This document shows, piece by piece, positions 1 through 64,000 of a DNA stretch of 64,000 nt. The position numbers and the translations under genes were made by a program. The stretch lies in the IMG/VR virus record IMGVR_UViG_3300021164_001175, positions 29,136 through 93,135 of that record; one strand, 5' to 3'. The notes beneath the pieces were generated by a model. The model ran no database searches, was not told where the DNA came from, and saw only the letters and a list, made by a program, of their open reading frames with translations. This DNA comes from a virus (Duplodnaviria; Caudoviricetes). Position 1 is the stretch's first letter. Every line of letters starts with the position of its first letter.

Positions 1-16
1 TCTGTACACTTTACTT

Positions 17-256
17 ATGGAACTACTAAACAAAGTCAAAGAAAAAGCAAAGCAACACCCGTTGATTGCTAGTGCAGTATTCATCGCATTAGCACCAAAC
101 ATCATATTTGGTGCATTGTTCTCTGTACTCGGGTTCATCGGTGCAGGCAGGATATTCCTGCTCGTACTGATTGGACTCGGGTACGGTGGCTACAAGCTCG
201 TAAAGAGCAATGTCATAATGGAACTTATTCCATTTAGCGAAAAAGAGGATTTCTAA
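17..256 (+). CDS. small membrane protein
   Basis: Hydrophobic central segments; TACACT -10 element 6 nt before the ATG (leaderless). Confidence 0.7.
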   Translation: MELLNKVKEKAKQHPLIASAVFIALAPNIIFGALFSVLGFIGAGRIFLLVLIGLGYGGYKLVKSNVIMELIPFSEKEDF

Positions 257-420
257 TGAACGAAGTACTCACATACATTGACGGACTTATCTCGTCAATC
301 TCGGGCCGCTCGCTTGTGTCTTCGAGTGAGATGGTGGATGCATTACTTGACATCCGTCTGCTCACGGAACTACACTCTGTTAGCGAAGGCGAATCACCCG
401 TACTGGAGAACATACAGTGA
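256..420 (+). CDS. hypothetical protein, 54 aa (not in ORF track)
   Basis: MNEVLTYIDGLISS...ENIQ*; coupled to neighbours by TAATG and GTGA overlaps; GAGG upstream. Confidence 0.7.
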   Translation: MNEVLTYIDGLISSISGRSLVSSSEMVDALLDIRLLTELHSVSEGESPVLENIQ

Positions 421-677
421 CAACTACTAAACTTGACTACAAGAAGTACATTGAGGACTTGCGAGACATCATCAGCAATGTAGAAGGTGCTGGTCTCGTT
501 TCTGAAATTGACGAGGTTCTCACTGGTTTCTTCGCCAATGTCGGGGAGACACCCGTACCCGATTATGCAGCATATTTTCTTGATAACATTATTGATATTC
601 TCAATAATGTAGAAGGTGCTGGTCTTGAGAGCGAACTAAAGCACCTGTTAGATGTCCTACCAAAAACACTTTACTAA
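417..677 (+). CDS. hypothetical protein with internal duplication
   Basis: DIISNVEGAGL / DILNNVEGAGL repeat; GGAG RBS. Confidence 0.7.
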   Translation: MTTTKLDYKKYIEDLRDIISNVEGAGLVSEIDEVLTGFFANVGETPVPDYAAYFLDNIIDILNNVEGAGLESELKHLLDVLPKTLY

Positions 678-692
678 ACTGGAGAAAATCTA

Positions 693-974
693 ATGACAGA
701 AGAGTGGATGAGATGTGTTGATAGAAAGCTGATAGACGGAGCCGCTAAGAAGGTTGTTGGCGATGACATCGTGGACAGCATATTTGGCAACTATCTTGTC
801 TGCCATAAGGGGACTGGAACGTTCATGAACCTGGAAGATTGTGTTCTCATCAATGCAGATGAACTAAATGAAGAAGAAAATCAGATGATTGATGAGGCTG
901 GAGAACTTCCCGAAAGTGCCTATGAGCACGGTGTTGATATGACCGTAATCGTTGATAGTTTCTTCAACAACTAA
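693..974 (+). CDS. hypothetical acidic protein
   Basis: GGAG RBS, in operon. Confidence 0.7.
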   Translation: MTEEWMRCVDRKLIDGAAKKVVGDDIVDSIFGNYLVCHKGTGTFMNLEDCVLINADELNEEENQMIDEAGELPESAYEHGVDMTVIVDSFFNN

Positions 975-1038
975 TGAGGACTTACGTTTTCATATTCACT
1001 CTTATCTACCTGTACATACTGCTATGGGGGAAGCGCCG

Positions 1039-1218
1039 ATGATGCGTGGCTCGTTCTACTCAGTGGCTCGAGAAGGCAATGACGTTGTACTAAAGATAAG
1101 AGGCATGGATGATTACAGAATCAAGTGCACTACTCTTGAGGAAGCTCTTGACCTATTCGACTATTGGCACCACCTGATGACTGCATCTCACCAAGCGTTG
1201 GTTTACGGCTGGCAATAG
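1039..1218 (+). CDS. hypothetical protein
   Basis: 3' part of track ORF 952..1218; GGGGG upstream of ATG 1039; start uncertain. Confidence 0.45.
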   Translation: MMRGSFYSVAREGNDVVLKIRGMDDYRIKCTTLEEALDLFDYWHHLMTASHQALVYGWQ

Positions 1219-1411
1219 TGCCGGCAATGCTGCCGAGAGACTTCTCGTTCAGTACCCACATATGAGAGTTGCGCGCGGCTTCTGCTTGCTTGTCAAATAG
1301 CTCTTGCATACGTTTCTCAATGTCAGCAATCGAGTTACTCACCTTTAGGTATCGAGACTCCAAGGGGGCAATGTTCGGGACTACAATGTCATCATCATTA
1401 GTGTCGCTCAT
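1130..1411 (-). CDS. hypothetical coiled-coil protein
   Basis: ATG 1411 is 6 nt after TATCAT (-10, minus strand). Confidence 0.55.
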   Translation of the reverse strand: MSDTNDDDIVVPNIAPLESRYLKVSNSIADIEKRMQELFDKQAEAARNSHMWVLNEKSLGSIAGTIASRKPTLGEMQSSGGANSRIGQELPQE

Positions 1412-1435
1412 ACTTCCATGATATAGCATCTACGT

Positions 1436-3295
1436 ATGGATGCGGCTACCTATGTCCTGATGCTCCAGGATGACCATTTAGTACTCGATTTTGCTTACGA
1501 CGCAGCCCAGGTGGCCGAGATAAAGCTCATTCCAGGCTCAAAGTGGGACAAAGTAGCTAAAGTTTGGCGCGTACCGGCAACGAGTATCCGGTTAGCTCGA
1601 GAGTTCTGTCAAAAACACGGCCATTCGATTGCCGGCGACGTGCTGCGTTTGACGGTCCCGGACCAAGGTGGTAGCACGGGACTATCGCTAAATGGTGAAT
1701 TTATCTTCTTAACGTTTGCGTATGACCCGGTAAAAGTGCGCAGCGTTAAACAAATACCTGGAATCACCTGGCACGCAAAATCGAAAGCCTGGAGAGCGCC
1801 GCTAACGTCGATTAAAACTGCAATAAAGTGGGCCGAAACATTCAAGCAGCACATTCCGGCTGACCTGGTCGAAGCGGCTGAAAACGTCGAAAATAGCTTA
1901 AATAATCTTCGAGAAGCCTCCCGGTCGACAGACGCGGCGTTGAAGCTGGATGGTTTTACGGGACTAATGGCGTATCAACGTGCCGGAGTCGAGTACGCAG
2001 CGCGCGCACGTAAGTGTTTCATAGCTGACGAGATGGGGCTGGGAAAGACGCTGCAAGGCATTGCCACGCTCGAGTTAGTAGCGCAGAAATTCGATTGTTT
2101 TCCGGCAGTAGTTATGTGTCCGGCTAACCTGGTACTGAACTGGGAAAAAGAGTACGCAAAGTGGGCTCCCGGTCGACGTGTAAAAATAGTGAAAAATCGA
2201 AAGGAATTCCCGGCACCAGGCAGCTACGACGTGGTTGTTGTTGGTTATAGCAATATAACTACCTGGGAGAAGCAGCTTACCGGGGCAAATGCGTACATTT
2301 TTGACGAATCTCACTATCTGAAGAGCTTTACAGCGCAGCGCACAAAGAGCGCATTGAAGATGACTAAGAATCTTCGCCGCGAAGTCCCGATATTATGCCT
2401 TACCGGAACACCCGTAACGTCAAAGCCGGCTGAATATGCGGCTCAACTCGAGATTCTCGGCCAGCTGAATAAGTTTGGTGGAAAGTGGGGCTTTTATCGA
2501 AGATATTGCGCTGCGTTCCAGGACAAATACGGCCAGTGGCACCTGGACGGTAACTCAAATCTTGATGAATTAAACGACTTGCTGCGCTCGACGTGTTATA
2601 TCCGGCGTACAAAAGCGCAAGTTCTTACAGATTTACCCCCGGTTCTACACTCGATTGTTACGTTCGAGGGGGCTGCTGCAGCCGTTAAGGAATATCGAGC
2701 GGCTGAAGATGACGTTACGCAGTTTCTACGGGACAACAGCGGCGCTGATATGCCCACGCAGCTAGCCAGGATAAGTATTCTTCGCCGATTAGCCGCTCAG
2801 GCGAAGATGCCGGCTGTAATCGAATGGGTCCAGGAACGTGTCGACGCTGGTAAGAAGGTTGTAATTGCGGCCCACCATCGGGACATTGTTGATGCATTGG
2901 CGCAACGTTTCGGCGGCCTGAAGATACAAGGCAGCATGACTGTCGAGCAAATCGAAGAGAATAAGAAGATATTCCAGGAATCGAGCGTTATCGAAGCTCC
3001 GGTAATCGTTCTTTCGATACAAGCGGCGAAGACCGGGCACACATTGACTGCAGCTCAAGACATTTTGTTTGTCGAGCTCCCCTGGACACCGGCTGATGTG
3101 CAGCAGACATTTAGCCGGCTACACCGTATCGGCCAGTTAGGGAGCGTTACAGCCACGTATGCGCTGCTTGAGAACTCCATTGACGAGGATATCCACCGAC
3201 TCCTAGAGCGAAAGCTAACAGTTGTTACTGAAGCAATCGATGGAGCCAGTGGTCAGGAGGTTATCCTCTCGCTACTTGGCAGGAGAAGCCAGTAG
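1436..3295 (+). CDS. SNF2-family helicase with two N-terminal HARP-like domains
   Basis: DEMGLGKT (Walker A), DESH, LTGTP, QTFSRLHRIGQ; two FAYD...KxIPGxxWxxxxKxWRxP repeats. Confidence 0.9.
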   Translation: MDAATYVLMLQDDHLVLDFAYDAAQVAEIKLIPGSKWDKVAKVWRVPATSIRLAREFCQKHGHSIAGDVLRLTVPDQGGSTGLSLNGEFIFLTFAYDPVKVRSVKQIPGITWHAKSKAWRAPLTSIKTAIKWAETFKQHIPADLVEAAENVENSLNNLREASRSTDAALKLDGFTGLMAYQRAGVEYAARARKCFIADEMGLGKTLQGIATLELVAQKFDCFPAVVMCPANLVLNWEKEYAKWAPGRRVKIVKNRKEFPAPGSYDVVVVGYSNITTWEKQLTGANAYIFDESHYLKSFTAQRTKSALKMTKNLRREVPILCLTGTPVTSKPAEYAAQLEILGQLNKFGGKWGFYRRYCAAFQDKYGQWHLDGNSNLDELNDLLRSTCYIRRTKAQVLTDLPPVLHSIVTFEGAAAAVKEYRAAEDDVTQFLRDNSGADMPTQLARISILRRLAAQAKMPAVIEWVQERVDAGKKVVIAAHHRDIVDALAQRFGGLKIQGSMTVEQIEENKKIFQESSVIEAPVIVLSIQAAKTGHTLTAAQDILFVELPWTPADVQQTFSRLHRIGQLGSVTATYALLENSIDEDIHRLLERKLTVVTEAIDGASGQEVILSLLGRRSQ

Positions 3296-3302
3296 TCAGA
3301 AC

Positions 3303-3530
3303 CTAATGAATATCGGTTGTGATGTCAATCGTTTCTTCGTCTATCTCGTTGTCGGCATCAATGTCCTCAAACTCATCTCTAACGAAGATGGCATTGTTGT
3401 TTAGCCAAGTGCCCTTGTCGTCAATGCCCCACTCGTCCCACTCGTGTGGAAGTGGTTCTTTCAGGTCATAAGTGATGTAGCGATTTTGTGTTGATATTCG
3501 CCGCTCGACATTGGTGACATAGTAAATCAT
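3303..3530 (-). CDS. hypothetical protein
   Basis: Tightly packed three-gene minus-strand operon. Confidence 0.6.
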   Translation of the reverse strand: MIYYVTNVERRISTQNRYITYDLKEPLPHEWDEWGIDDKGTWLNNNAIFVRDEFEDIDADNEIDEETIDITTDIH

Positions 3531-3532
3531 GA

Positions 3533-3730
3533 TTAGTCCCTTGGTGGTAGGTCACGTTTGATTACATATTGTAACCAAGCCAATGGGGCAATTCCAATTA
3601 CACCAACGACCATAATCACTGGTGCTACTTCCGGTGCTTGGTACATAAAGAACCAAGACGACAAGATGGTTGAGAGTATGCCAAGACGAACGACATTTAG
3701 CATGGTGTTATATAACTGCCTGTCGGTCAT
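3533..3730 (-). CDS. two-TM membrane protein
   Basis: Two hydrophobic helices; ATGA overlap with upstream gene. Confidence 0.65.
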   Translation of the reverse strand: MTDRQLYNTMLNVVRLGILSTILSSWFFMYQAPEVAPVIMVVGVIGIAPLAWLQYVIKRDLPPRD

Positions 3731-3954
3731 AATGCGATACTCTCGCCCTCAGTGTCAATTCCAAACCAAACCCCACCACCGTTGCCTTCGTAGTCCTGTG
3801 ATGGGTACAACTTTACCCCATTGGACAGAACCATAACGATAGGTGTGCCGTTTCCGTACCCAACTTCCCAACCTTCTGCCTCAATTTCCGCAGCAGTCAT
3901 GTCACGAAGTTCGGTAATTGTCATGCCCTCAATTGCTATCTCTTTAGTAGTCAT
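3727..3954 (-). CDS. hypothetical protein
   Basis: Leaderless ATG 3954 after TATACT; PSQDYEGNGGG motif seen in small phage early proteins. Confidence 0.7.
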   Translation of the reverse strand: MTTKEIAIEGMTITELRDMTAAEIEAEGWEVGYGNGTPIVMVLSNGVKLYPSQDYEGNGGGVWFGIDTEGESIAL

Positions 3955-3960
3955 AACCAA

Positions 3961-4025
3961 AGTATAGAGAATAGGGATACCCTTTTTGGCGATTCGCCAA
4001 GAAGCCTGTCCCTACTTACTACTAT
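3961..4025. promoter_or_regulatory. back-to-back phage promoters (WTCGCCAARAAG-N5-CCCTA-N5-TANNNT-N6-ATG)
   Basis: Minus: ATCGCCAAAAAG GGTATCCCTA ttctc TATACT N6 ATG(3954). Plus: TTCGCCAAGAAG CCTGTCCCTA cttac TACTAT N6 ATG(4032). Confidence 0.8.
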
Positions 4026-4031
4026 CTACTC

Positions 4032-4238
4032 ATGGACACATTACCTACATACATCAACGTCACCCGTGTAATCACTTACAATGTAAAGGATATGCAGGAT
4101 TTGATTTACGAACTAGAGAACGAAGAAGTCGGCCTTGAAGAAGTCATTGAACGAATTGAAGGTGAAGTATCTGAATACTTTACTGGCAGCCTCAAGGACT
4201 TGATTTGGACAGATGAGAACGGAGATGAACTTGAGTGA
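4032..4238 (+). CDS. small acidic hypothetical protein
   Basis: Leaderless start at the promoter motif. Confidence 0.75.
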   Translation: MDTLPTYINVTRVITYNVKDMQDLIYELENEEVGLEEVIERIEGEVSEYFTGSLKDLIWTDENGDELE

Positions 4239-4677
4239 CTTCGTAGCAACAACTGTTTCAACCGATGGGTTCACGGTGAATTACCTTGACCCAATCCGAT
4301 TGGACCGACAAGACCCGGCATGGTATGTATGGGACATCAACTGTCATCAGCTTGTCGCCTCTGTATTCAAGCAGGACAAGACTGTCTACATCTATTGTGA
4401 TGGAGAGATGCGAATCCATGCTTGGGAGGACGGTTCAATGAAGCACAAAGACTCTCAATACTCGGTTATTCGTTACTGTGACCAACTCGAAGAGAACGGA
4501 ATCAAAAACGACCTAGATTTGATTGCAGCTGAACCACGAATTGAAGTTCAGAACAATGCATGGTTTGATTTGTACGGCGACTTCGTTGATGGTGAGTGGT
4601 TTGATTGCGTAAACCACAGCCTTGGTGATGCGATTGACCAAGCAAAGGTACTAATCAATGAGGAATTAGCCAAATAG
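4213..4677 (+). CDS. hypothetical protein
   Basis: Long ORF overlapping upstream stop; start may be 4225. Confidence 0.7.
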   Translation: MRTEMNLSDFVATTVSTDGFTVNYLDPIRLDRQDPAWYVWDINCHQLVASVFKQDKTVYIYCDGEMRIHAWEDGSMKHKDSQYSVIRYCDQLEENGIKNDLDLIAAEPRIEVQNNAWFDLYGDFVDGEWFDCVNHSLGDAIDQAKVLINEELAK

Positions 4678-4714
4678 TTATATAAATCTGTATAGTGATA
4701 CCCAGGGAGGGCAT

Positions 4715-5212
4715 ATGCCACTAAAAAGAAGCATCAAAGAAGCAGACGTGAACGAGAAGCACCACGAATTGTGGGCAGAGGCAGAAGAACAGTACGGAAG
4801 TAAGTACCGTGTTCCCTCTGAGAAGCAGTTTGAGATGAGTGCATACACCCGTGGTATGTATTGTTTGATGAATTGGGACGGGAAAGGCTCGCCGGCCCGA
4901 CACCTGGCATCGTATTCCATTGACGAAAAGACGATTATTCAACTCGTGGCCGACTATTGCGGCGAGGAAATCAGCGAAGAAGAACTGTTTGTTCACAAGG
5001 AGAAGCGTGCAGACAAGTACGAAGCACTAGTTTCCTATGCGAAGGAGAATATCTTCCGTCAATGCACTACGGAAGAACTCGTAGAAGTAGGAAGTTTCTC
5101 GTATCAGACGACTCTGAAGTACCTACAGGAGTCCCCGTGGTACAAGAAAGTCAAGAAAGGCTTGTGGGAGTGCCGTGATGCGAAGGCAGATAGAGAGTCA
5201 GATAAGTCTTAG
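4715..5212 (+). CDS. hypothetical protein, possible C-terminal wHTH
   Basis: GGAGG RBS, TATAGT upstream. Confidence 0.7.
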   Translation: MPLKRSIKEADVNEKHHELWAEAEEQYGSKYRVPSEKQFEMSAYTRGMYCLMNWDGKGSPARHLASYSIDEKTIIQLVADYCGEEISEEELFVHKEKRADKYEALVSYAKENIFRQCTTEELVEVGSFSYQTTLKYLQESPWYKKVKKGLWECRDAKADRESDKS

Positions 5213-5409
5213 GCTTGCCACTTATCCAATGGGCACTCTGAATCAACGAGCTTCACCTTCATTGGCATAAAGCAACCACACTCCATGCAGCCTCGAGTCT
5301 CTTTATCAAGCGAGGGACATCGTAAGCACGTCTGAAAACGCGCCATAGATACATCAATGGATACTGTTTCTTCCAAGTTATTCATAAACCTTCTGAATAG
5401 GCGTGACAC
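5209..5409 (-). CDS. small Cys-rich protein (DUF6171-like)
   Basis: RxxxCxxC...CxxCGCF...K...CPxxKW. Confidence 0.7.
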   Translation of the reverse strand: MSRLFRRFMNNLEETVSIDVSMARFQTCLRCPSLDKETRGCMECGCFMPMKVKLVDSECPLDKWQA

Positions 5410-5418
5410 AAAGAGAGT

Positions 5419-5988
5419 TTAGTTGCCGGCTTTGCAACGAGAAGCATACTCCGGACCCCATTGGCAAGGGTCCCATGGTCCCCAGCCGGAAGCTTTGAAC
5501 AAAACGAAGCCTGCTTTGAGGTTTGTGAGTGGGTCTAGGAGTGGTTCTTGCGTGCAGATTTGCATCTCACGACAGATGAGCGCCCATTTATTGCGAGCAG
5601 GGTTGTAGTTCACTCCATTTATCTGTAACAAACCTGTGTCAGAGCGATGGGAGTAGGTAGAAACACCCGTGATGTTGCAATTCTTATCAACAATGTCGCC
5701 ACCACGTCGGTTTGGGCAACCACCTGATTCCCTCAGAATGATTTGTGTGAGTCGAGGGATTGCTTTCTTGGGCCAACCTGCTGCTAGAGCGAGTTCCGGA
5801 AGCCAAGAGACATCGCCGTGTGCAAAAAATACCTTCTTGGTAGCGATTCTTGGTTCGGCTCGGTCAGCGACTACCGAAGGATTGAATGATTTCAGCGAGA
5901 TTTGGTCACCCCCTTGTGGCGTTCCAGGTGCAAATGCACCGAAGGCAAAAAAGACTACAGAGGTAACCCAACCAGCGATGATTCTCAA
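5419..5988 (-). CDS. secreted lytic-transglycosylase/lysozyme-like protein
   Basis: Signal peptide; ILRESGG catalytic Glu, DTGLLQIN, LLDPLTNL, GWGPW. Confidence 0.8.
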   Translation of the reverse strand: MRIIAGWVTSVVFFAFGAFAPGTPQGGDQISLKSFNPSVVADRAEPRIATKKVFFAHGDVSWLPELALAAGWPKKAIPRLTQIILRESGGCPNRRGGDIVDKNCNITGVSTYSHRSDTGLLQINGVNYNPARNKWALICREMQICTQEPLLDPLTNLKAGFVLFKASGWGPWDPCQWGPEYASRCKAGN

Positions 5989-6117
5989 ACTGTTCTCCTG
6001 AAATAGGTGGATAAGGAACAGGTATCAGTAGGACCTGCTTATGTAATTCAGTAACTCAGTACTTCTATGTTATCAGATTGTAACAATAAAAGACACTATT
6101 ACGTTACCCGTAGGTAA

Positions 6118-6390
6118 TCAGTCCTTCACAATCGGCTCAGATGCAAGCCTATCAAGGAAATCATTAGGGTCCTCAAGCTTCAGGGAAACCATATAAGTCC
6201 CGTTATTCTCGGAAACTGGCATCAGCCCCATTGAATCAATGATGTATCCAGCCAGGGTGAGGCTTTCGTTCTCAATCTCAATAATGTCTTTATCTGACAT
6301 CTTGTCCACGTTCTCGTCGGTGATTTGCAGGTCACTCAAAAGCTCCTGAATGTGTTCAAGGATTGCCATTCTAATTTCTACTGCGTCCAT
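6118..6390 (-). CDS. acidic hypothetical protein
   Basis: AGGGG RBS. Confidence 0.65.
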   Translation of the reverse strand: MDAVEIRMAILEHIQELLSDLQITDENVDKMSDKDIIEIENESLTLAGYIIDSMGLMPVSENNGTYMVSLKLEDPNDFLDRLASEPIVKD

Positions 6391-6467
6391 GTTTGCTTCC
6401 CCTTTTCGTAGGTGTTAGTATTACACCCTAGCAAGAAACCAACCCGATATCTAAATAAGGAGAAGAA

Positions 6468-6899
6468 ATGAATCTTTCACCAATTACTGTGATTGGAAAT
6501 ATCACAGCAGACCCGGAACTCGCGTTCCTTACAAGTGGAACACCGAAGCTGACATTCTCAGTTGCAGTGAATCACGTCTGGTACGACGACAAGAACGAGA
6601 AGCAAGAGAAAGTTTCTTTTGTGAACGTAACTGCTTGGCGTTATTTGGCAGAAAACATTGCACGTTCAGCAAGCAAAGGTGTAGGCGTGATTGTTCATGG
6701 CCGACTTGAGCAGAGAACGTATGAAAAAGATGGCGAGAAGAAGTCAATCACTGAGATTGTCGCCGAAGAAGTAGGAATCTTGGTTCGTTCGATTGAGTCA
6801 ATCGAGCGTCGCAAGAGTGCAGAGAACGGAACGAAGCCTGCTGCAAAGCCAGCGCAACGTCCACTTGCACGAGTTGGCTCTGAAGAAGAGCCTTTCTAA
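6468..6899 (+). CDS. ssb: single-stranded DNA-binding protein
   Basis: ITVIGNITADPEL, VTAWRYLAEN, VHGRLEQR, acidic EEPF tail. Confidence 0.95.
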   Translation: MNLSPITVIGNITADPELAFLTSGTPKLTFSVAVNHVWYDDKNEKQEKVSFVNVTAWRYLAENIARSASKGVGVIVHGRLEQRTYEKDGEKKSITEIVAEEVGILVRSIESIERRKSAENGTKPAAKPAQRPLARVGSEEEPF

Positions 6900-6924
6900 C
6901 AAAAACGCCTCCTTGGCGTAGGTA

Positions 6925-6974
6925 AGTGTGTCCCATCAGTTGTTTCCGGAACGTGCAACTGGTGGGATTACACT
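6925..6974 (+). terminator. long hairpin downstream of ssb
   Basis: TCCCATCAGTTG ... CAACTGGTGGGA stem, extendable by AGTGT/ACACT. Confidence 0.5.
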
Positions 6975-6980
6975 TTATAA

Positions 6981-7385
6981 ATGACAACAGAACACCGAAA
7001 GTCGCCTCGACGCAAAATAAAGTCGATTGAGCGCATCGGAACTTGGGGAAATCTCAAATATCACCACTTATTAGAGTGTGGTCACACTGAAGTACGAGCA
7101 AGAGCATCGTCAGCTCCCAAATTAGCTTGCGCCTGGTGTTTGCGTGTAGAAGATAAAAAAGATGAACTTTTATCGCTTACCCCTAGCCTTTCTCAAAGCG
7201 ATGAAAACTTTGATGAGATGTTTATAAAGCAACTTGATAACGAATCACGTGTTCGAGCAGAGATTGCAAAACGGTTACAAGTCCCGATTGACGCGATTGA
7301 TGTAACAATTGATGATATATCTGGAATAAGAGCTGCGCGCGTTTTCTTTTCTCCCTCTGACGTGTCTAGAATGACGGGACTATAA
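6981..7385 (+). CDS. hypothetical protein with Zn-ribbon (ECGH...CxxC)
   Basis: Leaderless after TACACT; Cys/His pattern. Confidence 0.7.
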   Translation: MTTEHRKSPRRKIKSIERIGTWGNLKYHHLLECGHTEVRARASSAPKLACAWCLRVEDKKDELLSLTPSLSQSDENFDEMFIKQLDNESRVRAEIAKRLQVPIDAIDVTIDDISGIRAARVFFSPSDVSRMTGL

Positions 7386-7408
7386 GTTCCGACACGAGGG
7401 GGAAGTAA

Positions 7409-7804
7409 GTGGCTAATCTTTATGGCATTCCTGTTGAAGATAAGTTTTTTCCAGAAGGACGTGCAGCGTGTACCGGGCACAATACCGAAATGTGGTTTCC
7501 GGACTACACGGTAAATAAAGAAGCTAAGACAAAACGTGAACTTGTTGCAAAGCGCAACGCAAATATTGCTGCAGCAAAAGCAATTTGCGATACGTGCGGC
7601 ATAAAAGAAGAATGTTTGATGTGGTCACTGAAGTACGAACCGTTCGGTATTTGGGGCGGCCGTGATGAACGTGAGCGTTTCTGGGACAGACGGGACTACA
7701 AGGTTGAATGCGTAGTTGCTGAAAGAATATTTATCCCTGGAATAGGAAGAGCCTCTACAGCTAACAAGAAAATGCCCACGCGCGTCATTGGGCGTATGAA
7801 GTGA
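7409..7804 (+). CDS. whiB: WhiB-family Fe-S transcription factor
   Basis: AAC..MWFP...AKAICDTCGIKEEC...GIWGG. Confidence 0.92.
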   Translation: MANLYGIPVEDKFFPEGRAACTGHNTEMWFPDYTVNKEAKTKRELVAKRNANIAAAKAICDTCGIKEECLMWSLKYEPFGIWGGRDERERFWDRRDYKVECVVAERIFIPGIGRASTANKKMPTRVIGRMK

Positions 7805-9525
7805 TAGGTATTGATGACTTTCTTGGCCGCTTTGAGGGCGTAAAAGGCGGCAACAATCAGTGGCAAGCGCAGTGCCCTTGTCGAAATGATGACCAAAACC
7901 CGTCGTTAGCCATTGCGTACAAAGATAATCGAATCCTGGTGAACTGTTTTCGCGGCGCTAACGCGTGCAGCGCGCAAGAAATATGTGAAGAAGTTGGTAT
8001 ATCTATATCTGAGCTAATGCCGGATAAGCCAAAAGAGCAAAAACTGTCAAAAGTTGCTGAATATGACTACTACGACGAAGCCGGGGAGCTGTTATTTCAG
8101 AAAGTTCGTTACGTTGACCAAGACGGAAGGAAGACATTTCGCCAACGCCGTCCCGTTGAGGGTGGACAATGGGTCTATTCACTCGGTGATACGCCTAAAG
8201 TTCTCTACAATCTCCCCGCAGTGCGTGCGGCCATAGCAAGCAACACGCCTATCTATGTTGTTGAGGGTGAAAAGGACGCAGACATACTCATTTCACGTGG
8301 ATTAGTGGCTACGACGATGCCTGGAGGCGCTGGGAAGTGGTTAGAAATCCACACAATGGCTCTTGTGGGCGGGACTATAGACATTGTTGCAGATAACGAT
8401 GAAGTTGGTCATCAACACGCCGCTGATGTATTCAGAAAGTTGAAAGAAGTTGGCTGCGACGTAGCTTTATGGCGCTGTCCATCAAAAAAAGACGTTTATG
8501 ACCACCTGGCTGCCGGCCTAAAGCTAGAAGAATTGATTCCTTTAGACCCGGAAGGTCTGATTACGTCAGAAACACCCGTAGATGCGGCTGAAACCGAAGA
8601 AGTCCCGACAGAAGTGAACCTCTTGACGCAGGCTATTGAGAAAATAGCTATCACATTGATGAACTCGGAGCTTTCACCGCAACAAAAGTTGCTAAAAGCA
8701 GCACTTATTTCGACTAGCGCAGCCACAGCGCAGCCGCTCGACACCGGGAGATTAGTAAATTGGCAAGATTTTGTCAATGAGGAGATGTCATCGAAGCCAA
8801 ATTGGATTATCGAAGGCGTATTAGAAGCGCAAGAACGTGTAATTGTTGTTGCGGCTGAAGGCGTTGGCAAGACAATGCTCGCTCGACAGGTCGCAATCCT
8901 TACCGGGGCTGGTATTCACCCATTTACGTTCCAACCAATGGAGCAACGCCGCGTGTTATTCGTTGACCTGGAGAACCCGGAACGCATTATTCACAAAATG
9001 TCAAAGCAAATCTTTGATGACGTAGCAAAAGTTGGTTGGGTAAAGAATGTAACAGCTGAACTCTGGATGAATCCATCGGGACTGAACCTGTTACACGCGC
9101 CTGATAGGCAAATACTTGAGGAAAAGATAGAACAAACACGTCCGGAACTCATTTGCTTGGGGCCGCTGTACAAGAGCTTCGTTGACCCAGGCGGCAGAAC
9201 GTCTGAATCAATCGTTGTAGAGATTGCTAAGTACTTTGATTACATTAGAACGGTATATAACACTGCATTGTGGTTTGAACACCACGCACCACTCGGTTCG
9301 ACCATGGCTACCCGTGACCTCAGGCCGTTTGGTTCAGCAGTATGGTCGCGTTGGCCAGAGTTTGGTCTTGCAATGACGCCAGTCCCGACAGGAGAGCCAT
9401 ACGTTTACGAGATACGGCACTTCAGAGGTGCTCGAGATGAGCGCGCTTGGCCATCATTGATAAAGCGCAGCCCACGTCCTGGGGGCCGCTTCCCATTTAC
9501 AGTGTTAGAATATCTAAAGGTATGA
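7801..9525 (+). CDS. primase (Zn + Toprim) fused to AAA/RepA-like helicase
   Basis: CPC..DDQNPSL, VVEGEKDAD, DNDEVG; Walker A AAEGVGKT, VDLEN, LWFEHH. Confidence 0.9.
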   Translation: MIGIDDFLGRFEGVKGGNNQWQAQCPCRNDDQNPSLAIAYKDNRILVNCFRGANACSAQEICEEVGISISELMPDKPKEQKLSKVAEYDYYDEAGELLFQKVRYVDQDGRKTFRQRRPVEGGQWVYSLGDTPKVLYNLPAVRAAIASNTPIYVVEGEKDADILISRGLVATTMPGGAGKWLEIHTMALVGGTIDIVADNDEVGHQHAADVFRKLKEVGCDVALWRCPSKKDVYDHLAAGLKLEELIPLDPEGLITSETPVDAAETEEVPTEVNLLTQAIEKIAITLMNSELSPQQKLLKAALISTSAATAQPLDTGRLVNWQDFVNEEMSSKPNWIIEGVLEAQERVIVVAAEGVGKTMLARQVAILTGAGIHPFTFQPMEQRRVLFVDLENPERIIHKMSKQIFDDVAKVGWVKNVTAELWMNPSGLNLLHAPDRQILEEKIEQTRPELICLGPLYKSFVDPGGRTSESIVVEIAKYFDYIRTVYNTALWFEHHAPLGSTMATRDLRPFGSAVWSRWPEFGLAMTPVPTGEPYVYEIRHFRGARDERAWPSLIKRSPRPGGRFPFTVLEYLKV

Positions 9526-10163
9526 ACGACAAGAACAAAGTGATGAACCGAGAGTTCCTGGCTGAACGGGACTACCGTATATTCGCCATGAAGAAGGCTG
9601 GACTCGGCGTTCGAGAGATTGCCCGACGTTTTGACATGACTACGGCGGCTGTAAACAAGGCAATTCAGCGGCAACTGGCCAAGATGAACCAGGAAGCGCA
9701 GCTAAATTACTCAGAAGTTCTACGTTTAGAGCTTGAGCGGCTTGATGCGCTGCAGTCAGCTATCTGGCCAATGACACAAAATCGAAAAGTAACGTCAGAT
9801 GATGGCAAAGAAGTGCAAATCGAACCGGAAATCAAAGCAATTCAGCAAGTTTTGTCGATTATGGACCGGAGAACGAAGCTGCTTGGTATGGATAATGTCA
9901 ATATCAACGTACAAATGGACGTCCAGGAGAAGCAAGGGAACATTATCAAAGCAACTCTTGCCAATCAGCAGGGTATGGCGGCTGGAGCTAACCAATTTAG
10001 TCCCGAAGAAGACGCACGTAAGCTGCTTGCCCTCATGGCCGCTTCTGGAGTGCTACCTGAAAGCATACTCAATCAACTACTGTCAGGTAGTGAAGCAATC
10101 CAGGACGCAGAACTTGTGGAGAGTGATGAAACAATCGAAATCTATCCAAGAAGCAATGGCTGA
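9522..10163 (+). CDS. HTH protein, probable terminase small subunit
   Basis: AGLGVREIARRF HTH, LELERLDAL...W, VLSIMDRRTKLLG pattern as in actinophage TerS-like proteins; ATGA overlap at 9522. Confidence 0.65.
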   Translation: MNDKNKVMNREFLAERDYRIFAMKKAGLGVREIARRFDMTTAAVNKAIQRQLAKMNQEAQLNYSEVLRLELERLDALQSAIWPMTQNRKVTSDDGKEVQIEPEIKAIQQVLSIMDRRTKLLGMDNVNINVQMDVQEKQGNIIKATLANQQGMAAGANQFSPEEDARKLLALMAASGVLPESILNQLLSGSEAIQDAELVESDETIEIYPRSNG

Positions 10164-10449
10164 AGTGGTCGAAGACATGACACCACAGGATATGAACGTA
10201 AAACCAGTGGCCGTCACAGAAGATGGCGATAGTCCCGCTGATAAACAAGTCATTGTGCGGCTAACTCTCGAAGAACGTGAGAACTGGAAGGCGGCTGCAG
10301 AGAAGAACGGCCAAACATTGTCTTCTTTTATCCGGGATTTATGTAACGCGCGTGCAGAAGACCTACTTGTTTGTTCGCACCCGGTAAATCAACGTAGATT
10401 TTACCCTTGGGCCGAGTTCTGCATCAAGTGCAGCTCAAGGTTGAGGTAA
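10156..10449 (+). CDS. ribbon-helix-helix DNA-binding protein with C-terminal CxH/CxxC
   Basis: VIVRLTLEERENWKAAAEKNGQTLSSFIR; ATG 10156. Confidence 0.7.
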   Translation: MAEVVEDMTPQDMNVKPVAVTEDGDSPADKQVIVRLTLEERENWKAAAEKNGQTLSSFIRDLCNARAEDLLVCSHPVNQRRFYPWAEFCIKCSSRLR

Positions 10450-10481
10450 TCGCCAAAAAGGTTGTCCCTAATTTGTAAGAT
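10449..10481 (+). promoter_or_regulatory. third copy of the ATCGCCAAAAAG promoter
   Basis: ATCGCCAAAAAG GTTGTCCCTA atttg TAAGAT N6 ATG(10488); same spacing as 3961-4025. Confidence 0.8.
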
Positions 10482-10487
10482 TGGGGT

Positions 10488-10631
10488 ATGAAAAACCACA
10501 CAGAACCCGTATTTAGCGACAACCTCGTTGGCTGGGAAGCCGCAGAGGCTTACTACCACGCACAGGAGTTGGCCGATGAGGCTGAACGCAATGCACTAGG
10601 CATTGTGCGCGAAATGGCAGAGGAAATCTAA
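10488..10631 (+). CDS. hypothetical protein, 47 aa (not in ORF track)
   Basis: MKNHTEPVFSDN...AEEI*; leaderless at the promoter. Confidence 0.7.
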   Translation: MKNHTEPVFSDNLVGWEAAEAYYHAQELADEAERNALGIVREMAEEI

Positions 10632-10632
10632 T

Positions 10633-10818
10633 ATGAAAACCTACGAGGTTTCCCTTACTACTTCTACTTCGGTCATTGTCCGTATTCAGGCAGAGAACGA
10701 AGAGGAAATGGCTGAAAAGATTTCTGATTTAGATGTGATGAACGCTTTACAAGAGCAGATTACTCAGGGTCAGACTTATCTTGACTGGGTCATTGACGAC
10801 TGGGAAGAAATAGCTTAG
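10633..10818 (+). CDS. small acidic hypothetical protein
   Basis: MKTYEVSL...; GAGG upstream. Confidence 0.7.
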   Translation: MKTYEVSLTTSTSVIVRIQAENEEEMAEKISDLDVMNALQEQITQGQTYLDWVIDDWEEIA

Positions 10819-11346
10819 TTACTTCTTCTTTTTAGTGTTTTCGTAGCGCTTCAGTAAGTTCCGGCCCTTAGCGGCGAGACGTGCTGCATCTTGTGCGTTC
10901 TTCGGGACTGGCTCACCCCAAGCTGCGGCACTCAACGCAAGTCGAGAAGGCTCTCCGTTTGGTTTAGTCAATGGACCGGAAGGATTTGTGAAGAAACGTG
11001 TAAGAAATGAACCTTTTCGACGCATCTTCTGGGGCGTATCAGCTGCACCCTTGACACCCGGACGTAAGTTGCCGCCACTTTGACGATTGAAGTGAGCTCG
11101 ACCAGCCGCAGTGAGGCCGCCTTTAGGGTCTTTGAGCGGCTTTGCTGACTTGGTACTGATTGGAACGCAGTTAGGGACCATCTTCCCGGACTTTCCACGC
11201 TTCATACCAACTTGTTCGTAGCCGGCCCAACAAGGACCTGCTGCTTTACGGGACTTAGGCCGCATATCTTGCGCACGTACGGCTTCTTCTATCGAGTTTT
11301 GGTCGCGCTTACGTCGAGGAACGCCGCGTTTCTTGCGGCCATTCAT
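10819..11346 (-). CDS. basic virion-associated protein (CWxGY...VPNCVP motif + DUF6321-like)
   Basis: CWAGYEQVGMK...MVPNCVP; KDPKGGLTAAGR...RKGSFLTRF. Confidence 0.7.
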   Translation of the reverse strand: MNGRKKRGVPRRKRDQNSIEEAVRAQDMRPKSRKAAGPCWAGYEQVGMKRGKSGKMVPNCVPISTKSAKPLKDPKGGLTAAGRAHFNRQSGGNLRPGVKGAADTPQKMRRKGSFLTRFFTNPSGPLTKPNGEPSRLALSAAAWGEPVPKNAQDAARLAAKGRNLLKRYENTKKKK

Positions 11347-11393
11347 ATCTACTCCGTTGGCAGTTGTGCCGCGGAGAATACCGAAGTCAGACT

Positions 11394-11915
11394 TTACTTC
11401 TTGCCTTTTCCCTGGCTCGGGTTTGGTGCTTTTGGGGAGTTGCCGCCGGTCTTTGCAGCGTCGTTCTTCTTGCCAAACAACTTCTCCATCAATTCGTCCC
11501 GTGTAAGTGGCTTCACTGGGCTCATTTCTGCGCCGGCCATTGGCTTCTTCTTCATCATTGGACCTTTTGGCATTGGTCGAGCGGCACGTGGCATCATTGG
11601 ACCTTTTGGCATTGGCTTGTTCATACCTTTTTTACGCATTGGCATTGGACGCTTCTTCGCTGAGAGTTCTTCTTCAGTTGGCTCAAGAACTTCTTCGTCC
11701 TCCTCCTCACCAAGCTCTTCAGCTGTTGGCTCGACGACTTCTTCGTCCTCTTCGCCTTCCTCACCCATCAAGCTCATGCCCTGCTTCTTCATCTTGCGCA
11801 TGCCGTAGCCCATCTTGGCTTCCATATCGAGTAGTTCCTGGAGTTGCTTTTCTGCAAGCTCTGCGTACCACTCTGCTGTCATTTCTGATTCTTCTGGGTT
11901 ATTGCTCTGAGTCAT
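11394..11915 (-). CDS. low-complexity E-rich / M-K-P-rich protein
   Basis: EDEEVxEPTxEEL x2; PMPKGPMM x2 (24-bp exact repeats at 11553-11576 and 11592-11615). Confidence 0.7.
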   Translation of the reverse strand: MTQSNNPEESEMTAEWYAELAEKQLQELLDMEAKMGYGMRKMKKQGMSLMGEEGEEDEEVVEPTAEELGEEEDEEVLEPTEEELSAKKRPMPMRKKGMNKPMPKGPMMPRAARPMPKGPMMKKKPMAGAEMSPVKPLTRDELMEKLFGKKNDAAKTGGNSPKAPNPSQGKGKK

Positions 11916-12054
11916 TGTTCTTTTCCTTGCTGGAGTCCCGTTCAGTAGGGGCTTCTGGTTCGTTCCCGAATACGGATTGTTTTAGGATTTTGGAATAGGC
12001 ACGTGCTAATGCGAATACTTTGTTTGGGTCATCAAAATTCTTCGGAGTCACCAT
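11899..12054 (-). CDS. hypothetical protein, 51 aa (not in ORF track)
   Basis: MVTPKNFDDPNKVFALARAYSK...; fills an operon gap. Confidence 0.5.
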   Translation of the reverse strand: MVTPKNFDDPNKVFALARAYSKILKQSVFGNEPEAPTERDSSKEKNNDSEQ

Positions 12055-12211
12055 GTTTTTGGTTTTTCTTCTTTCGGTTTGTACGTTTAATTAATCGATT
12101 ATCGATTACCCAATCATCATACTCGTCTGGCACTCCTGTTTGGGAGAGACAATACGCTTGATACTCGCCCCATAATGATATATCATCATCTTCTCTTGGG
12201 TTGTAAGCCAT
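12032..12211 (-). CDS. hypothetical protein, 59 aa (not in ORF track)
   Basis: MAYNPREDDDISLWGEYQAYC...; AAGGA RBS, starts 2 nt after upstream stop. Confidence 0.6.
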   Translation of the reverse strand: MAYNPREDDDISLWGEYQAYCLSQTGVPDEYDDWVIDNRLIKRTNRKKKNQKHGDSEEF

Positions 12212-12213
12212 AA

Positions 12214-15200
12214 CTATCCTTTTCTTGCCTGTCTGCCGGCCTTAGCGGCGTTACGTGTGTTGGATACGAACTGTTGTCCCGACCTGGAGCCTTCGATTTT
12301 CTTTCGATTTGTGGCTTTACGCTGTTCCGGGGTGAGCTTTTCCCAGGCTGCGTCCGGGAGGTAGCGGCGTGTGCCACCTGGCCGTTCTGCCGGGGCTCCG
12401 TCGGACGTTCTCCATCGTTCTTTTGTCCACTTTTTGAGTGAACGCTGCGTCTTTGATGGTTTTCCTTGATACCCGCCGCCTGCAGCTCGATATTTCTGGG
12501 CAACAAGTTGTGCTTTTCGAGCAGACCACTGTCCCGGCTTGCCGCCATCACTGCCGGCCATGACCTGGTTCTTGATACGTTCCCGAAGTGCCGGTTTTGT
12601 GTAATTCATCGACTTTGTGAGCTGCTCTGGCGCGTGTCTGGTGAAGTCCCGTACTGCAAGCTCGGCCCACTGCGGCGCTGCATTGAGGGACTTTGTTGCA
12701 ATATCGACTAAGCGGCCAGTATCAGACAACGTAATGCCGCCGAAGTCCGGGTCAAGTTCGTCGAGTGGGATAAAACCCTTTGGACGCTTCTTGAAACGAG
12801 AAGATATTGCTTCCCACGAGGTAGCCATACGCCCAATCATTTCACGACCGAGTTTGGTAATGGCTTCAGTACGTTCTGCGAGTGCTTCCTTCACATTGTC
12901 ATAGATTTCTTTAGCACGTTCTCTATCAATGATTGAGTTAGCTACCAAGTCTTTGAGTAGAAGCCCCATCATCTCGATGCCGCCCAATCGAAGGGCATCT
13001 TCTAGTCCCGAGTCTACGAACCCTTCTAGTGCGTTGACCTGTGTTGTACTTACGCTTGACAATGGGATATTAAGCTTCTGACTAATTTGGAGTTTTGCTG
13101 CCATCTGTGCAGTCATGACGCCGGCTTTTACCAAGTTGCGTACATCGTCGTTACCCTTAAAATTATTCCAATGGTCATCAAACTTTTGGACTATCTCGTC
13201 GTACTTCTCACGTAAGTCACCTGTAAGCCTGGAACGAACATCATTTATGGCATCAAGAACTGCTTGTTTTCTATTTGCTTCAGTGATTGGAGCGGCCTTT
13301 GACGCACGTGCAAGTAAGTCCCGACCGTCAAGCGGCTTATCAACTGTTCCGCGGCTGGCAAAACCTGGCTTCTTATCTTTTTCTGCTTCAGCTGTCAATC
13401 GAGCAATGTCTATCATTGTCGATGTCCACTCGCCGTGTTCTGATTGCCACGTAGCGTGGTTGTTGTCATGTAGTCCCGACGTCTTGCCAGTATCGAGCAA
13501 CGTGCGCTTCACCGGAGCTCCGGTTCGACTGTCCTCACGGTCTGCGGCTCGACGGATAGCCGCTTCGATGATAGCCCAAGAGGCTTCAGCATCAGCGTCG
13601 GCGCTATGCCAGTTAGTAAGTTCTACTCCATAGTGGTCTGCGAGTGCGCCAAGACGATTGGACTTAGGTGAGTCAGGGTCACCCTTCTCGTACAAGTGGT
13701 CAATCACTCCCTTTGAGTCAATGAACCCAGCTGGCTTCCATCTACCTTCTAGTCCCGTTCCTTTGAGTGCTTCTTCCATGACACGTTGGTCAAAGATTTG
13801 GTATTGACCACCCAATATTTTGTTCTCACCAATGAAGTCGAGTGCTTCTGCCATAGATTGTGCAACTGTCGGCTGCTGTTGTAGCCACTCATCTGTCAAC
13901 GGGACTTCTACGCCGTTCTCATCGAAACGTTTGAGGTTATCTTTCGACCAGCCGCCAAGCGCTTGCCCTGGGTTCATATACATATTCTTACGTTCGACGA
14001 CTTTCCCATCGACTATCCGAATAATTCCCATTTGTACTGGCTTGCCGCCGTTAGTCATAATCCCATTTGCGTCGTTCTCGATGCCGGTGGTCTCAAAATC
14101 AAAGAAAATTAGCTCACCTTTTGTAAGCCGCTCGAGTACCTGGCGATACGTCGTAGCTCCTTCGAATAATCGAGCTGCTTCCCCGGTGTATGGCGATACC
14201 GGCTCACGCGGCTCACGCGGCGGCTCTGCCATCTTCGCGTCGGGACCAGTCCCGATAATCTTGGGCTTTTGCACCTTGTCGAGTCGGAACGTGCGGCCTT
14301 CTCCGAGTACACGGTCGAAGCCATCGACGTATGAAACGCCATCTTTTTCATAAACGTTCTTTACGTCGACACGTCGAAGCTGTCCGTTATACATAAAAGT
14401 AGCTATTTTTTTGTCGTCCAGGCTGCGTTGCAGCTGCGTCTTGAGTGATTCGATGCTGGCAGGTGTTATTTCGTCGTCTATTTCCATCGGGACTTCGTTG
14501 TCTCCACGTGAGGCGAAGCCAGGTACGTTCACTTTCTTGGCCACTCGAGACTTTCCTTCCGGTGGTCGAGCGTTGGGGAAGTATTCTTTGACGTATTTTG
14601 TTAGCTCTGATTCGATTTGTGCCGCGTCGTATCCAGGCTGTATGTTCATAACCGTAAGCTTTGGAAGTCCATTGCTATCCTCGATAACGGATACTCGTGC
14701 TACTCCGCGGCCGCTTTGTCGAACCATAAAAGTGTTTGTTGTCGAGTCAGTGTGATACAACTCGAGTTTTTCGCCATCTTCTGTCTCGAAGTAACGTGGT
14801 TTTAGCTTCTTGTAGCCGCGTCGCTTCTTGGTGCCGGCCACAGTCTGTGCCGGGATAGTCGTGTCAGTCCCGCCGCGTGAGGCGAAACCACGAGGAACGA
14901 GCGGCTCAGGGGTAAAGTTCTCAATCCAGGGCATACGTCGCTGCTTCTTGCCGCCTGGCGCATCGAACTCCGGGATATCGAGTAAGTCATAAATAGCTTC
15001 TTTTAGCGGCGTATTCATTACGTCAAGAGCTTGTGGGTTACCTGAGAGTATCGCACTCATTGCTTCTGCAACAAGCTCATTGGTGTTTGTTAGACCGTAC
15101 TTAGTATCGGTTATTGGGAACTTATCAGTCGACCACAACGGGTTCTCACGTTTGGACTTGATTGCAACATTTGTGTCGTCTGAGTGCAGCAGCTTCCAGG

Positions 15201-18200
15201 CTTTAGCAGCGCGTGATTCCGGGTCAATCGAGCCGCGTTCGATAGCCAGGTTCATTTTGTAATCGAGATAGTGGCCGTACTCGTGTAGGAACGTTGCTTC
15301 GGGACTACTATCGAGAATCATGTGGTCACCGGCCTGTGGGATATGGCCGAAGTTCATACGTTTACCCTCGACTAGGTTCTGATGCACCTTTGAGCCAGGA
15401 AAGAACTGCATCTGGCCGATACCAGGAAAGTAAGCTGCCGAAATTGGGAAGTCACCAGAAGCTATCATTTTTCCGAGAACTTTTTCGAGACGTACCGGGT
15501 CGTCGAGTGTCGCCTCAATGTCTTTGCTAATAAATGAATTGTTTAGTTGGCTAAGTATGTCATTGCCACTATCACGTGTGAGTGCGTGCATTAGTAACAT
15601 ACGGTTACGTGAACGTTCACTACCCATGACCAGTGGTGGCAAGCCATACTTTTCTGCATAATGTCGCAAAGCTGGGGAAGTATCCAAAGCGTCTCGTAAG
15701 ATTGTTTGAGCTTGCTTGACACCTTCTGGGGATAAGTCTGGTGGGTGCTGCTGTATCTGCTTCTGTACGTGGACGGCTAACGGGACTAACCAGGTGCGCT
15801 TGGCACGTGGATTGTCAATGTCACTCAGGTCAATGAGCTTGCGTATGTCACCTGGCTTTAGACCTTCTTTTAGGAACATTTCCTCAATGCCGGCGTCTTC
15901 GATAGCTTGGTCAAAGGCCATCATCACGTATTCCTCTTTTGAGGTAGGTACGGCATAGGCAATCTTTTGTTCGGTACTCGTGTTAGCGAATATCTCTGAA
16001 CGTTTCCTTGTGGTTGTTGAGGTGAATATACCCCAACCAGTTTTTGTTACTCGTCCCTCTAAGAACGGAGTTACTTCTTGTTCTACCTCTGGAGTCCCGC
16101 CGCGTGAGGCAAATCCAACATTGAGTTGTTCCACACTGTCTTGTGCGACATCATTGCCAAACACAATATCCATTGCGTTCTTCATACCTGGAGATAACAA
16201 TGCTTGTTCGTCCTCGTATGGAGAAGTGTATGCAGAGTATGCCTCTGCGAACATCTCAACTGGAGAAGTCCACCCATACATTGAATTTGCTTCAGGAAAA
16301 TCTGGATTACGAAGTTTTTTTGTTCTATTTTTGTACTGTTCTTCCCAATCAGGCATATTTACAGCTTGGAAGAATTCTTCCCAAGTTTCAGACATAAATG
16401 CATCAACTACGTTGTATGCCTCACTGTTGCCTAGTCCCGCATTCCACATATCTCTCATAAGTTTGGTGTGGATAAAGTGACCGTATTCGTGACGAACCGT
16501 TCCATCGCCATCGCCATCAACGTGTGTGTATTCAACTCCTTTTGGTGCTTTTGTCTTCCATCTTAGGAAGTTGCTAAGAAGTCGTTGAGCTCTTGACGGA
16601 GGTGCATTCTCAATCAGACCCTCTCGTTGGTGCTGCCGGATTTCGGTGAGATAATTTGGTGGATAAATGATTATTCCGTTATTTAGCTCTTTGAAGCCGA
16701 GATAAGCACCATTGAAGTCCTCTAGGCCACGTTCCTCAAGTCGCTTTAGTCCCGCATCTGACAGCATCACTGTTTGTGGAGTTCCATACATTTGGTGGTG
16801 ACGGAAAAATGCTGGATTATTGTCAAGTATTTCTTTTTGTCCAATTCGTAACTGTGCAACTTCTTGGAAGTCAAAGAAACTCGCTAATTCATCAGGGTCG
16901 GTAGTACCGAACTTCGCACCAAAGAATTCCATGAGTTTTTCTGGTGTTATTAGACCTTCATTTACCTTGTCATCTTGGTTGTCCGATACAAGCTTCATTA
17001 TCATCTCATCAAAATTGGTTGGAATGCTTTCCTCAACCATTTCGGCTGTATCCATTGTCTTATAGATAGGATGCCATTTATCCTTGTTTCCTGCTGGGGT
17101 AAGTACGTCATTACCTCTGGAGGCAAAGCCTTGTATCTCAACTCTTGCTTGTGGTGTGTATGACTGTTTCTCTTGGAGTTGTTCTACTAGTCCCCTACTT
17201 GAGTCAAGTTCTAGTAGTTCAGTGATAATGCCTTTGAGGCCACCACTTACTAAGTCATCATCACTTTGTTCAGGTGAGAGTAAGGCACTCATTGCCTCTG
17301 CGAACTGTTCTGCTGGGGAAGTCTCACCATATACGGTACGAACAAATGGCATCTCATCAGGTAGGTCACTTCTATCATGGAAGGCAGTGTCCCAATCAGG
17401 GTTGTCTAAGAGTGCACTGTATATATCGCCTACTGTGCCGAACCTCTTGAAGCCATCTGCTGACCACTCCCCTGAGTTGATATATCGTGCAAGGTTCTTT
17501 AGTCTCTTATCACCACTATCCTTGTGCATATCACCAAGTGTTCTACCTACATGGTGACCGAACTCATGAAGCATGGTGTGTCGTAAGCCTTCTTGTACGA
17601 CCCACCTTCTGGACTTCTTGTTACCACCTGACATATGCTGTGGTGCAAGGCGAGCCATTATCTTAGCAAAGGTGACATTGCTAATCTTCTTTACAACGGT
17701 GTTCTGTTTCATACCTTCTTGTGAGTAGCCAATGCCAAAGTCACTAGAGTAGATACCACTGAACTCTGCTGCCACATCATCACTGAATACGAACATAGGT
17801 GGCATACCAAAGTCATCTACTAACTGTCTGAACTGTGGTGACTCATCTAGGTTCTTAGCAAGTGTTTCTCTCAATGCTCTTATCTTGGTAGGTGAGAAGT
17901 CAAAGGGTATATCGTTACCCATATCCCTACCCGTGAGCTCTTTTATTTGTTCTTGTATATAGTCAATGACTGCTTGTCTATCTACTGTGCCTCGTTTGTT
18001 ACGGTATGGATTAGTAGTGAGGTACACAACTGCTTGCTCTGCGAACTGTGCCATCAATCCTTCTAGTGTGTCAGGCACTACTGTCTCTACTATCTCTGCA
18101 TTAGACATACCTTTGTGTCTCTTGCGATGGTTTTGTTTCTTATCGTTACCAATTGCATTGCCTATTGCTGCCATTGCTTTCTTTGTTTTCTCAATGGCAT

Positions 18201-18363
18201 CATCAATCGCACCAATGATTGCAGGTCGTTCAAATGGTGTGTTGTCTTGCACCATACCATCACCATCACCATCGATTGCATCTGCATCAAATGATTGGTT
18301 TAGTGCTTTGCGATTGTAACGATTGAGTTCAGTTACATCTGCGACATACGACATGTTATTCAT
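12214..18363 (-). CDS. ~2,050-aa GFASRG-punctuated polyprotein: 3 zincin-like modules, GNAT-like module, WYL + DEDDh exonuclease, C-terminal DUF5872-like domain
   Basis: HEFGH/HEYGH/HEYGH each with downstream ExxAE; RTFRLDK (WYL); FDFETTG...HSADAD (DEDDh); NYTKPALRERIK..GQWSARKAQ; 5 exact GFASRG; ATG 18363 lies 9 nt after TACAAT. Confidence 0.85.
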   Translation of the reverse strand: MNNMSYVADVTELNRYNRKALNQSFDADAIDGDGDGMVQDNTPFERPAIIGAIDDAIEKTKKAMAAIGNAIGNDKKQNHRKRHKGMSNAEIVETVVPDTLEGLMAQFAEQAVVYLTTNPYRNKRGTVDRQAVIDYIQEQIKELTGRDMGNDIPFDFSPTKIRALRETLAKNLDESPQFRQLVDDFGMPPMFVFSDDVAAEFSGIYSSDFGIGYSQEGMKQNTVVKKISNVTFAKIMARLAPQHMSGGNKKSRRWVVQEGLRHTMLHEFGHHVGRTLGDMHKDSGDKRLKNLARYINSGEWSADGFKRFGTVGDIYSALLDNPDWDTAFHDRSDLPDEMPFVRTVYGETSPAEQFAEAMSALLSPEQSDDDLVSGGLKGIITELLELDSSRGLVEQLQEKQSYTPQARVEIQGFASRGNDVLTPAGNKDKWHPIYKTMDTAEMVEESIPTNFDEMIMKLVSDNQDDKVNEGLITPEKLMEFFGAKFGTTDPDELASFFDFQEVAQLRIGQKEILDNNPAFFRHHQMYGTPQTVMLSDAGLKRLEERGLEDFNGAYLGFKELNNGIIIYPPNYLTEIRQHQREGLIENAPPSRAQRLLSNFLRWKTKAPKGVEYTHVDGDGDGTVRHEYGHFIHTKLMRDMWNAGLGNSEAYNVVDAFMSETWEEFFQAVNMPDWEEQYKNRTKKLRNPDFPEANSMYGWTSPVEMFAEAYSAYTSPYEDEQALLSPGMKNAMDIVFGNDVAQDSVEQLNVGFASRGGTPEVEQEVTPFLEGRVTKTGWGIFTSTTTRKRSEIFANTSTEQKIAYAVPTSKEEYVMMAFDQAIEDAGIEEMFLKEGLKPGDIRKLIDLSDIDNPRAKRTWLVPLAVHVQKQIQQHPPDLSPEGVKQAQTILRDALDTSPALRHYAEKYGLPPLVMGSERSRNRMLLMHALTRDSGNDILSQLNNSFISKDIEATLDDPVRLEKVLGKMIASGDFPISAAYFPGIGQMQFFPGSKVHQNLVEGKRMNFGHIPQAGDHMILDSSPEATFLHEYGHYLDYKMNLAIERGSIDPESRAAKAWKLLHSDDTNVAIKSKRENPLWSTDKFPITDTKYGLTNTNELVAEAMSAILSGNPQALDVMNTPLKEAIYDLLDIPEFDAPGGKKQRRMPWIENFTPEPLVPRGFASRGGTDTTIPAQTVAGTKKRRGYKKLKPRYFETEDGEKLELYHTDSTTNTFMVRQSGRGVARVSVIEDSNGLPKLTVMNIQPGYDAAQIESELTKYVKEYFPNARPPEGKSRVAKKVNVPGFASRGDNEVPMEIDDEITPASIESLKTQLQRSLDDKKIATFMYNGQLRRVDVKNVYEKDGVSYVDGFDRVLGEGRTFRLDKVQKPKIIGTGPDAKMAEPPREPREPVSPYTGEAARLFEGATTYRQVLERLTKGELIFFDFETTGIENDANGIMTNGGKPVQMGIIRIVDGKVVERKNMYMNPGQALGGWSKDNLKRFDENGVEVPLTDEWLQQQPTVAQSMAEALDFIGENKILGGQYQIFDQRVMEEALKGTGLEGRWKPAGFIDSKGVIDHLYEKGDPDSPKSNRLGALADHYGVELTNWHSADADAEASWAIIEAAIRRAADREDSRTGAPVKRTLLDTGKTSGLHDNNHATWQSEHGEWTSTMIDIARLTAEAEKDKKPGFASRGTVDKPLDGRDLLARASKAAPITEANRKQAVLDAINDVRSRLTGDLREKYDEIVQKFDDHWNNFKGNDDVRNLVKAGVMTAQMAAKLQISQKLNIPLSSVSTTQVNALEGFVDSGLEDALRLGGIEMMGLLLKDLVANSIIDRERAKEIYDNVKEALAERTEAITKLGREMIGRMATSWEAISSRFKKRPKGFIPLDELDPDFGGITLSDTGRLVDIATKSLNAAPQWAELAVRDFTRHAPEQLTKSMNYTKPALRERIKNQVMAGSDGGKPGQWSARKAQLVAQKYRAAGGGYQGKPSKTQRSLKKWTKERWRTSDGAPAERPGGTRRYLPDAAWEKLTPEQRKATNRKKIEGSRSGQQFVSNTRNAAKAGRQARKG

Positions 18364-18372
18364 TGTGTGTCT

Positions 18373-18408
18373 ATTGTAAAGTAAGGGTGCAATAGGGTAT
18401 AGCAACTA
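18373..18408 (-). promoter_or_regulatory. putative late promoter TAGTTSC-class (9-mer-N21-TANNNT)
   Basis: TAGTTGCTA-N21-TACAAT; same spacing at four other loci. Confidence 0.65.
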
Positions 18409-18447
18409 AGTCTGATTGCATTGTCTATTGGATTACCTAGTTTGAGT

Positions 18448-18571
18448 GTTACCTAATTAGGTAACGTCAAATGACTGGATAACTGTATCCAATTGGATAC
18501 ATATGGACTAGTGGTAATGGGGGCAACCTATGGGTATGCTGTGCCATTGCACATCTATTCCGATATCGGAA
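18448..18571. repeat. three perfect palindromes in a non-coding gap
   Basis: GTTACCTAATTAGGTAAC 18448-18465, TGTATCCAATTGGATACA 18484-18501, TTCCGATATCGGAA 18558-18571. Confidence 0.85.
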
Positions 18572-18708
18572 CGGTTGTGTAGGAGCTAAGGGTGTACCGG
18601 CAATCTAGAGAGAGGGTGTCGGGACTTTTTTTATCACCCCTCCCCATGCGCGCCCCACATGCGCCAAAAAATATGGGTTCCAGAAACCTGATTAGATTTA
18701 TCCGTTTC

Positions 18709-19500
18709 CTACAGGCTGGTGGTGATTACATTCCCAGTTCTCTGGTCAAGTGGTGGTAGTTCCTTTACCACTAAGGCTCTCTGTAGCCATCTATCGGTTC
18801 CGTCGTATCTCGGCTGGAATGGTGCTCTTCCGTGTACACAGGCATGGTTGTTGATAACCAAGATATCCCCTGTCATGAGGGCAATCTTTCGTGTAGCGAG
18901 TGAGATTGCTTTGTCTAGGTGCTCTAGAGCAAGTCTTGCTTGTGGAGTTGTGCCTTGCATGAGGGTCTTGTCGTAAATGAGCGAACTTCCATTGAGGATA
19001 GAAGTAGTTATTGTCCTATCCGGTTGTCCATCATTTTGGAAGGAAATGTCTAGGGAGGTAGTGAAGAGCTTCTCTCTCAGGATTTCTTTGATTCCGCCGC
19101 TGAGATTCCTCAGAATATTGGAAAGCGTTGCAATCGTAGTGAAGGCTTCTGGGTCACCTCGTAAACACATCAGCAAAACATAGTCAGGTCGATAAGGATG
19201 GAAGGCTGTCTCTGTATGAAGCTCTAGTTGCACCTTTGATGACGTGGAAATCTGTTGATACTCGGTCTTGTGGTTAGGTACAAGATTCTGAATCATCATT
19301 CCATTATGTTCTTGCCTATAGCCAATCAAATGACCAAATAGCGCCGCTTTTTCTCTGAGGATATTTGTTTCCGGCAGCACGACATTGTCTGGAGTCATCG
19401 GAGTTGGTGGAACATCTTTACCCGTGAACTGGTTGGGGTACAACTCATATTCAAGAACATTGAATTGATTTAGATTTAAATGAGTGGGGTTGAATATCAT
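18709..19500 (-). CDS. TauD/clavaminate-synthase-like Fe(II)/2OG dioxygenase
   Basis: LELHTETAFH (HxE), PDYVLLMCLR, NNHACVHGRAPF, RYDGTDRWLQR. Confidence 0.9.
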   Translation of the reverse strand: MIFNPTHLNLNQFNVLEYELYPNQFTGKDVPPTPMTPDNVVLPETNILREKAALFGHLIGYRQEHNGMMIQNLVPNHKTEYQQISTSSKVQLELHTETAFHPYRPDYVLLMCLRGDPEAFTTIATLSNILRNLSGGIKEILREKLFTTSLDISFQNDGQPDRTITTSILNGSSLIYDKTLMQGTTPQARLALEHLDKAISLATRKIALMTGDILVINNHACVHGRAPFQPRYDGTDRWLQRALVVKELPPLDQRTGNVITTSL

Positions 19501-19659
19501 AAAATCGCTTCTATTTCTGTTTAGATTTATCCATTTTCGTAGATACTAGTACAGGTCAACCTTTGTCCCAGGAGGAAGTTACAGAAATACCGTACAGGGT
19601 CACTGCCCGTGTTTAACGGAGTTACTGCACTCTTGGCGAGTTGGTTGTATCGTAGCAGT

Positions 19660-19905
19660 ATGGGCGCAAACTTCAATTCGAGAGAACTCTACCCACTAGT
19701 GATACGTCAGTCTCGCTATTCAGGTGTGTACGAAGGCGGCGAGTGGATTGCAATCCCAAATTACGATGAGTCAGACATTGCATTGAATGACTACCTACAC
19801 GGAGACGACGACGACTTTTTTACGTGGGCAGAAAAGACGACATTTGGTGCTGGCTCAACTCCAGAATCAGCCATTGCCGACCTGTACGAGAAACTGAACT
19901 ACTAA
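19660..19905 (+). CDS. hypothetical protein
   Basis: YPLVIRQSRYSGVYEGGEW...GAGSTPESAIADL; ATG 19660. Confidence 0.65.
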   Translation: MGANFNSRELYPLVIRQSRYSGVYEGGEWIAIPNYDESDIALNDYLHGDDDDFFTWAEKTTFGAGSTPESAIADLYEKLNY

Positions 19906-19994
19906 TCACTATCTACGATTAGGTATATCTATTTTAGAGATACAAGTAATACTTGAATCATGTTTAGCGATAATGGCGGCATAATAATCGCATC

Positions 19995-20147
19995 ATGTTT
20001 ATATTTATCATCATCTCAGCAGTTTTAGCAATTTCGGGGTTTCATGCCCTGCTCATGAAGTCCGTAGAGGACTTTAATTACGGTGGCGAATCACCATCTA
20101 CCGAATGGCGTGAGTTTGAGCGCCTGAAGAACGGCGTTCGCTTCTAG
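19995..20147 (+). CDS. small membrane-anchored protein, 50 aa (not in ORF track)
   Basis: MFIFIIISAVLAISGFHALL...GVRF*. Confidence 0.55.
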   Translation: MFIFIIISAVLAISGFHALLMKSVEDFNYGGESPSTEWREFERLKNGVRF

Positions 20148-20291
20148 TTATTCCCACATATCCTTGTTTGGGAGTCCAATATCTTTGCGTATTTTGATAA
20201 GACGCGATATTCCAGATGCAGTAATCAATGGAAGCAGTAGAAAAAACGTGATTAATTTAACCGTTTCTTCTGTACGTGATTTTTCACTCAT
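20148..20291 (-). CDS. small membrane protein, 47 aa (not in ORF track)
   Basis: MSEKSRTEETVKLITFFLLLPLITASG...; ATGA overlap with ferredoxin stop. Confidence 0.55.
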   Translation of the reverse strand: MSEKSRTEETVKLITFFLLLPLITASGISRLIKIRKDIGLPNKDMWE

Positions 20292-20533
20292 TGTTCAATG
20301 AAAATGCACTCACCAGGGCATTCCTCTGCTGACTCAATGACATCTTCAAGCCTGTCGTCTGAAAAGGATGCTAATCCAGCTGCGCCTTCTGGGTTCCCCA
20401 CAGCGGCCGCATAAATCTTGTCCCCTTCTCTTACATATGCAAGACCGTCCGGCATCATGTGAAAAACATCTGGGGCTATTTCTGCGCATAGTCCGTCTCC
20501 AGTGCATAGGTCTTGGTCAATCCAGACTCTCAT
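20288..20533 (-). CDS. single-cluster ferredoxin (CxxDxxC...CP)
   Basis: MRVWIDQDLCTGDGLCAEIAPDVF...AEECPGECIFIE; TAATG coupling at 20533. Confidence 0.92.
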   Translation of the reverse strand: MRVWIDQDLCTGDGLCAEIAPDVFHMMPDGLAYVREGDKIYAAAVGNPEGAAGLASFSDDRLEDVIESAEECPGECIFIEQ

Positions 20534-20988
20534 TATTTTTCCTTTGTAATTGGTCCACCAGCAACCCATGCTCGGCATGTTCTCTTTGAAGCACATTTGA
20601 AGTCAAATGCCTCACAGTATCCAAGTTGGCCAGCAGCATCAATTGCTTCCCATTCATCTTGTCTTTCGCCACCAGTAACGCCATCATTAATGCACGATTT
20701 CATTTTTGGGGTCTGAATGAATACCGAACAATTTCCACAACGTTGTTTTTTGGCACTCGCTACATCAACATCCCACTCATCTGCGAGTTTCTGCCAATAG
20801 TCGGCATTTGGTTCTGCTGGATTTAACGGACCATACATTGCCGTCTTGATTGCTTTGCCGCGATTGCGAAGATTGACTGCAATATCCTGGGTCGCCTTAG
20901 GACATGCATTGCCTTCTTCGTCGGCCTTTGTCTCAAAACGAAATCCAAGAATCTTGCCTTGGTAGGTACCCCATGTTTCAGAGCTCAC
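20533..20988 (-). CDS. Cys-rich conserved phage protein, probably head-associated
   Basis: CPKATQDIAVNL..YGPLNP..RCGNC..GYCEAFDFKCASKRTCRAW. Confidence 0.7.
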   Translation of the reverse strand: MSSETWGTYQGKILGFRFETKADEEGNACPKATQDIAVNLRNRGKAIKTAMYGPLNPAEPNADYWQKLADEWDVDVASAKKQRCGNCSVFIQTPKMKSCINDGVTGGERQDEWEAIDAAGQLGYCEAFDFKCASKRTCRAWVAGGPITKEK

Positions 20989-20989
20989 A

Positions 20990-21271
20990 TTACTCCTCGT
21001 TGTCTGGAATGCCGTTGCCGTTTTTGTCTTCAGTATTTCTGCCAGTTGAAATCATCAATCCAGCCAGCGTACCAGTAATAAAGGTTGCAACAGATGAGAG
21101 AACACCAAAGAACATCTTGTCATTCTCTGCTTGAGCCCCAATTGGCTGTGTTACGAACACGAGTGCCCATAGAACACCCACAGTTGTAATAAGTAGCACG
21201 AATCCAAGCATGCATCCGATAACAAATTTTAGTCGAGCATCAAGCTCTGCTGGTGTTAAACGTGGTCTCAT
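20990..21271 (-). CDS. two-TM membrane protein
   Basis: Two hydrophobic helices; C-terminal DKNGNGIPD; ATGA overlap at 21271. Confidence 0.7.
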   Translation of the reverse strand: MRPRLTPAELDARLKFVIGCMLGFVLLITTVGVLWALVFVTQPIGAQAENDKMFFGVLSSVATFITGTLAGLMISTGRNTEDKNGNGIPDNEE

Positions 21272-21486
21272 GGAGCGATTGTCTCCTCTGTTGTTGTTTC
21301 TGTTACTTCGTTCGGGTCCCATCCAAGTAGCGTTTCTGTGCACGCGCCATCTACCTTGCATGCTGGTGGCTCACATTCTGTGTTGCCCCAATTTTCAGGG
21401 TCTTGGCATGAGTAGCGATACTTTCCGTCATAACCACAAGAAGCAAGAGCAAGTATGGAAATGAGGACAAGACTAAACCGCTTCAT
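21268..21486 (-). CDS. small Cys-rich lipoprotein
   Basis: MKRFSLVLISILALASC lipobox; CQDP..C..P.C....C. Confidence 0.75.
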   Translation of the reverse strand: MKRFSLVLISILALASCGYDGKYRYSCQDPENWGNTECEPPACKVDGACTETLLGWDPNEVTETTTEETIAP

Positions 21487-21745
21487 TCGCCTTTGCTTTC
21501 GCTGGGGCCTTCTTGTCAACCTTATTGAAGACATCGTTAATTTCAGAACTTGAAAGTTTCCCGTCTTCTAAAAATGCTCTAGACAACCCCTCAACTACGA
21601 CTGCAACCCCTGCAATTCCAGCCATGAAGACAGCCTTGAGTACCGGAACACCAGCGATAGTTCCTGCACCGATAACACCCAAGCCAGATGCGGCAAAAGT
21701 AGCGAGAATTCGGAGAAGTACATTAATAAACAAGTCTTTTTTCAT
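21473..21745 (-). CDS. holin-like membrane protein
   Basis: Two TM segments, DGKLSSSEIN, basic tail. Confidence 0.6.
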   Translation of the reverse strand: MKKDLFINVLLRILATFAASGLGVIGAGTIAGVPVLKAVFMAGIAGVAVVVEGLSRAFLEDGKLSSSEINDVFNKVDKKAPAKAKANEAV

Positions 21746-21767
21746 TCATTTATTATCTCACAAAATT

Positions 21768-21804
21768 AAAAGCCGCCAGCGAACTTAATCACTGGCGGCT
21801 TTTA
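21768..21804. terminator. bidirectional intrinsic terminator
   Basis: AAAAGCCGCCAG...CTGGCGGCTTTT. Confidence 0.8.
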
Positions 21805-21824
21805 TAACCCGAAAAGGGAATTAA

Positions 21825-22253
21825 TTAGGCTTGAACGCCACCTGGGTGGGTGCCACGGAGGGTTGCAACGTCATAAACGTTGTCACCCGAGTCGGCAGGA
21901 ACCATGTCGTAGCTTACGAGAACTGAAAGGTTTGCACCAGCAACAGATGAGCCAACTACGTCAACATCGACCGAGATGACATCGCCAGCTGCGAATGTTC
22001 CTGCTTCAACATCGCCGCTATTGTCCGAGAAACCGCTGATTGCGATTGAGGGACGATTTGCCTGAGTTGTGAACACTGTGGTTCCAGCGACATTGACGTC
22101 ACAAACAAGGGCTGCACCAGTTGGAGCAGTCGTTACTGCGGTCGTGACTGAGCGGATGGTTCCAGCATGTGGCATACGAACTGCCGCCTTGCTGCTTGTT
22201 GCTAATACTCCGGTTACGGAGAGAACGATTGAGGCTGGTGCCGATGCTGACAT
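21825..22253 (-). CDS. beta-rich virion protein (decoration/fibre-like)
   Basis: A/V/T/G-rich, TAPTGAALVCDVN, FAAGDVISVDVD; AAGGAG RBS; own promoter and terminator. Confidence 0.65.
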   Translation of the reverse strand: MSASAPASIVLSVTGVLATSSKAAVRMPHAGTIRSVTTAVTTAPTGAALVCDVNVAGTTVFTTQANRPSIAISGFSDNSGDVEAGTFAAGDVISVDVDVVGSSVAGANLSVLVSYDMVPADSGDNVYDVATLRGTHPGGVQA

Positions 22254-22286
22254 TTATTGCTCCTTGTTAAAATTTGTGGATAGCCA

Positions 22287-22322
22287 ATAATAGCAGAAGG
22301 TTATTTACCCTCAGTGGACTTT
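22287..22322 (-). promoter_or_regulatory. putative late promoter
   Basis: AAAGTCCAC-N21-TATTAT. Confidence 0.5.
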
Positions 22323-22771
22323 TATGCCTTCTTTTCCTCTGACTCCATCTTGTAGATTTCATCGGCAATTTTCTTTGAATAACGTTTTCTGAGACCCCAA
22401 ATCTTTTGGTTCATCTCAAACATGGCTTCTGTTTGGCGGGCTTTTTTCATTACATCATTGGAAAATATTCCATATTTATTGAAAAGGTGATTATCAATAT
22501 CCGAAGCTTCAATAAGGATGTCCGACACCCAGTTGGCACGGTTATCAATGGCGACCAGCATCTCGCACATGCCCTCGTAGCCGAAATCGTTATAGGCTCG
22601 GCTGACACTCATGTGGCAGTAGTTCTTCCGGTAGGTGGTGTCTGCATCTGAGGCGGTTGCAATAAATTCAGCAATGAAATTTGTTAAACCTTCACGGGTC
22701 ACTTCATTGAATTCCGCCGCACCGCTTTCCCAGTCCTCTTCCATCTCGCCATCCTGATTAAAATCACTCAT
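22322..22771 (-). CDS. hypothetical protein
   Basis: GGAG RBS. Confidence 0.7.
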   Translation of the reverse strand: MSDFNQDGEMEEDWESGAAEFNEVTREGLTNFIAEFIATASDADTTYRKNYCHMSVSRAYNDFGYEGMCEMLVAIDNRANWVSDILIEASDIDNHLFNKYGIFSNDVMKKARQTEAMFEMNQKIWGLRKRYSKKIADEIYKMESEEKKA

Positions 22772-22822
22772 GGGAGTCTCCGTTCAATTTCGGTCACTTG
22801 TTAATCATCTCACGATTTGTGT

Positions 22823-23845
22823 TTAAGCCATTGAAAGGATGAGTTCTTGGGCTGCTGTTTTCTTCTTATTGACCCATGAGTATGTATTCATGGAAGAAAC
22901 AGCCCGTTCCTCTTTTGTCGCTTCTCTGTAGTGGTCTAGGTACTCGGTAATGGTGTTGTACATTGCCCAGCCGTTTTGACCCACTCCACCAGCATTCGTT
23001 TTCTTTGGGTACAAGACCTTCATGGCCTCAAGAATCAGTTCTCGATTCTTTTGCTGAGTCTTGCTCTCGTTTTTTGTCTGGGTGAACAATGTGTTGACAA
23101 TATAGTCAAACTTTGCTGACGATTTATCAATTGGAATCTGCAACATCTTTTCTGCTGATTGAGCAAAGATGTGCGCCCATGATTTTGACAATCTCAACAC
23201 TTCTTGTGCATCATTCACGATGAAGTCAGCATTTTTTGTATGCCTTGCAGTTACTTTCATTGATGCATCTTGAATAGCGGTAAAAACTGTGTTCTTACAT
23301 ACTGCACGAATTGGTGTGTTGGCAAATGTGATTGGTGTTTTTCCATCATGTCCATTACGAACAACGATGTATCTATCAATTCTGTCGTTGATTCCATTTG
23401 GGTCAATATGAACAGCACCTAGGTCAAGTGTTGCAAAAAACTCACGACCGCCATCAAGGACACCGCATGTATCAATAAGTGCATCTCCCTTTGATGCCCC
23501 AACAACGGCTAATGCCCTTTCAAGTACTTCCCTATTTTGTTGTACTACGTATCGTGTCCCAACGGTTGATAGAGCATTAAATGTCCCATCACCATTAACA
23601 CGAATTGTGGCTCTTGAATCTTTTACGATTATCGCAGAGCCATCTGGATTCAATAAAAAATTACCTTCAGCATCAACCACTGCAACACCGGCTGTAACAA
23701 CATCAAAGTCAGCATTTGCTGCACGGAGCATGTCGGGGATTGTCTGGAGCCCCTTAACTGGGGTTCCCAGTTTGTGCCAAGGGACAGAATGGTCGGCATA
23801 AGCCATCCGTGCCTGCATATTCGTGATTTCAATTCCGTGTGCCAT
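22823..23845 (-). CDS. DUF932/DUF945-family phage/plasmid protein
   Basis: MAHGIE..MAYA..PWHKLG, VGTRYVVQQN, NGHDG, TPIRAVCKNT. Confidence 0.88.
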   Translation of the reverse strand: MAHGIEITNMQARMAYADHSVPWHKLGTPVKGLQTIPDMLRAANADFDVVTAGVAVVDAEGNFLLNPDGSAIIVKDSRATIRVNGDGTFNALSTVGTRYVVQQNREVLERALAVVGASKGDALIDTCGVLDGGREFFATLDLGAVHIDPNGINDRIDRYIVVRNGHDGKTPITFANTPIRAVCKNTVFTAIQDASMKVTARHTKNADFIVNDAQEVLRLSKSWAHIFAQSAEKMLQIPIDKSSAKFDYIVNTLFTQTKNESKTQQKNRELILEAMKVLYPKKTNAGGVGQNGWAMYNTITEYLDHYREATKEERAVSSMNTYSWVNKKKTAAQELILSMA

Positions 23846-23863
23846 CCCTATAGGATAGTGCAT

Positions 23864-24328
23864 ATGGGACGTCTATCTGATTTTGACATTGAATCTTTGG
23901 GAAAAACATTTGACTTCGAGAAGGATTTAGCTTTCGGTCAAAATGGTGAAAAATCAATTATTGAATTTGCTAAAGCAATTGGCTCTGGTGCCGTTGAGGT
24001 AAAAACGGACAGATACAAGAACGGCAAAATGGTTGTTGAAACTCATCAGAGTCCAGGGAATAGAAAAGATATTGACGGGAAAAACATTTGGGTTCCATCT
24101 GGGTTGAATGTGACCAAGGCTGAATGGTGGGTTTACATCTATTCAGTTGACCAATCATTTGTAATGTTCAAAGTGGACAGACTCAAGCGATACTTGCGAG
24201 CTCATCCAGAGATGTACAACAACAGCACGAAGCGAACAATGGCTCCAAATTCGGATAACCCAGCACTTGCTTGGATTGTTGAAAAAAATGACGTCATCAA
24301 CATGATTAGTTCAGCGCAGTACGACTAA
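23864..24328 (+). CDS. PD-(D/E)XK restriction-endonuclease-like protein
   Basis: DLAFGQNGE..VEVKTD..GKMVVE..SGLNVTKAEWW. Confidence 0.75.
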   Translation: MGRLSDFDIESLGKTFDFEKDLAFGQNGEKSIIEFAKAIGSGAVEVKTDRYKNGKMVVETHQSPGNRKDIDGKNIWVPSGLNVTKAEWWVYIYSVDQSFVMFKVDRLKRYLRAHPEMYNNSTKRTMAPNSDNPALAWIVEKNDVINMISSAQYD

Positions 24329-24447
24329 ACCCTTTACCCATAAGGGTTTAATTGGATATTTTTTTTATTAAAAAAGGTTGTTGTTATGCTTTTTTACTGC
24401 GTATAGTAAATGTTATTAGAAATCACTACTAAGAAAGGCAGTTAATC

Positions 24448-24663
24448 ATGTCCGATTACACCAAACTCAAAAAAGAAGGCTTGAAGCGTGGTCGTCCACG
24501 TCTTCCAGAAAATGAAAGACAAGAACGCAAACAACTTGTTCTAATGCGCGCAGAAGCACGTCGTCGAGCAATGCTTGTCATTTGCGACAGGCACACCGAA
24601 GAACTAAAAAATCAAGTTGAAGTTGAATTGAAAGAATTGCTCAAGCAGAGCAAGAAAAAGTAA
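24448..24663 (+). CDS. small basic DNA-binding protein (AT-hook-like)
   Basis: KRGRPR then coiled coil; own TATAGT promoter. Confidence 0.7.
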   Translation: MSDYTKLKKEGLKRGRPRLPENERQERKQLVLMRAEARRRAMLVICDRHTEELKNQVEVELKELLKQSKKK

Positions 24664-24915
24664 TTACTTCTTCTTCTTTTTGCCAAAGATTCGTTTCCAT
24701 AACGAACTCTTCTTTGCAACAGCGATATTGATATTCACAGTCTCGGTAAGTTCTGATACGAACTTCTGAGCATCAACGAAGTGTCTGTCAATCGCGGCAC
24801 CGTCAATGAAGTCGTCCTTTTTTTCAGCTTTTGGAGCTGTCTTTTTAGGGGCGACTTTTTTGGCTACTGCCTTTTTTGCTGGAGCTTTCTTTACTGGTTT
24901 CTTGTTTGTTGTCAT
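24664..24915 (-). CDS. K/A-rich histone-H1-like basic protein
   Basis: MTTNKKPVKKAPAKKAVAKKVAPKK; leaderless after TAGTAT. Confidence 0.7.
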   Translation of the reverse strand: MTTNKKPVKKAPAKKAVAKKVAPKKTAPKAEKKDDFIDGAAIDRHFVDAQKFVSELTETVNINIAVAKKSSLWKRIFGKKKKK

Positions 24916-24922
24916 AGGTGAA

Positions 24923-24958
24923 ATACTAGCCACAGGCGAAAGCCTCGTAGTGGAACTA
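24923..24958 (-). promoter_or_regulatory. putative late promoter
   Basis: TAGTTCCAC-N21-TAGTAT. Confidence 0.65.
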
Positions 24959-24992
24959 CATCCCCTAGGAAAATTCAATATCATTTAGGCTG

Positions 24993-25643
24993 ATGGTCGT
25001 GGAAGACGACTATGTAGACGATGTTCAGAAAATGGCGCTAATCACTACGTCGTCCCAGTTGGCAAAAGAAGCCTCTGTTGCAGTTGAAGGGATTGGCGAA
25101 GACCTTGGCTTCAACTTTTTTGGCTGGGTTGGCGGTTCTCTGAGGATAATCTGCCAGATGAGTAAGCAAGCCATGAGGCAGACGCACCCAGATAGGTTTA
25201 CTGCATCAATGAGCCTCTGTGTGGCTCTGAGGCGCTACTGGGGGGTCACAGACATCACAATGGTTGCAGAAGGCTTTATATCCCTAGACCCCCTCACAAC
25301 GCGCGGGAAAGACCTTAGAAGGCTGTTCGCCAATACGGATGACATTGGGGAATGCATAACAATCACCCATGCATATAGTGATTTGCGAACCGACCCACCA
25401 AAGCAGGCCGTGAGCCTTGTCGCCGTTCCGTACTCGTATGGATTGGGTCGAAAGATTGAGTGGAAGCAAATGCTGGCAGCCCCAGACGATGGAGTGAAAA
25501 TCCTGAGGGAAAGTATGTACCCGCAAATGTTGATGCGAGTCCTCACCGAGAGGGTAGAGAAAGAAGTTCCCAGTGATGCACTTTATTCAATCATTGAGCA
25601 GATGATGGAAAATGGATTTGAAGTTTTTGAGTTTGAGATTTAA
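24993..25643 (+). CDS. hypothetical protein
   Basis: 216-aa ORF. Confidence 0.7.
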   Translation: MVVEDDYVDDVQKMALITTSSQLAKEASVAVEGIGEDLGFNFFGWVGGSLRIICQMSKQAMRQTHPDRFTASMSLCVALRRYWGVTDITMVAEGFISLDPLTTRGKDLRRLFANTDDIGECITITHAYSDLRTDPPKQAVSLVAVPYSYGLGRKIEWKQMLAAPDDGVKILRESMYPQMLMRVLTERVEKEVPSDALYSIIEQMMENGFEVFEFEI

Positions 25644-25657
25644 TGTAAACTTTAAAT

Positions 25658-25990
25658 ATGGATTATCCACAGCACCCGTTTCATAATTCAACTATTAATC
25701 TTGCAAATGGCATATTCAGTATCGGGAGCATAAAGATATCCACAGCCGATAGACAAAAGTGCCCAGTCTGTGGACATGCCACCGGAGATTGCACTGGAGA
25801 AACTGGACCGCCAAAAAGTATTGCTGGATTCAACCAAATTGAGTCGTTGAAAAAAACACAATCACTTCTTGTTGAAGAAGATATTTCTGAAGAAAGACAA
25901 ATCACACCTTTTAACAAGATTCGAGTAGTTATTCATCGCAAGGGGAGTTATATTTCCTTGGACGAGGCCAAGAAATTTGGTCTTCTCTAG
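25658..25990 (+). CDS. hypothetical protein with CxxCxH...C
   Basis: CPVCGHATGDC; leaderless after TAAACT. Confidence 0.7.
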   Translation: MDYPQHPFHNSTINLANGIFSIGSIKISTADRQKCPVCGHATGDCTGETGPPKSIAGFNQIESLKKTQSLLVEEDISEERQITPFNKIRVVIHRKGSYISLDEAKKFGLL

Positions 25991-26062
25991 GATATTTCAC
26001 TATTTGTTTGTGGAGTACAATAGATTCCTCTAATCGTGACTACTTAATCTAAAAGGGGCTTT

Positions 26063-27988
26063 ATGTCTTACATTGACGACTCTCTCGTTGCTTCCTACTC
26101 AACACAAACACCTCCCTGGGGATTTAGCGGTCTTGGTGAAATTGTTTATTTGAGGACCTATTCACGCAAGAAGGACAACGGTGATTTGGAGAGCTGGCCA
26201 GAAACTCTCCAGCGAGTAATCAATGGAGCAATTGAAGTTGGCGCAAAACTTTCACAAGAAGAAGCAGAGAAACTCTTTGACCACTGCTTCAATCTTCGCG
26301 CATCTTTTTCGGGTCGCTCACTCTGGCAACTTGGTACGCCGCTTGTTAAGAAGCTCAATGCAACATCGCTAAATAATTGCTATTTCACCAACATTGAGAA
26401 GATTGAAGACTTTGAGATGTTGTTTGAGTATTTGATGCTCGGTGGAGGTGTTGGATTTTCTGTAGAGCGAGCAAAGATTCACGACTTACCAAAAGTTCAA
26501 GAAGGTGTAGTCATTACCCAAGAGCGAAGTAACGATGCGGACATTATTGTCCCGGACTCCCGTCAGGGTTGGAAGCGTTTACTTCATGCTGTGCTTAAGT
26601 CGTATTTTGAGACCGGAAAATCTTTCAGTTACTCAACGATTTTGATTCGTGAGTTCGGTGCTCCATTGAATACATTTGGCGGAACAGCATCTGGACCCGG
26701 TGCCCTGATTGAAGGTGTTAAAGATATTTGTGGAGTGCTTGAAAACCGAGTAGGAAAGAAGCTTCGCTCAATTGATGTTCTTGACATCTGCAACATCATT
26801 GGTCGAATTGTTGTTTCTGGTTCATCACGTCGCTCAGCACAGATTGCGATGGGTGACCCAGACGACGTTCTGTTCCTTCGTGCAAAGAACTGGGGTTCAG
26901 GGAATGTTCCAGCATGGAGAGCCAATTCAAACAACAGCATCTATGCCGATTATTACGAAGAAATTCAACCAGAACTCTGGAAGGGTTATGACGGAACTGG
27001 AGAGCCTTACGGTTTGCTGAATCGTCGCCTTGCTCGACGCTTTGGTCGTACTGGAGAAGTGAAGGTTGATAATTCAATTGAGGGTTTTAACCCATGTGCG
27101 GAAATCGCACTTGCGGATGGCGAATCCTGCAACCTTGCAACATTGTTTTTACCGAACATTGATTCCTATGAACAATTTGTAGAGATTTCAACTCTTCTGT
27201 ATAAGGTACAAAAGCAAATCACTCAGATGTCCTACCCATACGAAAAGACAACGAACATTGTTCGCAAGAATGCTCGCTTGGGACAATCCATAACTGGAAT
27301 CCTGCAGTGTGAAAGCGAAAAAATGACATGGCTTTCGGATGGCTATCAGGCTCTTGTTGACTACGATGCAAAATTCTCAAAAGAGAATGGATTGCCAACA
27401 TCGGTAAGACTCACCACCGTTCAGCCTTCGGGAACATTGTCCCTTCTCCCAGGTGTGACTCCAGGAATCCATCCTGCATATGCCAAGTACTACATTAGGC
27501 GTGTTCGTTTCGGTTCCTCTGACCCACTTGTTGAAGCATGTCGCAAGCGTGGATACAAAGTTCAGTGGGACATGGGCCTAGATGGAAGAGAAGACCACAC
27601 ACGTTATGTTGTGGACTTTCCGTGCGAATCCCCAGAGGGTTCCATCCTTGCCAAAGACATGACAGCCGTAGAACAGTTGGAATGGGTAAAGAAAATGCAG
27701 ACGGAGTGGGCAGACAACGCAGTATCCGTAACTGTCTATTACCGCAAGGAAGAACTTCCACTTATCCAAGAATGGTTGTCAAAGAATTACGATAAGAGTG
27801 TAAAGTCCGTTTCATTCTTGCTACATACTGACCACAACTTCGTTCTTCCTCCATACGAAGAAATCACAGAAGCTGAATACATAAAGTTTGCATCAAAAAT
27901 TGACTTAACAATTCCGATGGTTCAGCGTTCGTTTGACGGAGAGTTGGATTTGGATAACTGCTCCACTGGCGCGTGCCCGATTAAGTAA
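26063..27988 (+). CDS. nrdJ: class II (B12-dependent) ribonucleotide reductase
   Basis: SLNNC, GFNPCAEI, ESCNL, TTVQPSGT, C-terminal CSTGACPIK. Confidence 0.95.
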   Translation: MSYIDDSLVASYSTQTPPWGFSGLGEIVYLRTYSRKKDNGDLESWPETLQRVINGAIEVGAKLSQEEAEKLFDHCFNLRASFSGRSLWQLGTPLVKKLNATSLNNCYFTNIEKIEDFEMLFEYLMLGGGVGFSVERAKIHDLPKVQEGVVITQERSNDADIIVPDSRQGWKRLLHAVLKSYFETGKSFSYSTILIREFGAPLNTFGGTASGPGALIEGVKDICGVLENRVGKKLRSIDVLDICNIIGRIVVSGSSRRSAQIAMGDPDDVLFLRAKNWGSGNVPAWRANSNNSIYADYYEEIQPELWKGYDGTGEPYGLLNRRLARRFGRTGEVKVDNSIEGFNPCAEIALADGESCNLATLFLPNIDSYEQFVEISTLLYKVQKQITQMSYPYEKTTNIVRKNARLGQSITGILQCESEKMTWLSDGYQALVDYDAKFSKENGLPTSVRLTTVQPSGTLSLLPGVTPGIHPAYAKYYIRRVRFGSSDPLVEACRKRGYKVQWDMGLDGREDHTRYVVDFPCESPEGSILAKDMTAVEQLEWVKKMQTEWADNAVSVTVYYRKEELPLIQEWLSKNYDKSVKSVSFLLHTDHNFVLPPYEEITEAEYIKFASKIDLTIPMVQRSFDGELDLDNCSTGACPIK

Positions 27989-28384
27989 TTACTTAAATTC
28001 AGTCCAAGTCTTATCGCCAACACCAAAATACTCTCTGGCATATCCAGATTGGATGATGTCCTTATTTAGACATGCCGTGGTTGGGTCGTCAACTTTGTCT
28101 GAACTGTAAATTCGTGCAAGAACACGTCCATACTTATCGTTTTTATCTGGAATGGTATTAACAAAAACCCACTGATGATTTGTTAGCCAGTCTTTAGTAA
28201 AAGATTTGGCTTTAAGACCCATCTCTTTTTCAGCGAGGTCTTTTGTTCTTGACTCTGGGGTGTTGACACCATATAGTCGCACACGAATTTTGTGATGGAT
28301 ACTGAACCCGAGGTCAATCATAAGGTCGACCGTGTCACCATCAACGACATTTAGAACAGTTGCTCCGTACCAGAATCTTTGCAT
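27989..28384 (-). CDS. staphylococcal-nuclease (SNase) family protein
   Basis: VVDGDTVD, VRLYGVNTPE, DKYGRVLA. Confidence 0.92.
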   Translation of the reverse strand: MQRFWYGATVLNVVDGDTVDLMIDLGFSIHHKIRVRLYGVNTPESRTKDLAEKEMGLKAKSFTKDWLTNHQWVFVNTIPDKNDKYGRVLARIYSSDKVDDPTTACLNKDIIQSGYAREYFGVGDKTWTEFK

Positions 28385-28433
28385 ATAGTAATTATCTCAT
28401 ATCCTTGGGTATCTATGATTATGTATAGGTGGA

Positions 28434-28982
28434 TTAAATTGCATCAATAATTAGATGTATCCGATGGTTGTCCCCAAGGTTTTTCACACTATGGTGCCTT
28501 CCTACATTATCCACAATCCATATTTGACCAGGCTTTAAGTTTTTTGATTCACCACCAACGGTGAATATGCAATTTTCGTTGGTTATTACCGGAACATGTA
28601 TTCTATGAGTTGCACTATGGATTTCGGCGGTTAGCGGATTCCCGACATCCTTGTGTTTGGGGATTTCGCCGTTTGCCCTAAGTCTTGCCAGAACCGCTTG
28701 TTGGATTTTTACATTACCAATTTTCCCTACTGTGGCCAGAACGATTTCGTCTAGATACTTGCTAAATTTTCCATAATTTTTGTGAAAGATATCTGACTGT
28801 AGTTTTTGCTTTACGTCGTAAACCAAAGGGATGGTGTCAGTGTTCCCTCCAGCAGCACCGCCAATTTTTTTGCGTTCTTGATATTCAAACCAGTCTTCTG
28901 GGGTTAAGGATATGACTTCACCAAGAAGGTCGTCAAATGACGGCATGTCGCCAATAAATTGAAATGCTTCATTTTCTTTCAT
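28434..28982 (-). CDS. Asp/Asn beta-hydroxylase-like 2OG-Fe(II) oxygenase
   Basis: IPKHKD, HRIHVPVITN, HSVKN..RIHLIID. Confidence 0.85.
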   Translation of the reverse strand: MKENEAFQFIGDMPSFDDLLGEVISLTPEDWFEYQERKKIGGAAGGNTDTIPLVYDVKQKLQSDIFHKNYGKFSKYLDEIVLATVGKIGNVKIQQAVLARLRANGEIPKHKDVGNPLTAEIHSATHRIHVPVITNENCIFTVGGESKNLKPGQIWIVDNVGRHHSVKNLGDNHRIHLIIDAI

Positions 28983-29003
28983 ATGTAAATGTTCCCATAT
29001 ATA

Positions 29004-29048
29004 GCAAAAACCCCGCCCACCCCCTAAGGAGCGAGCGGGGTTTGTGCT
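29004..29048 (-). terminator. intrinsic terminator after the capsid gene
   Basis: Minus strand CCCCGCTCGCTCC-TTAG-GGGGTGGGCGGGG-TTTTT. Confidence 0.85.
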
Positions 29049-29054
29049 TAATAC

Positions 29055-30368
29055 TTATTCGCCGTTTGGTGCTGCGTCGAAGGTTACTTCAACGAACGAC
29101 TCCGGACGCTTGACAGCAAGGGCGAGACGTTGCTCGGCCAAGATGACAATTGCGTTGCGGATGAAGAAGTCTGCATGCTGTTCCGAGATACGGATGCTTG
29201 CTTGTTCACGGTCATAGAGCTGTGCGCCCTGACCAAATGAACCAACAAGTGCCTTACCCTCGGTCATTGCAGGAGTTTCAACGATTGGCAAACGCCATAC
29301 CTTTGGCTCGCCACCCATTGCAACCGAAACTGCGATGAGGTACTGGCCATTGCCATCCTTGGTCAACTCAATGTCTTCCCAATCGTTTGGATGCATTACA
29401 ACACCCGATGGCTCGTAGTAAGCCAAGAACGAAAGAGTTGCTGCACGACGGATTGCATCAGCCTTGGTGTCAATCATACCTGGGTTTGTTGCCGAGTATG
29501 CACCATCAGACCAATCGTAGGTCTGAATGCCTGATGTCTGAAGAATACCGGTGAGGTTTTCGCCAGAGCCATCGCCATTGAGGATTTGAGCATCTTCCTG
29601 AAGACGGAGACCGTACATCAGTTCGTTATCAATGATTGAGCGTAGTTGTGGCTCATCAGCAAGAACGTTTCTGTGTGCTGCCTCCCAGTGTGCAAGGGTC
29701 TTGACCGAAGTCTGTACACCCTCAAACGACATGCTTGACTGTGGCTTAACACCAAAGGTTGCCGAAGCTCCACGCTCTGCAACTGCTGCGGCGTTGTTCG
29801 TGAAACCAGTCATGCGGAAGTATTCAATGATTGCTGCAGTCGTGGTACGAACTGGGAACAAGTCACGAACTCTCTTCGTGCGCTTTGGCTGAATGACGAT
29901 TGGGTCACGCTGAACAGTGCCGAACTGGTCTGGGAAGCCGCTTGGCATTGAGGTGTAAACATCCTTAACGCTGTAGCTGCCCGAGAGGCTTGAGCCGTAT
30001 TGGAAAGGTGCTGGCATGTTTGCGCCATTCTTTCCACCATTAAGGGACTTGAATTCCGTTGAAGCAAGGAATGCTTCGCCGATTGACTCGAGTCGACGGG
30101 TTGGGATTGCGTAGCCAGCGGCAGCTGCAGCAGCAACTGATTGACCACTTGCCTCGGAGCCCCACTCTTTAACAGTGTTCATGGCTTCCATGCCGTCAAT
30201 CAAGGACTTGATTTCCTTGATGTCTGTCATGTTCTTGTCAAATGCAGACTTTTGCTTTGCATCAACGATTACGGTGCCATTTTCAACTTTGAAAGAGTCG
30301 GCGATTGCTTTGTTTTCCGACATTTTAGTGCGGAGAGCTCCTTGGAGCTCCTTTAGATTTTCTGACAT
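29055..30368 (-). CDS. HK97-fold major capsid protein
   Basis: N-terminal coiled delta domain; VRDLFPV, AAAVAE..KPQS, LNGDG, MHPNDW, AEQRLALAVKRP. Confidence 0.95.
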   Translation of the reverse strand: MSENLKELQGALRTKMSENKAIADSFKVENGTVIVDAKQKSAFDKNMTDIKEIKSLIDGMEAMNTVKEWGSEASGQSVAAAAAAGYAIPTRRLESIGEAFLASTEFKSLNGGKNGANMPAPFQYGSSLSGSYSVKDVYTSMPSGFPDQFGTVQRDPIVIQPKRTKRVRDLFPVRTTTAAIIEYFRMTGFTNNAAAVAERGASATFGVKPQSSMSFEGVQTSVKTLAHWEAAHRNVLADEPQLRSIIDNELMYGLRLQEDAQILNGDGSGENLTGILQTSGIQTYDWSDGAYSATNPGMIDTKADAIRRAATLSFLAYYEPSGVVMHPNDWEDIELTKDGNGQYLIAVSVAMGGEPKVWRLPIVETPAMTEGKALVGSFGQGAQLYDREQASIRISEQHADFFIRNAIVILAEQRLALAVKRPESFVEVTFDAAPNGE

Positions 30369-30439
30369 GATATTCCTTTTTGTTGTGGAAGGTGAATTAT
30401 TGAGGTCAGCTCAGGTAAGCACCCAACCGATACCTATCA

Positions 30440-30475
30440 AAAATAGCAGAGATATTCTATTAGTTAGGGGAACTA
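30440..30475 (-). promoter_or_regulatory. putative late promoter of the capsid gene
   Basis: TAGTTCCCC-N21-TATTTT. Confidence 0.6.
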
Positions 30476-30488
30476 CTAATAAATACGG

Positions 30489-31112
30489 TTATTTTAGTTT
30501 GCGCTTTTTTAACTCTTGATTAATAATGGTTCGGATGCCTTGGCGCATATCTTCCCGTTGGCCACGACGACCAAGTGCTGTTGTGCCTGCCAAACGGGCA
30601 TAATCACTCATGTTTGTGCACGGAGTCCAGACAGTTCTGCCGTTTTTTGATGTTCTTCTTGAGATTCCGACGCAACCCAACCGCCTAGACCTGATTCTTG
30701 CGGATTCTGGCTCCATGAATACATCTGGGTCATTGTCCCTTGGTGCAGAAATAGGAACCGCCTTCCCTCTCACTCCGTACAACCCACCACCAGGCAGGGT
30801 TCCAATTCCAGATAGGGGTTTTTCGTTTAGCTTCTCATTTTTCTTTCTCTTAGGTTTTCTTTCCTCACCGCGCTTTGATGCTTCAATCAATGCAGACTTA
30901 CCACGGGCGCGAACATCTCTTTTTCGGAGTGATGAAAGGCTATTTGACCCGTACCAAGAATCGCTTTCGGCAGCATCTGACAGACGCTCCATTTCATCCA
31001 TGCTTTTACATGGGTGCCATTTGCCGTTCTCATCCTGGTGTGCGCCAGAGCAACCAATGATGATTGCCATTCTCAGGGCATATGCCTGTTCCTGTTTGTC
31101 CTTACTTACCAT
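30489..31112 (-). CDS. head-operon protein with two GCxG...WxPC repeats
   Basis: IGCSGAHQ..WHPC and LGCVGIS..WTPC. Confidence 0.75.
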   Translation of the reverse strand: MVSKDKQEQAYALRMAIIIGCSGAHQDENGKWHPCKSMDEMERLSDAAESDSWYGSNSLSSLRKRDVRARGKSALIEASKRGEERKPKRKKNEKLNEKPLSGIGTLPGGGLYGVRGKAVPISAPRDNDPDVFMEPESARIRSRRLGCVGISRRTSKNGRTVWTPCTNMSDYARLAGTTALGRRGQREDMRQGIRTIINQELKKRKLK

Positions 31113-31602
31113 TGCTTTGCTCCATTATCAATGAATCAAGGTAGAGACCTTGGAAGAGTCTTTTTTGCTTTACTGCCAAAACTGGATAAACCATCGTTTC
31201 GGACTTAAACCCTCGGCGACGTCGCCTTTTTCTGCGAAGCCTATTTCTTACAACCCCGAATATGAATTCACCGGGATATTTGACTTCAATATCGTTTTCC
31301 AAAAGAGACTTCGCTCTTCTTTCTAGTCTTCTGTTGCTGGAACCGACAATTGAATTCTGGTCATTAATTTCAAATGCCTCAAGAAATTTGTTTAGCACTT
31401 CAGAATCTGCGCTTTTCTTCTCTGTAATCATCATCCCGGACGGAGCGGTGGTTTTGGTTGCCGTTAGGTTCGCTGAGGCAGCCCACTTTTTTGAATGTTT
31501 ATTGATGCCATATACCTTTTCGCTTTTTCCATCGCTGAATACGATTGCATATGGCTCGTTTCTTGCAACATCAATAACCAGTGAATAAAACATTTTATCC
31601 AC
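31102..31602 (-). CDS. hypothetical head-operon protein
   Basis: Coupled in operon; Arg-rich stretch. Confidence 0.7.
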   Translation of the reverse strand: MDKMFYSLVIDVARNEPYAIVFSDGKSEKVYGINKHSKKWAASANLTATKTTAPSGMMITEKKSADSEVLNKFLEAFEINDQNSIVGSSNRRLERRAKSLLENDIEVKYPGEFIFGVVRNRLRRKRRRRRGFKSETMVYPVLAVKQKRLFQGLYLDSLIMEQSNGK

Positions 31603-33595
31603 TTAATCCATCACGAATTAATTGACCAGAATTTGATAGCTGTTCAACCCTCTGTTTAAACAGTTTTCCGAGCATGTCAATGTGTATCTTTTCACCTTCT
31701 GAAAGTTTTCCATCAGTTGAAAGTCTGCTCTTATATTGAGAGACGCTGAATTTTCTTGCTCGTGAAAGAAGCTGGGCAATAAATCTCCGCATTTGTGCCT
31801 GTTGGTCGGCACGTAGTTCTCGGTAGTATTTTGAATACTCAGACATCAATGCTGAACCGAGTAGTTCATTAATCTTCATCTTCTGTCGCTTCGCAATGGC
31901 AATTTTGTCAAGAGCCATCAACCCTCCAGAAACATTGGTTACAGCCATCGGAACGACCCTGTCACCCCTTCTGAGTGCAACAACTGAGTCGCTCGTTCTG
32001 ATTCTTTGGTCTGTTACGAGGTCTGAAACAAGGAGTTTTGCAACATCTTCTGGAGAGAAATCTTTCCACGTCGCATTTCTGTCAAGCGAAGAACCAAGAA
32101 TTGCACTTTGCGCATCTTCTCTTAGGTACTTCCTATTGTCACCACTTCCAACCAATAGAACATCTGGTGACTCAAGTCCGAGAAACTGCTGAACATCTTC
32201 GGAGAATCTCTCTGAAAGTGCTTCGTACTTTGATGGTCGTTTGTTGTAGATGTATTTCCGTGAACCAAGTTCAATCATTGATGAATTGGTGGAAAGTTTT
32301 GTTTCTCTTGTGACACCGTTTGTTGCAAGAACCTTTGCCAAAATAGATGGATTTACATCAGACAGACTTCCACCATTGCTGATGTGTGCAATCGCCTCAT
32401 CAACGGAGTTAATCTTCCCAGTGATTCCAGAAAAGGTTTCGGTTTCTCTGGTTGAGAGATTTGATGTTCCGATTGGCTTCATGCGATTCCGCTTGCCGCC
32501 AAATGTTTCCTCAACCCACTTCTCTCTATTTTTTCCACCCCTAAAAATCATCTGGTGTGGGTTCTTGATTTTTGGGAAGTTTTCTGAATACCTAATTCCA
32601 TCACCAGTTTCGTTGGCAACATACTTGAGTCGTGCAGTTGGGTCGGTTGAGATATCAATGGAATTAGCAGTATTTACTGTTCGTCCAAGCTTTCTTCTTT
32701 CCCCAACTGTGAGTTCTCTGACCTTTTGTAGAGAGAATGTGTTTCCACCAGGTGTTACATAAAGCAATTGATTGACACCGGTATTTGAAAGCAAACCGAG
32801 TTCATCTCTGCCGAACTCTGTCTGGCCTAGTGCGGATTGAATGTATGTTGCGCCTTCCATGTCCCTGTTGTCTGGGATTGCTCGGAGAACTGATGCAGGA
32901 ACAACTGGCTGCAATACAAAACCATCACGTCTTACGAGTCTAAAATTCCTAGTGTCAACACCACCCAATTGTCTAACCATTTCTGCAACACCGTTTGCGC
33001 GAGATGCATTGTTCGCAGTTGAAACTTTTGGAATCTGCACATTTGGAGCACGACTGATTACTGGGCTGTCAATGTATTCCCCGGCACCCAAAATTCTTCC
33101 AGAAGCAGGTTTTCCCTTCGGTCCTTTGCCAGCCTTCTTTAGTGCACCTATAGTGAGACCAAGAGGACTGGGTATATCAAATAATTTTGCGCCGCATGTT
33201 GAGAGAAGTGAGTCAGTAAATCGACCACCATATTGGTAACCCTCAGGGCATCTGTATCCACGATTCTCCCCAGGTCTTGAACCACCAACACCAGGCTTAC
33301 CTGGGGTGAGTGTTCTATAAACAGCGGAGCGAACAGGCGAGCGGATTGGGTCAGAGTCGCCAGGGATAGCAAGACTCAAAAGAGTGCGCCCAAGACGTTT
33401 GACTTGAATATCTTTTGATTTCCTACTAAAACCAGTTACGACCGAGATTGCTTTGAATTCCCTAATCTCTGATTTGTTTTGTGTTTTGGTGCGAAGAATG
33501 TTGTTAGTTGCCGAACTAGTGTCCTGCTTGAGGATTACACGAGTTCTTCTAACTTCTCCACTAGAACGATTCGTCATCTTTGTCAAGCAACCCAT
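31595..33595 (-). CDS. 666-aa head-operon protein (degenerate JAB-like and kinase-like regions)
   Basis: RCPEGYQYGGRFTD motif; the domain resemblance is inferred. Confidence 0.7.
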   Translation of the reverse strand: MGCLTKMTNRSSGEVRRTRVILKQDTSSATNNILRTKTQNKSEIREFKAISVVTGFSRKSKDIQVKRLGRTLLSLAIPGDSDPIRSPVRSAVYRTLTPGKPGVGGSRPGENRGYRCPEGYQYGGRFTDSLLSTCGAKLFDIPSPLGLTIGALKKAGKGPKGKPASGRILGAGEYIDSPVISRAPNVQIPKVSTANNASRANGVAEMVRQLGGVDTRNFRLVRRDGFVLQPVVPASVLRAIPDNRDMEGATYIQSALGQTEFGRDELGLLSNTGVNQLLYVTPGGNTFSLQKVRELTVGERRKLGRTVNTANSIDISTDPTARLKYVANETGDGIRYSENFPKIKNPHQMIFRGGKNREKWVEETFGGKRNRMKPIGTSNLSTRETETFSGITGKINSVDEAIAHISNGGSLSDVNPSILAKVLATNGVTRETKLSTNSSMIELGSRKYIYNKRPSKYEALSERFSEDVQQFLGLESPDVLLVGSGDNRKYLREDAQSAILGSSLDRNATWKDFSPEDVAKLLVSDLVTDQRIRTSDSVVALRRGDRVVPMAVTNVSGGLMALDKIAIAKRQKMKINELLGSALMSEYSKYYRELRADQQAQMRRFIAQLLSRARKFSVSQYKSRLSTDGKLSEGEKIHIDMLGKLFKQRVEQLSNSGQLIRDGLSG

Positions 33596-34196
33596 CTAGA
33601 CCGCCGCAGCAGTCATTATCATAAGAAGTAGAAAATGGAATTGATTTTTCTCCAACTCCAGAAATTGAATCACCAACGATTTCCCAGTTATCGTGGTTTC
33701 TCACATAGTCGCTGAACTCTGGTTCTGAATCCACAAAATCTTTAAGTGCTTTCGCAGCCATTCTGTAGTCGTCGCCCGTGACGATGCTGTCCTCTGCTTC
33801 TGGCATGCCCTTGAACTCGGCAAAGAAGATGTCGTCTGACTTTCGCTTGGAGAGACGTCTTGAAAAGTCTGCATCACTCCAGTTCTTTAACTTCTTGAGT
33901 TTCCCCTTGCAGTTCTTCATTCCTGGATGGTGACAACCTTCGTTCGGCCAAAGCCCAGTTGTCTCATGGTGTAGCCAAGCACAAATTCTTTCAAGTGGAT
34001 AAAGTTCGGGATGGTTGGCAAGGATTACTCGGCAACGGCGAAATCCACCTTCTTTGCGCATAATCGGTCGCCAGTAACGCAAGAGGCGCTCAAGATTCCC
34101 CCGTCGTGGACCATATCCACGAGTACGAGCAGTAACGATTTCTTGTGGAACGAGACCACCAAGAGGGCCGCCAGCCTTGCTCTCAAGATTAGACAT
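33561..34196 (-). CDS. hypothetical head-operon protein
   Basis: LLRYW..GGFRRC..ICAWLHHETTGLWP, a motif seen in actinophage head-associated proteins. Confidence 0.7.
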   Translation of the reverse strand: MSNLESKAGGPLGGLVPQEIVTARTRGYGPRRGNLERLLRYWRPIMRKEGGFRRCRVILANHPELYPLERICAWLHHETTGLWPNEGCHHPGMKNCKGKLKKLKNWSDADFSRRLSKRKSDDIFFAEFKGMPEAEDSIVTGDDYRMAAKALKDFVDSEPEFSDYVRNHDNWEIVGDSISGVGEKSIPFSTSYDNDCCGGLDGLLDKDDESF

Positions 34197-34595
34197 TCAC
34201 AGCCTCTCGTTCATTTGCATCATTAATATTGCCACCTTTGTTTGCATTTCCATTGCACCACTTGAATTCTTTGGCTTGGCGGCACCAACTTGGATTACTT
34301 GGATTGGTGTGGTGTCAAGGATTTCTTTATCAAAGGGAACTTTTCTATTAACAAAAACATCAGTCCATACCCTTAGGTCTTCACCTTGTGGCTCGCTCCA
34401 TAGGGTCTGCTGAAATTCGTTTTCCTGCATTTCCTCAAGGTCGTTCCTAGAGCCAACCCAAGCCCAGAATGGGACTAAGAACTTTTTCCCATCTTTCTTG
34501 ACGACGATTCCTGTTTTTTCCGAACTGGTTCCCTCTTCAACAACGAAGTAGACCTTGTCCCCAAGCGATGTTCTTGCCACAAGTACGGAGTTCAT
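34197..34595 (-). CDS. hypothetical head-operon protein
   Basis: ATGA overlap with upstream gene. Confidence 0.7.
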   Translation of the reverse strand: MNSVLVARTSLGDKVYFVVEEGTSSEKTGIVVKKDGKKFLVPFWAWVGSRNDLEEMQENEFQQTLWSEPQGEDLRVWTDVFVNRKVPFDKEILDTTPIQVIQVGAAKPKNSSGAMEMQTKVAILMMQMNERL

Positions 34596-37500
34596 ATCTT
34601 TATCTCTGCAAGTTCGTTTCTTGTCTTCTGAATCTTCTTCAATGCAGCCTTTAGTTCATCATCAATCTCGGTTTGGATACGTGTCCGAAGAATATCCTCA
34701 ACATCGCCTTCGTCTTGATTTGATAATGAATACGCCCTCGGGGAGAGCATGTCCATTCCGTGCTTGTGGGAGAACTGGACCTCAGGGATGCCCATTTTTT
34801 TGTATCTGTCGCTAATTTCTTGGCTCTTTCTGTATGCACGTAGTTGCTGCATTGCAGATGTGTTAATCGAGCCGAGTGAATTACCATTGAGTGAGTAGAA
34901 GTACTGAATTTCTTCTGGGCTGAAACCAAGTCGTGACAACTTCTCAGAAATTGGCTCTTGCTGGATTGCATCTGAAATATCCACGTCTTTTGACGAACCT
35001 TGAATCTTGCTCCAAGGGTGAACCACTGCAGAAATCTCTTCTTTCTTATAACCACCCATGATGTGGGCTCCAAGAGGTTGTTGACCAGACAAATCAGCAT
35101 TGAACTTGTCAATCCCTGCTTCATAGTCGGCACTTGACTTGGGTGGTCTAACTGACGAAGTATTCAAGAATGAACCTAAATCGTTATCTTCTGTCGAAAT
35201 CAGGGCATTGGCAAACCGTGTCTGATAATTATCCCCTCTCGGGTGGAGTAATGCATCCACAATGTCATCAGGGTCGTCGGAGTTCATCCATACAGGGCGA
35301 GTTTGCTGGTCTGGTCCACGACCAAATCCATAGGCAGTTCTTCCAGACACCTCTGGTCTAAGTATTAATTCAATGTCACCGTCCGCTCCGATATTTCCAT
35401 AGGGAGTATTTTCGGATTCATATTCAAATGGCATGTCTCCGGCGACAATACCTTTCTTCTTAAGTGCATTGACTGTCATGTCGCGTTGCGACTTGTGAAC
35501 CACGTACCCAGAAACAGGTCTATCTTTATCTGGAGTATCTGGATGGATGCCAATTCGTGAGTGATATTCAACAGCATTTTTTCTTGCCATACCAGAACCG
35601 GAAAAAAATGTGTCCATCCACTCTCTTCTTTGACTTTCTTTTAGAACTTCTGGACGACCCGAGCCATCGTATGGTTGGAATGGCTTTATGTCCGCCCAGT
35701 CAATATCAAAATCTTTTAAAATACTTTCAGAATCAGTTCTTACTCGTGGTCTTCTATCAATAGTGTCGTGCAAGTCAAAAACCATTTGCTCAACTTGGGC
35801 AAGAGTTTCTTCGTTTATTGAAGATGGGTCAATCAACTCAGCGATTTGCGGGTTCTCTGTAAAGTTAGAGTTCTGAATATCGGAAAGCATTTTTTCAAAC
35901 AAATTATTTCTGTCAATGCGTCGCTCAATTGGAGTCGAGACCGGCCCCAATGCATCGTCAAATCCAGAAGATGCATAATCCGCATTGGACGCAAGACCGT
36001 CAACATACTCACGGTCTGGTCTTGTTGGCTTCCCACCATTTCTTCTTACCCTGTCAACAATGTCCGTATTGTTTGTTCTTATTTCTCTGGCAAGAATTGG
36101 ATTACTTCTGCCATCTGGAAGAGTTTCGCCACCAGATGCTCGTATTTTCTCGTTGTGGTTGTCAACAAGTTTTTGTACAGATGCTTTTTCTCTTCTTAGT
36201 ATTCCGTCCTCAAATTTTGAATCACCTTTTGCTGGCCAGTTATCAATCATTCGTTGCAAAGACTGACTGCTTGTTTCTTGGTCAATAAGTCTTGCAGTAA
36301 CTCGACCATCCGCATCCGTACCGGTGATTACAATGCGCCCAGGTGGAAGCATAACTCGCCCAAATTTTCCAGACTCATCAACAGATGAATCAAACGGACT
36401 GCTTGGGACTAGAATCCCTCTTGCATCTGTGCCGAGTTCAATTGAGACTGTTCCTGGTGGTAAACCTAGGTCGTCATGCTCTAATTGAAAACTTCTCAAA
36501 TCTGGGATAGAAAGTATTTCTCCTTCGCCGCCAGTAGATTTTGGCTGAAACCTAACCACCAAATTACCTGGGAGTTTTGTTTTATCTAATGCAGAAAGAG
36601 TTGGAATTAATGTGTGTTCTACCTGTTCGCTGACTGAACCCTCGTTAATATCAAATTTGTCTGGGATAACACCCATCCGTTTTAGGCGTTTATTATCCTT
36701 ATGTATAGCCAGAATATCTCCGGCTGGATTTGCACTAATCAAAGATGCGACACGAGTATCAACAGGGTCTCCTATTCTTTCTATCGCCCCACCTTCTTCT
36801 TCTGCAAGTTTTTTGATTGAACTTCTTCTGGTCTTTTTCCCGAATTCGTCTGCATCTTTTTTACCAACGAATTTGGTTGGTGGTTTCTTCGGAGTCTTGG
36901 GTGTATCTTCATCTGATGGAAAGTCTGGTCTATCTCCATCCATTAGTGGCTTTGACATTTCCTTTTCCACCAATGCCATTTGACGCTTGCGCGTGTTCGC
37001 ACGGTGAGTTGAGTCCTTGGCTTTGGCGGTTCTATCCATCCACTCAAGTGCAGCATCAACATCATCGCCCTGAATGATGTCCATATCCCTCAGGGCATAA
37101 AGTTCTGCTGAAAGTTCAATCGCCCATAGCTGGGTGATTCCATCTTTTTCGTATTCGCTCAATGGATATTTTCCACCAAGTATTGCCACTGCCTCAAGGG
37201 ACTTGAGCGTGACATTGAGGTCGGCCATGTCAATACCATCACCAAGTTCGGTCATGCTGTTCATAATTTCTTGGCTGGTCATCTCTGAAAGTTGCTTGTT
37301 TGAGTACTTTGCCCTCATAACTTTCTTCCATTGCATCATCTGTATGACGTGTCCTATTTCGTGCGCGGCGGTATGAACCCCTTTTCCAACACGACCATCT
37401 ACGGCAATTGCTGCCGCCATTCCTCCAGCGAACATGTCTTGGCTTGCTACAAAATCCGCAATTGCAGCGGCACGTTCTTCTTCTGTCTTGGCTCCCTCTA

Positions 37501-38914
37501 CATTTACGCCGAGTCTTTGACCCTTTTTTACTTCAGGAATTTGTGCTGCTGCATTTGATGTCATAAGACCAATATCAAATCGAAGACCAAATTTTGCATC
37601 TGATATATTTGCATCAGGGTTCGTTATGTATGCCATTGCTTCAACGCCGCTTTGAAGTGGGTTCTCTCGTGGGTCATCTGAAATCATTCCGGTAAAATCA
37701 ATACTGTTGATTTCTTTTGCTACATGAGGGTCTCTGAGATATGTTTCAAGAACACGATTAAGAACACCTCTTTCCGTTGCTAAGACAGTCTTTTCTGTAA
37801 TTCCTTTTTTCTTTAAGAAATCGCGTTCGTCATCACTTAATGCCGCGAACTTGGCTTTGACATTAGAAAGGTCATTGGATATTTCGATATCCCATAGCCC
37901 CATTTCTTTGAGTTTGCGGAATGCCATGTGTAGGTGTAGGTTTTGGGCTCGTTCCTCTGGCGTTACGTCAATGCCAAGTTCTTTTATAAGGTTGTCAACA
38001 GCCCCTTCCATTTCCGCCATGCGAGCTTGACCACGTGTGCGAGCATTCTTGAGCCATCTTGCTTTTGGTCTTGCTAATTCTTCCCTATAGGACCTAGCGT
38101 CAAGTATGAAATTTCCAGATTCATCAAGAAGATGTCTTCTTCCAAATCCAGTTGCTCTCTGATGTTCCCACCAACCACCAAGGGACTCTAAACCTCTTTG
38201 TGCAATTGCCCTAATTTCTCCTGCGGACATAGCGAAGCATGTGCTTCCAAACTTGTCTGTAAATTGATTCGCTTGAGGCGTGCCCGGTGGGCACCGGAAT
38301 TTTCCCAAGTCGTCCACCACCACCTTGAATTTTTTTGCGGCTCTTTGCGCGAGACCACCAGTGGGATTACTTTCACGAATTGAGCGACCAATTGACTTTA
38401 CCGATTCAGCATTCTGTTCTTCAACTTCACGTTTGCTCAGTTTTCTTTTTGGTTCTCCATCTTTATCAACTTCGTATACATCAAGTGATACTTGTGGCTT
38501 TTCCATTTCAAGACGAACTGCCTCTTGAAAATTTGTTGCTGTAGTTGGTGTTGTTTTTTCAACCCAACCAAAGTTTGCATTTTTGTTTAAACCTTTTCTG
38601 ACACTCATCGGTGGGAAAAGGTTGAGTTCCATTCCCGGACCACCCACGGCAGAAGGGTCATATCTCCAACCATCTTGGTTCTTTATTCCGGGGAGTTCTT
38701 GTTCTTGTTCCTTCGGTTGTTTGTCTTGATTTTTTTGACCGACGGTCTTGCCAATTCCCTTAACCATGATTTCATCACTATTGGAGATTGACTTTACTGA
38801 AAGTTCAAGCCCTTGAATAAAATCAGCGACAGCTTCTTCCAACCTATTCTGGTCGTGCCCCATAGCACGCTGAGAGATGATAAACCGATTCATTCGCTGA
38901 TTATTGCTGTCCAT
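34592..38914 (-). CDS. 1,440-aa multidomain head-operon protein (zincin HExxH, ART-like remnant, DUF3626-like)
   Basis: AAHEIGH...IELSAE; RVMLPPG; DRPVSGY..YG..IELILRPEVSGRTAY; RCPPGTPQANQFTD. Confidence 0.75.
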   Translation of the reverse strand: MDSNNQRMNRFIISQRAMGHDQNRLEEAVADFIQGLELSVKSISNSDEIMVKGIGKTVGQKNQDKQPKEQEQELPGIKNQDGWRYDPSAVGGPGMELNLFPPMSVRKGLNKNANFGWVEKTTPTTATNFQEAVRLEMEKPQVSLDVYEVDKDGEPKRKLSKREVEEQNAESVKSIGRSIRESNPTGGLAQRAAKKFKVVVDDLGKFRCPPGTPQANQFTDKFGSTCFAMSAGEIRAIAQRGLESLGGWWEHQRATGFGRRHLLDESGNFILDARSYREELARPKARWLKNARTRGQARMAEMEGAVDNLIKELGIDVTPEERAQNLHLHMAFRKLKEMGLWDIEISNDLSNVKAKFAALSDDERDFLKKKGITEKTVLATERGVLNRVLETYLRDPHVAKEINSIDFTGMISDDPRENPLQSGVEAMAYITNPDANISDAKFGLRFDIGLMTSNAAAQIPEVKKGQRLGVNVEGAKTEEERAAAIADFVASQDMFAGGMAAAIAVDGRVGKGVHTAAHEIGHVIQMMQWKKVMRAKYSNKQLSEMTSQEIMNSMTELGDGIDMADLNVTLKSLEAVAILGGKYPLSEYEKDGITQLWAIELSAELYALRDMDIIQGDDVDAALEWMDRTAKAKDSTHRANTRKRQMALVEKEMSKPLMDGDRPDFPSDEDTPKTPKKPPTKFVGKKDADEFGKKTRRSSIKKLAEEEGGAIERIGDPVDTRVASLISANPAGDILAIHKDNKRLKRMGVIPDKFDINEGSVSEQVEHTLIPTLSALDKTKLPGNLVVRFQPKSTGGEGEILSIPDLRSFQLEHDDLGLPPGTVSIELGTDARGILVPSSPFDSSVDESGKFGRVMLPPGRIVITGTDADGRVTARLIDQETSSQSLQRMIDNWPAKGDSKFEDGILRREKASVQKLVDNHNEKIRASGGETLPDGRSNPILAREIRTNNTDIVDRVRRNGGKPTRPDREYVDGLASNADYASSGFDDALGPVSTPIERRIDRNNLFEKMLSDIQNSNFTENPQIAELIDPSSINEETLAQVEQMVFDLHDTIDRRPRVRTDSESILKDFDIDWADIKPFQPYDGSGRPEVLKESQRREWMDTFFSGSGMARKNAVEYHSRIGIHPDTPDKDRPVSGYVVHKSQRDMTVNALKKKGIVAGDMPFEYESENTPYGNIGADGDIELILRPEVSGRTAYGFGRGPDQQTRPVWMNSDDPDDIVDALLHPRGDNYQTRFANALISTEDNDLGSFLNTSSVRPPKSSADYEAGIDKFNADLSGQQPLGAHIMGGYKKEEISAVVHPWSKIQGSSKDVDISDAIQQEPISEKLSRLGFSPEEIQYFYSLNGNSLGSINTSAMQQLRAYRKSQEISDRYKKMGIPEVQFSHKHGMDMLSPRAYSLSNQDEGDVEDILRTRIQTEIDDELKAALKKIQKTRNELAEIKI

Positions 38915-38927
38915 TGGACTCGCTTAA

Positions 38928-40319
38928 TTAAATGTCTTGTGATTCGTCGCTGAGAAGTTGAAATTCAATAAGTGAGCGCTTGAATTCTTCGTCCTCGATA
39001 TTTGCAGCATCATCTTTCTGGCTCATCACCCAGCTTGAAGGGATTAGTTTTTCAAGACTTAGTGCTTTTGCGCGCTTCATGATATGACGCTTTGTCGCCT
39101 CTTTGTCTTTTGCTCTACCGAACGCTTGAATCGCATTCTTTAAATCGCCTTCGCCCTTGATTGGGTATGAACCATCCGGAAGAGCCAAGCCACTATTGGC
39201 AAGTTCTTCACGACTCTCGTCGGAGAATGCTCTCTTTAGTGCGATTTCAGCCGCTTCAGCCTCAATCTCTTCGGCTTCTTCTTGTTCGTACTTGTCGTAA
39301 CCAAGAACTTCGCCATCAAGAGAAACGAAAACGTCGTAAGACTTACCGTCAAGAGCTTCAATTTCAACCGCATACGAATCAATCCCTTCAAATGAATCCG
39401 GCTCAATACTAATAACTTCACCTTCAATTGACTTTGTGGCAATATCTCCGGCTTCGTCAAATGTTACAAGAAGTAATTGGTCTGACTTGGTTTGAATACT
39501 TCCATAACTGTCGGTCAAGCGATGACCATGAATCTGTCCGGTTGTTCCATTGATGAATACATCAAATGTTTTTCCATCTTTTCTCTGAACACCGACTACA
39601 TACATGTCTGCATTTGCGACGTAACCAGAATCAACGATTTCACCCTTGACTAGAGTCTGTGCATAACCCTCTGCATGCAATAGGGTCATCTGACCCTTTG
39701 TCCCCATGCAACCACCTGGGCACGTAGCGCATGCTGGTGTTCCGCCAGGATACACCTTGCTATCACTTGCGCACTTGTATCCGCCCGCACCTGCATCAAT
39801 GGATTTAATTCCCATCTGTGAAAGACGTGCTTGACGGAATTTTTGCATCATTCCAACTTCTTCGTCTTCAAGCAATTCTTCTTCTTCTTCTTCTGGCTCT
39901 TCCTCGGACTCATCTTCGTCAGCCATTTCGCCTTCAGCATTTTCTTCCGTTGCACGTGCACCCTCTGGCATTGACTCCTCGGTCTCTTCTTCTTCCTCTT
40001 CATAAGGAACTTCAGCAGTCTCGTCATCTTCTGTCATTGCATCTTCCATCGCGCGTGGGCGAGGCTTCTTTTTCTTTGGCTCGTCCATTGAAGCCATCGC
40101 CTCATCGGCGGCCTTCATGTCAAGAGCTTTTTGAAGCAAGTCGTACTCTTCGGCACGAAGAACTTTCATCTCAATTGGGAGTGCACCACATTTACCGCAT
40201 ACTGGCGAGCCAGCACTAAAGCCGCATTCTGCTGAGCCAAGTCCTTTTGCGCACTTAAGGACATTGCCCTCTGCATCAACACTGACACCGGTCACTTGAT
40301 TCGGGCTATTTGAGTCCAT
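38928..40319 (-). CDS. acidic head protein with PepSY-like repeats and an ALPDGSYPI domain (scaffold-like)
   Basis: E-rich tract; GEVISIE..YAVEI..DGKSYDVFVS.DGEVL; ALPDGSYPI..DLKNAIQAFGRAK. Confidence 0.7.
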   Translation of the reverse strand: MDSNSPNQVTGVSVDAEGNVLKCAKGLGSAECGFSAGSPVCGKCGALPIEMKVLRAEEYDLLQKALDMKAADEAMASMDEPKKKKPRPRAMEDAMTEDDETAEVPYEEEEEETEESMPEGARATEENAEGEMADEDESEEEPEEEEEELLEDEEVGMMQKFRQARLSQMGIKSIDAGAGGYKCASDSKVYPGGTPACATCPGGCMGTKGQMTLLHAEGYAQTLVKGEIVDSGYVANADMYVVGVQRKDGKTFDVFINGTTGQIHGHRLTDSYGSIQTKSDQLLLVTFDEAGDIATKSIEGEVISIEPDSFEGIDSYAVEIEALDGKSYDVFVSLDGEVLGYDKYEQEEAEEIEAEAAEIALKRAFSDESREELANSGLALPDGSYPIKGEGDLKNAIQAFGRAKDKEATKRHIMKRAKALSLEKLIPSSWVMSQKDDAANIEDEEFKRSLIEFQLLSDESQDI

Positions 40320-40396
40320 GAAACCAATCCTTTAGAAATTATTAATTTATAACACACTAGTATAACTCACTGTTTTATAGTGGATTAATGAAAGTG

Positions 40397-43300
40397 CTAT
40401 TCTGAACGGAACTTATCAAATTCTTCTGAACTAATTCCCAGCTTCTCCAGGAGCAGTTGTATCTGTGCTGGACTCATGGAAAGTGGGTTTCTCCCAGTTC
40501 CACTGCCAGAGGAGCGTGGATTGTTTATGAAGTTCTTTGCAGTAGAGATTGATGGGCGACGACCCGTGACTTCGGCAATTGCCTCAACCACTTGTTGTGG
40601 GAACCCTCTTTTGCCTCTAAGTGAGTCAAAAGCCTGATTACTAAAGACATCCGCCAGTGGCATGCTGTCGGTTCTTCTAACAGAAGTAGCAATTTCAGTT
40701 GCATCGCCGTATAGGTCAGAAGCCTTCTTCTTGGACTTCTTTGCCTTTAACAGAGCATCAACCTCTTCTGCGGTGATACCACGGCTCAGAATTCTCTTCC
40801 AAGTCGTTTCACCGAATATGTCAATGTTTTCCTTGATAATCGAATACCGTGAAGCATCCCTGTCAATTCCAACCTCTTCAAGAACTGCACTAGCGTCTAG
40901 GTAATTTCTTGAAACTGTTGACCTTGGGGCGCGGGTACCAGGGACATCTGGAGCCATATCACCAGTATCTGGGATGTTTGCTTCAATGTCTATTGGTTTG
41001 CCAGATTCGTCATAATACGAGAGTGGGTCTTTTCCTACGCCCCATAGATTTCTGTCACCATCAACTTGGATACGAAGCCTGTCAAGAAGGTAGACATCTC
41101 GTGTTCGTGCACCTGGCTTGCGCATCTTTCGCGCCACATCAACTGGCACGCCAAGTTCTGCGGCAAGTTGCTCGTCTGTCATGTTCTGTTTTCCGCCAAA
41201 CCTTCTGGCAGCACGATTAACGATTGGTTCAAATCCCCACGAGCGACCACCAGAACTCTCTTCACCAACGACGATGTCGCTTGGAAGGATGTCAATTGGT
41301 TCGCCTCGTGAACTAAACCCATACTCTGATGCATCTGGTCCGTTACGGCGTTTGCCTGGTCGCTTCTTGGAGCGCAATCTGTCTCCATCAACATAACTCT
41401 GTCTATCTTCAGGGGTCCAATTGGTTTTTGGCACACGTGGACGCTTTTTGTCACCACGGGAGGCAAGACCGCGCGTATTCCTGACGTATTGGTCACCCTG
41501 CCTGCGCAAAGTCATCCTGTTGAGTGCATCCCATTGCTTGTCTGACAGTTCGCCATTTCTGTCATACTGCCCAACGACACTTGTCGTAAACCTATTACCC
41601 ATTCTTCTGGCAATAGCGATAATTTCATTCTTCTCTTCTCGGCTGAGATTCATTCTGCTCGCAAAGCCATCTTCTGGAGATGGTCCTTCTGGCATCATGT
41701 CCTCTTGTTCCATCATGTAGTCTTGGGCGGCATCATAAGCCCAGTCCATTGCATCAAGTTCGTCTGGGTCCATTGAGTCCCCACCAGAAGCAAGACCGTT
41801 TTCATAGACTTGACCGTTTTCGTCAAGTAATGAACCAGTTTGTGGGTGGTCAAATGCTTGAGCCCATACAACCTTGTTGTCGTCACTCAGCATTGAAGGC
41901 TTTAATGATGCTTGGTATGAGGTTTCGCCGAGTTCGTCAGCATAAACATTGTCCCACTGACCAAGAACCCTTGTCTTTCCCTTGTCCTTGCCGCTAGTGA
42001 TGATTTGCTCCGCTCTTACGAAGTATGTATCGCTTCCGCCGTCGTAACCAACAATCACTTGCTGATTTCTATTTACTGGCAGAACCATCTCGTTATTGCG
42101 CTTCTTTGCTCGTGTCCCAGAGATTGCCATGAGATTTCCACGACCGATTTGGGAGAGTGCTGTTCTCATATCAAATTCACTTGGCTCGTATCCACCAGAT
42201 GTCGGCCAGTCCCCACGAGATGCAAGACCTTGAACGGAAACTACTGGGTTTCCAACAACGGCGATTTCCGGTGTTTCAAACTCAGCCTTTTCACCGTTAG
42301 AGAACTTGCTCTTTGCATTAGGTGAAATATCTAGGACATAGTTGACGGCCTTTTGGGCATCGGTCATTGCTTTTTCCAATGCCTCTGGGTCGTCCTTCAA
42401 CTTCTTCAACCAAGATGCGAGGTACGGTCCATGATTCTCTTGAATGTTTGGTTCGATGTTGTGCGAAGCCATGAACATTGCAGATGCAATTTCCGCTACG
42501 AGTTCTTCGTATGCATATTCAGGTGTTCCGAAGGTGCCCATTTGTTCTCTTCCGAGACGACCATTGCCACCAGTCCAGTGCATCAATTCATGTGCAACTG
42601 TTGAGTAGTAACTTCTCGCATCATTGAAGTTCTCAAAGTCTGGAACTTGAATAAAGTCGCCGCTTGGTTGGAAGAATGCCTTATCTCCACCATTTTTAAT
42701 AACAGCAGGAATCTCGGAAATAGTTTTCTCCAAGTCGGCAACTCTTTCTGCTTCTGGGAGAATTTCTTTCTTATCAAAATCATCAGGCATTCCATCAATT
42801 TGCTTAAGGTTGAATACCGTTGCAACCTTGAACATGATTCTTCCGTCAGTGGATGTACCATCGGCTTTTTCTTTGCCTTTAATAAACATCGGAACAAAGA
42901 TTGTCGTTCCCTTTTCGCCCTTGCGAACCTGACCGCCAAGACCCTGCCACTGGTTGTATGTTGCCCACTTGTTTGAATCAAACCCACGAGCATCAGCAAT
43001 TACGGACAGGAAGAACCAGTTTGAACCTGAATACTTTCTTCCAGTCGTGCCGTTTTCTGGCATTCCTGTTCTTCTCCATGGAAGCTTCCACTTACCAAGG
43101 TTTTCAGAATCTTCCAGTGCAGCAATGAGTTGTTTCTGCATTTCTGCAAAAACTTCTTCCTTGGTCTTTCTCTTTACACCGCTCTCTCCTCTTGAAGAAA
43201 ATCCACGAGGGGTCAGTCCAAAGACATCACCATCTGAATATCCTCCAAGAACCGAGAGCGGGTCAACTTTTGGGCGGTCGCCGCCGGTCTTTGGGGTGGA

Positions 43301-46300
43301 AGGATTTGGTTTTAGGCCAACGATTGTTCTGCGCTTTTCTTCAAGCTCAGTTGCTAATGCGGCCATCTCAAAGGCATCCATGTTCTTTGCAAACAGTTTT
43401 TCAAAATCGTCTTCAGATAGACCCAAATCAGCGAGCATTTCTTCAATTTTGTCTTCACTCAAACCTGGATTACTTCTTTCAAACATCTTTCGTGCCGACT
43501 CGTAATAGTCATCCTTGGCTTGCTTGAGGTTTCGTTCAAGGGCAATCAAATTTGCCTTTGCCTCTCCGTCGTAAAGTCTTCCTATTTCTTTGTCAATTTC
43601 TCCCACTGTTGCACCATCACGGTCCATTTGGTTAAAGTATGCGCGATTGTTATCAATCATGTCTTCGGCAACTCTTCTTTTTTGACCTGTTGTCATCTTG
43701 GACCACGGTATGGTATTGATTGATGGCTCATATTTCGCCGAATCATCCCAAGTTCCACCCCCAGCTGGTGGGAGAGCTCTGTCAAGAGCATTGAAGATTG
43801 AAGGATTATCATCAAGCGGTGTGTCAACAGACATGGCAGATTGATAATCTCCGTCTAGTCGTGATGTACTACGTGATGCAAAGCCCTGCCTATCGCTATA
43901 GTCGCCACTTTGTCTAGGTCTTTTCGGTTTATTCCGTCTTATGTTTATTTCACGCTGCAATGCATCAAATAGGAGTTCTTCGCTTCCAACTATGTCGGCT
44001 ATCTCCTCAACGGTGGATGGTGTGTCAAAACTTCCGTCATTTTGTTCATCCAATATTTCAAGTGCTCTATCATAAAGATTGATATAAGGAAGACCTTCCC
44101 CTATTTGCTCCATTGAAAGACCATATTCATCCGAAACGCCCTCTTCGGGGTCAATGCCTTCTGCAATGCTTTCTTCCATATCTCTTATGAATTTGTATCT
44201 AATGAAATCGGCCAGCTCTTCATCGGTTATTTCTTTGTCTGGAGTATAAGAATTTCCTTCTTTGCCCAACCACGCTAGTCTTTGACCAGTAACCCTCTTG
44301 CCAAACTGTTCCTGAACTTCGGGTGCAAAATATTGTTGTCCTCTAAATATTTCTTTAAGGATTGCTTTTTGTTCTTCTCTGTCTCCAGATTCAAGTGCAG
44401 ATTCAAGAGCAGCAAGCCTCTCACCACGTGAAGCGAATCCATCTTCAACCGAATAGTCCATCGGCTCGACATTGTCAAGCAGGAAACCTTCGTCGTCGTA
44501 ATCGCTTGGCTTTCGCTTTGGCTTAGAAGGCTTGGCAAATATTTTTGGACCGTAGAACTCAACCAGTTCGTCAATCCTTTGCTTTCGCTCTTCTGGGTCA
44601 GTGATTTCGGCAAGGGATTCTCTGTCATCAGAATGCATTCTTGAAGGAACAATCCTTTGACCAGTACTGCTCTCGTTGATTGATACACGAGAGGCGAATC
44701 CATCACGACCATTGCGTCGTGCATTCACCTTCTGAATATCACCAGTCGTGTATGCACGCTTGTTATAGTTTGTGGCCTTGCCATTTTCGTCAAGGTAGAA
44801 ACCGTTCTCGTTTGTGCGGTTTGTGATTTTTGGATTTGACCGCTCAGCTGGTTCTCCCATTGAGTAGAAAGCTGACTGAGGAATTGCTTCTTCTCTTCTA
44901 AAGTCAAAGTCATCTCGCACTCGGCGCAATGTTGCACCACGGCTATCTGATGCTTCAAGGTCATCAACTACTGATTGTGGGACATTTTCATAGATGTAGA
45001 ACTCGCCGGTTCCCTTGCCATCACGGCCACGATATTCAACGCGAAGTTCACGCTTATCTGGGTCGTACTGAACTCTGTTAAGTGCGGCGCTAGAGCCAAC
45101 ATCAACGTTTCTGTAACCCATTCCAAGCGACTCTGCTTGCATTTCCATCATTGCGATTTGACGGTCATCGTATGCTCGTGCTTTTGCATCAGCAGTGATT
45201 TCGTCAGCCGATGTTCCGCTTCCTGCATTGATTGCTGAATCTACTGCTCGTGTAAAGTAGCGACTCTGCTCGTCTGGCCCAATTTCGTTCCAATGCGAGT
45301 CAATCTGTGCCTCATATGAACCTTCACCAAGTTCTGCACTTGCATCTGCATCTCTATCGGTTCTGTCTGAGCCACTTGCCCTTCGTACCGACTTGGATGC
45401 CTTGATTTTGTTGATGACTTTGCCCTTTGAACTTGAACTAGCAAGTTCTTGAGCTTCGTCAGAAGTTACGCCTTCATAGATGTAACTTCCACCAGCATTG
45501 CCATCCTTGTCCTTGAAGGTAACAACCAGTTCTTGGCTATTCGGGTCATAGTAAGACTCGTAAAGAGCGGCACTTCTGCGAACATCAATGTCCTGAATTT
45601 TTGAACCACCAGATGCAGAGCCTTTGCCAGAATTTCCTAGTTCTAGGTTTTCCTGCATCCTAGAATAAGACTGCGCCACCTCTAGGCTGTCAAGACCTTC
45701 ATGTCTCATTACGTATTCAATTTTTGACTTTTCACCTGGGACAGGGGTCTCCCTGTATCCAACTGCATAATACGTGTCGCCTAGACCATATTCTTTACCA
45801 ACTTCATACTTGATTCCAGAAGCACCAGTGGTACTGGATTTGTCACCACTAGGACTAGGTTTCCAATTGCTTAGTGACAGCTTCTCCCTTGTTGGAGTAG
45901 AAGCAACTTCTCCACGACCGTTAATTGCATCAATCGTGCTTGAGTTTGTAATCTCAACATCATGATTTCTCTTGACATCATTGATTACTCGACCAATTGA
46001 ACTAGAACCTGCTACTTCGTTGTCAAAGTAATCAGGTGAAACATCGGAGTATGTGTAGTACCTTGCTTCTCCACCAGTTTGACCTGGCTTAAACGCAACA
46101 TGGAGTTCACGAGTTTTTCTGTCATAGTGAACTGCTTCAATTGCGCTTGAGTTTGGAGTCTCGACAGTGTCAAAGCGTGAACTGCCGCGTGATGCGAATC
46201 CACTCGTTGATTTACCACTGCTTGAGAAGAGTCTGTCTTCGGGGTAATCAGCATCGTAACCATCTACGCTTGGAATCTCATCAGTATCGTACTCTCGGTC

Positions 46301-49300
46301 TTTGTAATTATCTCTGGCAACAGATACTTCTCTTGAAACAAGAGCATCCAATAAATCATTGGCTTTTTCGTTTTCGCTTTCTTCACCAAGATTGATTAGG
46401 TCAAGAATCTTTTTCTTCTCATCTTGTGATTCCCACAATGAAGAGCCGTCAATATGCTCAAGATTGTCAATTTCCTCTACTCTTTTGGTGAGTTCGCTTA
46501 GGTCTGATTCAAGACCGCCTTCTCCGTCGTCGCCATAAAGGTTGATTAAATTTGATTCTAGGTCTTGAATTTTTGCCCATGTGTCGCTTGCTTCGTCAAC
46601 TTCGGACATTTTTGCGGTGCGATACTGGCGATTTCTTTCAAGCTTTTCTGTTGCTTCTTCAATTGCTCCATCTAGGCTCTCAAGAAGGTCGATGTCGTCG
46701 TCATCATCTGTTACGTCGTAAATTGTTGTATTGGAATCAATCTTTACGCCATTGGCGTCCGCAATTTCTCTAGCGATTCGACTGCGTGTCTCAATTAACT
46801 CTTTACGTTGTTGAAGCAGTGCGGTATGGCTGTCTTGTAGTCCACGTGAACTGTTGTCGTCTAATGATGGGACATCCAACAAGTCAGACACTTCTTCGTT
46901 GTACTCATCGGTTGATTTACGGCCACCACGTGAAGCAAATCCCTTTGGGCGTCGTTGAAGTTTCTCTACCTCGTCAAGGCTTACCTTGTTGTCGTCAATC
47001 TGAACGGATGACTTACTAAACTCATCTGCGAGTTCTGGGTCATTGTAATATTCAAATGGGTATTCTTCGCTTGCAATTGCAAGGTCCGACTCTTGGTTAA
47101 ATTCTGCTTTTTCATATTGAATTTTATCTAGGCGATTGCCATCTTTGTCGTGTGTGACGGCAATATTAATACTCCCAACCCTGTCAAAGCTGAATGATGG
47201 GGGATATTCATCGTTATCTATAATTTGATATTCTGGTCCATAACCTTGGACGATGACACCCCTTCTTCCATCGGAAAATGTAACCGTATGTCCAATAAAT
47301 TTTGCACCATCTTCGTGAGATTTGAAATCATCAGAGACTGGTTCATCAAAAGTTTGCTGAGGGTCGTTGTTCCTGCTGGTATTAAAATCTTGATACTCTT
47401 CGGCGCCGTATTCACGAATTTTTACTGGCTTAGAAGGCTTCTTGATTGCCTCGTCAATTGCGTCAGAGCCACGTGATGCAAAGCCCATATCACCAGCATC
47501 ACCAGCATCGTTGATGTCGGCAATTCTGTTGTTGACCTCATCCATGAATAGTTCCGGATTTTCGCTCTCCTGAAGTTCCAACCATTTTTCAATAGCTGTT
47601 TCACGGGCTAATTGCCTGTCGTAACCCTCGTCAAGGTATTCTTGGATGCGCTCTTTTTTATCTGGGAGTGCATCAAACATTTCGCCAACAACAGCGTCAT
47701 ACTGGTCTTGATAATCCATGGTGTCATCACCACGAGACCTAAAGCCGCTGCGGTTTTCTTTGTTTACCTGAGCCGTTTCCCATGCATCATAAATGCCACC
47801 AATGGTATCTTCTCCAGCCTCGTTATAGAATTCTTCTCTATCGATTTCATCAAGCTCATACCAGTTGTTAAGGGCATCTTCTGCAGTTGACCTGTCCCAA
47901 CCATATTCATCTTGAAGTTCTTGAACTCGTCGTTTATTAACGCGGTCTTCGTAGTATGCAGATTGAGCATCATCGCTGTAATCACTAATGCTCCGTGATG
48001 CAAAACCACTTCTGCTTTGTGGTTTGTTTTGTTCTCTCTGCAATGTGCCGATTAGCGCATCTGGTTTGTCATCAAATCCAGCTTTACGGACACGGTCGTA
48101 AGGAACATCTTTGAATGTTTCCTTTTTGCCATCTCTGTAGTAAACAGTGAGGTCACCATTTTGTGGGTCGTAATCAATCTGTCTTGCAAGTTTGGAATTT
48201 TTTGGGTCCATCTGCATTGCTACAGCGGTACGTGGCGGTTTCTGTCCTTCTGAAGCGGTTTCTCCGCGTGAACGGAAGCCTCCATCACGCCTAGCTTGCC
48301 TATCTGCTTCAACTTCTGCGTCATACTCTCGGCGCTGACGAGCAGTTACCGGAGGACCCTCACCTGTGAGGTAGGCATCTCTTGCTGCATCATATCCGTC
48401 GTCGCTGTCGTCGCCTTCATCGTCATATGGGCGACCCGAACCACGTGAACCAAATCCGCGCTGACGCTCGTTGTAATTATCCGCCGCTGCATCAAGGTAG
48501 TTGTCGTAGGCAAGAGCCATTGCATACAGCGAATCGCCGTCTGCTTCTTTTAGATACTCGTCATGGATTGCATCATTTTCAATCCAGTAGTCAGCAACTC
48601 TTTCTGCTTCATCCCTATCTGCACCGCTCCCCTTGAGCGCTTCAATTGATTCTTTTCTGAAGTCTGTTGCATATCCGTACTTATCTGGGTCCATTTCAAA
48701 GTCGTTTTGTGCATAATCCGAGTCCCAGTCTCGTGCTCCAGGACGTGGGCTTCCAGGATTGCTTTCATAATATGATTGCTCAATTATGCCTCTCTCGCTC
48801 TCAGAAAGCTCTTCGTATGACGACCACCATTTGCCGAGGTCGTTATTCTTTCCGGGAACATCAAGTCGGTCTCCGCGTGAAGCAAATCCTTCATCACGAT
48901 TATTCCGTTGCATTTCATGGAAATCAATTGCGGCTCCAGTGTAATTGAAGAGCACGCTACCTTTCGGAGTTGCTTCATCTTGGAGTCTTAATGCCTCGTC
49001 TCTATCTGAAGGGTCTGCTTCCAGCCAAGCATCCATGATTTCTGCTGCTTCGTACTCATCAAAGCCAAAATTCTCTTGCAACTCGTCAAACATGTCAGCT
49101 GCTGGACCGAATGCTGATTCAAAATCTGGGTCACCTTCATAGTCGCTACGTGTAGGGGTGAAGCGTGGTCCTTTTGGAGTTGTTTCTCCGCGTGAAGCAA
49201 ATCCGTTACTCCGACCAGATACATAGCTGTTGAGGTTTTTTAGAACATCATTGATTGCATTTCGCTCGTTTGTCGTTGTGTTGTTTCTCGCCTTATAGAG

Positions 49301-52285
49301 TCTGCCAAGTTTCTGAATGGAGGCATCTTCTTCTGGGGTGACTTTCCCATTGCCTTTTCTCACCTTGTCCAAGCCACTCATTGCCTGCCTGTACTCACTT
49401 GATGAGAACTCGTCGGAGAGGAAGTCCCTGTTCCCTCTCTGCATGATTCGTTCGCCTTCATTTGGCATACGTGATGCAAAGCCGTCACGACTACGCATGT
49501 AGTCTTCGTAGTCGGGTTCGTACTTGGAATTTGCCTTTTCAACCATGTAGTCGTATTGGTCGTCTACGAGGTCACTGAAGAAACGCGAAGCTATTTCATC
49601 ACTTGCTACTGCCCTGATGGCATCGTCATCAGACTGGTATCTGTCAAATAAATCTTTAAGTTCAGAATCACTCAGTGGTTCTTTGCTTCGATTATTAAAA
49701 CTTTCCAACTTGTCAAATTCAACTTCACCATCACCGACATGGTCAATTATGTATTCTTCAATAAATGAGTCATCAAGTTCGTCGTCATCTGGTTCAAGAC
49801 CTCTATTGGAACCCCAAAGTCCACTGCCCTCACCGCGCGAAGCAAGACCACGAGCACTGTCACGACCTTGTTCAAGGACTAGGTCCTGCTCATCTGCTGA
49901 GAGCTTGTCAAAGTCATCTTCTGGGAACATTTCACCTTGGCCAGCGGCTTGCTGACGGTCACGCTTTGCCTTCGGAGTGTCAAGGTCTGCTGGATTTACT
50001 AGGTCAGCAAACTCTTTATCAAGTTGACCGTAGAAGCCTTCTTCGTATGATGCAAAAATATCTTCAGCATCTGCTTGAAGTTTTGAATCAGTTGACCAGT
50101 CGCCCTCAGGAAGAAGGTCACCAATTCTGTCGCTCCAAAGATTTTCCCCGCCCCACTCACTGGTTAGTGGACCATTTCCGTCCTGAAGCAAAAATGAAAC
50201 AATTCCATTTTCACGAATGAAGTCTTTATCTTCATCACTTAGATTCTTCAGGTTGTCTGCAAGAATCTGAGCCCTTCCAGATGCAATGTCTGAACCACGA
50301 CGACGCGAAGTATCAATTCTTTCTTGTTGTTCTGGCGTTACATCACCACGACTACCGAATCCACGCTTTGAACGATTTTTGTCGTATTCGGCGAGGAGTT
50401 CTCCATATTTGGGTTTCTCGTAGCGTGGATTGTTGCGACCACTGAAACCATATCCGAGACGAGTGTCTTCTGCAGCAGTTCCTTCTGGCAAGATGTCACG
50501 AACTCCACTGACATCAAATGTTTCTTTGCCAGTTGATTCTGTTCTCTTTGGTGGAACGAAATCTTTTCCAAACTGTTGCTTGTAAGCATCACGACGTGAG
50601 AACTCATGCGAAAGTTTGAAGAGTTCTGCATCTGTCTTTTCTCTGTCTGAACCAGTTTGTCCACGACGAGCAGCAACAAGTTTCTGACCTTCTGCACGGA
50701 GACTATCTTCTGACATGTCCCAGTACTTTGCGAGTCCTTCGTTTTCTGGTCGACGATTAGCAAGAAACGAAATGTCGTCCATTGTTCGTGGTTGCAAATC
50801 TCCGGCAGCCAATGCTTCTTGACGCTCTTGACCAGACAAAAGACTTGGGTCCTTAGTTGGCTTCTTGCCAGTCCTGATTGTCGGCTTGTCAAGTAGTTCA
50901 CTTGAGTTGCGATTCTTTCCACCAATATCTGGAAGATTCATGTCTGGCTTCTTGATAGGAATGTACGGTCTCTGGAATGCAGTACCGTCTTGTGCAATGC
51001 CGTCGCTGTCACCGTCGATTGCAAATGGGTTGAAAGTTGCTGCGAGGGTTCTTAAGTTACCAACTGACTGACCGATTGTTTGACCAATCGCCTTAACTGC
51101 AGTCTGAAGCGCATCAATTGCTTGTGCAGAGATGCTTCCGTTCACAATAATTCCATTGTCTGAATCAGTTGTTGAAAGATTGTGATACTTAAATACTGGT
51201 TGAAGCATGCTCTTGGCTTGCACAATGTGACCCTGAGGGATTTCAATAAGGTGCGCATATGCAGACTTACCAATACCCACTTGACCACCAAGCATTGTGT
51301 TCATTTCATCTTGGTCATCATCTCGGTACGGAATCTGCTGTGGTTGCATTGGAACCATTGATTCATCTGCTGGCTTAACTTCAATCTGTTGTTGAACTGG
51401 TGGCTTGTTTTGATTTCCAGAATAAGCTTCTGGCTTGCCAAACATAAATGTGTTGTAAGCGTCTGGAGTGTGGTAACCAACTCTGTACATAGAAACTTTT
51501 CCGTCAGTTGTTGTTCTACGGAAAACAATGAAACTATCTGTTGCTTCAACAATGTCAACCTTTGAGCCAGTTCTTTCACTAAGCTCTGATTGAATTTTCT
51601 GTGTCTTCTCAGCATCTAATGGTTGTGCAAGACCTTCTGCAAAAATATCAAAAGGCTCGTCTTGCTCTTGTTCCTGCTGCTGTGGTGCTGCAATAACAAT
51701 CATTCTTGGTTGTTGTAGTTGTTCACCCATCATTGACATGCCTGGAATAATTGGCATCATGTGATTCTTTGAATCGCTCTTGACGGAGATTGTTCCAGTC
51801 AATTGATTAGCACCATGAAGAACTGGTGACACTTCGTAGAGCTCTACTTCTCTGAGAACATTTGCTTGTTGTGTCGTATCAAACGCACCATTGATTGTTT
51901 TGTAACCAATAGACCATTCCTGCTCTTCTCCAAAGAATGCAACGCTCGCAAATGCTTCTTTGCCTTTTTCTGACTGGAGGTTAAATTGAACCTTTGCATA
52001 CAAACCGCCAATTCCAGCATTTTTCATTTTTGCTGGGAGACGTGGGTCACCTGGTGGAACTTCGTACATCTCAAGGACTTTTCCAATTGGGTCATTCCAA
52101 CTGTGAGCCCATACAACTCTTGGCTTACGACGGGTGAGGCTCTTGGCAAACGCACCAGTTACAACGATGTCACCAACTGAGTCCTTGTTGCCAATTCCTG
52201 CAACGAAACATTCGACAATTCCTTGCAGTTCGTCAAGAGCGATTGCTCCGCTAGCTGCTGATTTGAATTCAAATTGTTCGTTCAT
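40397..52285 (-). CDS. HK97-type prohead protease fused to a ~3,800-aa GFASRG-punctuated polyprotein (4 KTSC, ArdC, many small acidic modules)
   Basis: WAHSW (His), EWSIGY (Ser), LYEVSPV; lies right after the portal; GGTGG RBS before ATG 52285; 22 linker motifs. Confidence 0.9.
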   Translation of the reverse strand: MNEQFEFKSAASGAIALDELQGIVECFVAGIGNKDSVGDIVVTGAFAKSLTRRKPRVVWAHSWNDPIGKVLEMYEVPPGDPRLPAKMKNAGIGGLYAKVQFNLQSEKGKEAFASVAFFGEEQEWSIGYKTINGAFDTTQQANVLREVELYEVSPVLHGANQLTGTISVKSDSKNHMMPIIPGMSMMGEQLQQPRMIVIAAPQQQEQEQDEPFDIFAEGLAQPLDAEKTQKIQSELSERTGSKVDIVEATDSFIVFRRTTTDGKVSMYRVGYHTPDAYNTFMFGKPEAYSGNQNKPPVQQQIEVKPADESMVPMQPQQIPYRDDDQDEMNTMLGGQVGIGKSAYAHLIEIPQGHIVQAKSMLQPVFKYHNLSTTDSDNGIIVNGSISAQAIDALQTAVKAIGQTIGQSVGNLRTLAATFNPFAIDGDSDGIAQDGTAFQRPYIPIKKPDMNLPDIGGKNRNSSELLDKPTIRTGKKPTKDPSLLSGQERQEALAAGDLQPRTMDDISFLANRRPENEGLAKYWDMSEDSLRAEGQKLVAARRGQTGSDREKTDAELFKLSHEFSRRDAYKQQFGKDFVPPKRTESTGKETFDVSGVRDILPEGTAAEDTRLGYGFSGRNNPRYEKPKYGELLAEYDKNRSKRGFGSRGDVTPEQQERIDTSRRRGSDIASGRAQILADNLKNLSDEDKDFIRENGIVSFLLQDGNGPLTSEWGGENLWSDRIGDLLPEGDWSTDSKLQADAEDIFASYEEGFYGQLDKEFADLVNPADLDTPKAKRDRQQAAGQGEMFPEDDFDKLSADEQDLVLEQGRDSARGLASRGEGSGLWGSNRGLEPDDDELDDSFIEEYIIDHVGDGEVEFDKLESFNNRSKEPLSDSELKDLFDRYQSDDDAIRAVASDEIASRFFSDLVDDQYDYMVEKANSKYEPDYEDYMRSRDGFASRMPNEGERIMQRGNRDFLSDEFSSSEYRQAMSGLDKVRKGNGKVTPEEDASIQKLGRLYKARNNTTTNERNAINDVLKNLNSYVSGRSNGFASRGETTPKGPRFTPTRSDYEGDPDFESAFGPAADMFDELQENFGFDEYEAAEIMDAWLEADPSDRDEALRLQDEATPKGSVLFNYTGAAIDFHEMQRNNRDEGFASRGDRLDVPGKNNDLGKWWSSYEELSESERGIIEQSYYESNPGSPRPGARDWDSDYAQNDFEMDPDKYGYATDFRKESIEALKGSGADRDEAERVADYWIENDAIHDEYLKEADGDSLYAMALAYDNYLDAAADNYNERQRGFGSRGSGRPYDDEGDDSDDGYDAARDAYLTGEGPPVTARQRREYDAEVEADRQARRDGGFRSRGETASEGQKPPRTAVAMQMDPKNSKLARQIDYDPQNGDLTVYYRDGKKETFKDVPYDRVRKAGFDDKPDALIGTLQREQNKPQSRSGFASRSISDYSDDAQSAYYEDRVNKRRVQELQDEYGWDRSTAEDALNNWYELDEIDREEFYNEAGEDTIGGIYDAWETAQVNKENRSGFRSRGDDTMDYQDQYDAVVGEMFDALPDKKERIQEYLDEGYDRQLARETAIEKWLELQESENPELFMDEVNNRIADINDAGDAGDMGFASRGSDAIDEAIKKPSKPVKIREYGAEEYQDFNTSRNNDPQQTFDEPVSDDFKSHEDGAKFIGHTVTFSDGRRGVIVQGYGPEYQIIDNDEYPPSFSFDRVGSINIAVTHDKDGNRLDKIQYEKAEFNQESDLAIASEEYPFEYYNDPELADEFSKSSVQIDDNKVSLDEVEKLQRRPKGFASRGGRKSTDEYNEEVSDLLDVPSLDDNSSRGLQDSHTALLQQRKELIETRSRIAREIADANGVKIDSNTTIYDVTDDDDDIDLLESLDGAIEEATEKLERNRQYRTAKMSEVDEASDTWAKIQDLESNLINLYGDDGEGGLESDLSELTKRVEEIDNLEHIDGSSLWESQDEKKKILDLINLGEESENEKANDLLDALVSREVSVARDNYKDREYDTDEIPSVDGYDADYPEDRLFSSSGKSTSGFASRGSSRFDTVETPNSSAIEAVHYDRKTRELHVAFKPGQTGGEARYYTYSDVSPDYFDNEVAGSSSIGRVINDVKRNHDVEITNSSTIDAINGRGEVASTPTREKLSLSNWKPSPSGDKSSTTGASGIKYEVGKEYGLGDTYYAVGYRETPVPGEKSKIEYVMRHEGLDSLEVAQSYSRMQENLELGNSGKGSASGGSKIQDIDVRRSAALYESYYDPNSQELVVTFKDKDGNAGGSYIYEGVTSDEAQELASSSSKGKVINKIKASKSVRRASGSDRTDRDADASAELGEGSYEAQIDSHWNEIGPDEQSRYFTRAVDSAINAGSGTSADEITADAKARAYDDRQIAMMEMQAESLGMGYRNVDVGSSAALNRVQYDPDKRELRVEYRGRDGKGTGEFYIYENVPQSVVDDLEASDSRGATLRRVRDDFDFRREEAIPQSAFYSMGEPAERSNPKITNRTNENGFYLDENGKATNYNKRAYTTGDIQKVNARRNGRDGFASRVSINESSTGQRIVPSRMHSDDRESLAEITDPEERKQRIDELVEFYGPKIFAKPSKPKRKPSDYDDEGFLLDNVEPMDYSVEDGFASRGERLAALESALESGDREEQKAILKEIFRGQQYFAPEVQEQFGKRVTGQRLAWLGKEGNSYTPDKEITDEELADFIRYKFIRDMEESIAEGIDPEEGVSDEYGLSMEQIGEGLPYINLYDRALEILDEQNDGSFDTPSTVEEIADIVGSEELLFDALQREINIRRNKPKRPRQSGDYSDRQGFASRSTSRLDGDYQSAMSVDTPLDDNPSIFNALDRALPPAGGGTWDDSAKYEPSINTIPWSKMTTGQKRRVAEDMIDNNRAYFNQMDRDGATVGEIDKEIGRLYDGEAKANLIALERNLKQAKDDYYESARKMFERSNPGLSEDKIEEMLADLGLSEDDFEKLFAKNMDAFEMAALATELEEKRRTIVGLKPNPSTPKTGGDRPKVDPLSVLGGYSDGDVFGLTPRGFSSRGESGVKRKTKEEVFAEMQKQLIAALEDSENLGKWKLPWRRTGMPENGTTGRKYSGSNWFFLSVIADARGFDSNKWATYNQWQGLGGQVRKGEKGTTIFVPMFIKGKEKADGTSTDGRIMFKVATVFNLKQIDGMPDDFDKKEILPEAERVADLEKTISEIPAVIKNGGDKAFFQPSGDFIQVPDFENFNDARSYYSTVAHELMHWTGGNGRLGREQMGTFGTPEYAYEELVAEIASAMFMASHNIEPNIQENHGPYLASWLKKLKDDPEALEKAMTDAQKAVNYVLDISPNAKSKFSNGEKAEFETPEIAVVGNPVVSVQGLASRGDWPTSGGYEPSEFDMRTALSQIGRGNLMAISGTRAKKRNNEMVLPVNRNQQVIVGYDGGSDTYFVRAEQIITSGKDKGKTRVLGQWDNVYADELGETSYQASLKPSMLSDDNKVVWAQAFDHPQTGSLLDENGQVYENGLASGGDSMDPDELDAMDWAYDAAQDYMMEQEDMMPEGPSPEDGFASRMNLSREEKNEIIAIARRMGNRFTTSVVGQYDRNGELSDKQWDALNRMTLRRQGDQYVRNTRGLASRGDKKRPRVPKTNWTPEDRQSYVDGDRLRSKKRPGKRRNGPDASEYGFSSRGEPIDILPSDIVVGEESSGGRSWGFEPIVNRAARRFGGKQNMTDEQLAAELGVPVDVARKMRKPGARTRDVYLLDRLRIQVDGDRNLWGVGKDPLSYYDESGKPIDIEANIPDTGDMAPDVPGTRAPRSTVSRNYLDASAVLEEVGIDRDASRYSIIKENIDIFGETTWKRILSRGITAEEVDALLKAKKSKKKASDLYGDATEIATSVRRTDSMPLADVFSNQAFDSLRGKRGFPQQVVEAIAEVTGRRPSISTAKNFINNPRSSGSGTGRNPLSMSPAQIQLLLEKLGISSEEFDKFRSE
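42230..43186 (-). other. ardC: complete ArdC-like antirestriction module (ssDNA-binding N-domain + zincin) inside the polyprotein
   Basis: WKLPW, YSGSN, WATYNQW..GGQVRKGEKG, VFNLKQ, YYSTVAHELMHWTG, YAYEELVAE, YLASWL. Confidence 0.88.
44905..48215 (-). other. four KTSC domains inside the polyprotein
   Basis: SxAxxxxxYDxxxxELxVxF..YxYxxV pattern at ~48060-48215, ~45955-46170, ~45390-45590, ~44905-45110. Confidence 0.82.
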
Positions 52286-52312
52286 TTTCCACCAATCAAA
52301 TAGAGTGTTTAA

Positions 52313-52348
52313 ATCATAAGACACTTATTTGATTGGGGACTGCAACTA
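52313..52348 (-). promoter_or_regulatory. putative late promoter of the protease polyprotein
   Basis: TAGTTGCAG-N21-TATGAT. Confidence 0.65.
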
Positions 52349-52365
52349 ATCGCCAAAAAGTTTAT

Positions 52366-52391
52366 GTTTCACTATTTATATATAGTGAAAC
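52366..52391. terminator. AT-rich inverted repeat at the portal stop
   Basis: GTTTCACTAT...ATAGTGAAAC. Confidence 0.4.
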
Positions 52392-54403
52392 TAGTAAATT
52401 GAATTCCAAGCATCGTTTGTCTCTTCAAAAGCAACTTCGTGCCGAACTTTTCCATGAAGGTTGGCGTACATCTCAATGATTTCCTTCTTCAACGACTCAT
52501 GTCGGGCTTCTTCGCCTGGAGTATTGATTGCATTGATGATTGCATTCTTTACCTGACCAAACATGTCAGAGTTAAGTTGCTTGATGTTTTCAATATGTCG
52601 GTAGACCTTGACATTGATTTCAAGTTCGTTCCATGTTGCATTGGGTTGCTTTACTTCAATGGCATCTTTAACGATTGCTGACAGCACTGGCTTGATGTCT
52701 TCCTCTAATTGTCTGTTCCATACATCTGGACTGAGGATTGATTCGGCTTCAAGAGTTCCAGCAAATAGTGCCTTGCGTGATTTGACTCCATTTGCCTTTT
52801 CCATCACGACTCGTTGCTGTCTTTCCAGAACACGCTCAAGTGAGCGGTCTAGGATTTCGACCCATCTATCCATCGTCCTTGCAGGCTCTTCCGATTTGTA
52901 ACTCATCACCGAACTAGCAGAAGCCATTCCCTCTGGAAGTGGGGCAGTTGCTGTCTCGGGAGCGCCAAGTGGTGGAGACATTTCCCCCGGAGGTGCACCA
53001 GCGCCACTGGTTGCAGCAGCCAAAGCACCAGCCATAGTGTTCGGGTCAAGACCCGATGGTGGAGCACCCTCAATCGGTGGCATACCTGGAGGCATTGCAC
53101 CCTCTGGCCCTGGTGGCATTCCCGGAGCACCAGGTGCGGCACCAGCCATCATTGGTGGCTCTTCCATCTTCTTCTTTGTGTTGGCAATTGGCGTAAGGTT
53201 TGGATTCATTAGTAGTGAGTCAGCTAAGTCTGCATCAACCTCTTTGCGACCGCTCATCATTCGGTATTCGTTAACGCTGATGAGACCCTGCGAGAGTTCG
53301 TCTTTCAAATATCTTTCGCGCTCTTGCTTGTAGAGCATAAGAACTGGAACAAGGCTTGTGTCAAAGTCAATGTAATGAACATCATCAAGTTCGTCAAGGG
53401 CACGAGCAATCGGTTCTAGGTGAGGAAGCATTGTCTCGGTCCAGAACACACGAATTTCTTCGCTTGCATTACTAAAGGTTCTTCCAGCCGCATTGCCGAT
53501 TACCGTCTCTGGGACGCCGAATGCTGCAAGAATTTCTTCTTTCGTAATTTGTCGCATTTGAATATAGGCGGCATCACGTGGGCTTGCGGAAACATCAACA
53601 AAATCAACGCCATCGTCGGCAGACAGGACCGTAGTTCTTCCGGTGGTAGCGAGATTGCCTCTAAACCTGTTCTTTAGTTCTTCCTTGTCGTCATCATCAA
53701 TTTCGCCCTTAACTACAAGAAGGCTTCCTGGTCGACCATCATTCATCAAAAAGTTTCTGTTATATAGTTTTGCAAAGTTTTCAATTTCAATTGCAATACC
53801 GGCTGATTCCATTGGCGTTAACGACAAGTAAGGGTCAAGTGGGTGTGGTCTTCTAACCCAGACAACATCCTCTGGTTTGAGGATTACCGGCTCACCGTTT
53901 GGCATCATTACTTCGTAGCCAGAAACAAACTTCTTAGGGTCCGGGATTGGAGAAGTTGCTTGAGGCGGGAGAAGGTTTAGACCAATAATGTCACCGTTCC
54001 TGCCTCTTACCTTTTCAATGAATGCTCCACGGGTTCCAAGAAGCAACTGTGATGAAAGCCTGTAGCGAAAGATGAACGAGTTTTCACCGATGTTGGATTT
54101 AGTGTTTAATACTTGGAGAAGCGTCGAGTCTTCTGCTTTTCTACCAACAATGATTTCACCGTCCGGTGAGTTGTCTTTACGGAGAATAATTGGGAGTCTT
54201 GCTTGGTTCCCAGCAATTACGTCAATACACCTAGCCACCCATGTGACTCGCTGCATTCCTTCTCTGTAGGCTCGCTCAATATCCCAAGAGTCCTTGTATG
54301 GCTTACCAACAAAGGATGAATCATTGGCTATGGGCGCGCCGGCTCCAATCCCCTTGGAGTTGATATTATTGAGGGCTTTATTTGAGCCTGTGTTCCATGC
54401 CAT
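52391..54403 (-). CDS. HK97-family portal protein
   Basis: WVARCIDVIA, LLLGTRGAFI, NFLMNDGRPG, EILAAFGVP, ISVNEYR; Pro/Gly/Met-rich insertion. Confidence 0.92.
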   Translation of the reverse strand: MAWNTGSNKALNNINSKGIGAGAPIANDSSFVGKPYKDSWDIERAYREGMQRVTWVARCIDVIAGNQARLPIILRKDNSPDGEIIVGRKAEDSTLLQVLNTKSNIGENSFIFRYRLSSQLLLGTRGAFIEKVRGRNGDIIGLNLLPPQATSPIPDPKKFVSGYEVMMPNGEPVILKPEDVVWVRRPHPLDPYLSLTPMESAGIAIEIENFAKLYNRNFLMNDGRPGSLLVVKGEIDDDDKEELKNRFRGNLATTGRTTVLSADDGVDFVDVSASPRDAAYIQMRQITKEEILAAFGVPETVIGNAAGRTFSNASEEIRVFWTETMLPHLEPIARALDELDDVHYIDFDTSLVPVLMLYKQERERYLKDELSQGLISVNEYRMMSGRKEVDADLADSLLMNPNLTPIANTKKKMEEPPMMAGAAPGAPGMPPGPEGAMPPGMPPIEGAPPSGLDPNTMAGALAAATSGAGAPPGEMSPPLGAPETATAPLPEGMASASSVMSYKSEEPARTMDRWVEILDRSLERVLERQQRVVMEKANGVKSRKALFAGTLEAESILSPDVWNRQLEEDIKPVLSAIVKDAIEVKQPNATWNELEINVKVYRHIENIKQLNSDMFGQVKNAIINAINTPGEEARHESLKKEIIEMYANLHGKVRHEVAFEETNDAWNSIY

Positions 54404-54405
54404 AT

Positions 54406-54594
54406 TTATTCAAGACCTAACAAGAATCCGACTATTCCACATGCCAAACCTGCAACTATCAATCCAGCTGGAGGGAATATTAAACCAGCACCGATTGCCG
54501 TTAACAGTATAAATGAAATCATTAAAAAATTAGCGATATAACCACGGTTTATTAAAGCAAGTTTAATTTTAGCAAATATTCTTTTCATGCGCAC
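54406..54594 (-). CDS. small membrane protein upstream of the portal
   Basis: GAGLIFPPAGLIVAG two-TM pattern common before portal genes. Confidence 0.75.
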   Translation of the reverse strand: MRMKRIFAKIKLALINRGYIANFLMISFILLTAIGAGLIFPPAGLIVAGLACGIVGFLLGLE

Positions 54595-54656
54595 CGTCCT
54601 ACATTACCCGATTAATGTGTTCTAATCTAGAACAACAATTTTTATTTGGAGATTAC

Positions 54657-55961
54657 ATGCCTGACTGGGTTGAAATTCTTGAGTACCTTGAACCGAAGGA
54701 ACCACTGTATTGCCCAGAAGAAGGTTCCTTAAACCAAAGAGCATTCCTTAGATACTATGGGTTAGAAGCACTATTTGGCGGAGCAGCTGGCGGAGGAAAG
54801 TCTTCAGCATTGTTGATGGCGGCACTTCAGTACGTAGACATTCCCGGATATTCGGCAATTCTTTTTCGTAGAACATTTGCCGACTTGTCGCTTCCTGGAG
54901 CGTTGATGGACCGTTTCAAAGCATGGATTGCAAATTACGACGATATTCACTGGAATAACAACAGTTTTCAAGCAACCTTCCCATCTGGGGCAAGAATCTC
55001 ATTTGGTTATCTAAACAACACTGGCGACTACCTTCGTTACAAAGGTTCCGAATTCCAATTCATCGGAATGGATGAGGTTACGGAAATACGTGAATCCGAC
55101 TATCGCTACTTGTTCTCTCGTCTTCGCCGTCCTGCTGGTGGACCACTTTCTCAGGTTCCATTGAGGATGAGGTCGGCCTCAAACCCTGCCCCAAACTGGG
55201 TTCGCCAAAGATTTATCATCGAGGGGAAAAAGGAGGGAAGAATCTTCGTACCCTCCAAGCTGACCGATAACCCAGGAATTGATGCTGCATCATACCGACA
55301 GGCACTTTCCGCTCTTGACCCAGTTGAAAGACGAAGACTCGAAGAGGGTGACTGGTGGGCAACCACGCTAGGTAGCCTCTTTGATAGAACCTCAATGGTG
55401 CTTATTGATGAGGGGGATATCCCTCAAATCACTTCAGCGGCCAGAGTCGTTAGATTTTGGGACTTGGCAGCAACCGAGCCATCTTCCAGTAACCCAAACC
55501 CCGACTGGACGGTTGGGACTCTTATGATGTTTGACGGCGGTGTTGCCTACATCCTTGATGTGAAGAGAGCACGGGTCAGGGGCGAGAAGGTTGAAGCCCT
55601 AATCTCACAAACCGCCTACGAGGATGGGAAAATGGTGGCAATTAGAATGGAGCAAGAACCAGGCTCATCTGGAAAAGCCCTTGTTGACCAATATGCCCGA
55701 TATGTCCTTCCGGGTCATGACTTTCAAGGCTTGAGGGCAACTGGAGACAAGTTGACCAGAGCCAGACCATTTGCTGCAGCGGTGGCTAATGGAAACGTTC
55801 GAGTGATGCGAGGTGCATGGCTAACTGCTTGGCTTGATGAATTGTCCTCATTCCCTGAAGCCGCAGACCACGATGACCAAGTTGACTCTGCAGTTGGGGC
55901 TTTTACATTTTTAACTGGCTTGGGGTTGCCTCAGAGGAAAAGAGTCAGTATCATCGCTTAG
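54657..55961 (+). CDS. terL: terminase large subunit
   Basis: GGAAGGGKS, GMDE, SASNP, RFWDLA, EQEPGSSGK, HDDQVD; GGAG RBS before ATG 54657. Confidence 0.95.
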   Translation: MPDWVEILEYLEPKEPLYCPEEGSLNQRAFLRYYGLEALFGGAAGGGKSSALLMAALQYVDIPGYSAILFRRTFADLSLPGALMDRFKAWIANYDDIHWNNNSFQATFPSGARISFGYLNNTGDYLRYKGSEFQFIGMDEVTEIRESDYRYLFSRLRRPAGGPLSQVPLRMRSASNPAPNWVRQRFIIEGKKEGRIFVPSKLTDNPGIDAASYRQALSALDPVERRRLEEGDWWATTLGSLFDRTSMVLIDEGDIPQITSAARVVRFWDLAATEPSSSNPNPDWTVGTLMMFDGGVAYILDVKRARVRGEKVEALISQTAYEDGKMVAIRMEQEPGSSGKALVDQYARYVLPGHDFQGLRATGDKLTRARPFAAAVANGNVRVMRGAWLTAWLDELSSFPEAADHDDQVDSAVGAFTFLTGLGLPQRKRVSIIA

Positions 55962-55994
55962 GTACTAATAGCCACTCTTACTAAAAGGAGCAAT

Positions 55995-56528
55995 GTGGAC
56001 TTACACCATGCAGTTGCCAGTTTGGGCAAAGCCGTCACAGAATTAAATGAGTTAATTGAAAAAGAATTCTCTGATTCACCAGACATGGAACCAAAAATGT
56101 TTAACGAGTATGCCGAGGCGCTGATTGAACTTCATTCAGTCAAGGCAGAACTGAAGGTTGTTTATGATTCCTTCGCATGGAAAATCCAACCACGGATTGA
56201 CGACTACGAACCACTCACACTGGGTAACGGACTTATTGAAAAGAGTTACAACACGCGTCGCACTGGTTGGCAGCACAAGGATTTGGCCAACGCAGTCGCT
56301 CAACGGATTTCTTCAATGGCCATTGATATGGATACTGGAGAAGTAAAAACAAGCACAGAAGAAATGATTACAAAACTGCTTGACTACATTCAGCCAAACT
56401 ACTGGAAAGTCGGGGAGTTAAGAAAGATTGGTTTAAACGCAGACAACTATTGCGAAACTGGTGATACAAGAATAAGTCTTATTATCCGAAAGGGAAAGCA
56501 GGAAGAATCAAATGACTACGACGAATAA
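55995..56528 (+). CDS. hypothetical protein (recombination block)
   Basis: AAGGAG RBS. Confidence 0.7.
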   Translation: MDLHHAVASLGKAVTELNELIEKEFSDSPDMEPKMFNEYAEALIELHSVKAELKVVYDSFAWKIQPRIDDYEPLTLGNGLIEKSYNTRRTGWQHKDLANAVAQRISSMAIDMDTGEVKTSTEEMITKLLDYIQPNYWKVGELRKIGLNADNYCETGDTRISLIIRKGKQEESNDYDE

Positions 56529-57150
56529 CACATACCAAAACCTATCCGAACCATTTCCACAGGAGATGGAGCGCACCCTAAACAAAGGTGGGGCAAGCCT
56601 TACATACATCCCCGTTAGCGAAGTCCTCAACAGGATGAACAAAGTCCTCGGTGTCGAGGAGTGGTCGTTCTCAATCAAGAAGTGGGAACAACTCGGAACC
56701 TCAATCGTTGCTCATGTTGTAGTCAATGCAAACATCAACGGGAAAGTTGTTTCACGTGATGGTGTTGGTGGGCAGAAGATTAAAATCAACAAGCAGGGCG
56801 AGCCAGTAGACATTGGCGATGAAGTCAAGGGTGCTGTTTCCGATGCTTTGAAAAAAGCAGTACAGACCCTTGGTGTTGGTCTTTATCTTGCCCGTAGTGA
56901 AGAAGCAATGGAGATTGAACAAGTGATGGATGCTCCTGCACCGTCAGCGGTTGAGGTAGAGAACTTCAGCAAACTTGTTGGTATCACGAAGGCATTCTCT
57001 GATGAGCAAAAGCTCACATTGAACCAGCGATGGGTAAAAATTGCTGGCGATACACCAAAGCCACGCAAGGCTGGAGATGTATCTTCCGACCTACTTGAAC
57101 AACTACTCACCGAAGCAGTTTCCGTATCGTTTAATGCAACTGCCATCTAA
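56512..57150 (+). CDS. Rad52/Sak-like single-strand annealing protein
   Basis: LTYIPVSEVLNRMNKVLG..W, KGAVSDALKKA..LGVGLYL. Confidence 0.88.
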   Translation: MTTTNNTYQNLSEPFPQEMERTLNKGGASLTYIPVSEVLNRMNKVLGVEEWSFSIKKWEQLGTSIVAHVVVNANINGKVVSRDGVGGQKIKINKQGEPVDIGDEVKGAVSDALKKAVQTLGVGLYLARSEEAMEIEQVMDAPAPSAVEVENFSKLVGITKAFSDEQKLTLNQRWVKIAGDTPKPRKAGDVSSDLLEQLLTEAVSVSFNATAI

Positions 57151-57952
57151 CGATGGAGGGGTAATAGTCCCTCCTCCGTATCTTTCGGCATCATCAATTG
57201 CAACATGGAAGCAATGTCCACTTAGGTACAAACTAAGTCGCATTGACAAAGTCCCAGAGGGCACTAGCGAAGCTTTGTTGATGGGCTCGTTCGTACACGA
57301 GGTTCTTGAACACTTGTACAAGCAACCTGCCGCCGAAAGAACACTGCTCAATGCAAAACAAATTTCTTCTTATATTTGGTCTGCAAATAACTGGCAACAG
57401 CAAGTTGAGCAAATCGTCCATACGGAGCAGGGCATAAGACAGCTCAGATGGAACTCTTGGTGGTGTATTGAAAACCTTTGGATAATTGAAGACCCAATGC
57501 ACATTGAGCCGAGTGGAGTTGAGAACGAGGTCGGTGGCGAGATTGCTACTGGTGTTGTTCTTAAGGGTTTTATTGACCGCTATTCAGTTTCCGAAAACGG
57601 TGGTTTGAAAATCTCTGACTACAAAACCGGCAAAGCCCCAAAAATGAAAAAGTGGCTTGAGGAAAAATGGTATCAACTTTCAATTTATGCAATGTTGCTT
57701 GGTGAGGAATTACAGAAACCAATTGACGAACTTGAATTGATATTCCTCAAAGAGGCTATAAAATTTACACACAAGCCAACGCCGGAAGACATCGAAGAAG
57801 TCAAGCAAGACATCATAAAAACACATAAAGAGATTACTGAAGCATGTGCTAGTGCGGAGTTTGAAACCAAGGTTGGAAAACTCTGCGACTGGTGCTCGTA
57901 TCAGGGAATATGCCCAGCATGGGTTGGGAAGAAGAGAGGCAAGAGATGGTAA
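57134..57952 (+). CDS. RecB/Cas4-like PD-(D/E)XK exonuclease
   Basis: LSASSI..CP, GSFVHEVLE, GFIDR, DYKTGK, QLSIYA, CDWCSYQGIC. Confidence 0.9.
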   Translation: MQLPSNDGGVIVPPPYLSASSIATWKQCPLRYKLSRIDKVPEGTSEALLMGSFVHEVLEHLYKQPAAERTLLNAKQISSYIWSANNWQQQVEQIVHTEQGIRQLRWNSWWCIENLWIIEDPMHIEPSGVENEVGGEIATGVVLKGFIDRYSVSENGGLKISDYKTGKAPKMKKWLEEKWYQLSIYAMLLGEELQKPIDELELIFLKEAIKFTHKPTPEDIEEVKQDIIKTHKEITEACASAEFETKVGKLCDWCSYQGICPAWVGKKRGKRW

Positions 57953-58455
57953 TTGATAACGACACATTTGCGAAAATGGTTGCAGAGGAAGTTAAGAACA
58001 AACTCTCCCCATCACAAAGAAACACCCTCTTGGAGCAACATAACTGGGATAGGTGGCAGAGTGCATTGGTTGCTCTTGCAGACAACCTCAACAATCAAAT
58101 TATGTCAATTGAGGCCGACTCCGAAGCAGATACCAATAGGTATTCGTCTTTCGGGAATGATGGCTCAAAGTTGATTGAGGCATCTGAAACTGCATACACC
58201 AATCGCAAGAGAAAAATTGAACGGTTCAAATTTCATGTTGAGCGACGTCTTGATGATGTAACAAAGATGATTGAAACTGGAGCGGTTACCGAGAGCAATG
58301 GATGGGAAGAGGTTTCGTTCTATCGGAGAGCCATTGTTCAGCATCGTTTGATGCTCCAAGAATATGACCTTGAAGAAACCTCAATTGATAGAGCACTTTG
58401 GGCCGCACTGGACAAGAGGTGGGAATTTGACAAAGTTGATTTGTCGTCAATATGA
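57946..58455 (+). CDS. hypothetical coiled-coil protein
   Basis: ATG 57946 with GAGG upstream. Confidence 0.7.
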   Translation: MVIDNDTFAKMVAEEVKNKLSPSQRNTLLEQHNWDRWQSALVALADNLNNQIMSIEADSEADTNRYSSFGNDGSKLIEASETAYTNRKRKIERFKFHVERRLDDVTKMIETGAVTESNGWEEVSFYRRAIVQHRLMLQEYDLEETSIDRALWAALDKRWEFDKVDLSSI

Positions 58456-58757
58456 TTCGGAAGCGAAGTGCAAAAAAGGAAGCAGAATACAAACTCCGTA
58501 GACCTTTTGTTGAAGAGATACTAACGAAATATCCAGCATGTCAAGCCTGTCCGGTATTTGCAGAACATGACGAAAAGAAAACCTATGTGAGAAACCGCTC
58601 GACCGATGTACATGAATTGATTCGTCGTTCACAGGGTGGCTCAATACTTGACCCAGATAATGTTCTGGCTGTCTGTAGACCGTGCCATACAAGAATCGGT
58701 AATTATCCACAACTTGCTTTTGACCTTGGTTTGGCGAAGCATGGGTGGGAGCGGTGA
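58452..58757 (+). CDS. HNH endonuclease
   Basis: CQAC..DVHE..RSQGGS..NVLAVCRPCH. Confidence 0.85.
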   Translation: MIRKRSAKKEAEYKLRRPFVEEILTKYPACQACPVFAEHDEKKTYVRNRSTDVHELIRRSQGGSILDPDNVLAVCRPCHTRIGNYPQLAFDLGLAKHGWER

Positions 58758-58819
58758 TATATCTTAAACTTTTTTAATACTTGCATTAATATATTTTTCA
58801 CTAAATGTAAACTGGAATT

Positions 58820-58876
58820 CCTTAGGACCGTTATAGGTGCGAAAGTCGGGTGGGGAGACTCGCTCGGCTTTTGCAT
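58820..58876 (+). ncRNA. candidate small structured RNA or attenuator
   Basis: TAAACT -10 at 58808; 17-bp stem with several G-U pairs and a GAGA tetraloop. Confidence 0.4.
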
Positions 58877-58898
58877 GTTAACCGTTATGCTCTAGTTG

Positions 58899-59423
58899 AT
58901 GAAAATCCTTGCGCTTGACCTCTCGCTTACCTCCACTGGGTATTGCCATGATGGTCAAACCGGAGTCATTGCACTCAAGACGACTGGTGCGGAGAGACTT
59001 TCTCAGATTAAAAAAGAAGTTGAGTCACTTGCGCTCAAGTTTTCTATCAATGGCGTTGTCATGGAGGGTTATTCATTTGCTTCCCGACACTCCCAAGCCC
59101 ACTCAATAGGGGAACTTGGTGGGGTTATTAGGCTTTTACTCTGGGAATCAGGAATCCCATACGTTCTCGTCCCACCCACTTGCCGTGCAAAATTCGCAAC
59201 AGGGAAGGGTAATGCATCCAAGAATGAGGTTGTTTCTGCAGTTTCTGCCAGAACCGGAATCGTATGGAGCAACCCAGGTGCCGACGACAAATGCGATGCT
59301 TGGATTCTTGACGAAATGGTTAAAACTAATTTTGGATTGAGCGAGATTGATTGGCCGCAAGTGAATAAAGATGCATTAAAGACTGTAGATTGGTCACCAC
59401 TCGAATTACTACGAAAGGACTAA
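58899..59423 (+). CDS. ruvC: RuvC-like Holliday junction resolvase
   Basis: LALDLSLTSTG, VMEGYS, GELGGVIR, ATGKGNASK, DKCDA. Confidence 0.9.
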   Translation: MKILALDLSLTSTGYCHDGQTGVIALKTTGAERLSQIKKEVESLALKFSINGVVMEGYSFASRHSQAHSIGELGGVIRLLLWESGIPYVLVPPTCRAKFATGKGNASKNEVVSAVSARTGIVWSNPGADDKCDAWILDEMVKTNFGLSEIDWPQVNKDALKTVDWSPLELLRKD

Positions 59424-59428
59424 CCGAC

Positions 59429-59764
59429 TTGAGAAGTTCACCAATCAGTCAGGTTGAAATTGAAGAAGAATTATTGCGCCTTCTTGAATTATTAGAAGAA
59501 CACACCGAGGCATTTGAAACACTTGCTGAAGACAATGCAAAAAAAGAAGCAAGGATGAAGGCTGAATGGGCAAAGGAATATCTTTCAGCCAAAGGCTCAA
59601 TCAAGGAGCGCGAAGCTTGGGCGGACTACAAGCTTGCTGACCAAGAATTTGAAGCAAAAGTCGCAGAAGCATTGGTTAAAGCCAAGAGAGAAAAACTACT
59701 TTCGCTTCGCACATCAATTGATGCATTGCGCACCCTGAATGCCAATGTGAGGAGTCAGGTGTGA
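59429..59764 (+). CDS. coiled-coil protein (possibly UvsY-like)
   Basis: Helical heptads, SIKEREAWA; TTG start after AAGGA; start uncertain. Confidence 0.6.
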   Translation: MRSSPISQVEIEEELLRLLELLEEHTEAFETLAEDNAKKEARMKAEWAKEYLSAKGSIKEREAWADYKLADQEFEAKVAEALVKAKREKLLSLRTSIDALRTLNANVRSQV

Positions 59765-60522
59765 GTTACATTCATAAATCACTCCAAGGTTCCGCCGTCA
59801 ACATTGACACTCTTGTCCACTTGGAGAACAACCCAAGACGTGGCGATGTTGATGCAATCATGTCTTCATATAGGGAGTTTGGGCAAATGAAGCCAATCGT
59901 TGCTCGCAAGAATGATGATGGAACAGCAACCGTAATTGCTGGCAACCACCAACTTGAGGCTGCCATTCGTCTTGGTTGGAAGGAGATTGCATGCGTCTAC
60001 ATTGACGGCGATGAGGCAAGGGCTATTGCTTATGCGATTGCCGACAACAGAACAATGGAACTTGGAAAAACAGATGAGAGAATCTTGTCTGAACTTCTTC
60101 TGCAAATTAATGATGAGTATTCAGACTTAATTGATGACCTCGGATGGGATGAATTTGAGATTGCCGCTATTGAAGAGTTTTCAAACATAGAGGAAAGCGA
60201 ACTAGCAACCAGCACATCATTCACTCCTCCTGTCATGAATCAAACTCCGGTTTCCCGGTTAGTAAAAGAGTTAAGAGAAGACGGCGAACTACATGCAAAC
60301 GATGATGTTGACCATAGCGAATTAGCTATAAAGGGAAGCACTGCGGCAACTGGTTCAAAGTCGGCAAATGCGATAGTCCAATACACAATCGTCTTTGACT
60401 CAGTCCAACAGCAGTCACGCTGGTATGACTTTATTAGGTGGCTCCGAAGCAATCCAAGTATTGATGGGAACACCACTTCCGAAAGACTGATGAACTTTAT
60501 TGACGAGCATTGCGAGATATAG
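59761..60522 (+). CDS. ParB/Srx-like domain protein
   Basis: NPRRGDV..FGQMKPIV..IAGNHQLEAA..LGW..IADNR. Confidence 0.88.
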   Translation: MSYIHKSLQGSAVNIDTLVHLENNPRRGDVDAIMSSYREFGQMKPIVARKNDDGTATVIAGNHQLEAAIRLGWKEIACVYIDGDEARAIAYAIADNRTMELGKTDERILSELLLQINDEYSDLIDDLGWDEFEIAAIEEFSNIEESELATSTSFTPPVMNQTPVSRLVKELREDGELHANDDVDHSELAIKGSTAATGSKSANAIVQYTIVFDSVQQQSRWYDFIRWLRSNPSIDGNTTSERLMNFIDEHCEI

Positions 60523-60529
60523 GAATTTT

Positions 60530-60685
60530 GTGAGTGAAACAGATAAAGATTTTCGTATAGCAGAGCTTATTTATGAATCTGCTTACCACCAATTAAAGGC
60601 AAATCGCTTGGGTCGAGAAGTTGTAGAACTTAAAAAAGAAATTTTAAGACTTGAAGACGAAATAGAAAAATTAAAAACAAACTAG
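60530..60685 (+). CDS. small coiled-coil protein
   Basis: GTG after AGGA. Confidence 0.5.
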   Translation: MSETDKDFRIAELIYESAYHQLKANRLGREVVELKKEILRLEDEIEKLKTN

Positions 60686-60705
60686 AAATAAAGATTGGGG
60701 ACAAG

Positions 60706-60987
60706 GTGTCGCAAAAGGGAACAATTGGACAAATTACTAGAGCCGGGAAAACAGAAGATTGTGTTTATGTAATCTGGCAGACACGAGACCCAGTTAATAC
60801 ATGGTATGTAAATATCCAAGTCAATGGAAAGCTTACGAGATGCAGGCTCCTGTCATTGATTGACAGAAGACCACATGAGATAAACAATGGATTCACCCAA
60901 GATGCATGGTCGTTTGAAATTATTGACGATAAAACTTTCTACAAAATCGCCGGTGGTGGCTTACCAATTCCACCACGAGACCTATAA
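60706..60987 (+). CDS. hypothetical protein
   Basis: In operon. Confidence 0.55.
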   Translation: MSQKGTIGQITRAGKTEDCVYVIWQTRDPVNTWYVNIQVNGKLTRCRLLSLIDRRPHEINNGFTQDAWSFEIIDDKTFYKIAGGGLPIPPRDL

Positions 60988-61004
60988 ATAGACAGGAGGG
61001 GCAA

Positions 61005-61277
61005 ATGTGGTGGAGTCCTTGGGCACTTCTTGTTGACCTTGATAGTGTAAAAATTGATGAAAAAATTAAACTAAAAGCAACTAAGTTGCGTGAAGAGTGC
61101 AAATCATTATTAAATCAAAGTAAAGCAGTTACTGATAAATGGAAGATAATCAATAATACAGTTGTCATTTTGCAAACTGACAAAATTAAAAATGACGAAA
61201 TTATGGTTCAGTATAAAAAAACCATGTTGAAACTGCAAAAACTCTTAAGTCCATGGCATGGAAAGCTAAGCCGATAA
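61005..61277 (+). CDS. hypothetical protein
   Basis: AGGAGG RBS. Confidence 0.6.
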   Translation: MWWSPWALLVDLDSVKIDEKIKLKATKLREECKSLLNQSKAVTDKWKIINNTVVILQTDKIKNDEIMVQYKKTMLKLQKLLSPWHGKLSR

Positions 61278-61280
61278 ATC

Positions 61281-62420
61281 ATGACTAGACAACGATTATT
61301 TTTAGATATGAGTTGTGTTGATGCCGCCCGTGCACGAATAAGACATGTTTACGACACATTTGACACTGTTTGTATTCAGTTCTCTGGTGGCAAAGACTCA
61401 ACTGCAGTTCTGTATCTAGCGAAAGAGATACATGAGGAACGTGGGCTTGGTCCAGTAAAGGTTATTTTCCGTGATGAGGAAATGGTCAGTCCATTGGTCA
61501 TTGATTATGTTATGAAGATTCGTGACTACGACTGGGTTGACATGGAATGGTATTGCCTGCCATATGGGGCGGAGGTTTGGATTCTTGGTCGAAGAGAATC
61601 AGCAATCCTTTGGAGCCAACGACGCAAAGACCTTGGCGAGTGGGTCAGACCAATGCCAGATTTTGCTATCAATGCAACCAGTTTTGGTTTGACACACGAA
61701 ACCGCTTTGCCAGAATCAATTGACTACTACACGATGCAGGGGAAACCTGGAAGGGTCGCCTTCATTACTGGAGTTCGGGCAAATGAATCCATGATTCGTT
61801 ACCGTTCGTGTGTACAGAAGTTGCATGAGAATTACATTGTCTCCCCATACAAAATGAAAAAAGGGATTCCACTCAAGTTTGCAAAAATAATCTATGACTG
61901 GCAAATGGATGATGTTCTTAAATTCATAACCGAAGAACATGGTGCAGAGTACTGCGAGTACTACGATGTTGCAGCGATGACCGGAAGTAACACCCGAGTC
62001 GGCATTCCGCTTCACTCTGTGGCAATACGAAGAATTGGTGACGTTATTGCAACGGAGCCTGGGTTCTATGACAGGTTGGTTGAGGTGTACCCAAGAATTG
62101 ATTCTCAGAGGCGAATGTGGCCAGACTTTGATATTGAAGCCCTCATTGCACTTTATGCACAAGATGGATTTGATGGAGCAGGCAAGTTTATTGACGAGTA
62201 TATTATTGGTCCAACCATGCAGAGAAGAGCTCGGGTGTATGTTTCAAAGTTCCGCACGAAACACATGCAAGACCCATTTTCCTACCCAATCAACTGGCTG
62301 ATTCGGAATCTTCTTCTCAACGAAATCAATGTCACATCGGCATCGCCGATTGGCCCAGGAACAAAAGCCCATGCTGTTCGCAGCACCGAAATAGTAGAGG
62401 TGGTATTAGATGAAAGTTGA
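61281..62420 (+). CDS. PAPS-reductase-family protein (IbrA-like)
   Basis: FSGGKDS PP-loop, FRDEE, ITGVRANES..RY, IYDW..DV. Confidence 0.88.
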   Translation: MTRQRLFLDMSCVDAARARIRHVYDTFDTVCIQFSGGKDSTAVLYLAKEIHEERGLGPVKVIFRDEEMVSPLVIDYVMKIRDYDWVDMEWYCLPYGAEVWILGRRESAILWSQRRKDLGEWVRPMPDFAINATSFGLTHETALPESIDYYTMQGKPGRVAFITGVRANESMIRYRSCVQKLHENYIVSPYKMKKGIPLKFAKIIYDWQMDDVLKFITEEHGAEYCEYYDVAAMTGSNTRVGIPLHSVAIRRIGDVIATEPGFYDRLVEVYPRIDSQRRMWPDFDIEALIALYAQDGFDGAGKFIDEYIIGPTMQRRARVYVSKFRTKHMQDPFSYPINWLIRNLLLNEINVTSASPIGPGTKAHAVRSTEIVEVVLDES

Positions 62421-62955
62421 AATGGTAAATGTCGGAGAACTCAAGATGGCAGAATGGGCAGCAACCCACATCCTTAGACCAGACCTCCTTACTCTTGCAG
62501 TTTCTCTTGGTGACTACGGATTTATTCAGCCGATTATCGTGAGAAAAGCAACAAATGAGATTATTGATGGAAATCAGAGATTCCTCCTTGCCACCAGCAA
62601 CCCCCACATTAAAGAAAAGGTCGGTCAAGAGATTCCGGTTCATTATGTTGACTGCTCATCCACCCAAGCAATGATGATGCACCTTCAACTCAATCGTGGG
62701 AGAGGTGTTCAACAGGTTCGTCGAGTATCAAGCATTATCCGCAAGTTGTCAATATCAAAGGCTTATTCAACCAAAGACTTTGCAAGACTGCTATCAATGA
62801 GGGTTGACGAACTTGAACTCCTTTTGGATGGAACACTTATCAAAATGAGGAAAATCCCACAACACACATATTCTCGGGCATGGGTTCCGATTGAGGTTCC
62901 CGCCGGAGAAGAGACCCCTGTATCCATTGAAAGACCGCCAAATCCAGATAGATAG
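62410..62955 (+). CDS. ParB-like protein (IbrB-like)
   Basis: GFIQPIIV, IIDGNQR, LNRGRG, YSRAW. Confidence 0.85.
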   Translation: MKVEMVNVGELKMAEWAATHILRPDLLTLAVSLGDYGFIQPIIVRKATNEIIDGNQRFLLATSNPHIKEKVGQEIPVHYVDCSSTQAMMMHLQLNRGRGVQQVRRVSSIIRKLSISKAYSTKDFARLLSMRVDELELLLDGTLIKMRKIPQHTYSRAWVPIEVPAGEETPVSIERPPNPDR

Positions 62956-63018
62956 TTCTGGAGGTATCTAATAGTGGTAAAATCTGAACTGTAAATATTC
63001 ACAGTTTGGAGAAGGTTC

Positions 63019-63210
63019 ATGCCTACACCCGGAATGGGCGGAGAAGAAGGATTCAGTCTTACGCGCCGAATTGGCCGTGCCCTTGGCATTGGCAGAAAAG
63101 GCAGGCTTCGTGATGCTGTTCGTGACTTCCGCAAACCAAGACCCAAGGCTCGTAGTCGACGTGGTGACTTGAGACGTGGCGTAAAAGAAGTTAGAACACT
63201 CGGCAGGTAA
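63019..63210 (+). CDS. small Arg-rich protein
   Basis: GGAG RBS; very basic. Confidence 0.6.
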   Translation: MPTPGMGGEEGFSLTRRIGRALGIGRKGRLRDAVRDFRKPRPKARSRRGDLRRGVKEVRTLGR

Positions 63211-63224
63211 ACGAAGGAGACCCT

Positions 63225-63869
63225 ATGGCTTTGGTTTCCTTAGCCGAACTGAGGTCCTACATGGATATCAGTTTGACAAATCGTCAGCAAGATGCAGCGG
63301 AGCTAGTCCTTGAGGGTCTACAAAGCGAACTAGAGGCATATCTCAGACGACCAATTGAGATTGAAACTTTCAACGAAGAGTACACATACCCAAGCACGGA
63401 TACTGGAATCCCCATGGATTCTTTCTTTAAGAATTCAAATCCCTATGGTTCGTCTTTTTATAGTTCATCTGTTGGTGATACGACCTACCTTGAACCTCCA
63501 CAAACCATCTATTTAAGAAATTCTCCAGTTGTAACCGTTACTGAAGTTATTTACAAACCATTGATGGGTAATGAGCGAGAACTTGAAGAAGGTGTTGACT
63601 TCCTCATCAGGAGATATGGGATTGATGTATTCAGGGCTTTTGCAAACGACACCATTGAAGTCACCTATACGGCCGGACTCAATGGGGCAGGTATCCCGAT
63701 GTTTAAATTGATGATTCTTCGTGCTGCAACCAGAGAAATGCAGAACATGCACGACGATGTTGTTGGTATCAAAGACCTAGAAGCAAGAAATGTCGCTCCA
63801 ATGCAGACTGGTTTCCTAGAGACAGAACTTATGGCTCTTAAGAAATTCAGGCGGAATCGGATTGCGTAA
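63225..63869 (+). CDS. head-tail connector/adaptor protein
   Basis: LVSLAELRSYM..LEAYLRRPI..LRNSPV..VTYTAG. Confidence 0.8.
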   Translation: MALVSLAELRSYMDISLTNRQQDAAELVLEGLQSELEAYLRRPIEIETFNEEYTYPSTDTGIPMDSFFKNSNPYGSSFYSSSVGDTTYLEPPQTIYLRNSPVVTVTEVIYKPLMGNERELEEGVDFLIRRYGIDVFRAFANDTIEVTYTAGLNGAGIPMFKLMILRAATREMQNMHDDVVGIKDLEARNVAPMQTGFLETELMALKKFRRNRIA

Positions 63870-64000
63870 TGGCTAGGTCCACATACATCCACATTACGGT
63901 GGATGCGAAAAAAGCAATCAAGCGAATGGTTGACATGAAGAGGCGTGGTAAAGACTTCGCCCCAGTGTTCAAGGAAGCTCGTTCTGGTCTTGAGGCGTGG
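63869..64000 (+). CDS. neck/virion morphogenesis protein, 5' fragment
   Basis: TAATG coupling; MARSTYIHITVDAKKAIKRM..DFAPVF; runs off the window. Confidence 0.55.
   Translation, partial: MARSTYIHITVDAKKAIKRMVDMKRRGKDFAPVFKEARSGLEAW

Follow-up and report, generated by a model that had tools for sequence, protein, structure and literature searches.

In bacteriophage HK97, the prohead protease gp4 (MEROPS family S78) occurs as a separate polypeptide of ~25 kDa; its specificity is loose, and it removes the delta domain of gp5. The T4 protease gp21 recognizes the consensus L/I-x-E, and a capsid-targeting sequence is carried by IPI-III and Alt. In eukaryotic RNA viruses, the picornavirus 3C and potyvirus NIa polyproteins rely on cysteine or chymotrypsin-like proteases. 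Many head and ejection proteins of SPN3US are processed by gp245 after AXE, the consensus A-x-E being common to phiKZ gp175, and nearly all cuts by proteases of this type remove N-terminal propeptides (PMC10052503). The polyvalent proteins of phages and conjugative elements, described by Iyer, Burroughs, Anand, de Souza and Aravind in 2017, join unrelated conflict-type domains on one giant chain, for which co-delivery with DNA and processing into units were predicted (PMC5512222). Assemblin-like peptidases are rare in that collection and 'always at the C termini', and autoproteolysis by MPTases was proposed; the word 'linker' is absent from the paper, and thus no repeated joint peptide, lineage-specific code or second substrate in trans is described there (PMC5512222).

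The two giant proteins considered here, A and B, are like polyvalent proteins in that putative zincin-like peptidases, an ArdC-N+MPTase cassette and nucleases are borne on giant polypeptides, but the S78 protease of B is N-terminal, and A itself lacks a MuF-type head domain. As with T4 gp21 and SPN3US gp245, we propose from sequence a system of one phage protease, one short motif and an N-terminal targeting peptide; a prohead protease with catalytic residues in place and the same motif in several proteins are found here as well, and a short common N-proximal peptide, the tag, recalls the T4-type capsid-targeting sequence. However, those two proteases are T4-type and that of B is S78/HK97-type; their motif has three residues, ends in Glu and also marks the capsid protein, whereas the motif here has six residues, is absent from the capsid protein, differs between close relatives and would dice 6 to 20 enzymes. 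Compared with HK97 gp4, the N-terminal domain of B belongs to the same Pfam family and lies between portal and capsid genes, but it is fused to ~3,700 aa of cargo, and its putative site is a defined hexapeptide not present in the capsid protein. With picornavirus 3C and potyvirus NIa polyproteins, B shares a protease within the substrate chain, short conserved inter-module sites and putative protease/site co-evolution, which we regard as an analogy only.

Modules and joints of gene A

The window, that is, the whole 64,000-nucleotide stretch analysed, is part of the 93,135-bp contig G000 of an uncultured lake phage; portal, TerL and major capsid protein (MCP) genes identify the contig as phage. 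Gene A is not part of the head-gene block and stands behind a plus-strand block with RNR among its genes. Its ORF spans 12214-18405. In the database the gene begins with the ATG at 18363, giving a 2049-aa translation identical to record P0002; an in-frame TTG upstream, at 18405, would give 2063 aa (P0001). Orthologues range from 85% down to 21% identity. The features of gene A are:

12214-18363, minus strand: gene A, 2049-aa polyvalent protein with six modules (ORF list and translation)
18220-18288, minus strand: tag, D.A.DGD.DG..QD.TPFERPA, a candidate capsid-targeting peptide (residues invariant in 16 A-type homologues)
17554-17568, minus strand: HExxH of zincin-like module 1 (H/E/H columns invariant in 16 homologues)
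17113-17130, minus strand: GFASRG linker 1, between zincin-1 and zincin-2 (pLDDT<50 stretch, model residues 405-431)
16477-16491, minus strand: HExxH of zincin-like module 2 (H/E/H columns invariant in 16 homologues)
16099-16116, minus strand: GFASRG linker 2, between zincin-2 and zincin-3 (six-frame scan)
15271-15285, minus strand: HExxH of zincin-like module 3 (H/E/H columns invariant in 16 homologues)
14872-14889, minus strand: GFASRG linker 3, between zincin-3 and a small alpha/beta (possibly GNAT-like) module (pLDDT<50 stretch, model residues 1-36)
14503-14520, minus strand: GFASRG linker 4, joining the small module to WYL+DEDDh (model residues 147-152, just after the pLDDT<50 stretch 138-147)
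14260-14436, minus strand: WYL-like domain (Pfam PF13280, 16-19 bits against a cut-off of 21.8)
13570-14109, minus strand: DEDDh (DnaQ/RNase T-type) 3'-5' exonuclease domain (Pfam PF00929, 30-35 bits, best 35.1, cut-off 24)
13348-13365, minus strand: GFASRG linker 5, joining WYL+DEDDh to the helical region with basic tail (pLDDT<50 stretch, model residues 529-551)
12220-12618, minus strand: basic C-terminal tail, DUF5872-like (phrog_17747 at 3.5e-20, phrog_14910 at 1.7e-17)

Six-frame scans of the window and of the whole contig placed exactly five GFASRG copies in gene A (minus-strand codon starts 17130, 16116, 14889, 14520 and 13365), all inside its one ORF; their left ends, 17113, 16099, 14872, 14503 and 13348, are those of the original prediction. 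Given the residue composition of the protein, 1.4e-4 copies would be expected by chance, and only 6 of 20,000 shuffles contained at least one. Because synonymous codons differ between copies of the 18-nt unit and the flanks lack conservation, the constraint acts on the peptide and not on a DNA repeat. Across nine orthologues, the motif columns are 91-100% conserved (whole-protein mean 78%) and exceed the neighbouring columns at each linker; the difference is clearest for linkers 4 and 5, with flanks 56-57% conserved (80-93% at linkers 1-3). Linker 2 reads GFASRD in contigs from two lake or marine metagenomes (16100 C>T). In structure models, which covered linkers 1, 3, 4 and 5, each of these is located within or immediately next to a stretch of pLDDT<50 between confidently folded domains (around linker 4, the 10-residue block 141-150 has a mean pLDDT of 42), and these four copies are thus predicted to be disordered joints between folded modules.

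Gene A combines several unrelated conflict-type domains, namely three HExxH modules, a small alpha/beta module, WYL+DEDDh and a basic tail, and the labels first given to these modules proved unequally firm. The DEDDh assignment holds: besides the Pfam match, Foldseek retrieved Pol III epsilon, DinG-exo and TREX1 (E 5e-9 to 1e-5), including 2gui, 2ido and 8zef at E 1e-7 to 1e-8. The zincin, WYL and DUF5872 matches lie below the Pfam cut-offs, and the GNAT-like label is weak. Each HExxH module has a downstream Glu conserved in the 16 homologues and is followed by a linker; its matches to Pfam Zincin_1 and ATLF are weak, and among solved folds none matched the zincin-like modules at E<0.001. The small module (123 aa) has FeeM as its sole match, at E 0.17, and the corresponding module of the homologue P0012 matches Acetyltransf_7 at 7.9e-4, below the cut-off; the WYL domain of P0012 scores above the cut-off, and the DUF5872 match of the tail falls just short of it. 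As had been proposed, A carries no serine-protease domain: Peptidase_S78 was absent in Pfam and PHROG scans of the whole protein and of six segments.

The protease fusion and the shared tag

The second giant protein is encoded in the head block, with the following features:

52391-54403, minus strand: portal protein, directly upstream of B (phrog_2662 at 4.5e-68)
40397-52324, minus strand: gene B, prohead protease fused to polyvalent cargo, 3975 aa (17 GF.SR and 3 GLASRG sites, 41303 to 50362)
51767-52216, minus strand: Peptidase_S78 (HK97-type prohead protease) domain of B, the presumed linker reader (Pfam PF04586, 37.8 bits, cut-off 21)
50954-51058, minus strand: tag in B, AIDGDSDG..QD.T.F.RP (tag profile, residues 423-457, E 1.6e-15)
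42368-43150, minus strand: ArdC-N + MPTase-PolyVal cassette of B (Pfam PF08401 at 8.7e-26, PF18818 at 6.7e-38)
29055-30368, minus strand: MCP (phrog_10 at 5e-69)

The gap between the two genes is 22,034 bp, in agreement with the 22 kb first estimated. Six of the 17 GF.SR sites of B are exact GFASRG and 11 are variants. The catalytic site of its S78 domain is apparently intact, as 16 relatives all retain H74, S138 and H170; apart from S78, B has a single protease-like domain, the MPTase-PolyVal. We found 243 relatives of B; all 120 of those listed are motif-punctuated and nearly all of these 120 carry a precomputed Pfam PF04586 match. Throughout the family (>240 relatives, with motif classes varying by lineage), S78 is the only domain that consistently shares a chain with the motif-punctuated cargo.

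No real gene on the 93-kb contig other than A and B bears GFASRG or GF.SR: beyond these genes, the six-frame scan gave only two GF.SR matches, both in hydrophobic stretches. The motif is absent from the MCP, the portal protein and neighbouring head-block ORFs. The N-terminal region of the MCP resembles a scaffolding delta domain. At ~residues 100-103 the MCP has a conserved FLAS, kept in G000 and in the relatives G001, G003, G006 and G007 and replaced by FLDS in G002, independently of the linker code; no full motif is present in the MCP.

The tag is a peptide of ~25 aa (DGDxDG..QD.T.F.RP) in an N-proximal position in both A and B; in B it follows the protease and precedes the first linker. Its profile matches 117 of 149 A- and B-type proteins, and up to seven ORFs in G020. 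In the 63% complete contig G000 and in the complete genome G001, it matches only A and B. The idea of a phage-wide code is thereby narrowed to a code common to two genes, since motif and tag mark only A and B in both genomes. The tag of A is predicted to be disordered. A linker copy (RG[FL][AS]S[TA]T) stands ~17 residues after the tag in distant A-type lineages, as in a removable targeting peptide; in the clade of gene A, no linker lies between tag and zincin-1.

Covariation of the linker peptide between unlinked genes

The original prediction held that the motif acts in trans, as a system and not a quirk of one gene, and named as the contrary case relatives whose two proteins have independent linkers. 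The opposite was found: in five lineages, one peptide peculiar to the lineage recurs in both proteins of a genome, namely GFASRG, xLGSRS, GGLAS[ST], GF[AS]S or GMRS[RST]R. GFASR is common to A and B in G000 and G015. In G001 (140.6 kb), the protease fusion carries 24 copies of xLGS and the unlinked orthologue of gene A, 26.6 kb away, carries 7, and GFAS is absent from both. Both proteins have GLAS in G002 (9 and 10 copies) and GF[AS]S in G006 and G007. In G016, where the motif occurs in at least four ORFs, GMRS[RST]R is found in the fusion and in other tag-bearing ORFs; in G003 and G012, one motif copy is located in a short protease ORF and four in an unlinked giant protein. The motif-by-genome matrix is diagonal, and when the two proteins were re-paired, 1 of the 120 combinations reached its score. 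Between lineages the linkers occupy homologous positions but differ in peptide, with hydrophobic-x-Ser as the only nearly universal feature, and when the WYL+DEDDh module is found inside the protease fusions of other phages it is flanked by the local motif, G[LF]RSRS. Taken together, the concerted change, the homologous positions and the local motif around WYL+DEDDh strongly imply a reader that acts in trans and support the idea of a system that extends beyond a single gene.

Proposed processing and competing explanations

We propose that the linker peptide is most likely a cutting signal for the phage's own head protease. The product of gene A would be an effector polyprotein carried in the capsid: the tag common to A and B would bring A into the procapsid, and the S78 domain at the N terminus of B would cut both proteins at the disordered G-[FL]-[AGS]-S-R-[G..] joints, A into ~six pieces (tag with zincin-1, zincin-2, zincin-3, the small alpha/beta module, WYL+DEDDh exonuclease and the helical/basic tail) and B into ~twenty. 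The pieces would be ejected with the DNA and act early in the next host. On balance we favour this scheme, in which both proteins are loaded into the procapsid and separated by S78 into effectors (zincins, the DEDDh exonuclease, ArdC); it assumes late co-expression of A with B, against which the position of A away from the head genes counts, and that A and B are packaged and cut, which protease does so and what becomes of the pieces are all inferred, the shared tag being the sole indirect hint of packaging. Two observations argue against S78 as the reader. The code changes at most linker positions between lineages, yet their protease domains remain 62-93% identical, so that a shift in specificity would have to rest on few residues; residues beside the catalytic His do differ between motif classes. 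Moreover, the MCP, the canonical S78 substrate, keeps FLAS whatever the linker code.

Provided that the joints are cut, two genes of 6 kb and 12 kb would yield ~25 separate virion proteins, and the joint peptide would show where one module ends and the next begins in thousands of giant phage ORFs that cannot otherwise be read. Concerted code change with a ~70% identical protease would make these lineages a compact natural system for specificity shifts in an assemblin-fold serine protease, from which orthogonal protease/site pairs may come. The polyvalent-protein concept would be extended to a head protease acting in trans and a separate loading tag, in place of embedded zincins. More tentatively, as an idea we hold at somewhat less than even odds, addressing in these lake phages may have two parts: a targeting tag that picks the procapsid entrants, and a fast co-evolving hexapeptide site at which polyproteins are diced into up to ~25 injected effectors, so that sister phages with ~70% identical proteases hold mutually orthogonal protease/site pairs. 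If true, an assemblin-fold protease would come with a natural set of specificity switches, and phages would have a general means of swapping and delivering anti-defence modules.

A zincin-like metallopeptidase, either an HExxH module of A or the MPTase-PolyVal of B, may instead cut at the motif, in the capsid or after injection, which is possible but in our view unlikely. A supplies three conserved HExxH modules with a linker after each, B supplies the MPTase-PolyVal, and processing of polyvalent proteins by MPTases has been argued (PMC5512222); strong conservation of S78 while the code changes would also fit. However, three tandem paralogous zincins resemble diversified effectors and not one housekeeping processing enzyme. 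G002, G003, G006 and G016 have a code but no MPTase-PolyVal, although HExxH proteins occur in every genome examined, including two head-cluster ORFs of G016, one of them tag-bearing. Many protease fusions with repeated motifs have no zincin Pfam domain in the fusion itself, whereas S78 is in cis with such cargo family-wide.

Alternatively, the peptide may stay uncut and serve for docking or sorting: placed in flexible joints, it would be recognized by one partner of phage origin (such as the portal, the inside of the capsid or an ejection/unfolding factor), with which each lineage's form has co-evolved. Covariation and disorder fit any trans-acting reader, and the original prediction had likewise allowed processing or sorting. 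We nevertheless give this reading only a small chance: up to 24 copies placed exactly between unrelated enzyme modules, whose targets would differ, favour separation, an N-terminal protease followed by motif-separated modules is the architecture of a self-processing polyprotein, and a separate common tag is already available as a sorting signal.

Cleavage by a host protease after injection, with the code following host differences between phage lineages, seems very improbable. A lineage-specific motif could track the host, and the relatives come from varied metagenomes; but the MCPs are 76-82% identical across lineages, synteny is shared, and WhiB genes (two in G000 and one in the locus of a relative), which probably indicate actinobacterial hosts, make similar hosts likely despite different codes. 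Six-residue specificities that shift so fast are also rare among housekeeping host proteases. Although modules have clearly been shuffled between carrier proteins, functionless copies arising by chance, as a recombination scar or as a DNA-level repeat through duplication or gene conversion can practically be dismissed, given the low chance expectation, the differing codons and unconserved flanks, the conservation of the motif above its flanks at all five linkers and the concerted change in two unlinked genes in five lineages.

The tblastn matches of gene A in 18 phage records cover the tail only; in cultured Pelagibacter, Roseobacter, Synechococcus and Methylophilales phages, the tail mostly corresponds to adjacent small 'hypothetical protein' features.

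The joint peptide in genes A and B

The repetition of the peptide GFASRG in gene A is real and far beyond chance. A six-frame scan placed the five exact copies that join the segments of its product at 17113, 16099, 14872, 14503 and 13348, precisely as in the original prediction. The same scan found six exact copies, eleven GF.SR variants and three GLASRG in gene B, which encodes a prohead protease fused to polyvalent cargo; all other real genes on the entire source contig, G000, lack the motif. The residue composition of A leads one to expect 1.4e-4 copies, and at least one copy arose in 6 of 20,000 shuffles of the protein. Because synonymous codons for Gly, Phe, Ala, Ser and Arg differ among the copies and the flanks are not conserved, the constraint is on the peptide and does not reflect a recent DNA repeat. 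Conservation across nine A orthologues (69-85% identity) is 91-100% in the motif columns; in the flanks it is 80-93% for linkers 1-3 and drops to 56-57% for linkers 4 and 5. Metagenome contigs aligned on A show 22 variant places, too few for a selection test, one of which falls within a linker: at window position 16100, contigs of two metagenome runs (X2 and X4) have T instead of C, which turns GFASRG of linker 2 into GFASRD, a Gly-to-Asp change at position 6. The copies in B, too, vary most at this position. Short contigs of one RNA library lie over parts of A, which is not proof of transcription.

The 64-kb window is the 3' end of a 93,135-bp viral contig (G000; 63% complete according to CheckV), the sequence of which has been found repeatedly in freshwater and lake metagenomes of many studies. 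Two WhiB-like genes, one at contig positions 7525-7716 and the other within the window, indicate an actinobacterial host, and together with the freshwater sources they suggest a phage of lake actinobacteria; one WhiB-like gene is also present in relatives (locus L002). The relevant genes are arranged as follows.

Genes of the window around A and B (window positions)
7457-7678 (contig 36592-36813): second WhiB-like gene
10819-11346: DUF6321 gene, downstream of A
12214-18363, minus strand: gene A
18709-19500, minus strand: TauD/TfdA-family 2-oxoglutarate dioxygenase gene (Pfam, 3e-14), directly upstream of A
22823-23863: DUF932 gene
29055-30368, minus strand: major capsid protein, head block; several unannotated ORFs lie between it and B
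34592-38914 and 38928-40319: 1440-aa and 463-aa ORFs, directly downstream of B
40397-52324, minus strand: gene B, 3975-aa ORF, head block, after the portal; Peptidase_S78 prohead-protease domain at the start, then KTSC, then ArdC-N and MPTase-PolyVal cargo
52391-54403, minus strand: portal, head block
54615: TerL, divergent from the head block

Separated by 22,034 bp, A and B share the minus strand; a plus-strand block including ribonucleotide reductase lies between them. The two ORFs downstream of B are without PHROG match, tag or linker; the 463-aa ORF has a single weak Pfam match to PepSY (E 1.2e-4, below the cut-off) and the 1440-aa ORF has none, and their orthologues in the complete relative G001 (526 and 1383 aa) occupy the same position. 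Upstream of A lies a 345-nt gap containing a perfect 16-nt palindrome, TTACCTAATTAGGTAA (18450-18465, minus strand), which overlaps a TTGACG hexamer and is a candidate operator for the promoter of A; the ATG at 18363 has no evident Shine-Dalgarno sequence in front of it.

Covariation of the joint peptide between unlinked genes

Orthologues of A range from 85% down to 21% identity, and most have GFASR-like joints; two of them (P0013 and P0014) have LGSR or FAAR at homologous linker positions. More than 240 fusions of protease and cargo, 2,200-5,700 aa long, make up the B family, and the 4-mers most frequent in them are joints specific to a lineage: GFAS, GLAS, GFSS, GMRS, GLRS, LSSG, FSSG and LGSR. 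When A and B were paired, on the same IMG/VR records only, the joints of the two proteins agreed.

Joint peptides within single relatives of G000
G001 (140,645 bp, terminal repeats, complete): 24 xLGS sites in B, 17 of them LGSR; 7 in the A orthologue, 26.6 kb away
G002: GLAS in both proteins (9 and 10 copies), with about 30 kb between the genes
G006 and G007: GF[AS]S in both proteins
G015 (close relative of G000): GFASR in both proteins
G016 (137 kb, complete): GMRS[RST]R in B plus three further ORFs of the head cluster, two of which bear the tag

GFAS occurs in neither B nor A of G001. A matrix of B-derived motifs against their counts in the trans protein was diagonal, and the observed sum was reached by 1 of 120 permutations, the true pairing only. 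Two further relatives, G003 and G012, have a short protease ORF with a single motif copy and an unlinked giant protein with four, the motifs being GLRS[ST]T and GLTG[AG]M, respectively. The protease fusions of two other phages contain the WYL+DEDDh module of A as well, flanked there by their own G[LF]RSRS. The joint peptide therefore follows the genome, and neither the cargo nor the carrier gene. Rather than independent linkers in the two proteins of relatives, we found linkers that match genome by genome, as the original prediction of a code acting in trans had implied. Major capsid proteins (L098-L102 against that of the window) are 76-82% identical across lineages, whereas A and B are only 20-40% identical, indicating a much slower evolution of the shell than of the cargo.

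The code was also predicted to be phage-wide, and here its reach proved narrower. Clusters of LGS[RSG] in G001 are limited to B (21 copies) and A (4), and elsewhere the motif is found as isolated singletons at chance level; in the partial G000, motif and tag are likewise confined to A and B. What stands is a trans code common to two unlinked proteins, with a reach, in these two genomes, of the tag-bearing polyproteins and not the whole phage.

Candidate readers of the motif

The most economical reader, and the one towards which we lean, is the S78 protease: no other domain is joined in cis to the motif-punctuated cargo across the whole family. Residues H74, S138 and H170 of the protease do not vary, and the residues beside the catalytic His are AHS or GHS with ..SR.. 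codes and mostly GHN with other codes, an association that is only suggestive because it is confounded by shared ancestry. Hydrophobic-x-Ser is nearly universal among the codes seen, the exception being GLTG[AG]M of G012. However, lineages that differ in code still share 62-93% identity in the protease, the major capsid protein keeps a conserved FLAS whatever the code (FLDS in G002), and HExxH proteins are present in every genome examined. Reading by a zincin, an unlikely alternative in our view, would accord with the last observation and with the zincin-mediated processing of polyvalent proteins proposed by Iyer et al. (PMC5512222). The complete G016 was tested as a genome with a code but without zincins, and it contains two HExxH ORFs, so that the zincin alternative was not refuted by this test; MPTase-PolyVal is absent from it, and the profile of A's zincin-1 has no match there beyond the tag. 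That the peptide is an uncut docking motif seems less probable again, and cleavage by a host protease is very improbable.

The FLAS of the major capsid protein (about residues 100-103) was tested as a possible follower of the linker code; it does not covary with it and thus provides no independent link to the protease. A phmmer search of the S78 domain against PDB sequences returned nothing. The closest protease in a cultured phage, at 42% identity, is that of Gordonia phage DalanDe gp27 (L097; ON755184.1, 22424-27325), a 1633-aa 'capsid maturation protease' with the protease in its C-terminal third, the opposite orientation to B, and with no repeated joint peptide.

For T4 gp21, one short motif recurs in many packaged proteins, together with a capsid-targeting sequence. 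The SPN3US prohead protease gp245 cuts after AXE in many packaged proteins (PMC10052503). Both belong to families other than S78 and provide a precedent for a prohead protease that recognises one short motif across many packaged proteins. The closest published parallels are the polyvalent proteins (PMC5512222) and the cleavage of consensus sites by head proteases of the T4 and phiKZ types. A and B may themselves be polyvalent proteins that are loaded into the capsid and cut at consensus sites, an already known sort of system. In the polyvalent-protein paper, assemblin-like peptidases are rare and C-terminal only, and no joint peptide is described (PMC5512222); our search of the literature on the motif, prohead-protease polyproteins and S78 specificity found no description of GFASRG or of a lineage-specific code. 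Distinctive here are a six-residue code that covaries between unlinked genes and a separate shared tag.

The shared tag and the segments of A

The tag, a candidate capsid-targeting peptide predicted to be disordered, occupies residues 26-48 of A (D.A.DGD.DG..QD.TPFERPA), where it is invariant in A-type homologues, and residues 423-457 of B, downstream of the protease and upstream of the first linker. Its profile matches 117 of 149 A- and B-type proteins. Only A and B match within G000 and within the complete G001, and up to seven ORFs per genome do so in other relatives (G020, the record behind L045 and L050; G016, L111 and L112). Some tag-bearing ORFs of relatives (343-1452 aa) lack a repeated linker; hence, the tag family is wider than the polyproteins. 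The tag alone had no match in cultured phages. In distant A-type lineages, one copy of the local linker lies about 17 residues past the tag, a layout that would suit a removable targeting peptide; in the clade of G000, the tag would stay on zincin-1.

The five linkers of A delimit six segments. Segments 1, 2 and 3 each have an HExxH and a conserved downstream Glu, which do not vary among 16 homologues with identities as low as 20%, with weak Pfam matches to Zincin_1 or ATLF; a model of the tag and zincin-1 (segment 1) matched no solved fold in Foldseek at E<0.001. Segment 4 is a small alpha/beta domain of 123 aa, for which the label 'GNAT-like' is based on weak matches only, and segment 5 combines a WYL-like domain with a DEDDh exonuclease, the latter confirmed by Pfam and fold. 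In AlphaFold models from small alignments, linkers 1, 3 and 5 lie inside stretches with pLDDT<50 and linker 4 directly after one (mean pLDDT of its block, 42), and all four modelled linkers lie between confidently folded domains. Against cultured phages, megablast found nothing for A and tblastn the C-terminal tail only. This basic tail (12220-12618), at the end of the helical segment 6, matches phrog_17747 and phrog_14910. In cultured Pelagibacter, Roseobacter, Synechococcus, Methylophilales and Puniceispirillum phages, the corresponding stretch is for the most part covered by neighbouring small features annotated as 'hypothetical protein'. For the A-type alignment, too, it was this tail that produced the match in many of the IMG/VR loci recovered.

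Follow-up and report, generated by a model that had tools for sequence, protein, structure and literature searches.

Putative capsid-loaded cargo polyprotein of a lake actinophage, headed by an S78 protease and punctuated by a repeated peptide tag

An uncultured lake phage of actinobacteria, a member of a freshwater actinophage lineage, encodes a giant polyprotein that begins with an S78 protease domain and is punctuated by a short peptide tag. We lean, by a modest degree, towards reading this chain as a cargo polyprotein that is loaded into the capsid and that its own S78 protease cleaves at each tag. We hold in even balance the wider proposal that these freshwater actinophages possess a 'punctuated cargo polyprotein', in which the maturation protease would be both processor and carrier of interchangeable effectors, freed in the head for injection, and the tag would double as a recombination joint, a strategy in the style of eukaryotic viruses and previously undescribed in tailed phages. 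The window, that is, the whole 64,000-nt stretch of DNA that was analysed, forms part of a 93,135-bp virus record that is 63% complete; coordinates below are those of the window.

The polyprotein gene (40397–52285, minus strand) lies in a single open frame at 40397–52324 on the minus strand, with 3975 codons counted from a GTG at 52324, which is also where the residue numbers of the polyprotein (P0001) start. The probable start is the ATG at 52285, with GGTGGA just before it, giving 3962 aa and agreeing with the end coordinate of the preliminary description; this residue is the first residue of five close relatives (P0123, P0011, P0127, P0141 and P0146). Pfam recognizes Peptidase_S78 at residues 37–186, KTSC in 3 stretches, ArdcN at 3059–3171 and MPTase-PolyVal at 3198–3319. 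The S78 (HK97-type) prohead protease domain (51767–52216, minus strand) scores above the family cut-off (E = 2.8e-9; 37.8 bits for PF04586 versus a cut-off of 21) and matches head maturation protease in PHROGs, and its catalytic residues H74 and S138 (WSIGY) are invariant among 38–53 relatives. An AF2 model of the domain (block-mean pLDDT of about 63–87) has herpesvirus assemblins and T4 gp21 as its best fold matches, which are weak (probability ≤0.99, best E 5.6e-3, none ≤0.001), and a sequence search of the PDB with the domain gave no match. Across 50,697 GenBank phage records, nothing exceeded 42% identity to the protease, and the DNA of the polyprotein gene had no match among GenBank phages. 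Eight short contigs from an RNA run are identical to the polyprotein gene; DNA can occur in such libraries, and these contigs are not counted as transcription.

Within the record (93 kb, 63% complete), the sole S78 domain is that of the polyprotein and no ClpP-type protease was found; judged from sequence, the polyprotein's S78 domain is the phage's sole capsid-maturation protease. Its gene lies directly downstream of the portal gene (52391–54403) and is followed by the genes of an acidic scaffold-like protein, p463 (38928–40319), of p1440 (34592–38914), a head-module protein with a HEIGH zincin motif that is conserved across clades, and of the major capsid protein (MCP; 29055–30368), which has an HK97 fold and an N-terminal delta-like region of about 95 aa, all on the minus strand. 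The large terminase gene (54615–55961, plus strand) is divergent from this head operon, and no tape measure is present in the 63%-complete record. The phage has two WhiB genes, and its host is placed among freshwater Actinobacteria. Since the record offers a single, intact S78 domain and no ClpP-type counterpart, and since this domain is encoded between the portal gene and the scaffold-like and capsid genes, it is expected to reach the procapsid.

Downstream of the protease, the chain carries 22 tags, 20 of the strict form G[FL][AGSR]SR plus the degenerate GLASGG and GFSGR. Starting from the N terminus, with the first residue and minus-strand coordinates of each, these are GFSGR (tag 1; 626, 50435–50449), GFGSRG (655, 50345–50362), GLASRG (826, 49832–49849), GFASRM (948, 49466–49483), GFASRG (1041, 49187–49204), GFASRG (1146, 48872–48889), GFGSRG (1290, 48440–48457), GFRSRG (1349, 48263–48280), GFASRS (1440, 47990–48007), GFRSRG (1527, 47729–47746), GFASRG (1614, 47468–47485), GFASRG (1795, 46925–46942), GFASRG (2042, 46184–46201), GFASRV (2542, 44684–44701), GFASRG (2629, 44423–44440), GFASRS (2814, 43868–43885), GFSSRG (3041, 43187–43204), GLASRG (3366, 42212–42229), GLASGG (3510, 41780–41797; GFASGG or GFASGA in relatives), GFASRM (3553, 41651–41668), GLASRG (3619, 41453–41470) and GFSSRG (3669, 41303–41320). 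A looser pattern, G[FL][AGSR]S[RG]x, is matched 21 times, against a mean of 0.125 and a maximum of 3 in 2000 protein shuffles. A position-matrix scan of all 93,135 bp, with the matrix taken from the tag sites, found the tag in two ORFs only, the polyprotein and the ORF at 12214–18405, and a tag scan of the MCP, the portal, p463, p1440 and p666 found none. A repeat fold was rejected, the spacing of the tags being irregular (29–500 aa), as were 2A-like ribosome skipping and inteins, neither of which the motif resembles.

The preliminary description had reported an N-terminal protease followed by 22 G[FL]xSR-type motifs, all of whose coordinates were reproduced exactly, and had claimed from codon differences that selection is on the peptide. 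Codons indeed vary at synonymous sites between tag copies, with a bias to TCA-CGY, and identity between copies is 13.9 of 18 nucleotides where codon usage predicts 12.7, a slight excess; selection thus appears to act mainly on the tag peptide. The excess in nucleotide identity would also suit a motif that is a flexible linker or docking peptide (for DNA, the capsid wall or tail threading), made uniform by recombination in a chain that stays one beads-on-a-string giant, as uncut N4 vRNAP does. Recombination joints that fall exactly in linker DNA, a protease that is nearly invariant while the tag dialects of the wider family drift, and the delivery without processing known for some polyvalent proteins (PMC5512222) point the same way. 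We nevertheless consider an uncut linker quite unlikely: synonymous sites are free, yet five or six residues stay the same over 25 copies; every dialect keeps a Ser and, two positions ahead of it, a hydrophobic residue, a sequence that a pure spacer would not need; and the tag is missing from all proteins of the genome other than the two tagged ones.

Several results support the tags acting as module boundaries, that is, lying in polar or unstructured stretches, flanking whole proteins and marking where cassettes are exchanged. First, hydrophobic content falls from 0.34 to about 0.2 around tags (1434 sites in 122 proteins), and the module that follows the protease ends in a disordered tail that holds the first tags of the polyprotein. 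In an AF2 model of residues 2990–3720, used for coil versus structure only because its confidence is low (6 alignment rows, mean pLDDT 46), 6/6 tags fall in coil between structured blocks.

Second, whole proteins sit between tags. Cassette c17 (42221–43195, minus strand) is by Pfam a complete ArdC-type protein (ArdC-N plus an MPTase zincin, HELMH) that covers positions 6–311 of the 324 of the PHROG anti-restriction profile, and its flanking tags leave 18 aa ahead of the ArdC/MPTase domains and 47 aa behind them. Cassette c13 (44693–46192, minus strand; 500 aa) contains KTSC domains, assigned by Pfam and PHROGs, with no tag between them, and in relatives tags flank a complete UvrD helicase (about 850 aa) and a pentapeptide-repeat domain, again with no internal tag. 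In the polyprotein, nothing but the protease, ArdC, KTSC and MPTase is named by PHROGs and Pfam, and most cassettes match no family on record; a protein atlas searched with cassettes c18 and c22 returned nothing. To the S78, KTSC, ArdC-N and MPTase domains found here, relatives add UvrD helicase, pentapeptide, sigma or HTH, and exonuclease/WYL domains. The chain thus displays the repeated short site at boundaries of independently folding units that characterizes protease-processed viral polyproteins, and the many unrelated conflict-type domains in one chain that characterize polyvalent proteins.

Third, the cassettes are gained and lost as units. Among 29 relatives compared, cassettes are either present at about 100% coverage or missing; for cassette c04, identity to its counterpart in another protein is 89%, against just 59% between the head modules of these two proteins, and the ends of homology blocks lie ≤10 aa from a tag in 43% of cases versus 12% by chance. 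Two relatives carry an additional cassette of ~100 aa inserted at the tag at 41453, with a tag at both ends. In a contig from another lake, position 46942 (GFASRG, residue 1795) is joined to 48440 (GFGSRG, residue 1290), exactly from tag to tag and in frame, skipping 1497 nt or 499 codons. Lake contigs also show a 15-nt deletion that begins at the edge of the GFASRM tag at 49466 and a joint that begins at the edge of the GFASRG tag at 48872; among well-supported joints, 4/12 ends are inside tag DNA (P about 5e-4).

The preliminary description is borne out here on the protease at the head of the chain, on the motif bounding rather than interrupting domains and on a payload of polyvalent-protein type (ArdC and MPTase); in the comparison for cassette gain and loss that it proposed, both relatives and wild populations vary at the motif. 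Its statement that the spacers are unrelated holds in part: cassettes c05, c09 and c10 are paralogous, the KTSC domain is recurrent, and the three zincin modules of a second polyprotein are paralogues of one another.

This second tagged polyprotein, P0002 (12214–18363, minus strand, in the 2063-codon ORF at 12214–18405), comprises an N-terminal DGDGDG segment, three paralogous HExxH zincin modules, a WYL plus DEDDh exonuclease portion and a DUF5872-like end. It has five perfect GFASRG tags (17113–17130, 16099–16116, 14872–14889, 14503–14520 and 13348–13365, minus strand), and its zincin modules are bounded by tags like other cargo. Behind its protease, the first polyprotein has a conserved 'head' module (residues about 190–620; 50465–51757, minus strand), which is found family-wide and consists of a disordered linker, small domains at 230–300 and 357–418 and a helical block at 490–590. 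Within it, a segment of the form FNPxAxDGDxDGxxQDxTxFxRP (50939–51037, minus strand) is conserved family-wide, has invariant D437, G442 and P453 and is predicted to be disordered. The DGDxDG segment recurs at the N terminus of P0002, where it is 51% identical over 37 aa to that of the polyprotein of a complete 140.6-kb relative (G004), and has no match among GenBank phages; it is a candidate for a common address tag of both polyproteins.

The location of P0002, outside the head operon and among replication-type genes, would favour a scenario in which the tags are cut outside the capsid, either in the cytoplasm, as in the RNA-virus-like expression of equimolar, unpackaged late proteins, or in the next host, where a host or co-ejected protease would cut a chain ejected intact. 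The same scenario could draw on p463, whose C-terminal tail (362–430) shows 59% identity to the tail that ends the capsid maturation protease of Gordonia phage ChisanaKitsune; what cultured relatives carry on the protease sits here on a separate protein. We judge cutting outside the capsid to be distinctly improbable. ArdC, the DNA-mimic-like pentapeptide domain, helicases and sigma or HTH modules suit the start of an infection more than its late stage, the polyprotein gene stands between the portal and scaffold genes, and HK97-type proteases generally act after assembly.

In IMG/VR, at least 572 loci encode protease-headed giants, and their tags occur in dialects (GFASRG, LGSR, GLAS, GMRSR and LSSG) that cluster by protease clade. 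A separate tagged protein uses the dialect of its own genome in 3/3 genomes checked. In G004, LGSR occurs only in two orthologous giants, with 17 and 4 copies, and its putative tape measure (1637 aa, with a glycine zipper) has no LGSR tag. In the LSSG clade, TRLSSGK precedes the orthologous ArdC cassette where this phage has PRGFSSRGE, and the p1440 orthologue has an insert with four local tags. Of the 150 best cluster representatives, the majority have a protease domain 65–97% identical to the one here, with about 100 invariant columns, and this near-invariance between dialect clades weakens the argument from dialects and protease clades; a broad-specificity enzyme with homogenised linkers appears to fit these sequences better than co-evolving specificity. 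The presumed maturation junction of the MCP, AAAAAG-[YA]-[SA]-[IV] followed by SIGEAF, contains no tag, is alike in all clades and showed no co-variation with tag dialect, which speaks against the reading that we favour: an S78 protease that cuts both the MCP and the tags would have to accept two kinds of site.

A junction so unlike the tag could instead mean that the S78 protease only matures the capsid and carries the cargo, whereas the tags are cut by a phage zincin, such as the MPTase of the ArdC cassette, a p1440-type HExxH protein or the P0002 modules. Zincins are present in every genome examined, a conserved HE[IL]xH being shared by p1440, G004_1383 and L014_p2544, and three HExxH occur in P0002 as well as in its G004 orthologue; MPTase-mediated processing has been argued for polyvalent proteins (PMC5512222). 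Yet 39/90 tag-rich family members have no HExxH zincin in the chain, S78 being the only protease in all, the zincin modules are tag-bounded like any cargo and the location of zincins in the capsid is only presumed. We regard a zincin cutter as unlikely.

Under our preferred reading, the front end of the polyprotein (the protease and the module of about 430 residues with DGDxDG) would bring the chain into the procapsid, where the assemblin-like serine protease would be activated and would cut its own chain at G-[FL]-x-S-R-[G]; P0002, which has no protease, would be cut in trans by the same enzyme. About 22 + 6 proteins would thereby be freed, among them ArdC, KTSC proteins, zincins, the WYL-exonuclease and many small acidic modules, and would accompany the DNA into the next host. 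Since one short linker closes all of the modules, its coding DNA could double as a joint for module swaps between phages. We infer the cutting of tags, the S78 protease as cutter, packaging and ejection. The scissile bond may be A|S, as the analogy to herpesvirus assemblin suggests, or may follow S or R. A complex prediction of protease residues 25–200 (with alignment) and a 37-residue linker peptide (1026–1062) gave an ipSAE of 0.01, a value that weighs on neither side.

Some observations count against this cargo reading. A capsid would have to take in many copies of a 440-kDa chain, a considerable physical demand. Conserved zincins are found elsewhere in the genomes and P0002 lies apart from the head genes, and the tail of the cultured relatives' protease is found here on p463, apart from the chain that would need addressing to the capsid.

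Should the proposed cutting at the tags be real, tailed phages would own a polyprotein strategy in which one late gene loads dozens of anti-host proteins into the virion, with a built-in joint that lets phages exchange single modules. Splitting at the tag would then be a simple rule for mining hundreds of giant ORFs for anti-defence proteins, and the address module, tag and protease would make a portable system to load foreign proteins into capsids.

The preliminary description had presented the arrangement as not described before. This stands for the searchable literature, in which we found no paper describing a protease-headed, tag-punctuated cargo polyprotein in tailed phages, and needs the qualification that polyvalent proteins of phages and conjugative elements, a few of them with assemblin-like peptidases that are always C-terminal, are already known (Iyer, Burroughs, Anand, de Souza and Aravind 2017, PMC5512222). 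Like the chain described here, polyvalent proteins are giant multi-domain phage proteins from a late or structural context with ArdC-N, MPTase and conflict-type domains, and their predicted delivery with the DNA and processing into separate effectors, for which MPTase was the proposed enzyme, is also what we propose. Unlike them, for which no repeated linker motif was described, this chain has an N-terminal maturation protease, about 22 modules and a one-peptide punctuation in common with a second protein.

The nearest cultured relatives are Gordonia phages (ChisanaKitsune gp30, GMA6 and DalanDe), with proteases 38–42% identical and MCPs about 46% identical. Their proteases have 501 aa, made up of the protease, an acidic region and the C-terminal tail, whereas here the tail is on p463 and about 3300 cargo residues come after the protease module; the ChisanaKitsune head-region proteins gp19–gp31 contain no tag-like motif.

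In herpesvirus pUL26, an N-terminal assemblin that is carried into the procapsid cleaves there, at (V/L/I)-x-A|S, the precursor of which it is a part. There too an assemblin-fold serine protease heads a longer precursor, with the reservation that the fold match here is weak, but pUL26 has two sites and scaffold as its sole passenger, compared with about 22 sites and unrelated passengers here. T4 gp21 trims internal proteins (IPI–III and Alt) that have a capsid-targeting sequence, and phiKZ and SPN3US have inner-body proteins. As proposed here, those systems load anti-host proteins into the procapsid, where the prohead protease trims them at a short consensus, and eject them with the DNA; they do so from separate genes, with one N-terminal propeptide each and an S77 cut after Glu, in contrast to one S78-headed chain with the tag Gly-Phe-Ala-Ser-Arg-Gly. 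The chain does not follow the T4 pattern, in which an N-terminal propeptide of about 10 aa with an L/I-x-E end is cut by S77 gp21: its tags are internal and differ in sequence, and its protease is an S78. If the proposed cutting is correct, the herpesvirus protease–scaffold precursor, the T4 internal proteins and the polyvalent proteins would be united under one principle.

The source record is a single IMG/VR contig of 93,135 bp, estimated by CheckV to be 63% complete, of which the window is a part. Several lines of evidence point to an uncultured freshwater phage infecting Actinobacteria: two WhiB-family genes score above the Pfam cut-off (G000:C1:36592-36813, which is window 7457-7678 on the plus strand, and G000:C1:7525-7716, outside the window), Gordonia phages provide the nearest relatives of the capsid protein (46% identity) and the protease (about 40%), and the metagenomes holding the phage DNA are almost only from lakes and fresh water. 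The head operon, on the minus strand and divergent from the large terminase gene, comprises the portal (52391-54403), the giant protease-headed ORF (40397-52285), the acidic 463-aa protein p463 (38928-40319), the 1440-aa HEIGH zincin protein p1440 (34592-38914), which is conserved across clades, several small ORFs with the 666-aa p666, and last the HK97-fold capsid protein (29055-30368). The portal stop is separated from the polyprotein start by a perfect hairpin, TTTCACTAT-ATATA-AATAGTGAAA (52360-52390), which looks like a terminator or attenuator within the operon. Between the capsid gene and P0002, a second tagged polyprotein (12214-18363, minus strand), we saw no tail genes; this interval holds, on the same strand, an Asp/Asn beta-hydroxylase-like protein (28434-28982), a staphylococcal-nuclease homologue (27989-28384), a DUF932 protein (22823-23863) and a TauD-type dioxygenase (18709-19500).

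Counted from a GTG at 52324, which is residue 1 in the numbering used here, the giant frame stays open for 3975 codons, but the true start is probably the ATG at 52285, because GGTGGA precedes it and five closely related proteins begin there. Pfam places Peptidase_S78 at residues 37-186, ArdC-N at 3059-3171, a polyvalent-type zincin at 3198-3319 and KTSC in three stretches. All 22 copies of the GFASRG-type tag listed in the preliminary description were reproduced, 20 as strict G[FL][AGSR]SR and the others as GLASGG and GFSGR; a less strict pattern, G[FL][AGSR]S[RG]x, matches 21 times, against a mean of 0.125 and a maximum of 3 in protein shuffles. Scanning the whole genome with a position matrix built from these sites returned the motif in two ORFs only, the giant ORF and that of P0002 (12214-18405), and it is absent from the capsid protein, portal, p463, p1440 and p666, each of which was scanned. 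Selection was said to act on the peptide, and chiefly it does, because synonymous codons differ among copies (TCA-CGY being favoured) and nucleotide identity, at 13.9/18, only slightly exceeds the 12.7/18 expected from codon usage. The spacers had been called unrelated to one another; this is only partly right, because there is kinship within each of three groups: the KTSC copies, the three zincin modules of P0002, and cassettes c05, c09 and c10. The last group (47468-49204, minus strand) consists of small, very acidic paralogues of 87-105 aa with 25-29% Asp+Glu and a common helix pattern containing W-x-E-x-D. Most of the cassettes at residues 658-2044 are strongly acidic (net charge down to -38) and without match to known families. 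Eight short contigs (172-281 nt) in the lake metatranscriptome run X19 are identical to parts of the gene (40397-52324), a hint of transcription that could also reflect DNA carry-over.

Several lines of evidence show that the tags are module boundaries and that modules are shuffled at them. First, the hydrophobic fraction, taken over 1434 sites in 122 proteins of the family, drops from 0.34 to about 0.2 at positions -8 to +14 around the motif. Second, an AlphaFold2 model covering residues 1-640 (mean pLDDT 64) is confident for the protease (32-168), small domains (230-300 and 357-418) and a helical block (490-590), and places the first tags in a predicted disordered tail; in a weak model of residues 2990-3720, 6/6 tags fall in coil separating structured blocks. 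Third, intervals between tags hold whole proteins or domains. An entire ArdC-type protein makes up cassette c17, which spans 6-311 of the 324 positions in the PHROG anti-restriction profile, with tags 18 residues before and 47 residues after its Pfam domains, and in relatives a whole UvrD helicase (~850 residues) or a whole pentapeptide-repeat domain fills one tag-to-tag interval with no internal tag.

Fourth, comparison of orthologues for cassette gain and loss at the motif, a check proposed in the preliminary description, gave whole-unit presence or absence, tag-bounded insertion and breakpoints enriched at tags. Among 29 relatives, each cassette of the giant ORF is either ~100% covered or missing; c04, missing in the closest relatives, has a counterpart of 89% identity in a protein that shares just 59% identity in the head module (the conserved region between the protease and the first tag). 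Two IMG/VR relatives carry an extra ~100-residue cassette, with a tag at both ends, where the giant ORF has a single tag. Ends of homology blocks lie within 10 residues of a tag in 43% of cases, compared with 12% when positions are drawn at random (16% at most over 200 trials). In Logan contigs from another lake, one well-supported joint (46942 to 48440) connects the final base of one tag with the opening base of another, skipping 1497 nt (499 codons) with the reading frame kept; two more joints begin exactly at tag edges, and of the 12 ends of well-supported joints, 4 fall within tag DNA (P about 5e-4).

This architecture is widespread. A word-indexed search returned 243 proteins, 2.2 to 5.7 thousand residues long, that share this N-terminal module, and an exhaustive search returned 372 clusters at E<1e-30, the protease being N-terminal in 150/150 of the best matches listed; IMG/VR holds at least 572 loci. 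Synteny is kept (terminase, portal, polyprotein, PepSY-like acidic protein, large zincin protein) and payloads vary, including ArdC/MPTase, KTSC, UvrD helicases, pentapeptide repeats, sigma-70 region 4, many HTH domains and exonuclease with WYL. Nor are tags confined to protease-headed chains. P0002 (2063 codons) has five perfect GFASRG copies, three paralogous HExxH modules, WYL with a DEDDh exonuclease, and a DUF5872-like end. In an LSSG-clade phage, the 2544-aa orthologue of p1440 (L014:21254-28888) has a ~900-aa insert with four [LF]SSGR tags, and so represents a third kind of carrier able to receive tagged cassettes. A DUF6321 (PF19846) gene stands free just downstream of P0002 (10819-11346, minus strand) and the domain is also listed within the protease polyproteins P0065 and P0089; modules thus seem to pass between chains and free-standing genes.

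In nearly every family member a short motif of its own is strongly over-represented, all being of the general form hydrophobic, small, Ser, among them GFASRG, DGFAS, LGSR, GFSS[ST], RGM[AS]S, GLAS[ST]S, GMRSR and [RK]LSSG[RK]. Mapped onto the protease tree, the dialects form clusters (26 changes versus 77 with shuffled labels), although kinship alone would cluster them too. More telling is the local dialect in a separate protein of the same genome, as in P0002, the LSSG-clade p1440 orthologue and the P0002 orthologue of a complete 140.6-kb relative, in which, apart from this protein and the protease-headed chain, no ORF of at least 150 codons carries its LGSR tag. The tape measure of that relative was examined as a further possible carrier and has no tag. 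Before the orthologous ArdC cassette, the LSSG clade has TRLSSGK at the site of PRGFSSRGE in the giant ORF. Because the protease domain hardly varies from one dialect to another, these may be linkers homogenised under a broad specificity (hydrophobic, small, Ser) and not a co-evolving specificity.

The preliminary description proposed a polyprotein whose effectors are loaded into the capsid and freed by cutting at GFASRG, a reading that is partly supported; the polyprotein architecture, the module boundaries and the shuffling at the tag are borne out, and cleavage, the cutting enzyme, packaging and ejection are inferred. No maturation-type protease other than the S78 domain was found in the 63%-complete record, so the chain's N terminus has to enter the procapsid. 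In the simplest model, the conserved head module, with a family-wide invariant DGDxDG segment that also occurs at the P0002 N terminus, would carry the chain in, and after assembly the S78 protease would cut the tags in cis and in trans, at A|S by analogy, with cleavage after Ser or after Arg equally possible. Against S78 cutting the tags, the capsid protein's presumed maturation junction (AAAAAG-[YA]-[SA]-[IV], ~8 residues, SIGEAF) is without a tag and is the same across clades of differing dialects. The cutter may instead be a metallopeptidase: zincins of the p1440 or P0002 type occur elsewhere in every genome examined, but 39/90 tag-rich chains have no zincin in cis. Capsid loading of the tagged cargo must also be weighed against the position of the P0002 gene outside the head operon and, for the chain's address signal, against a tail that is carried by p463 and not by the protease as in the nearest cultured relatives. 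Gordonia phage ChisanaKitsune has a 501-aa capsid maturation protease whose C-terminal tail is 59% identical, over 69 residues, to that of p463 (residues 362-430, LPDGSYPI...GRAKDK). An ancestral gene encoding protease, acidic region and tail seems to have been split and cargo inserted behind the protease.

In herpesvirus pUL26 an N-terminal assemblin cleaves the precursor to which it belongs at Ala|Ser, and in T4 internal proteins are trimmed by a protease. The S78-domain fold matches herpesvirus assemblins and T4 gp21 best, if weakly. The giant chain resembles pUL26 in its N-terminal assemblin-like protease, proposed to cut its own precursor, and T4 in its proposed protease-trimmed internal cargo; we propose that the two principles are here joined, with a polyvalent-protein payload. 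This arrangement appears not to have been described in tailed phages: full-text literature searches gave no protease-headed, motif-punctuated polyprotein. Iyer et al. 2017 (PMC5512222), who defined polyvalent proteins and proposed their processing by MPTase, described no linker motif and referred to assemblin-like peptidases only as rare and located at the C terminus. We rate the chain as belonging with polyvalent proteins and protease-processed head cargo, as a variant.
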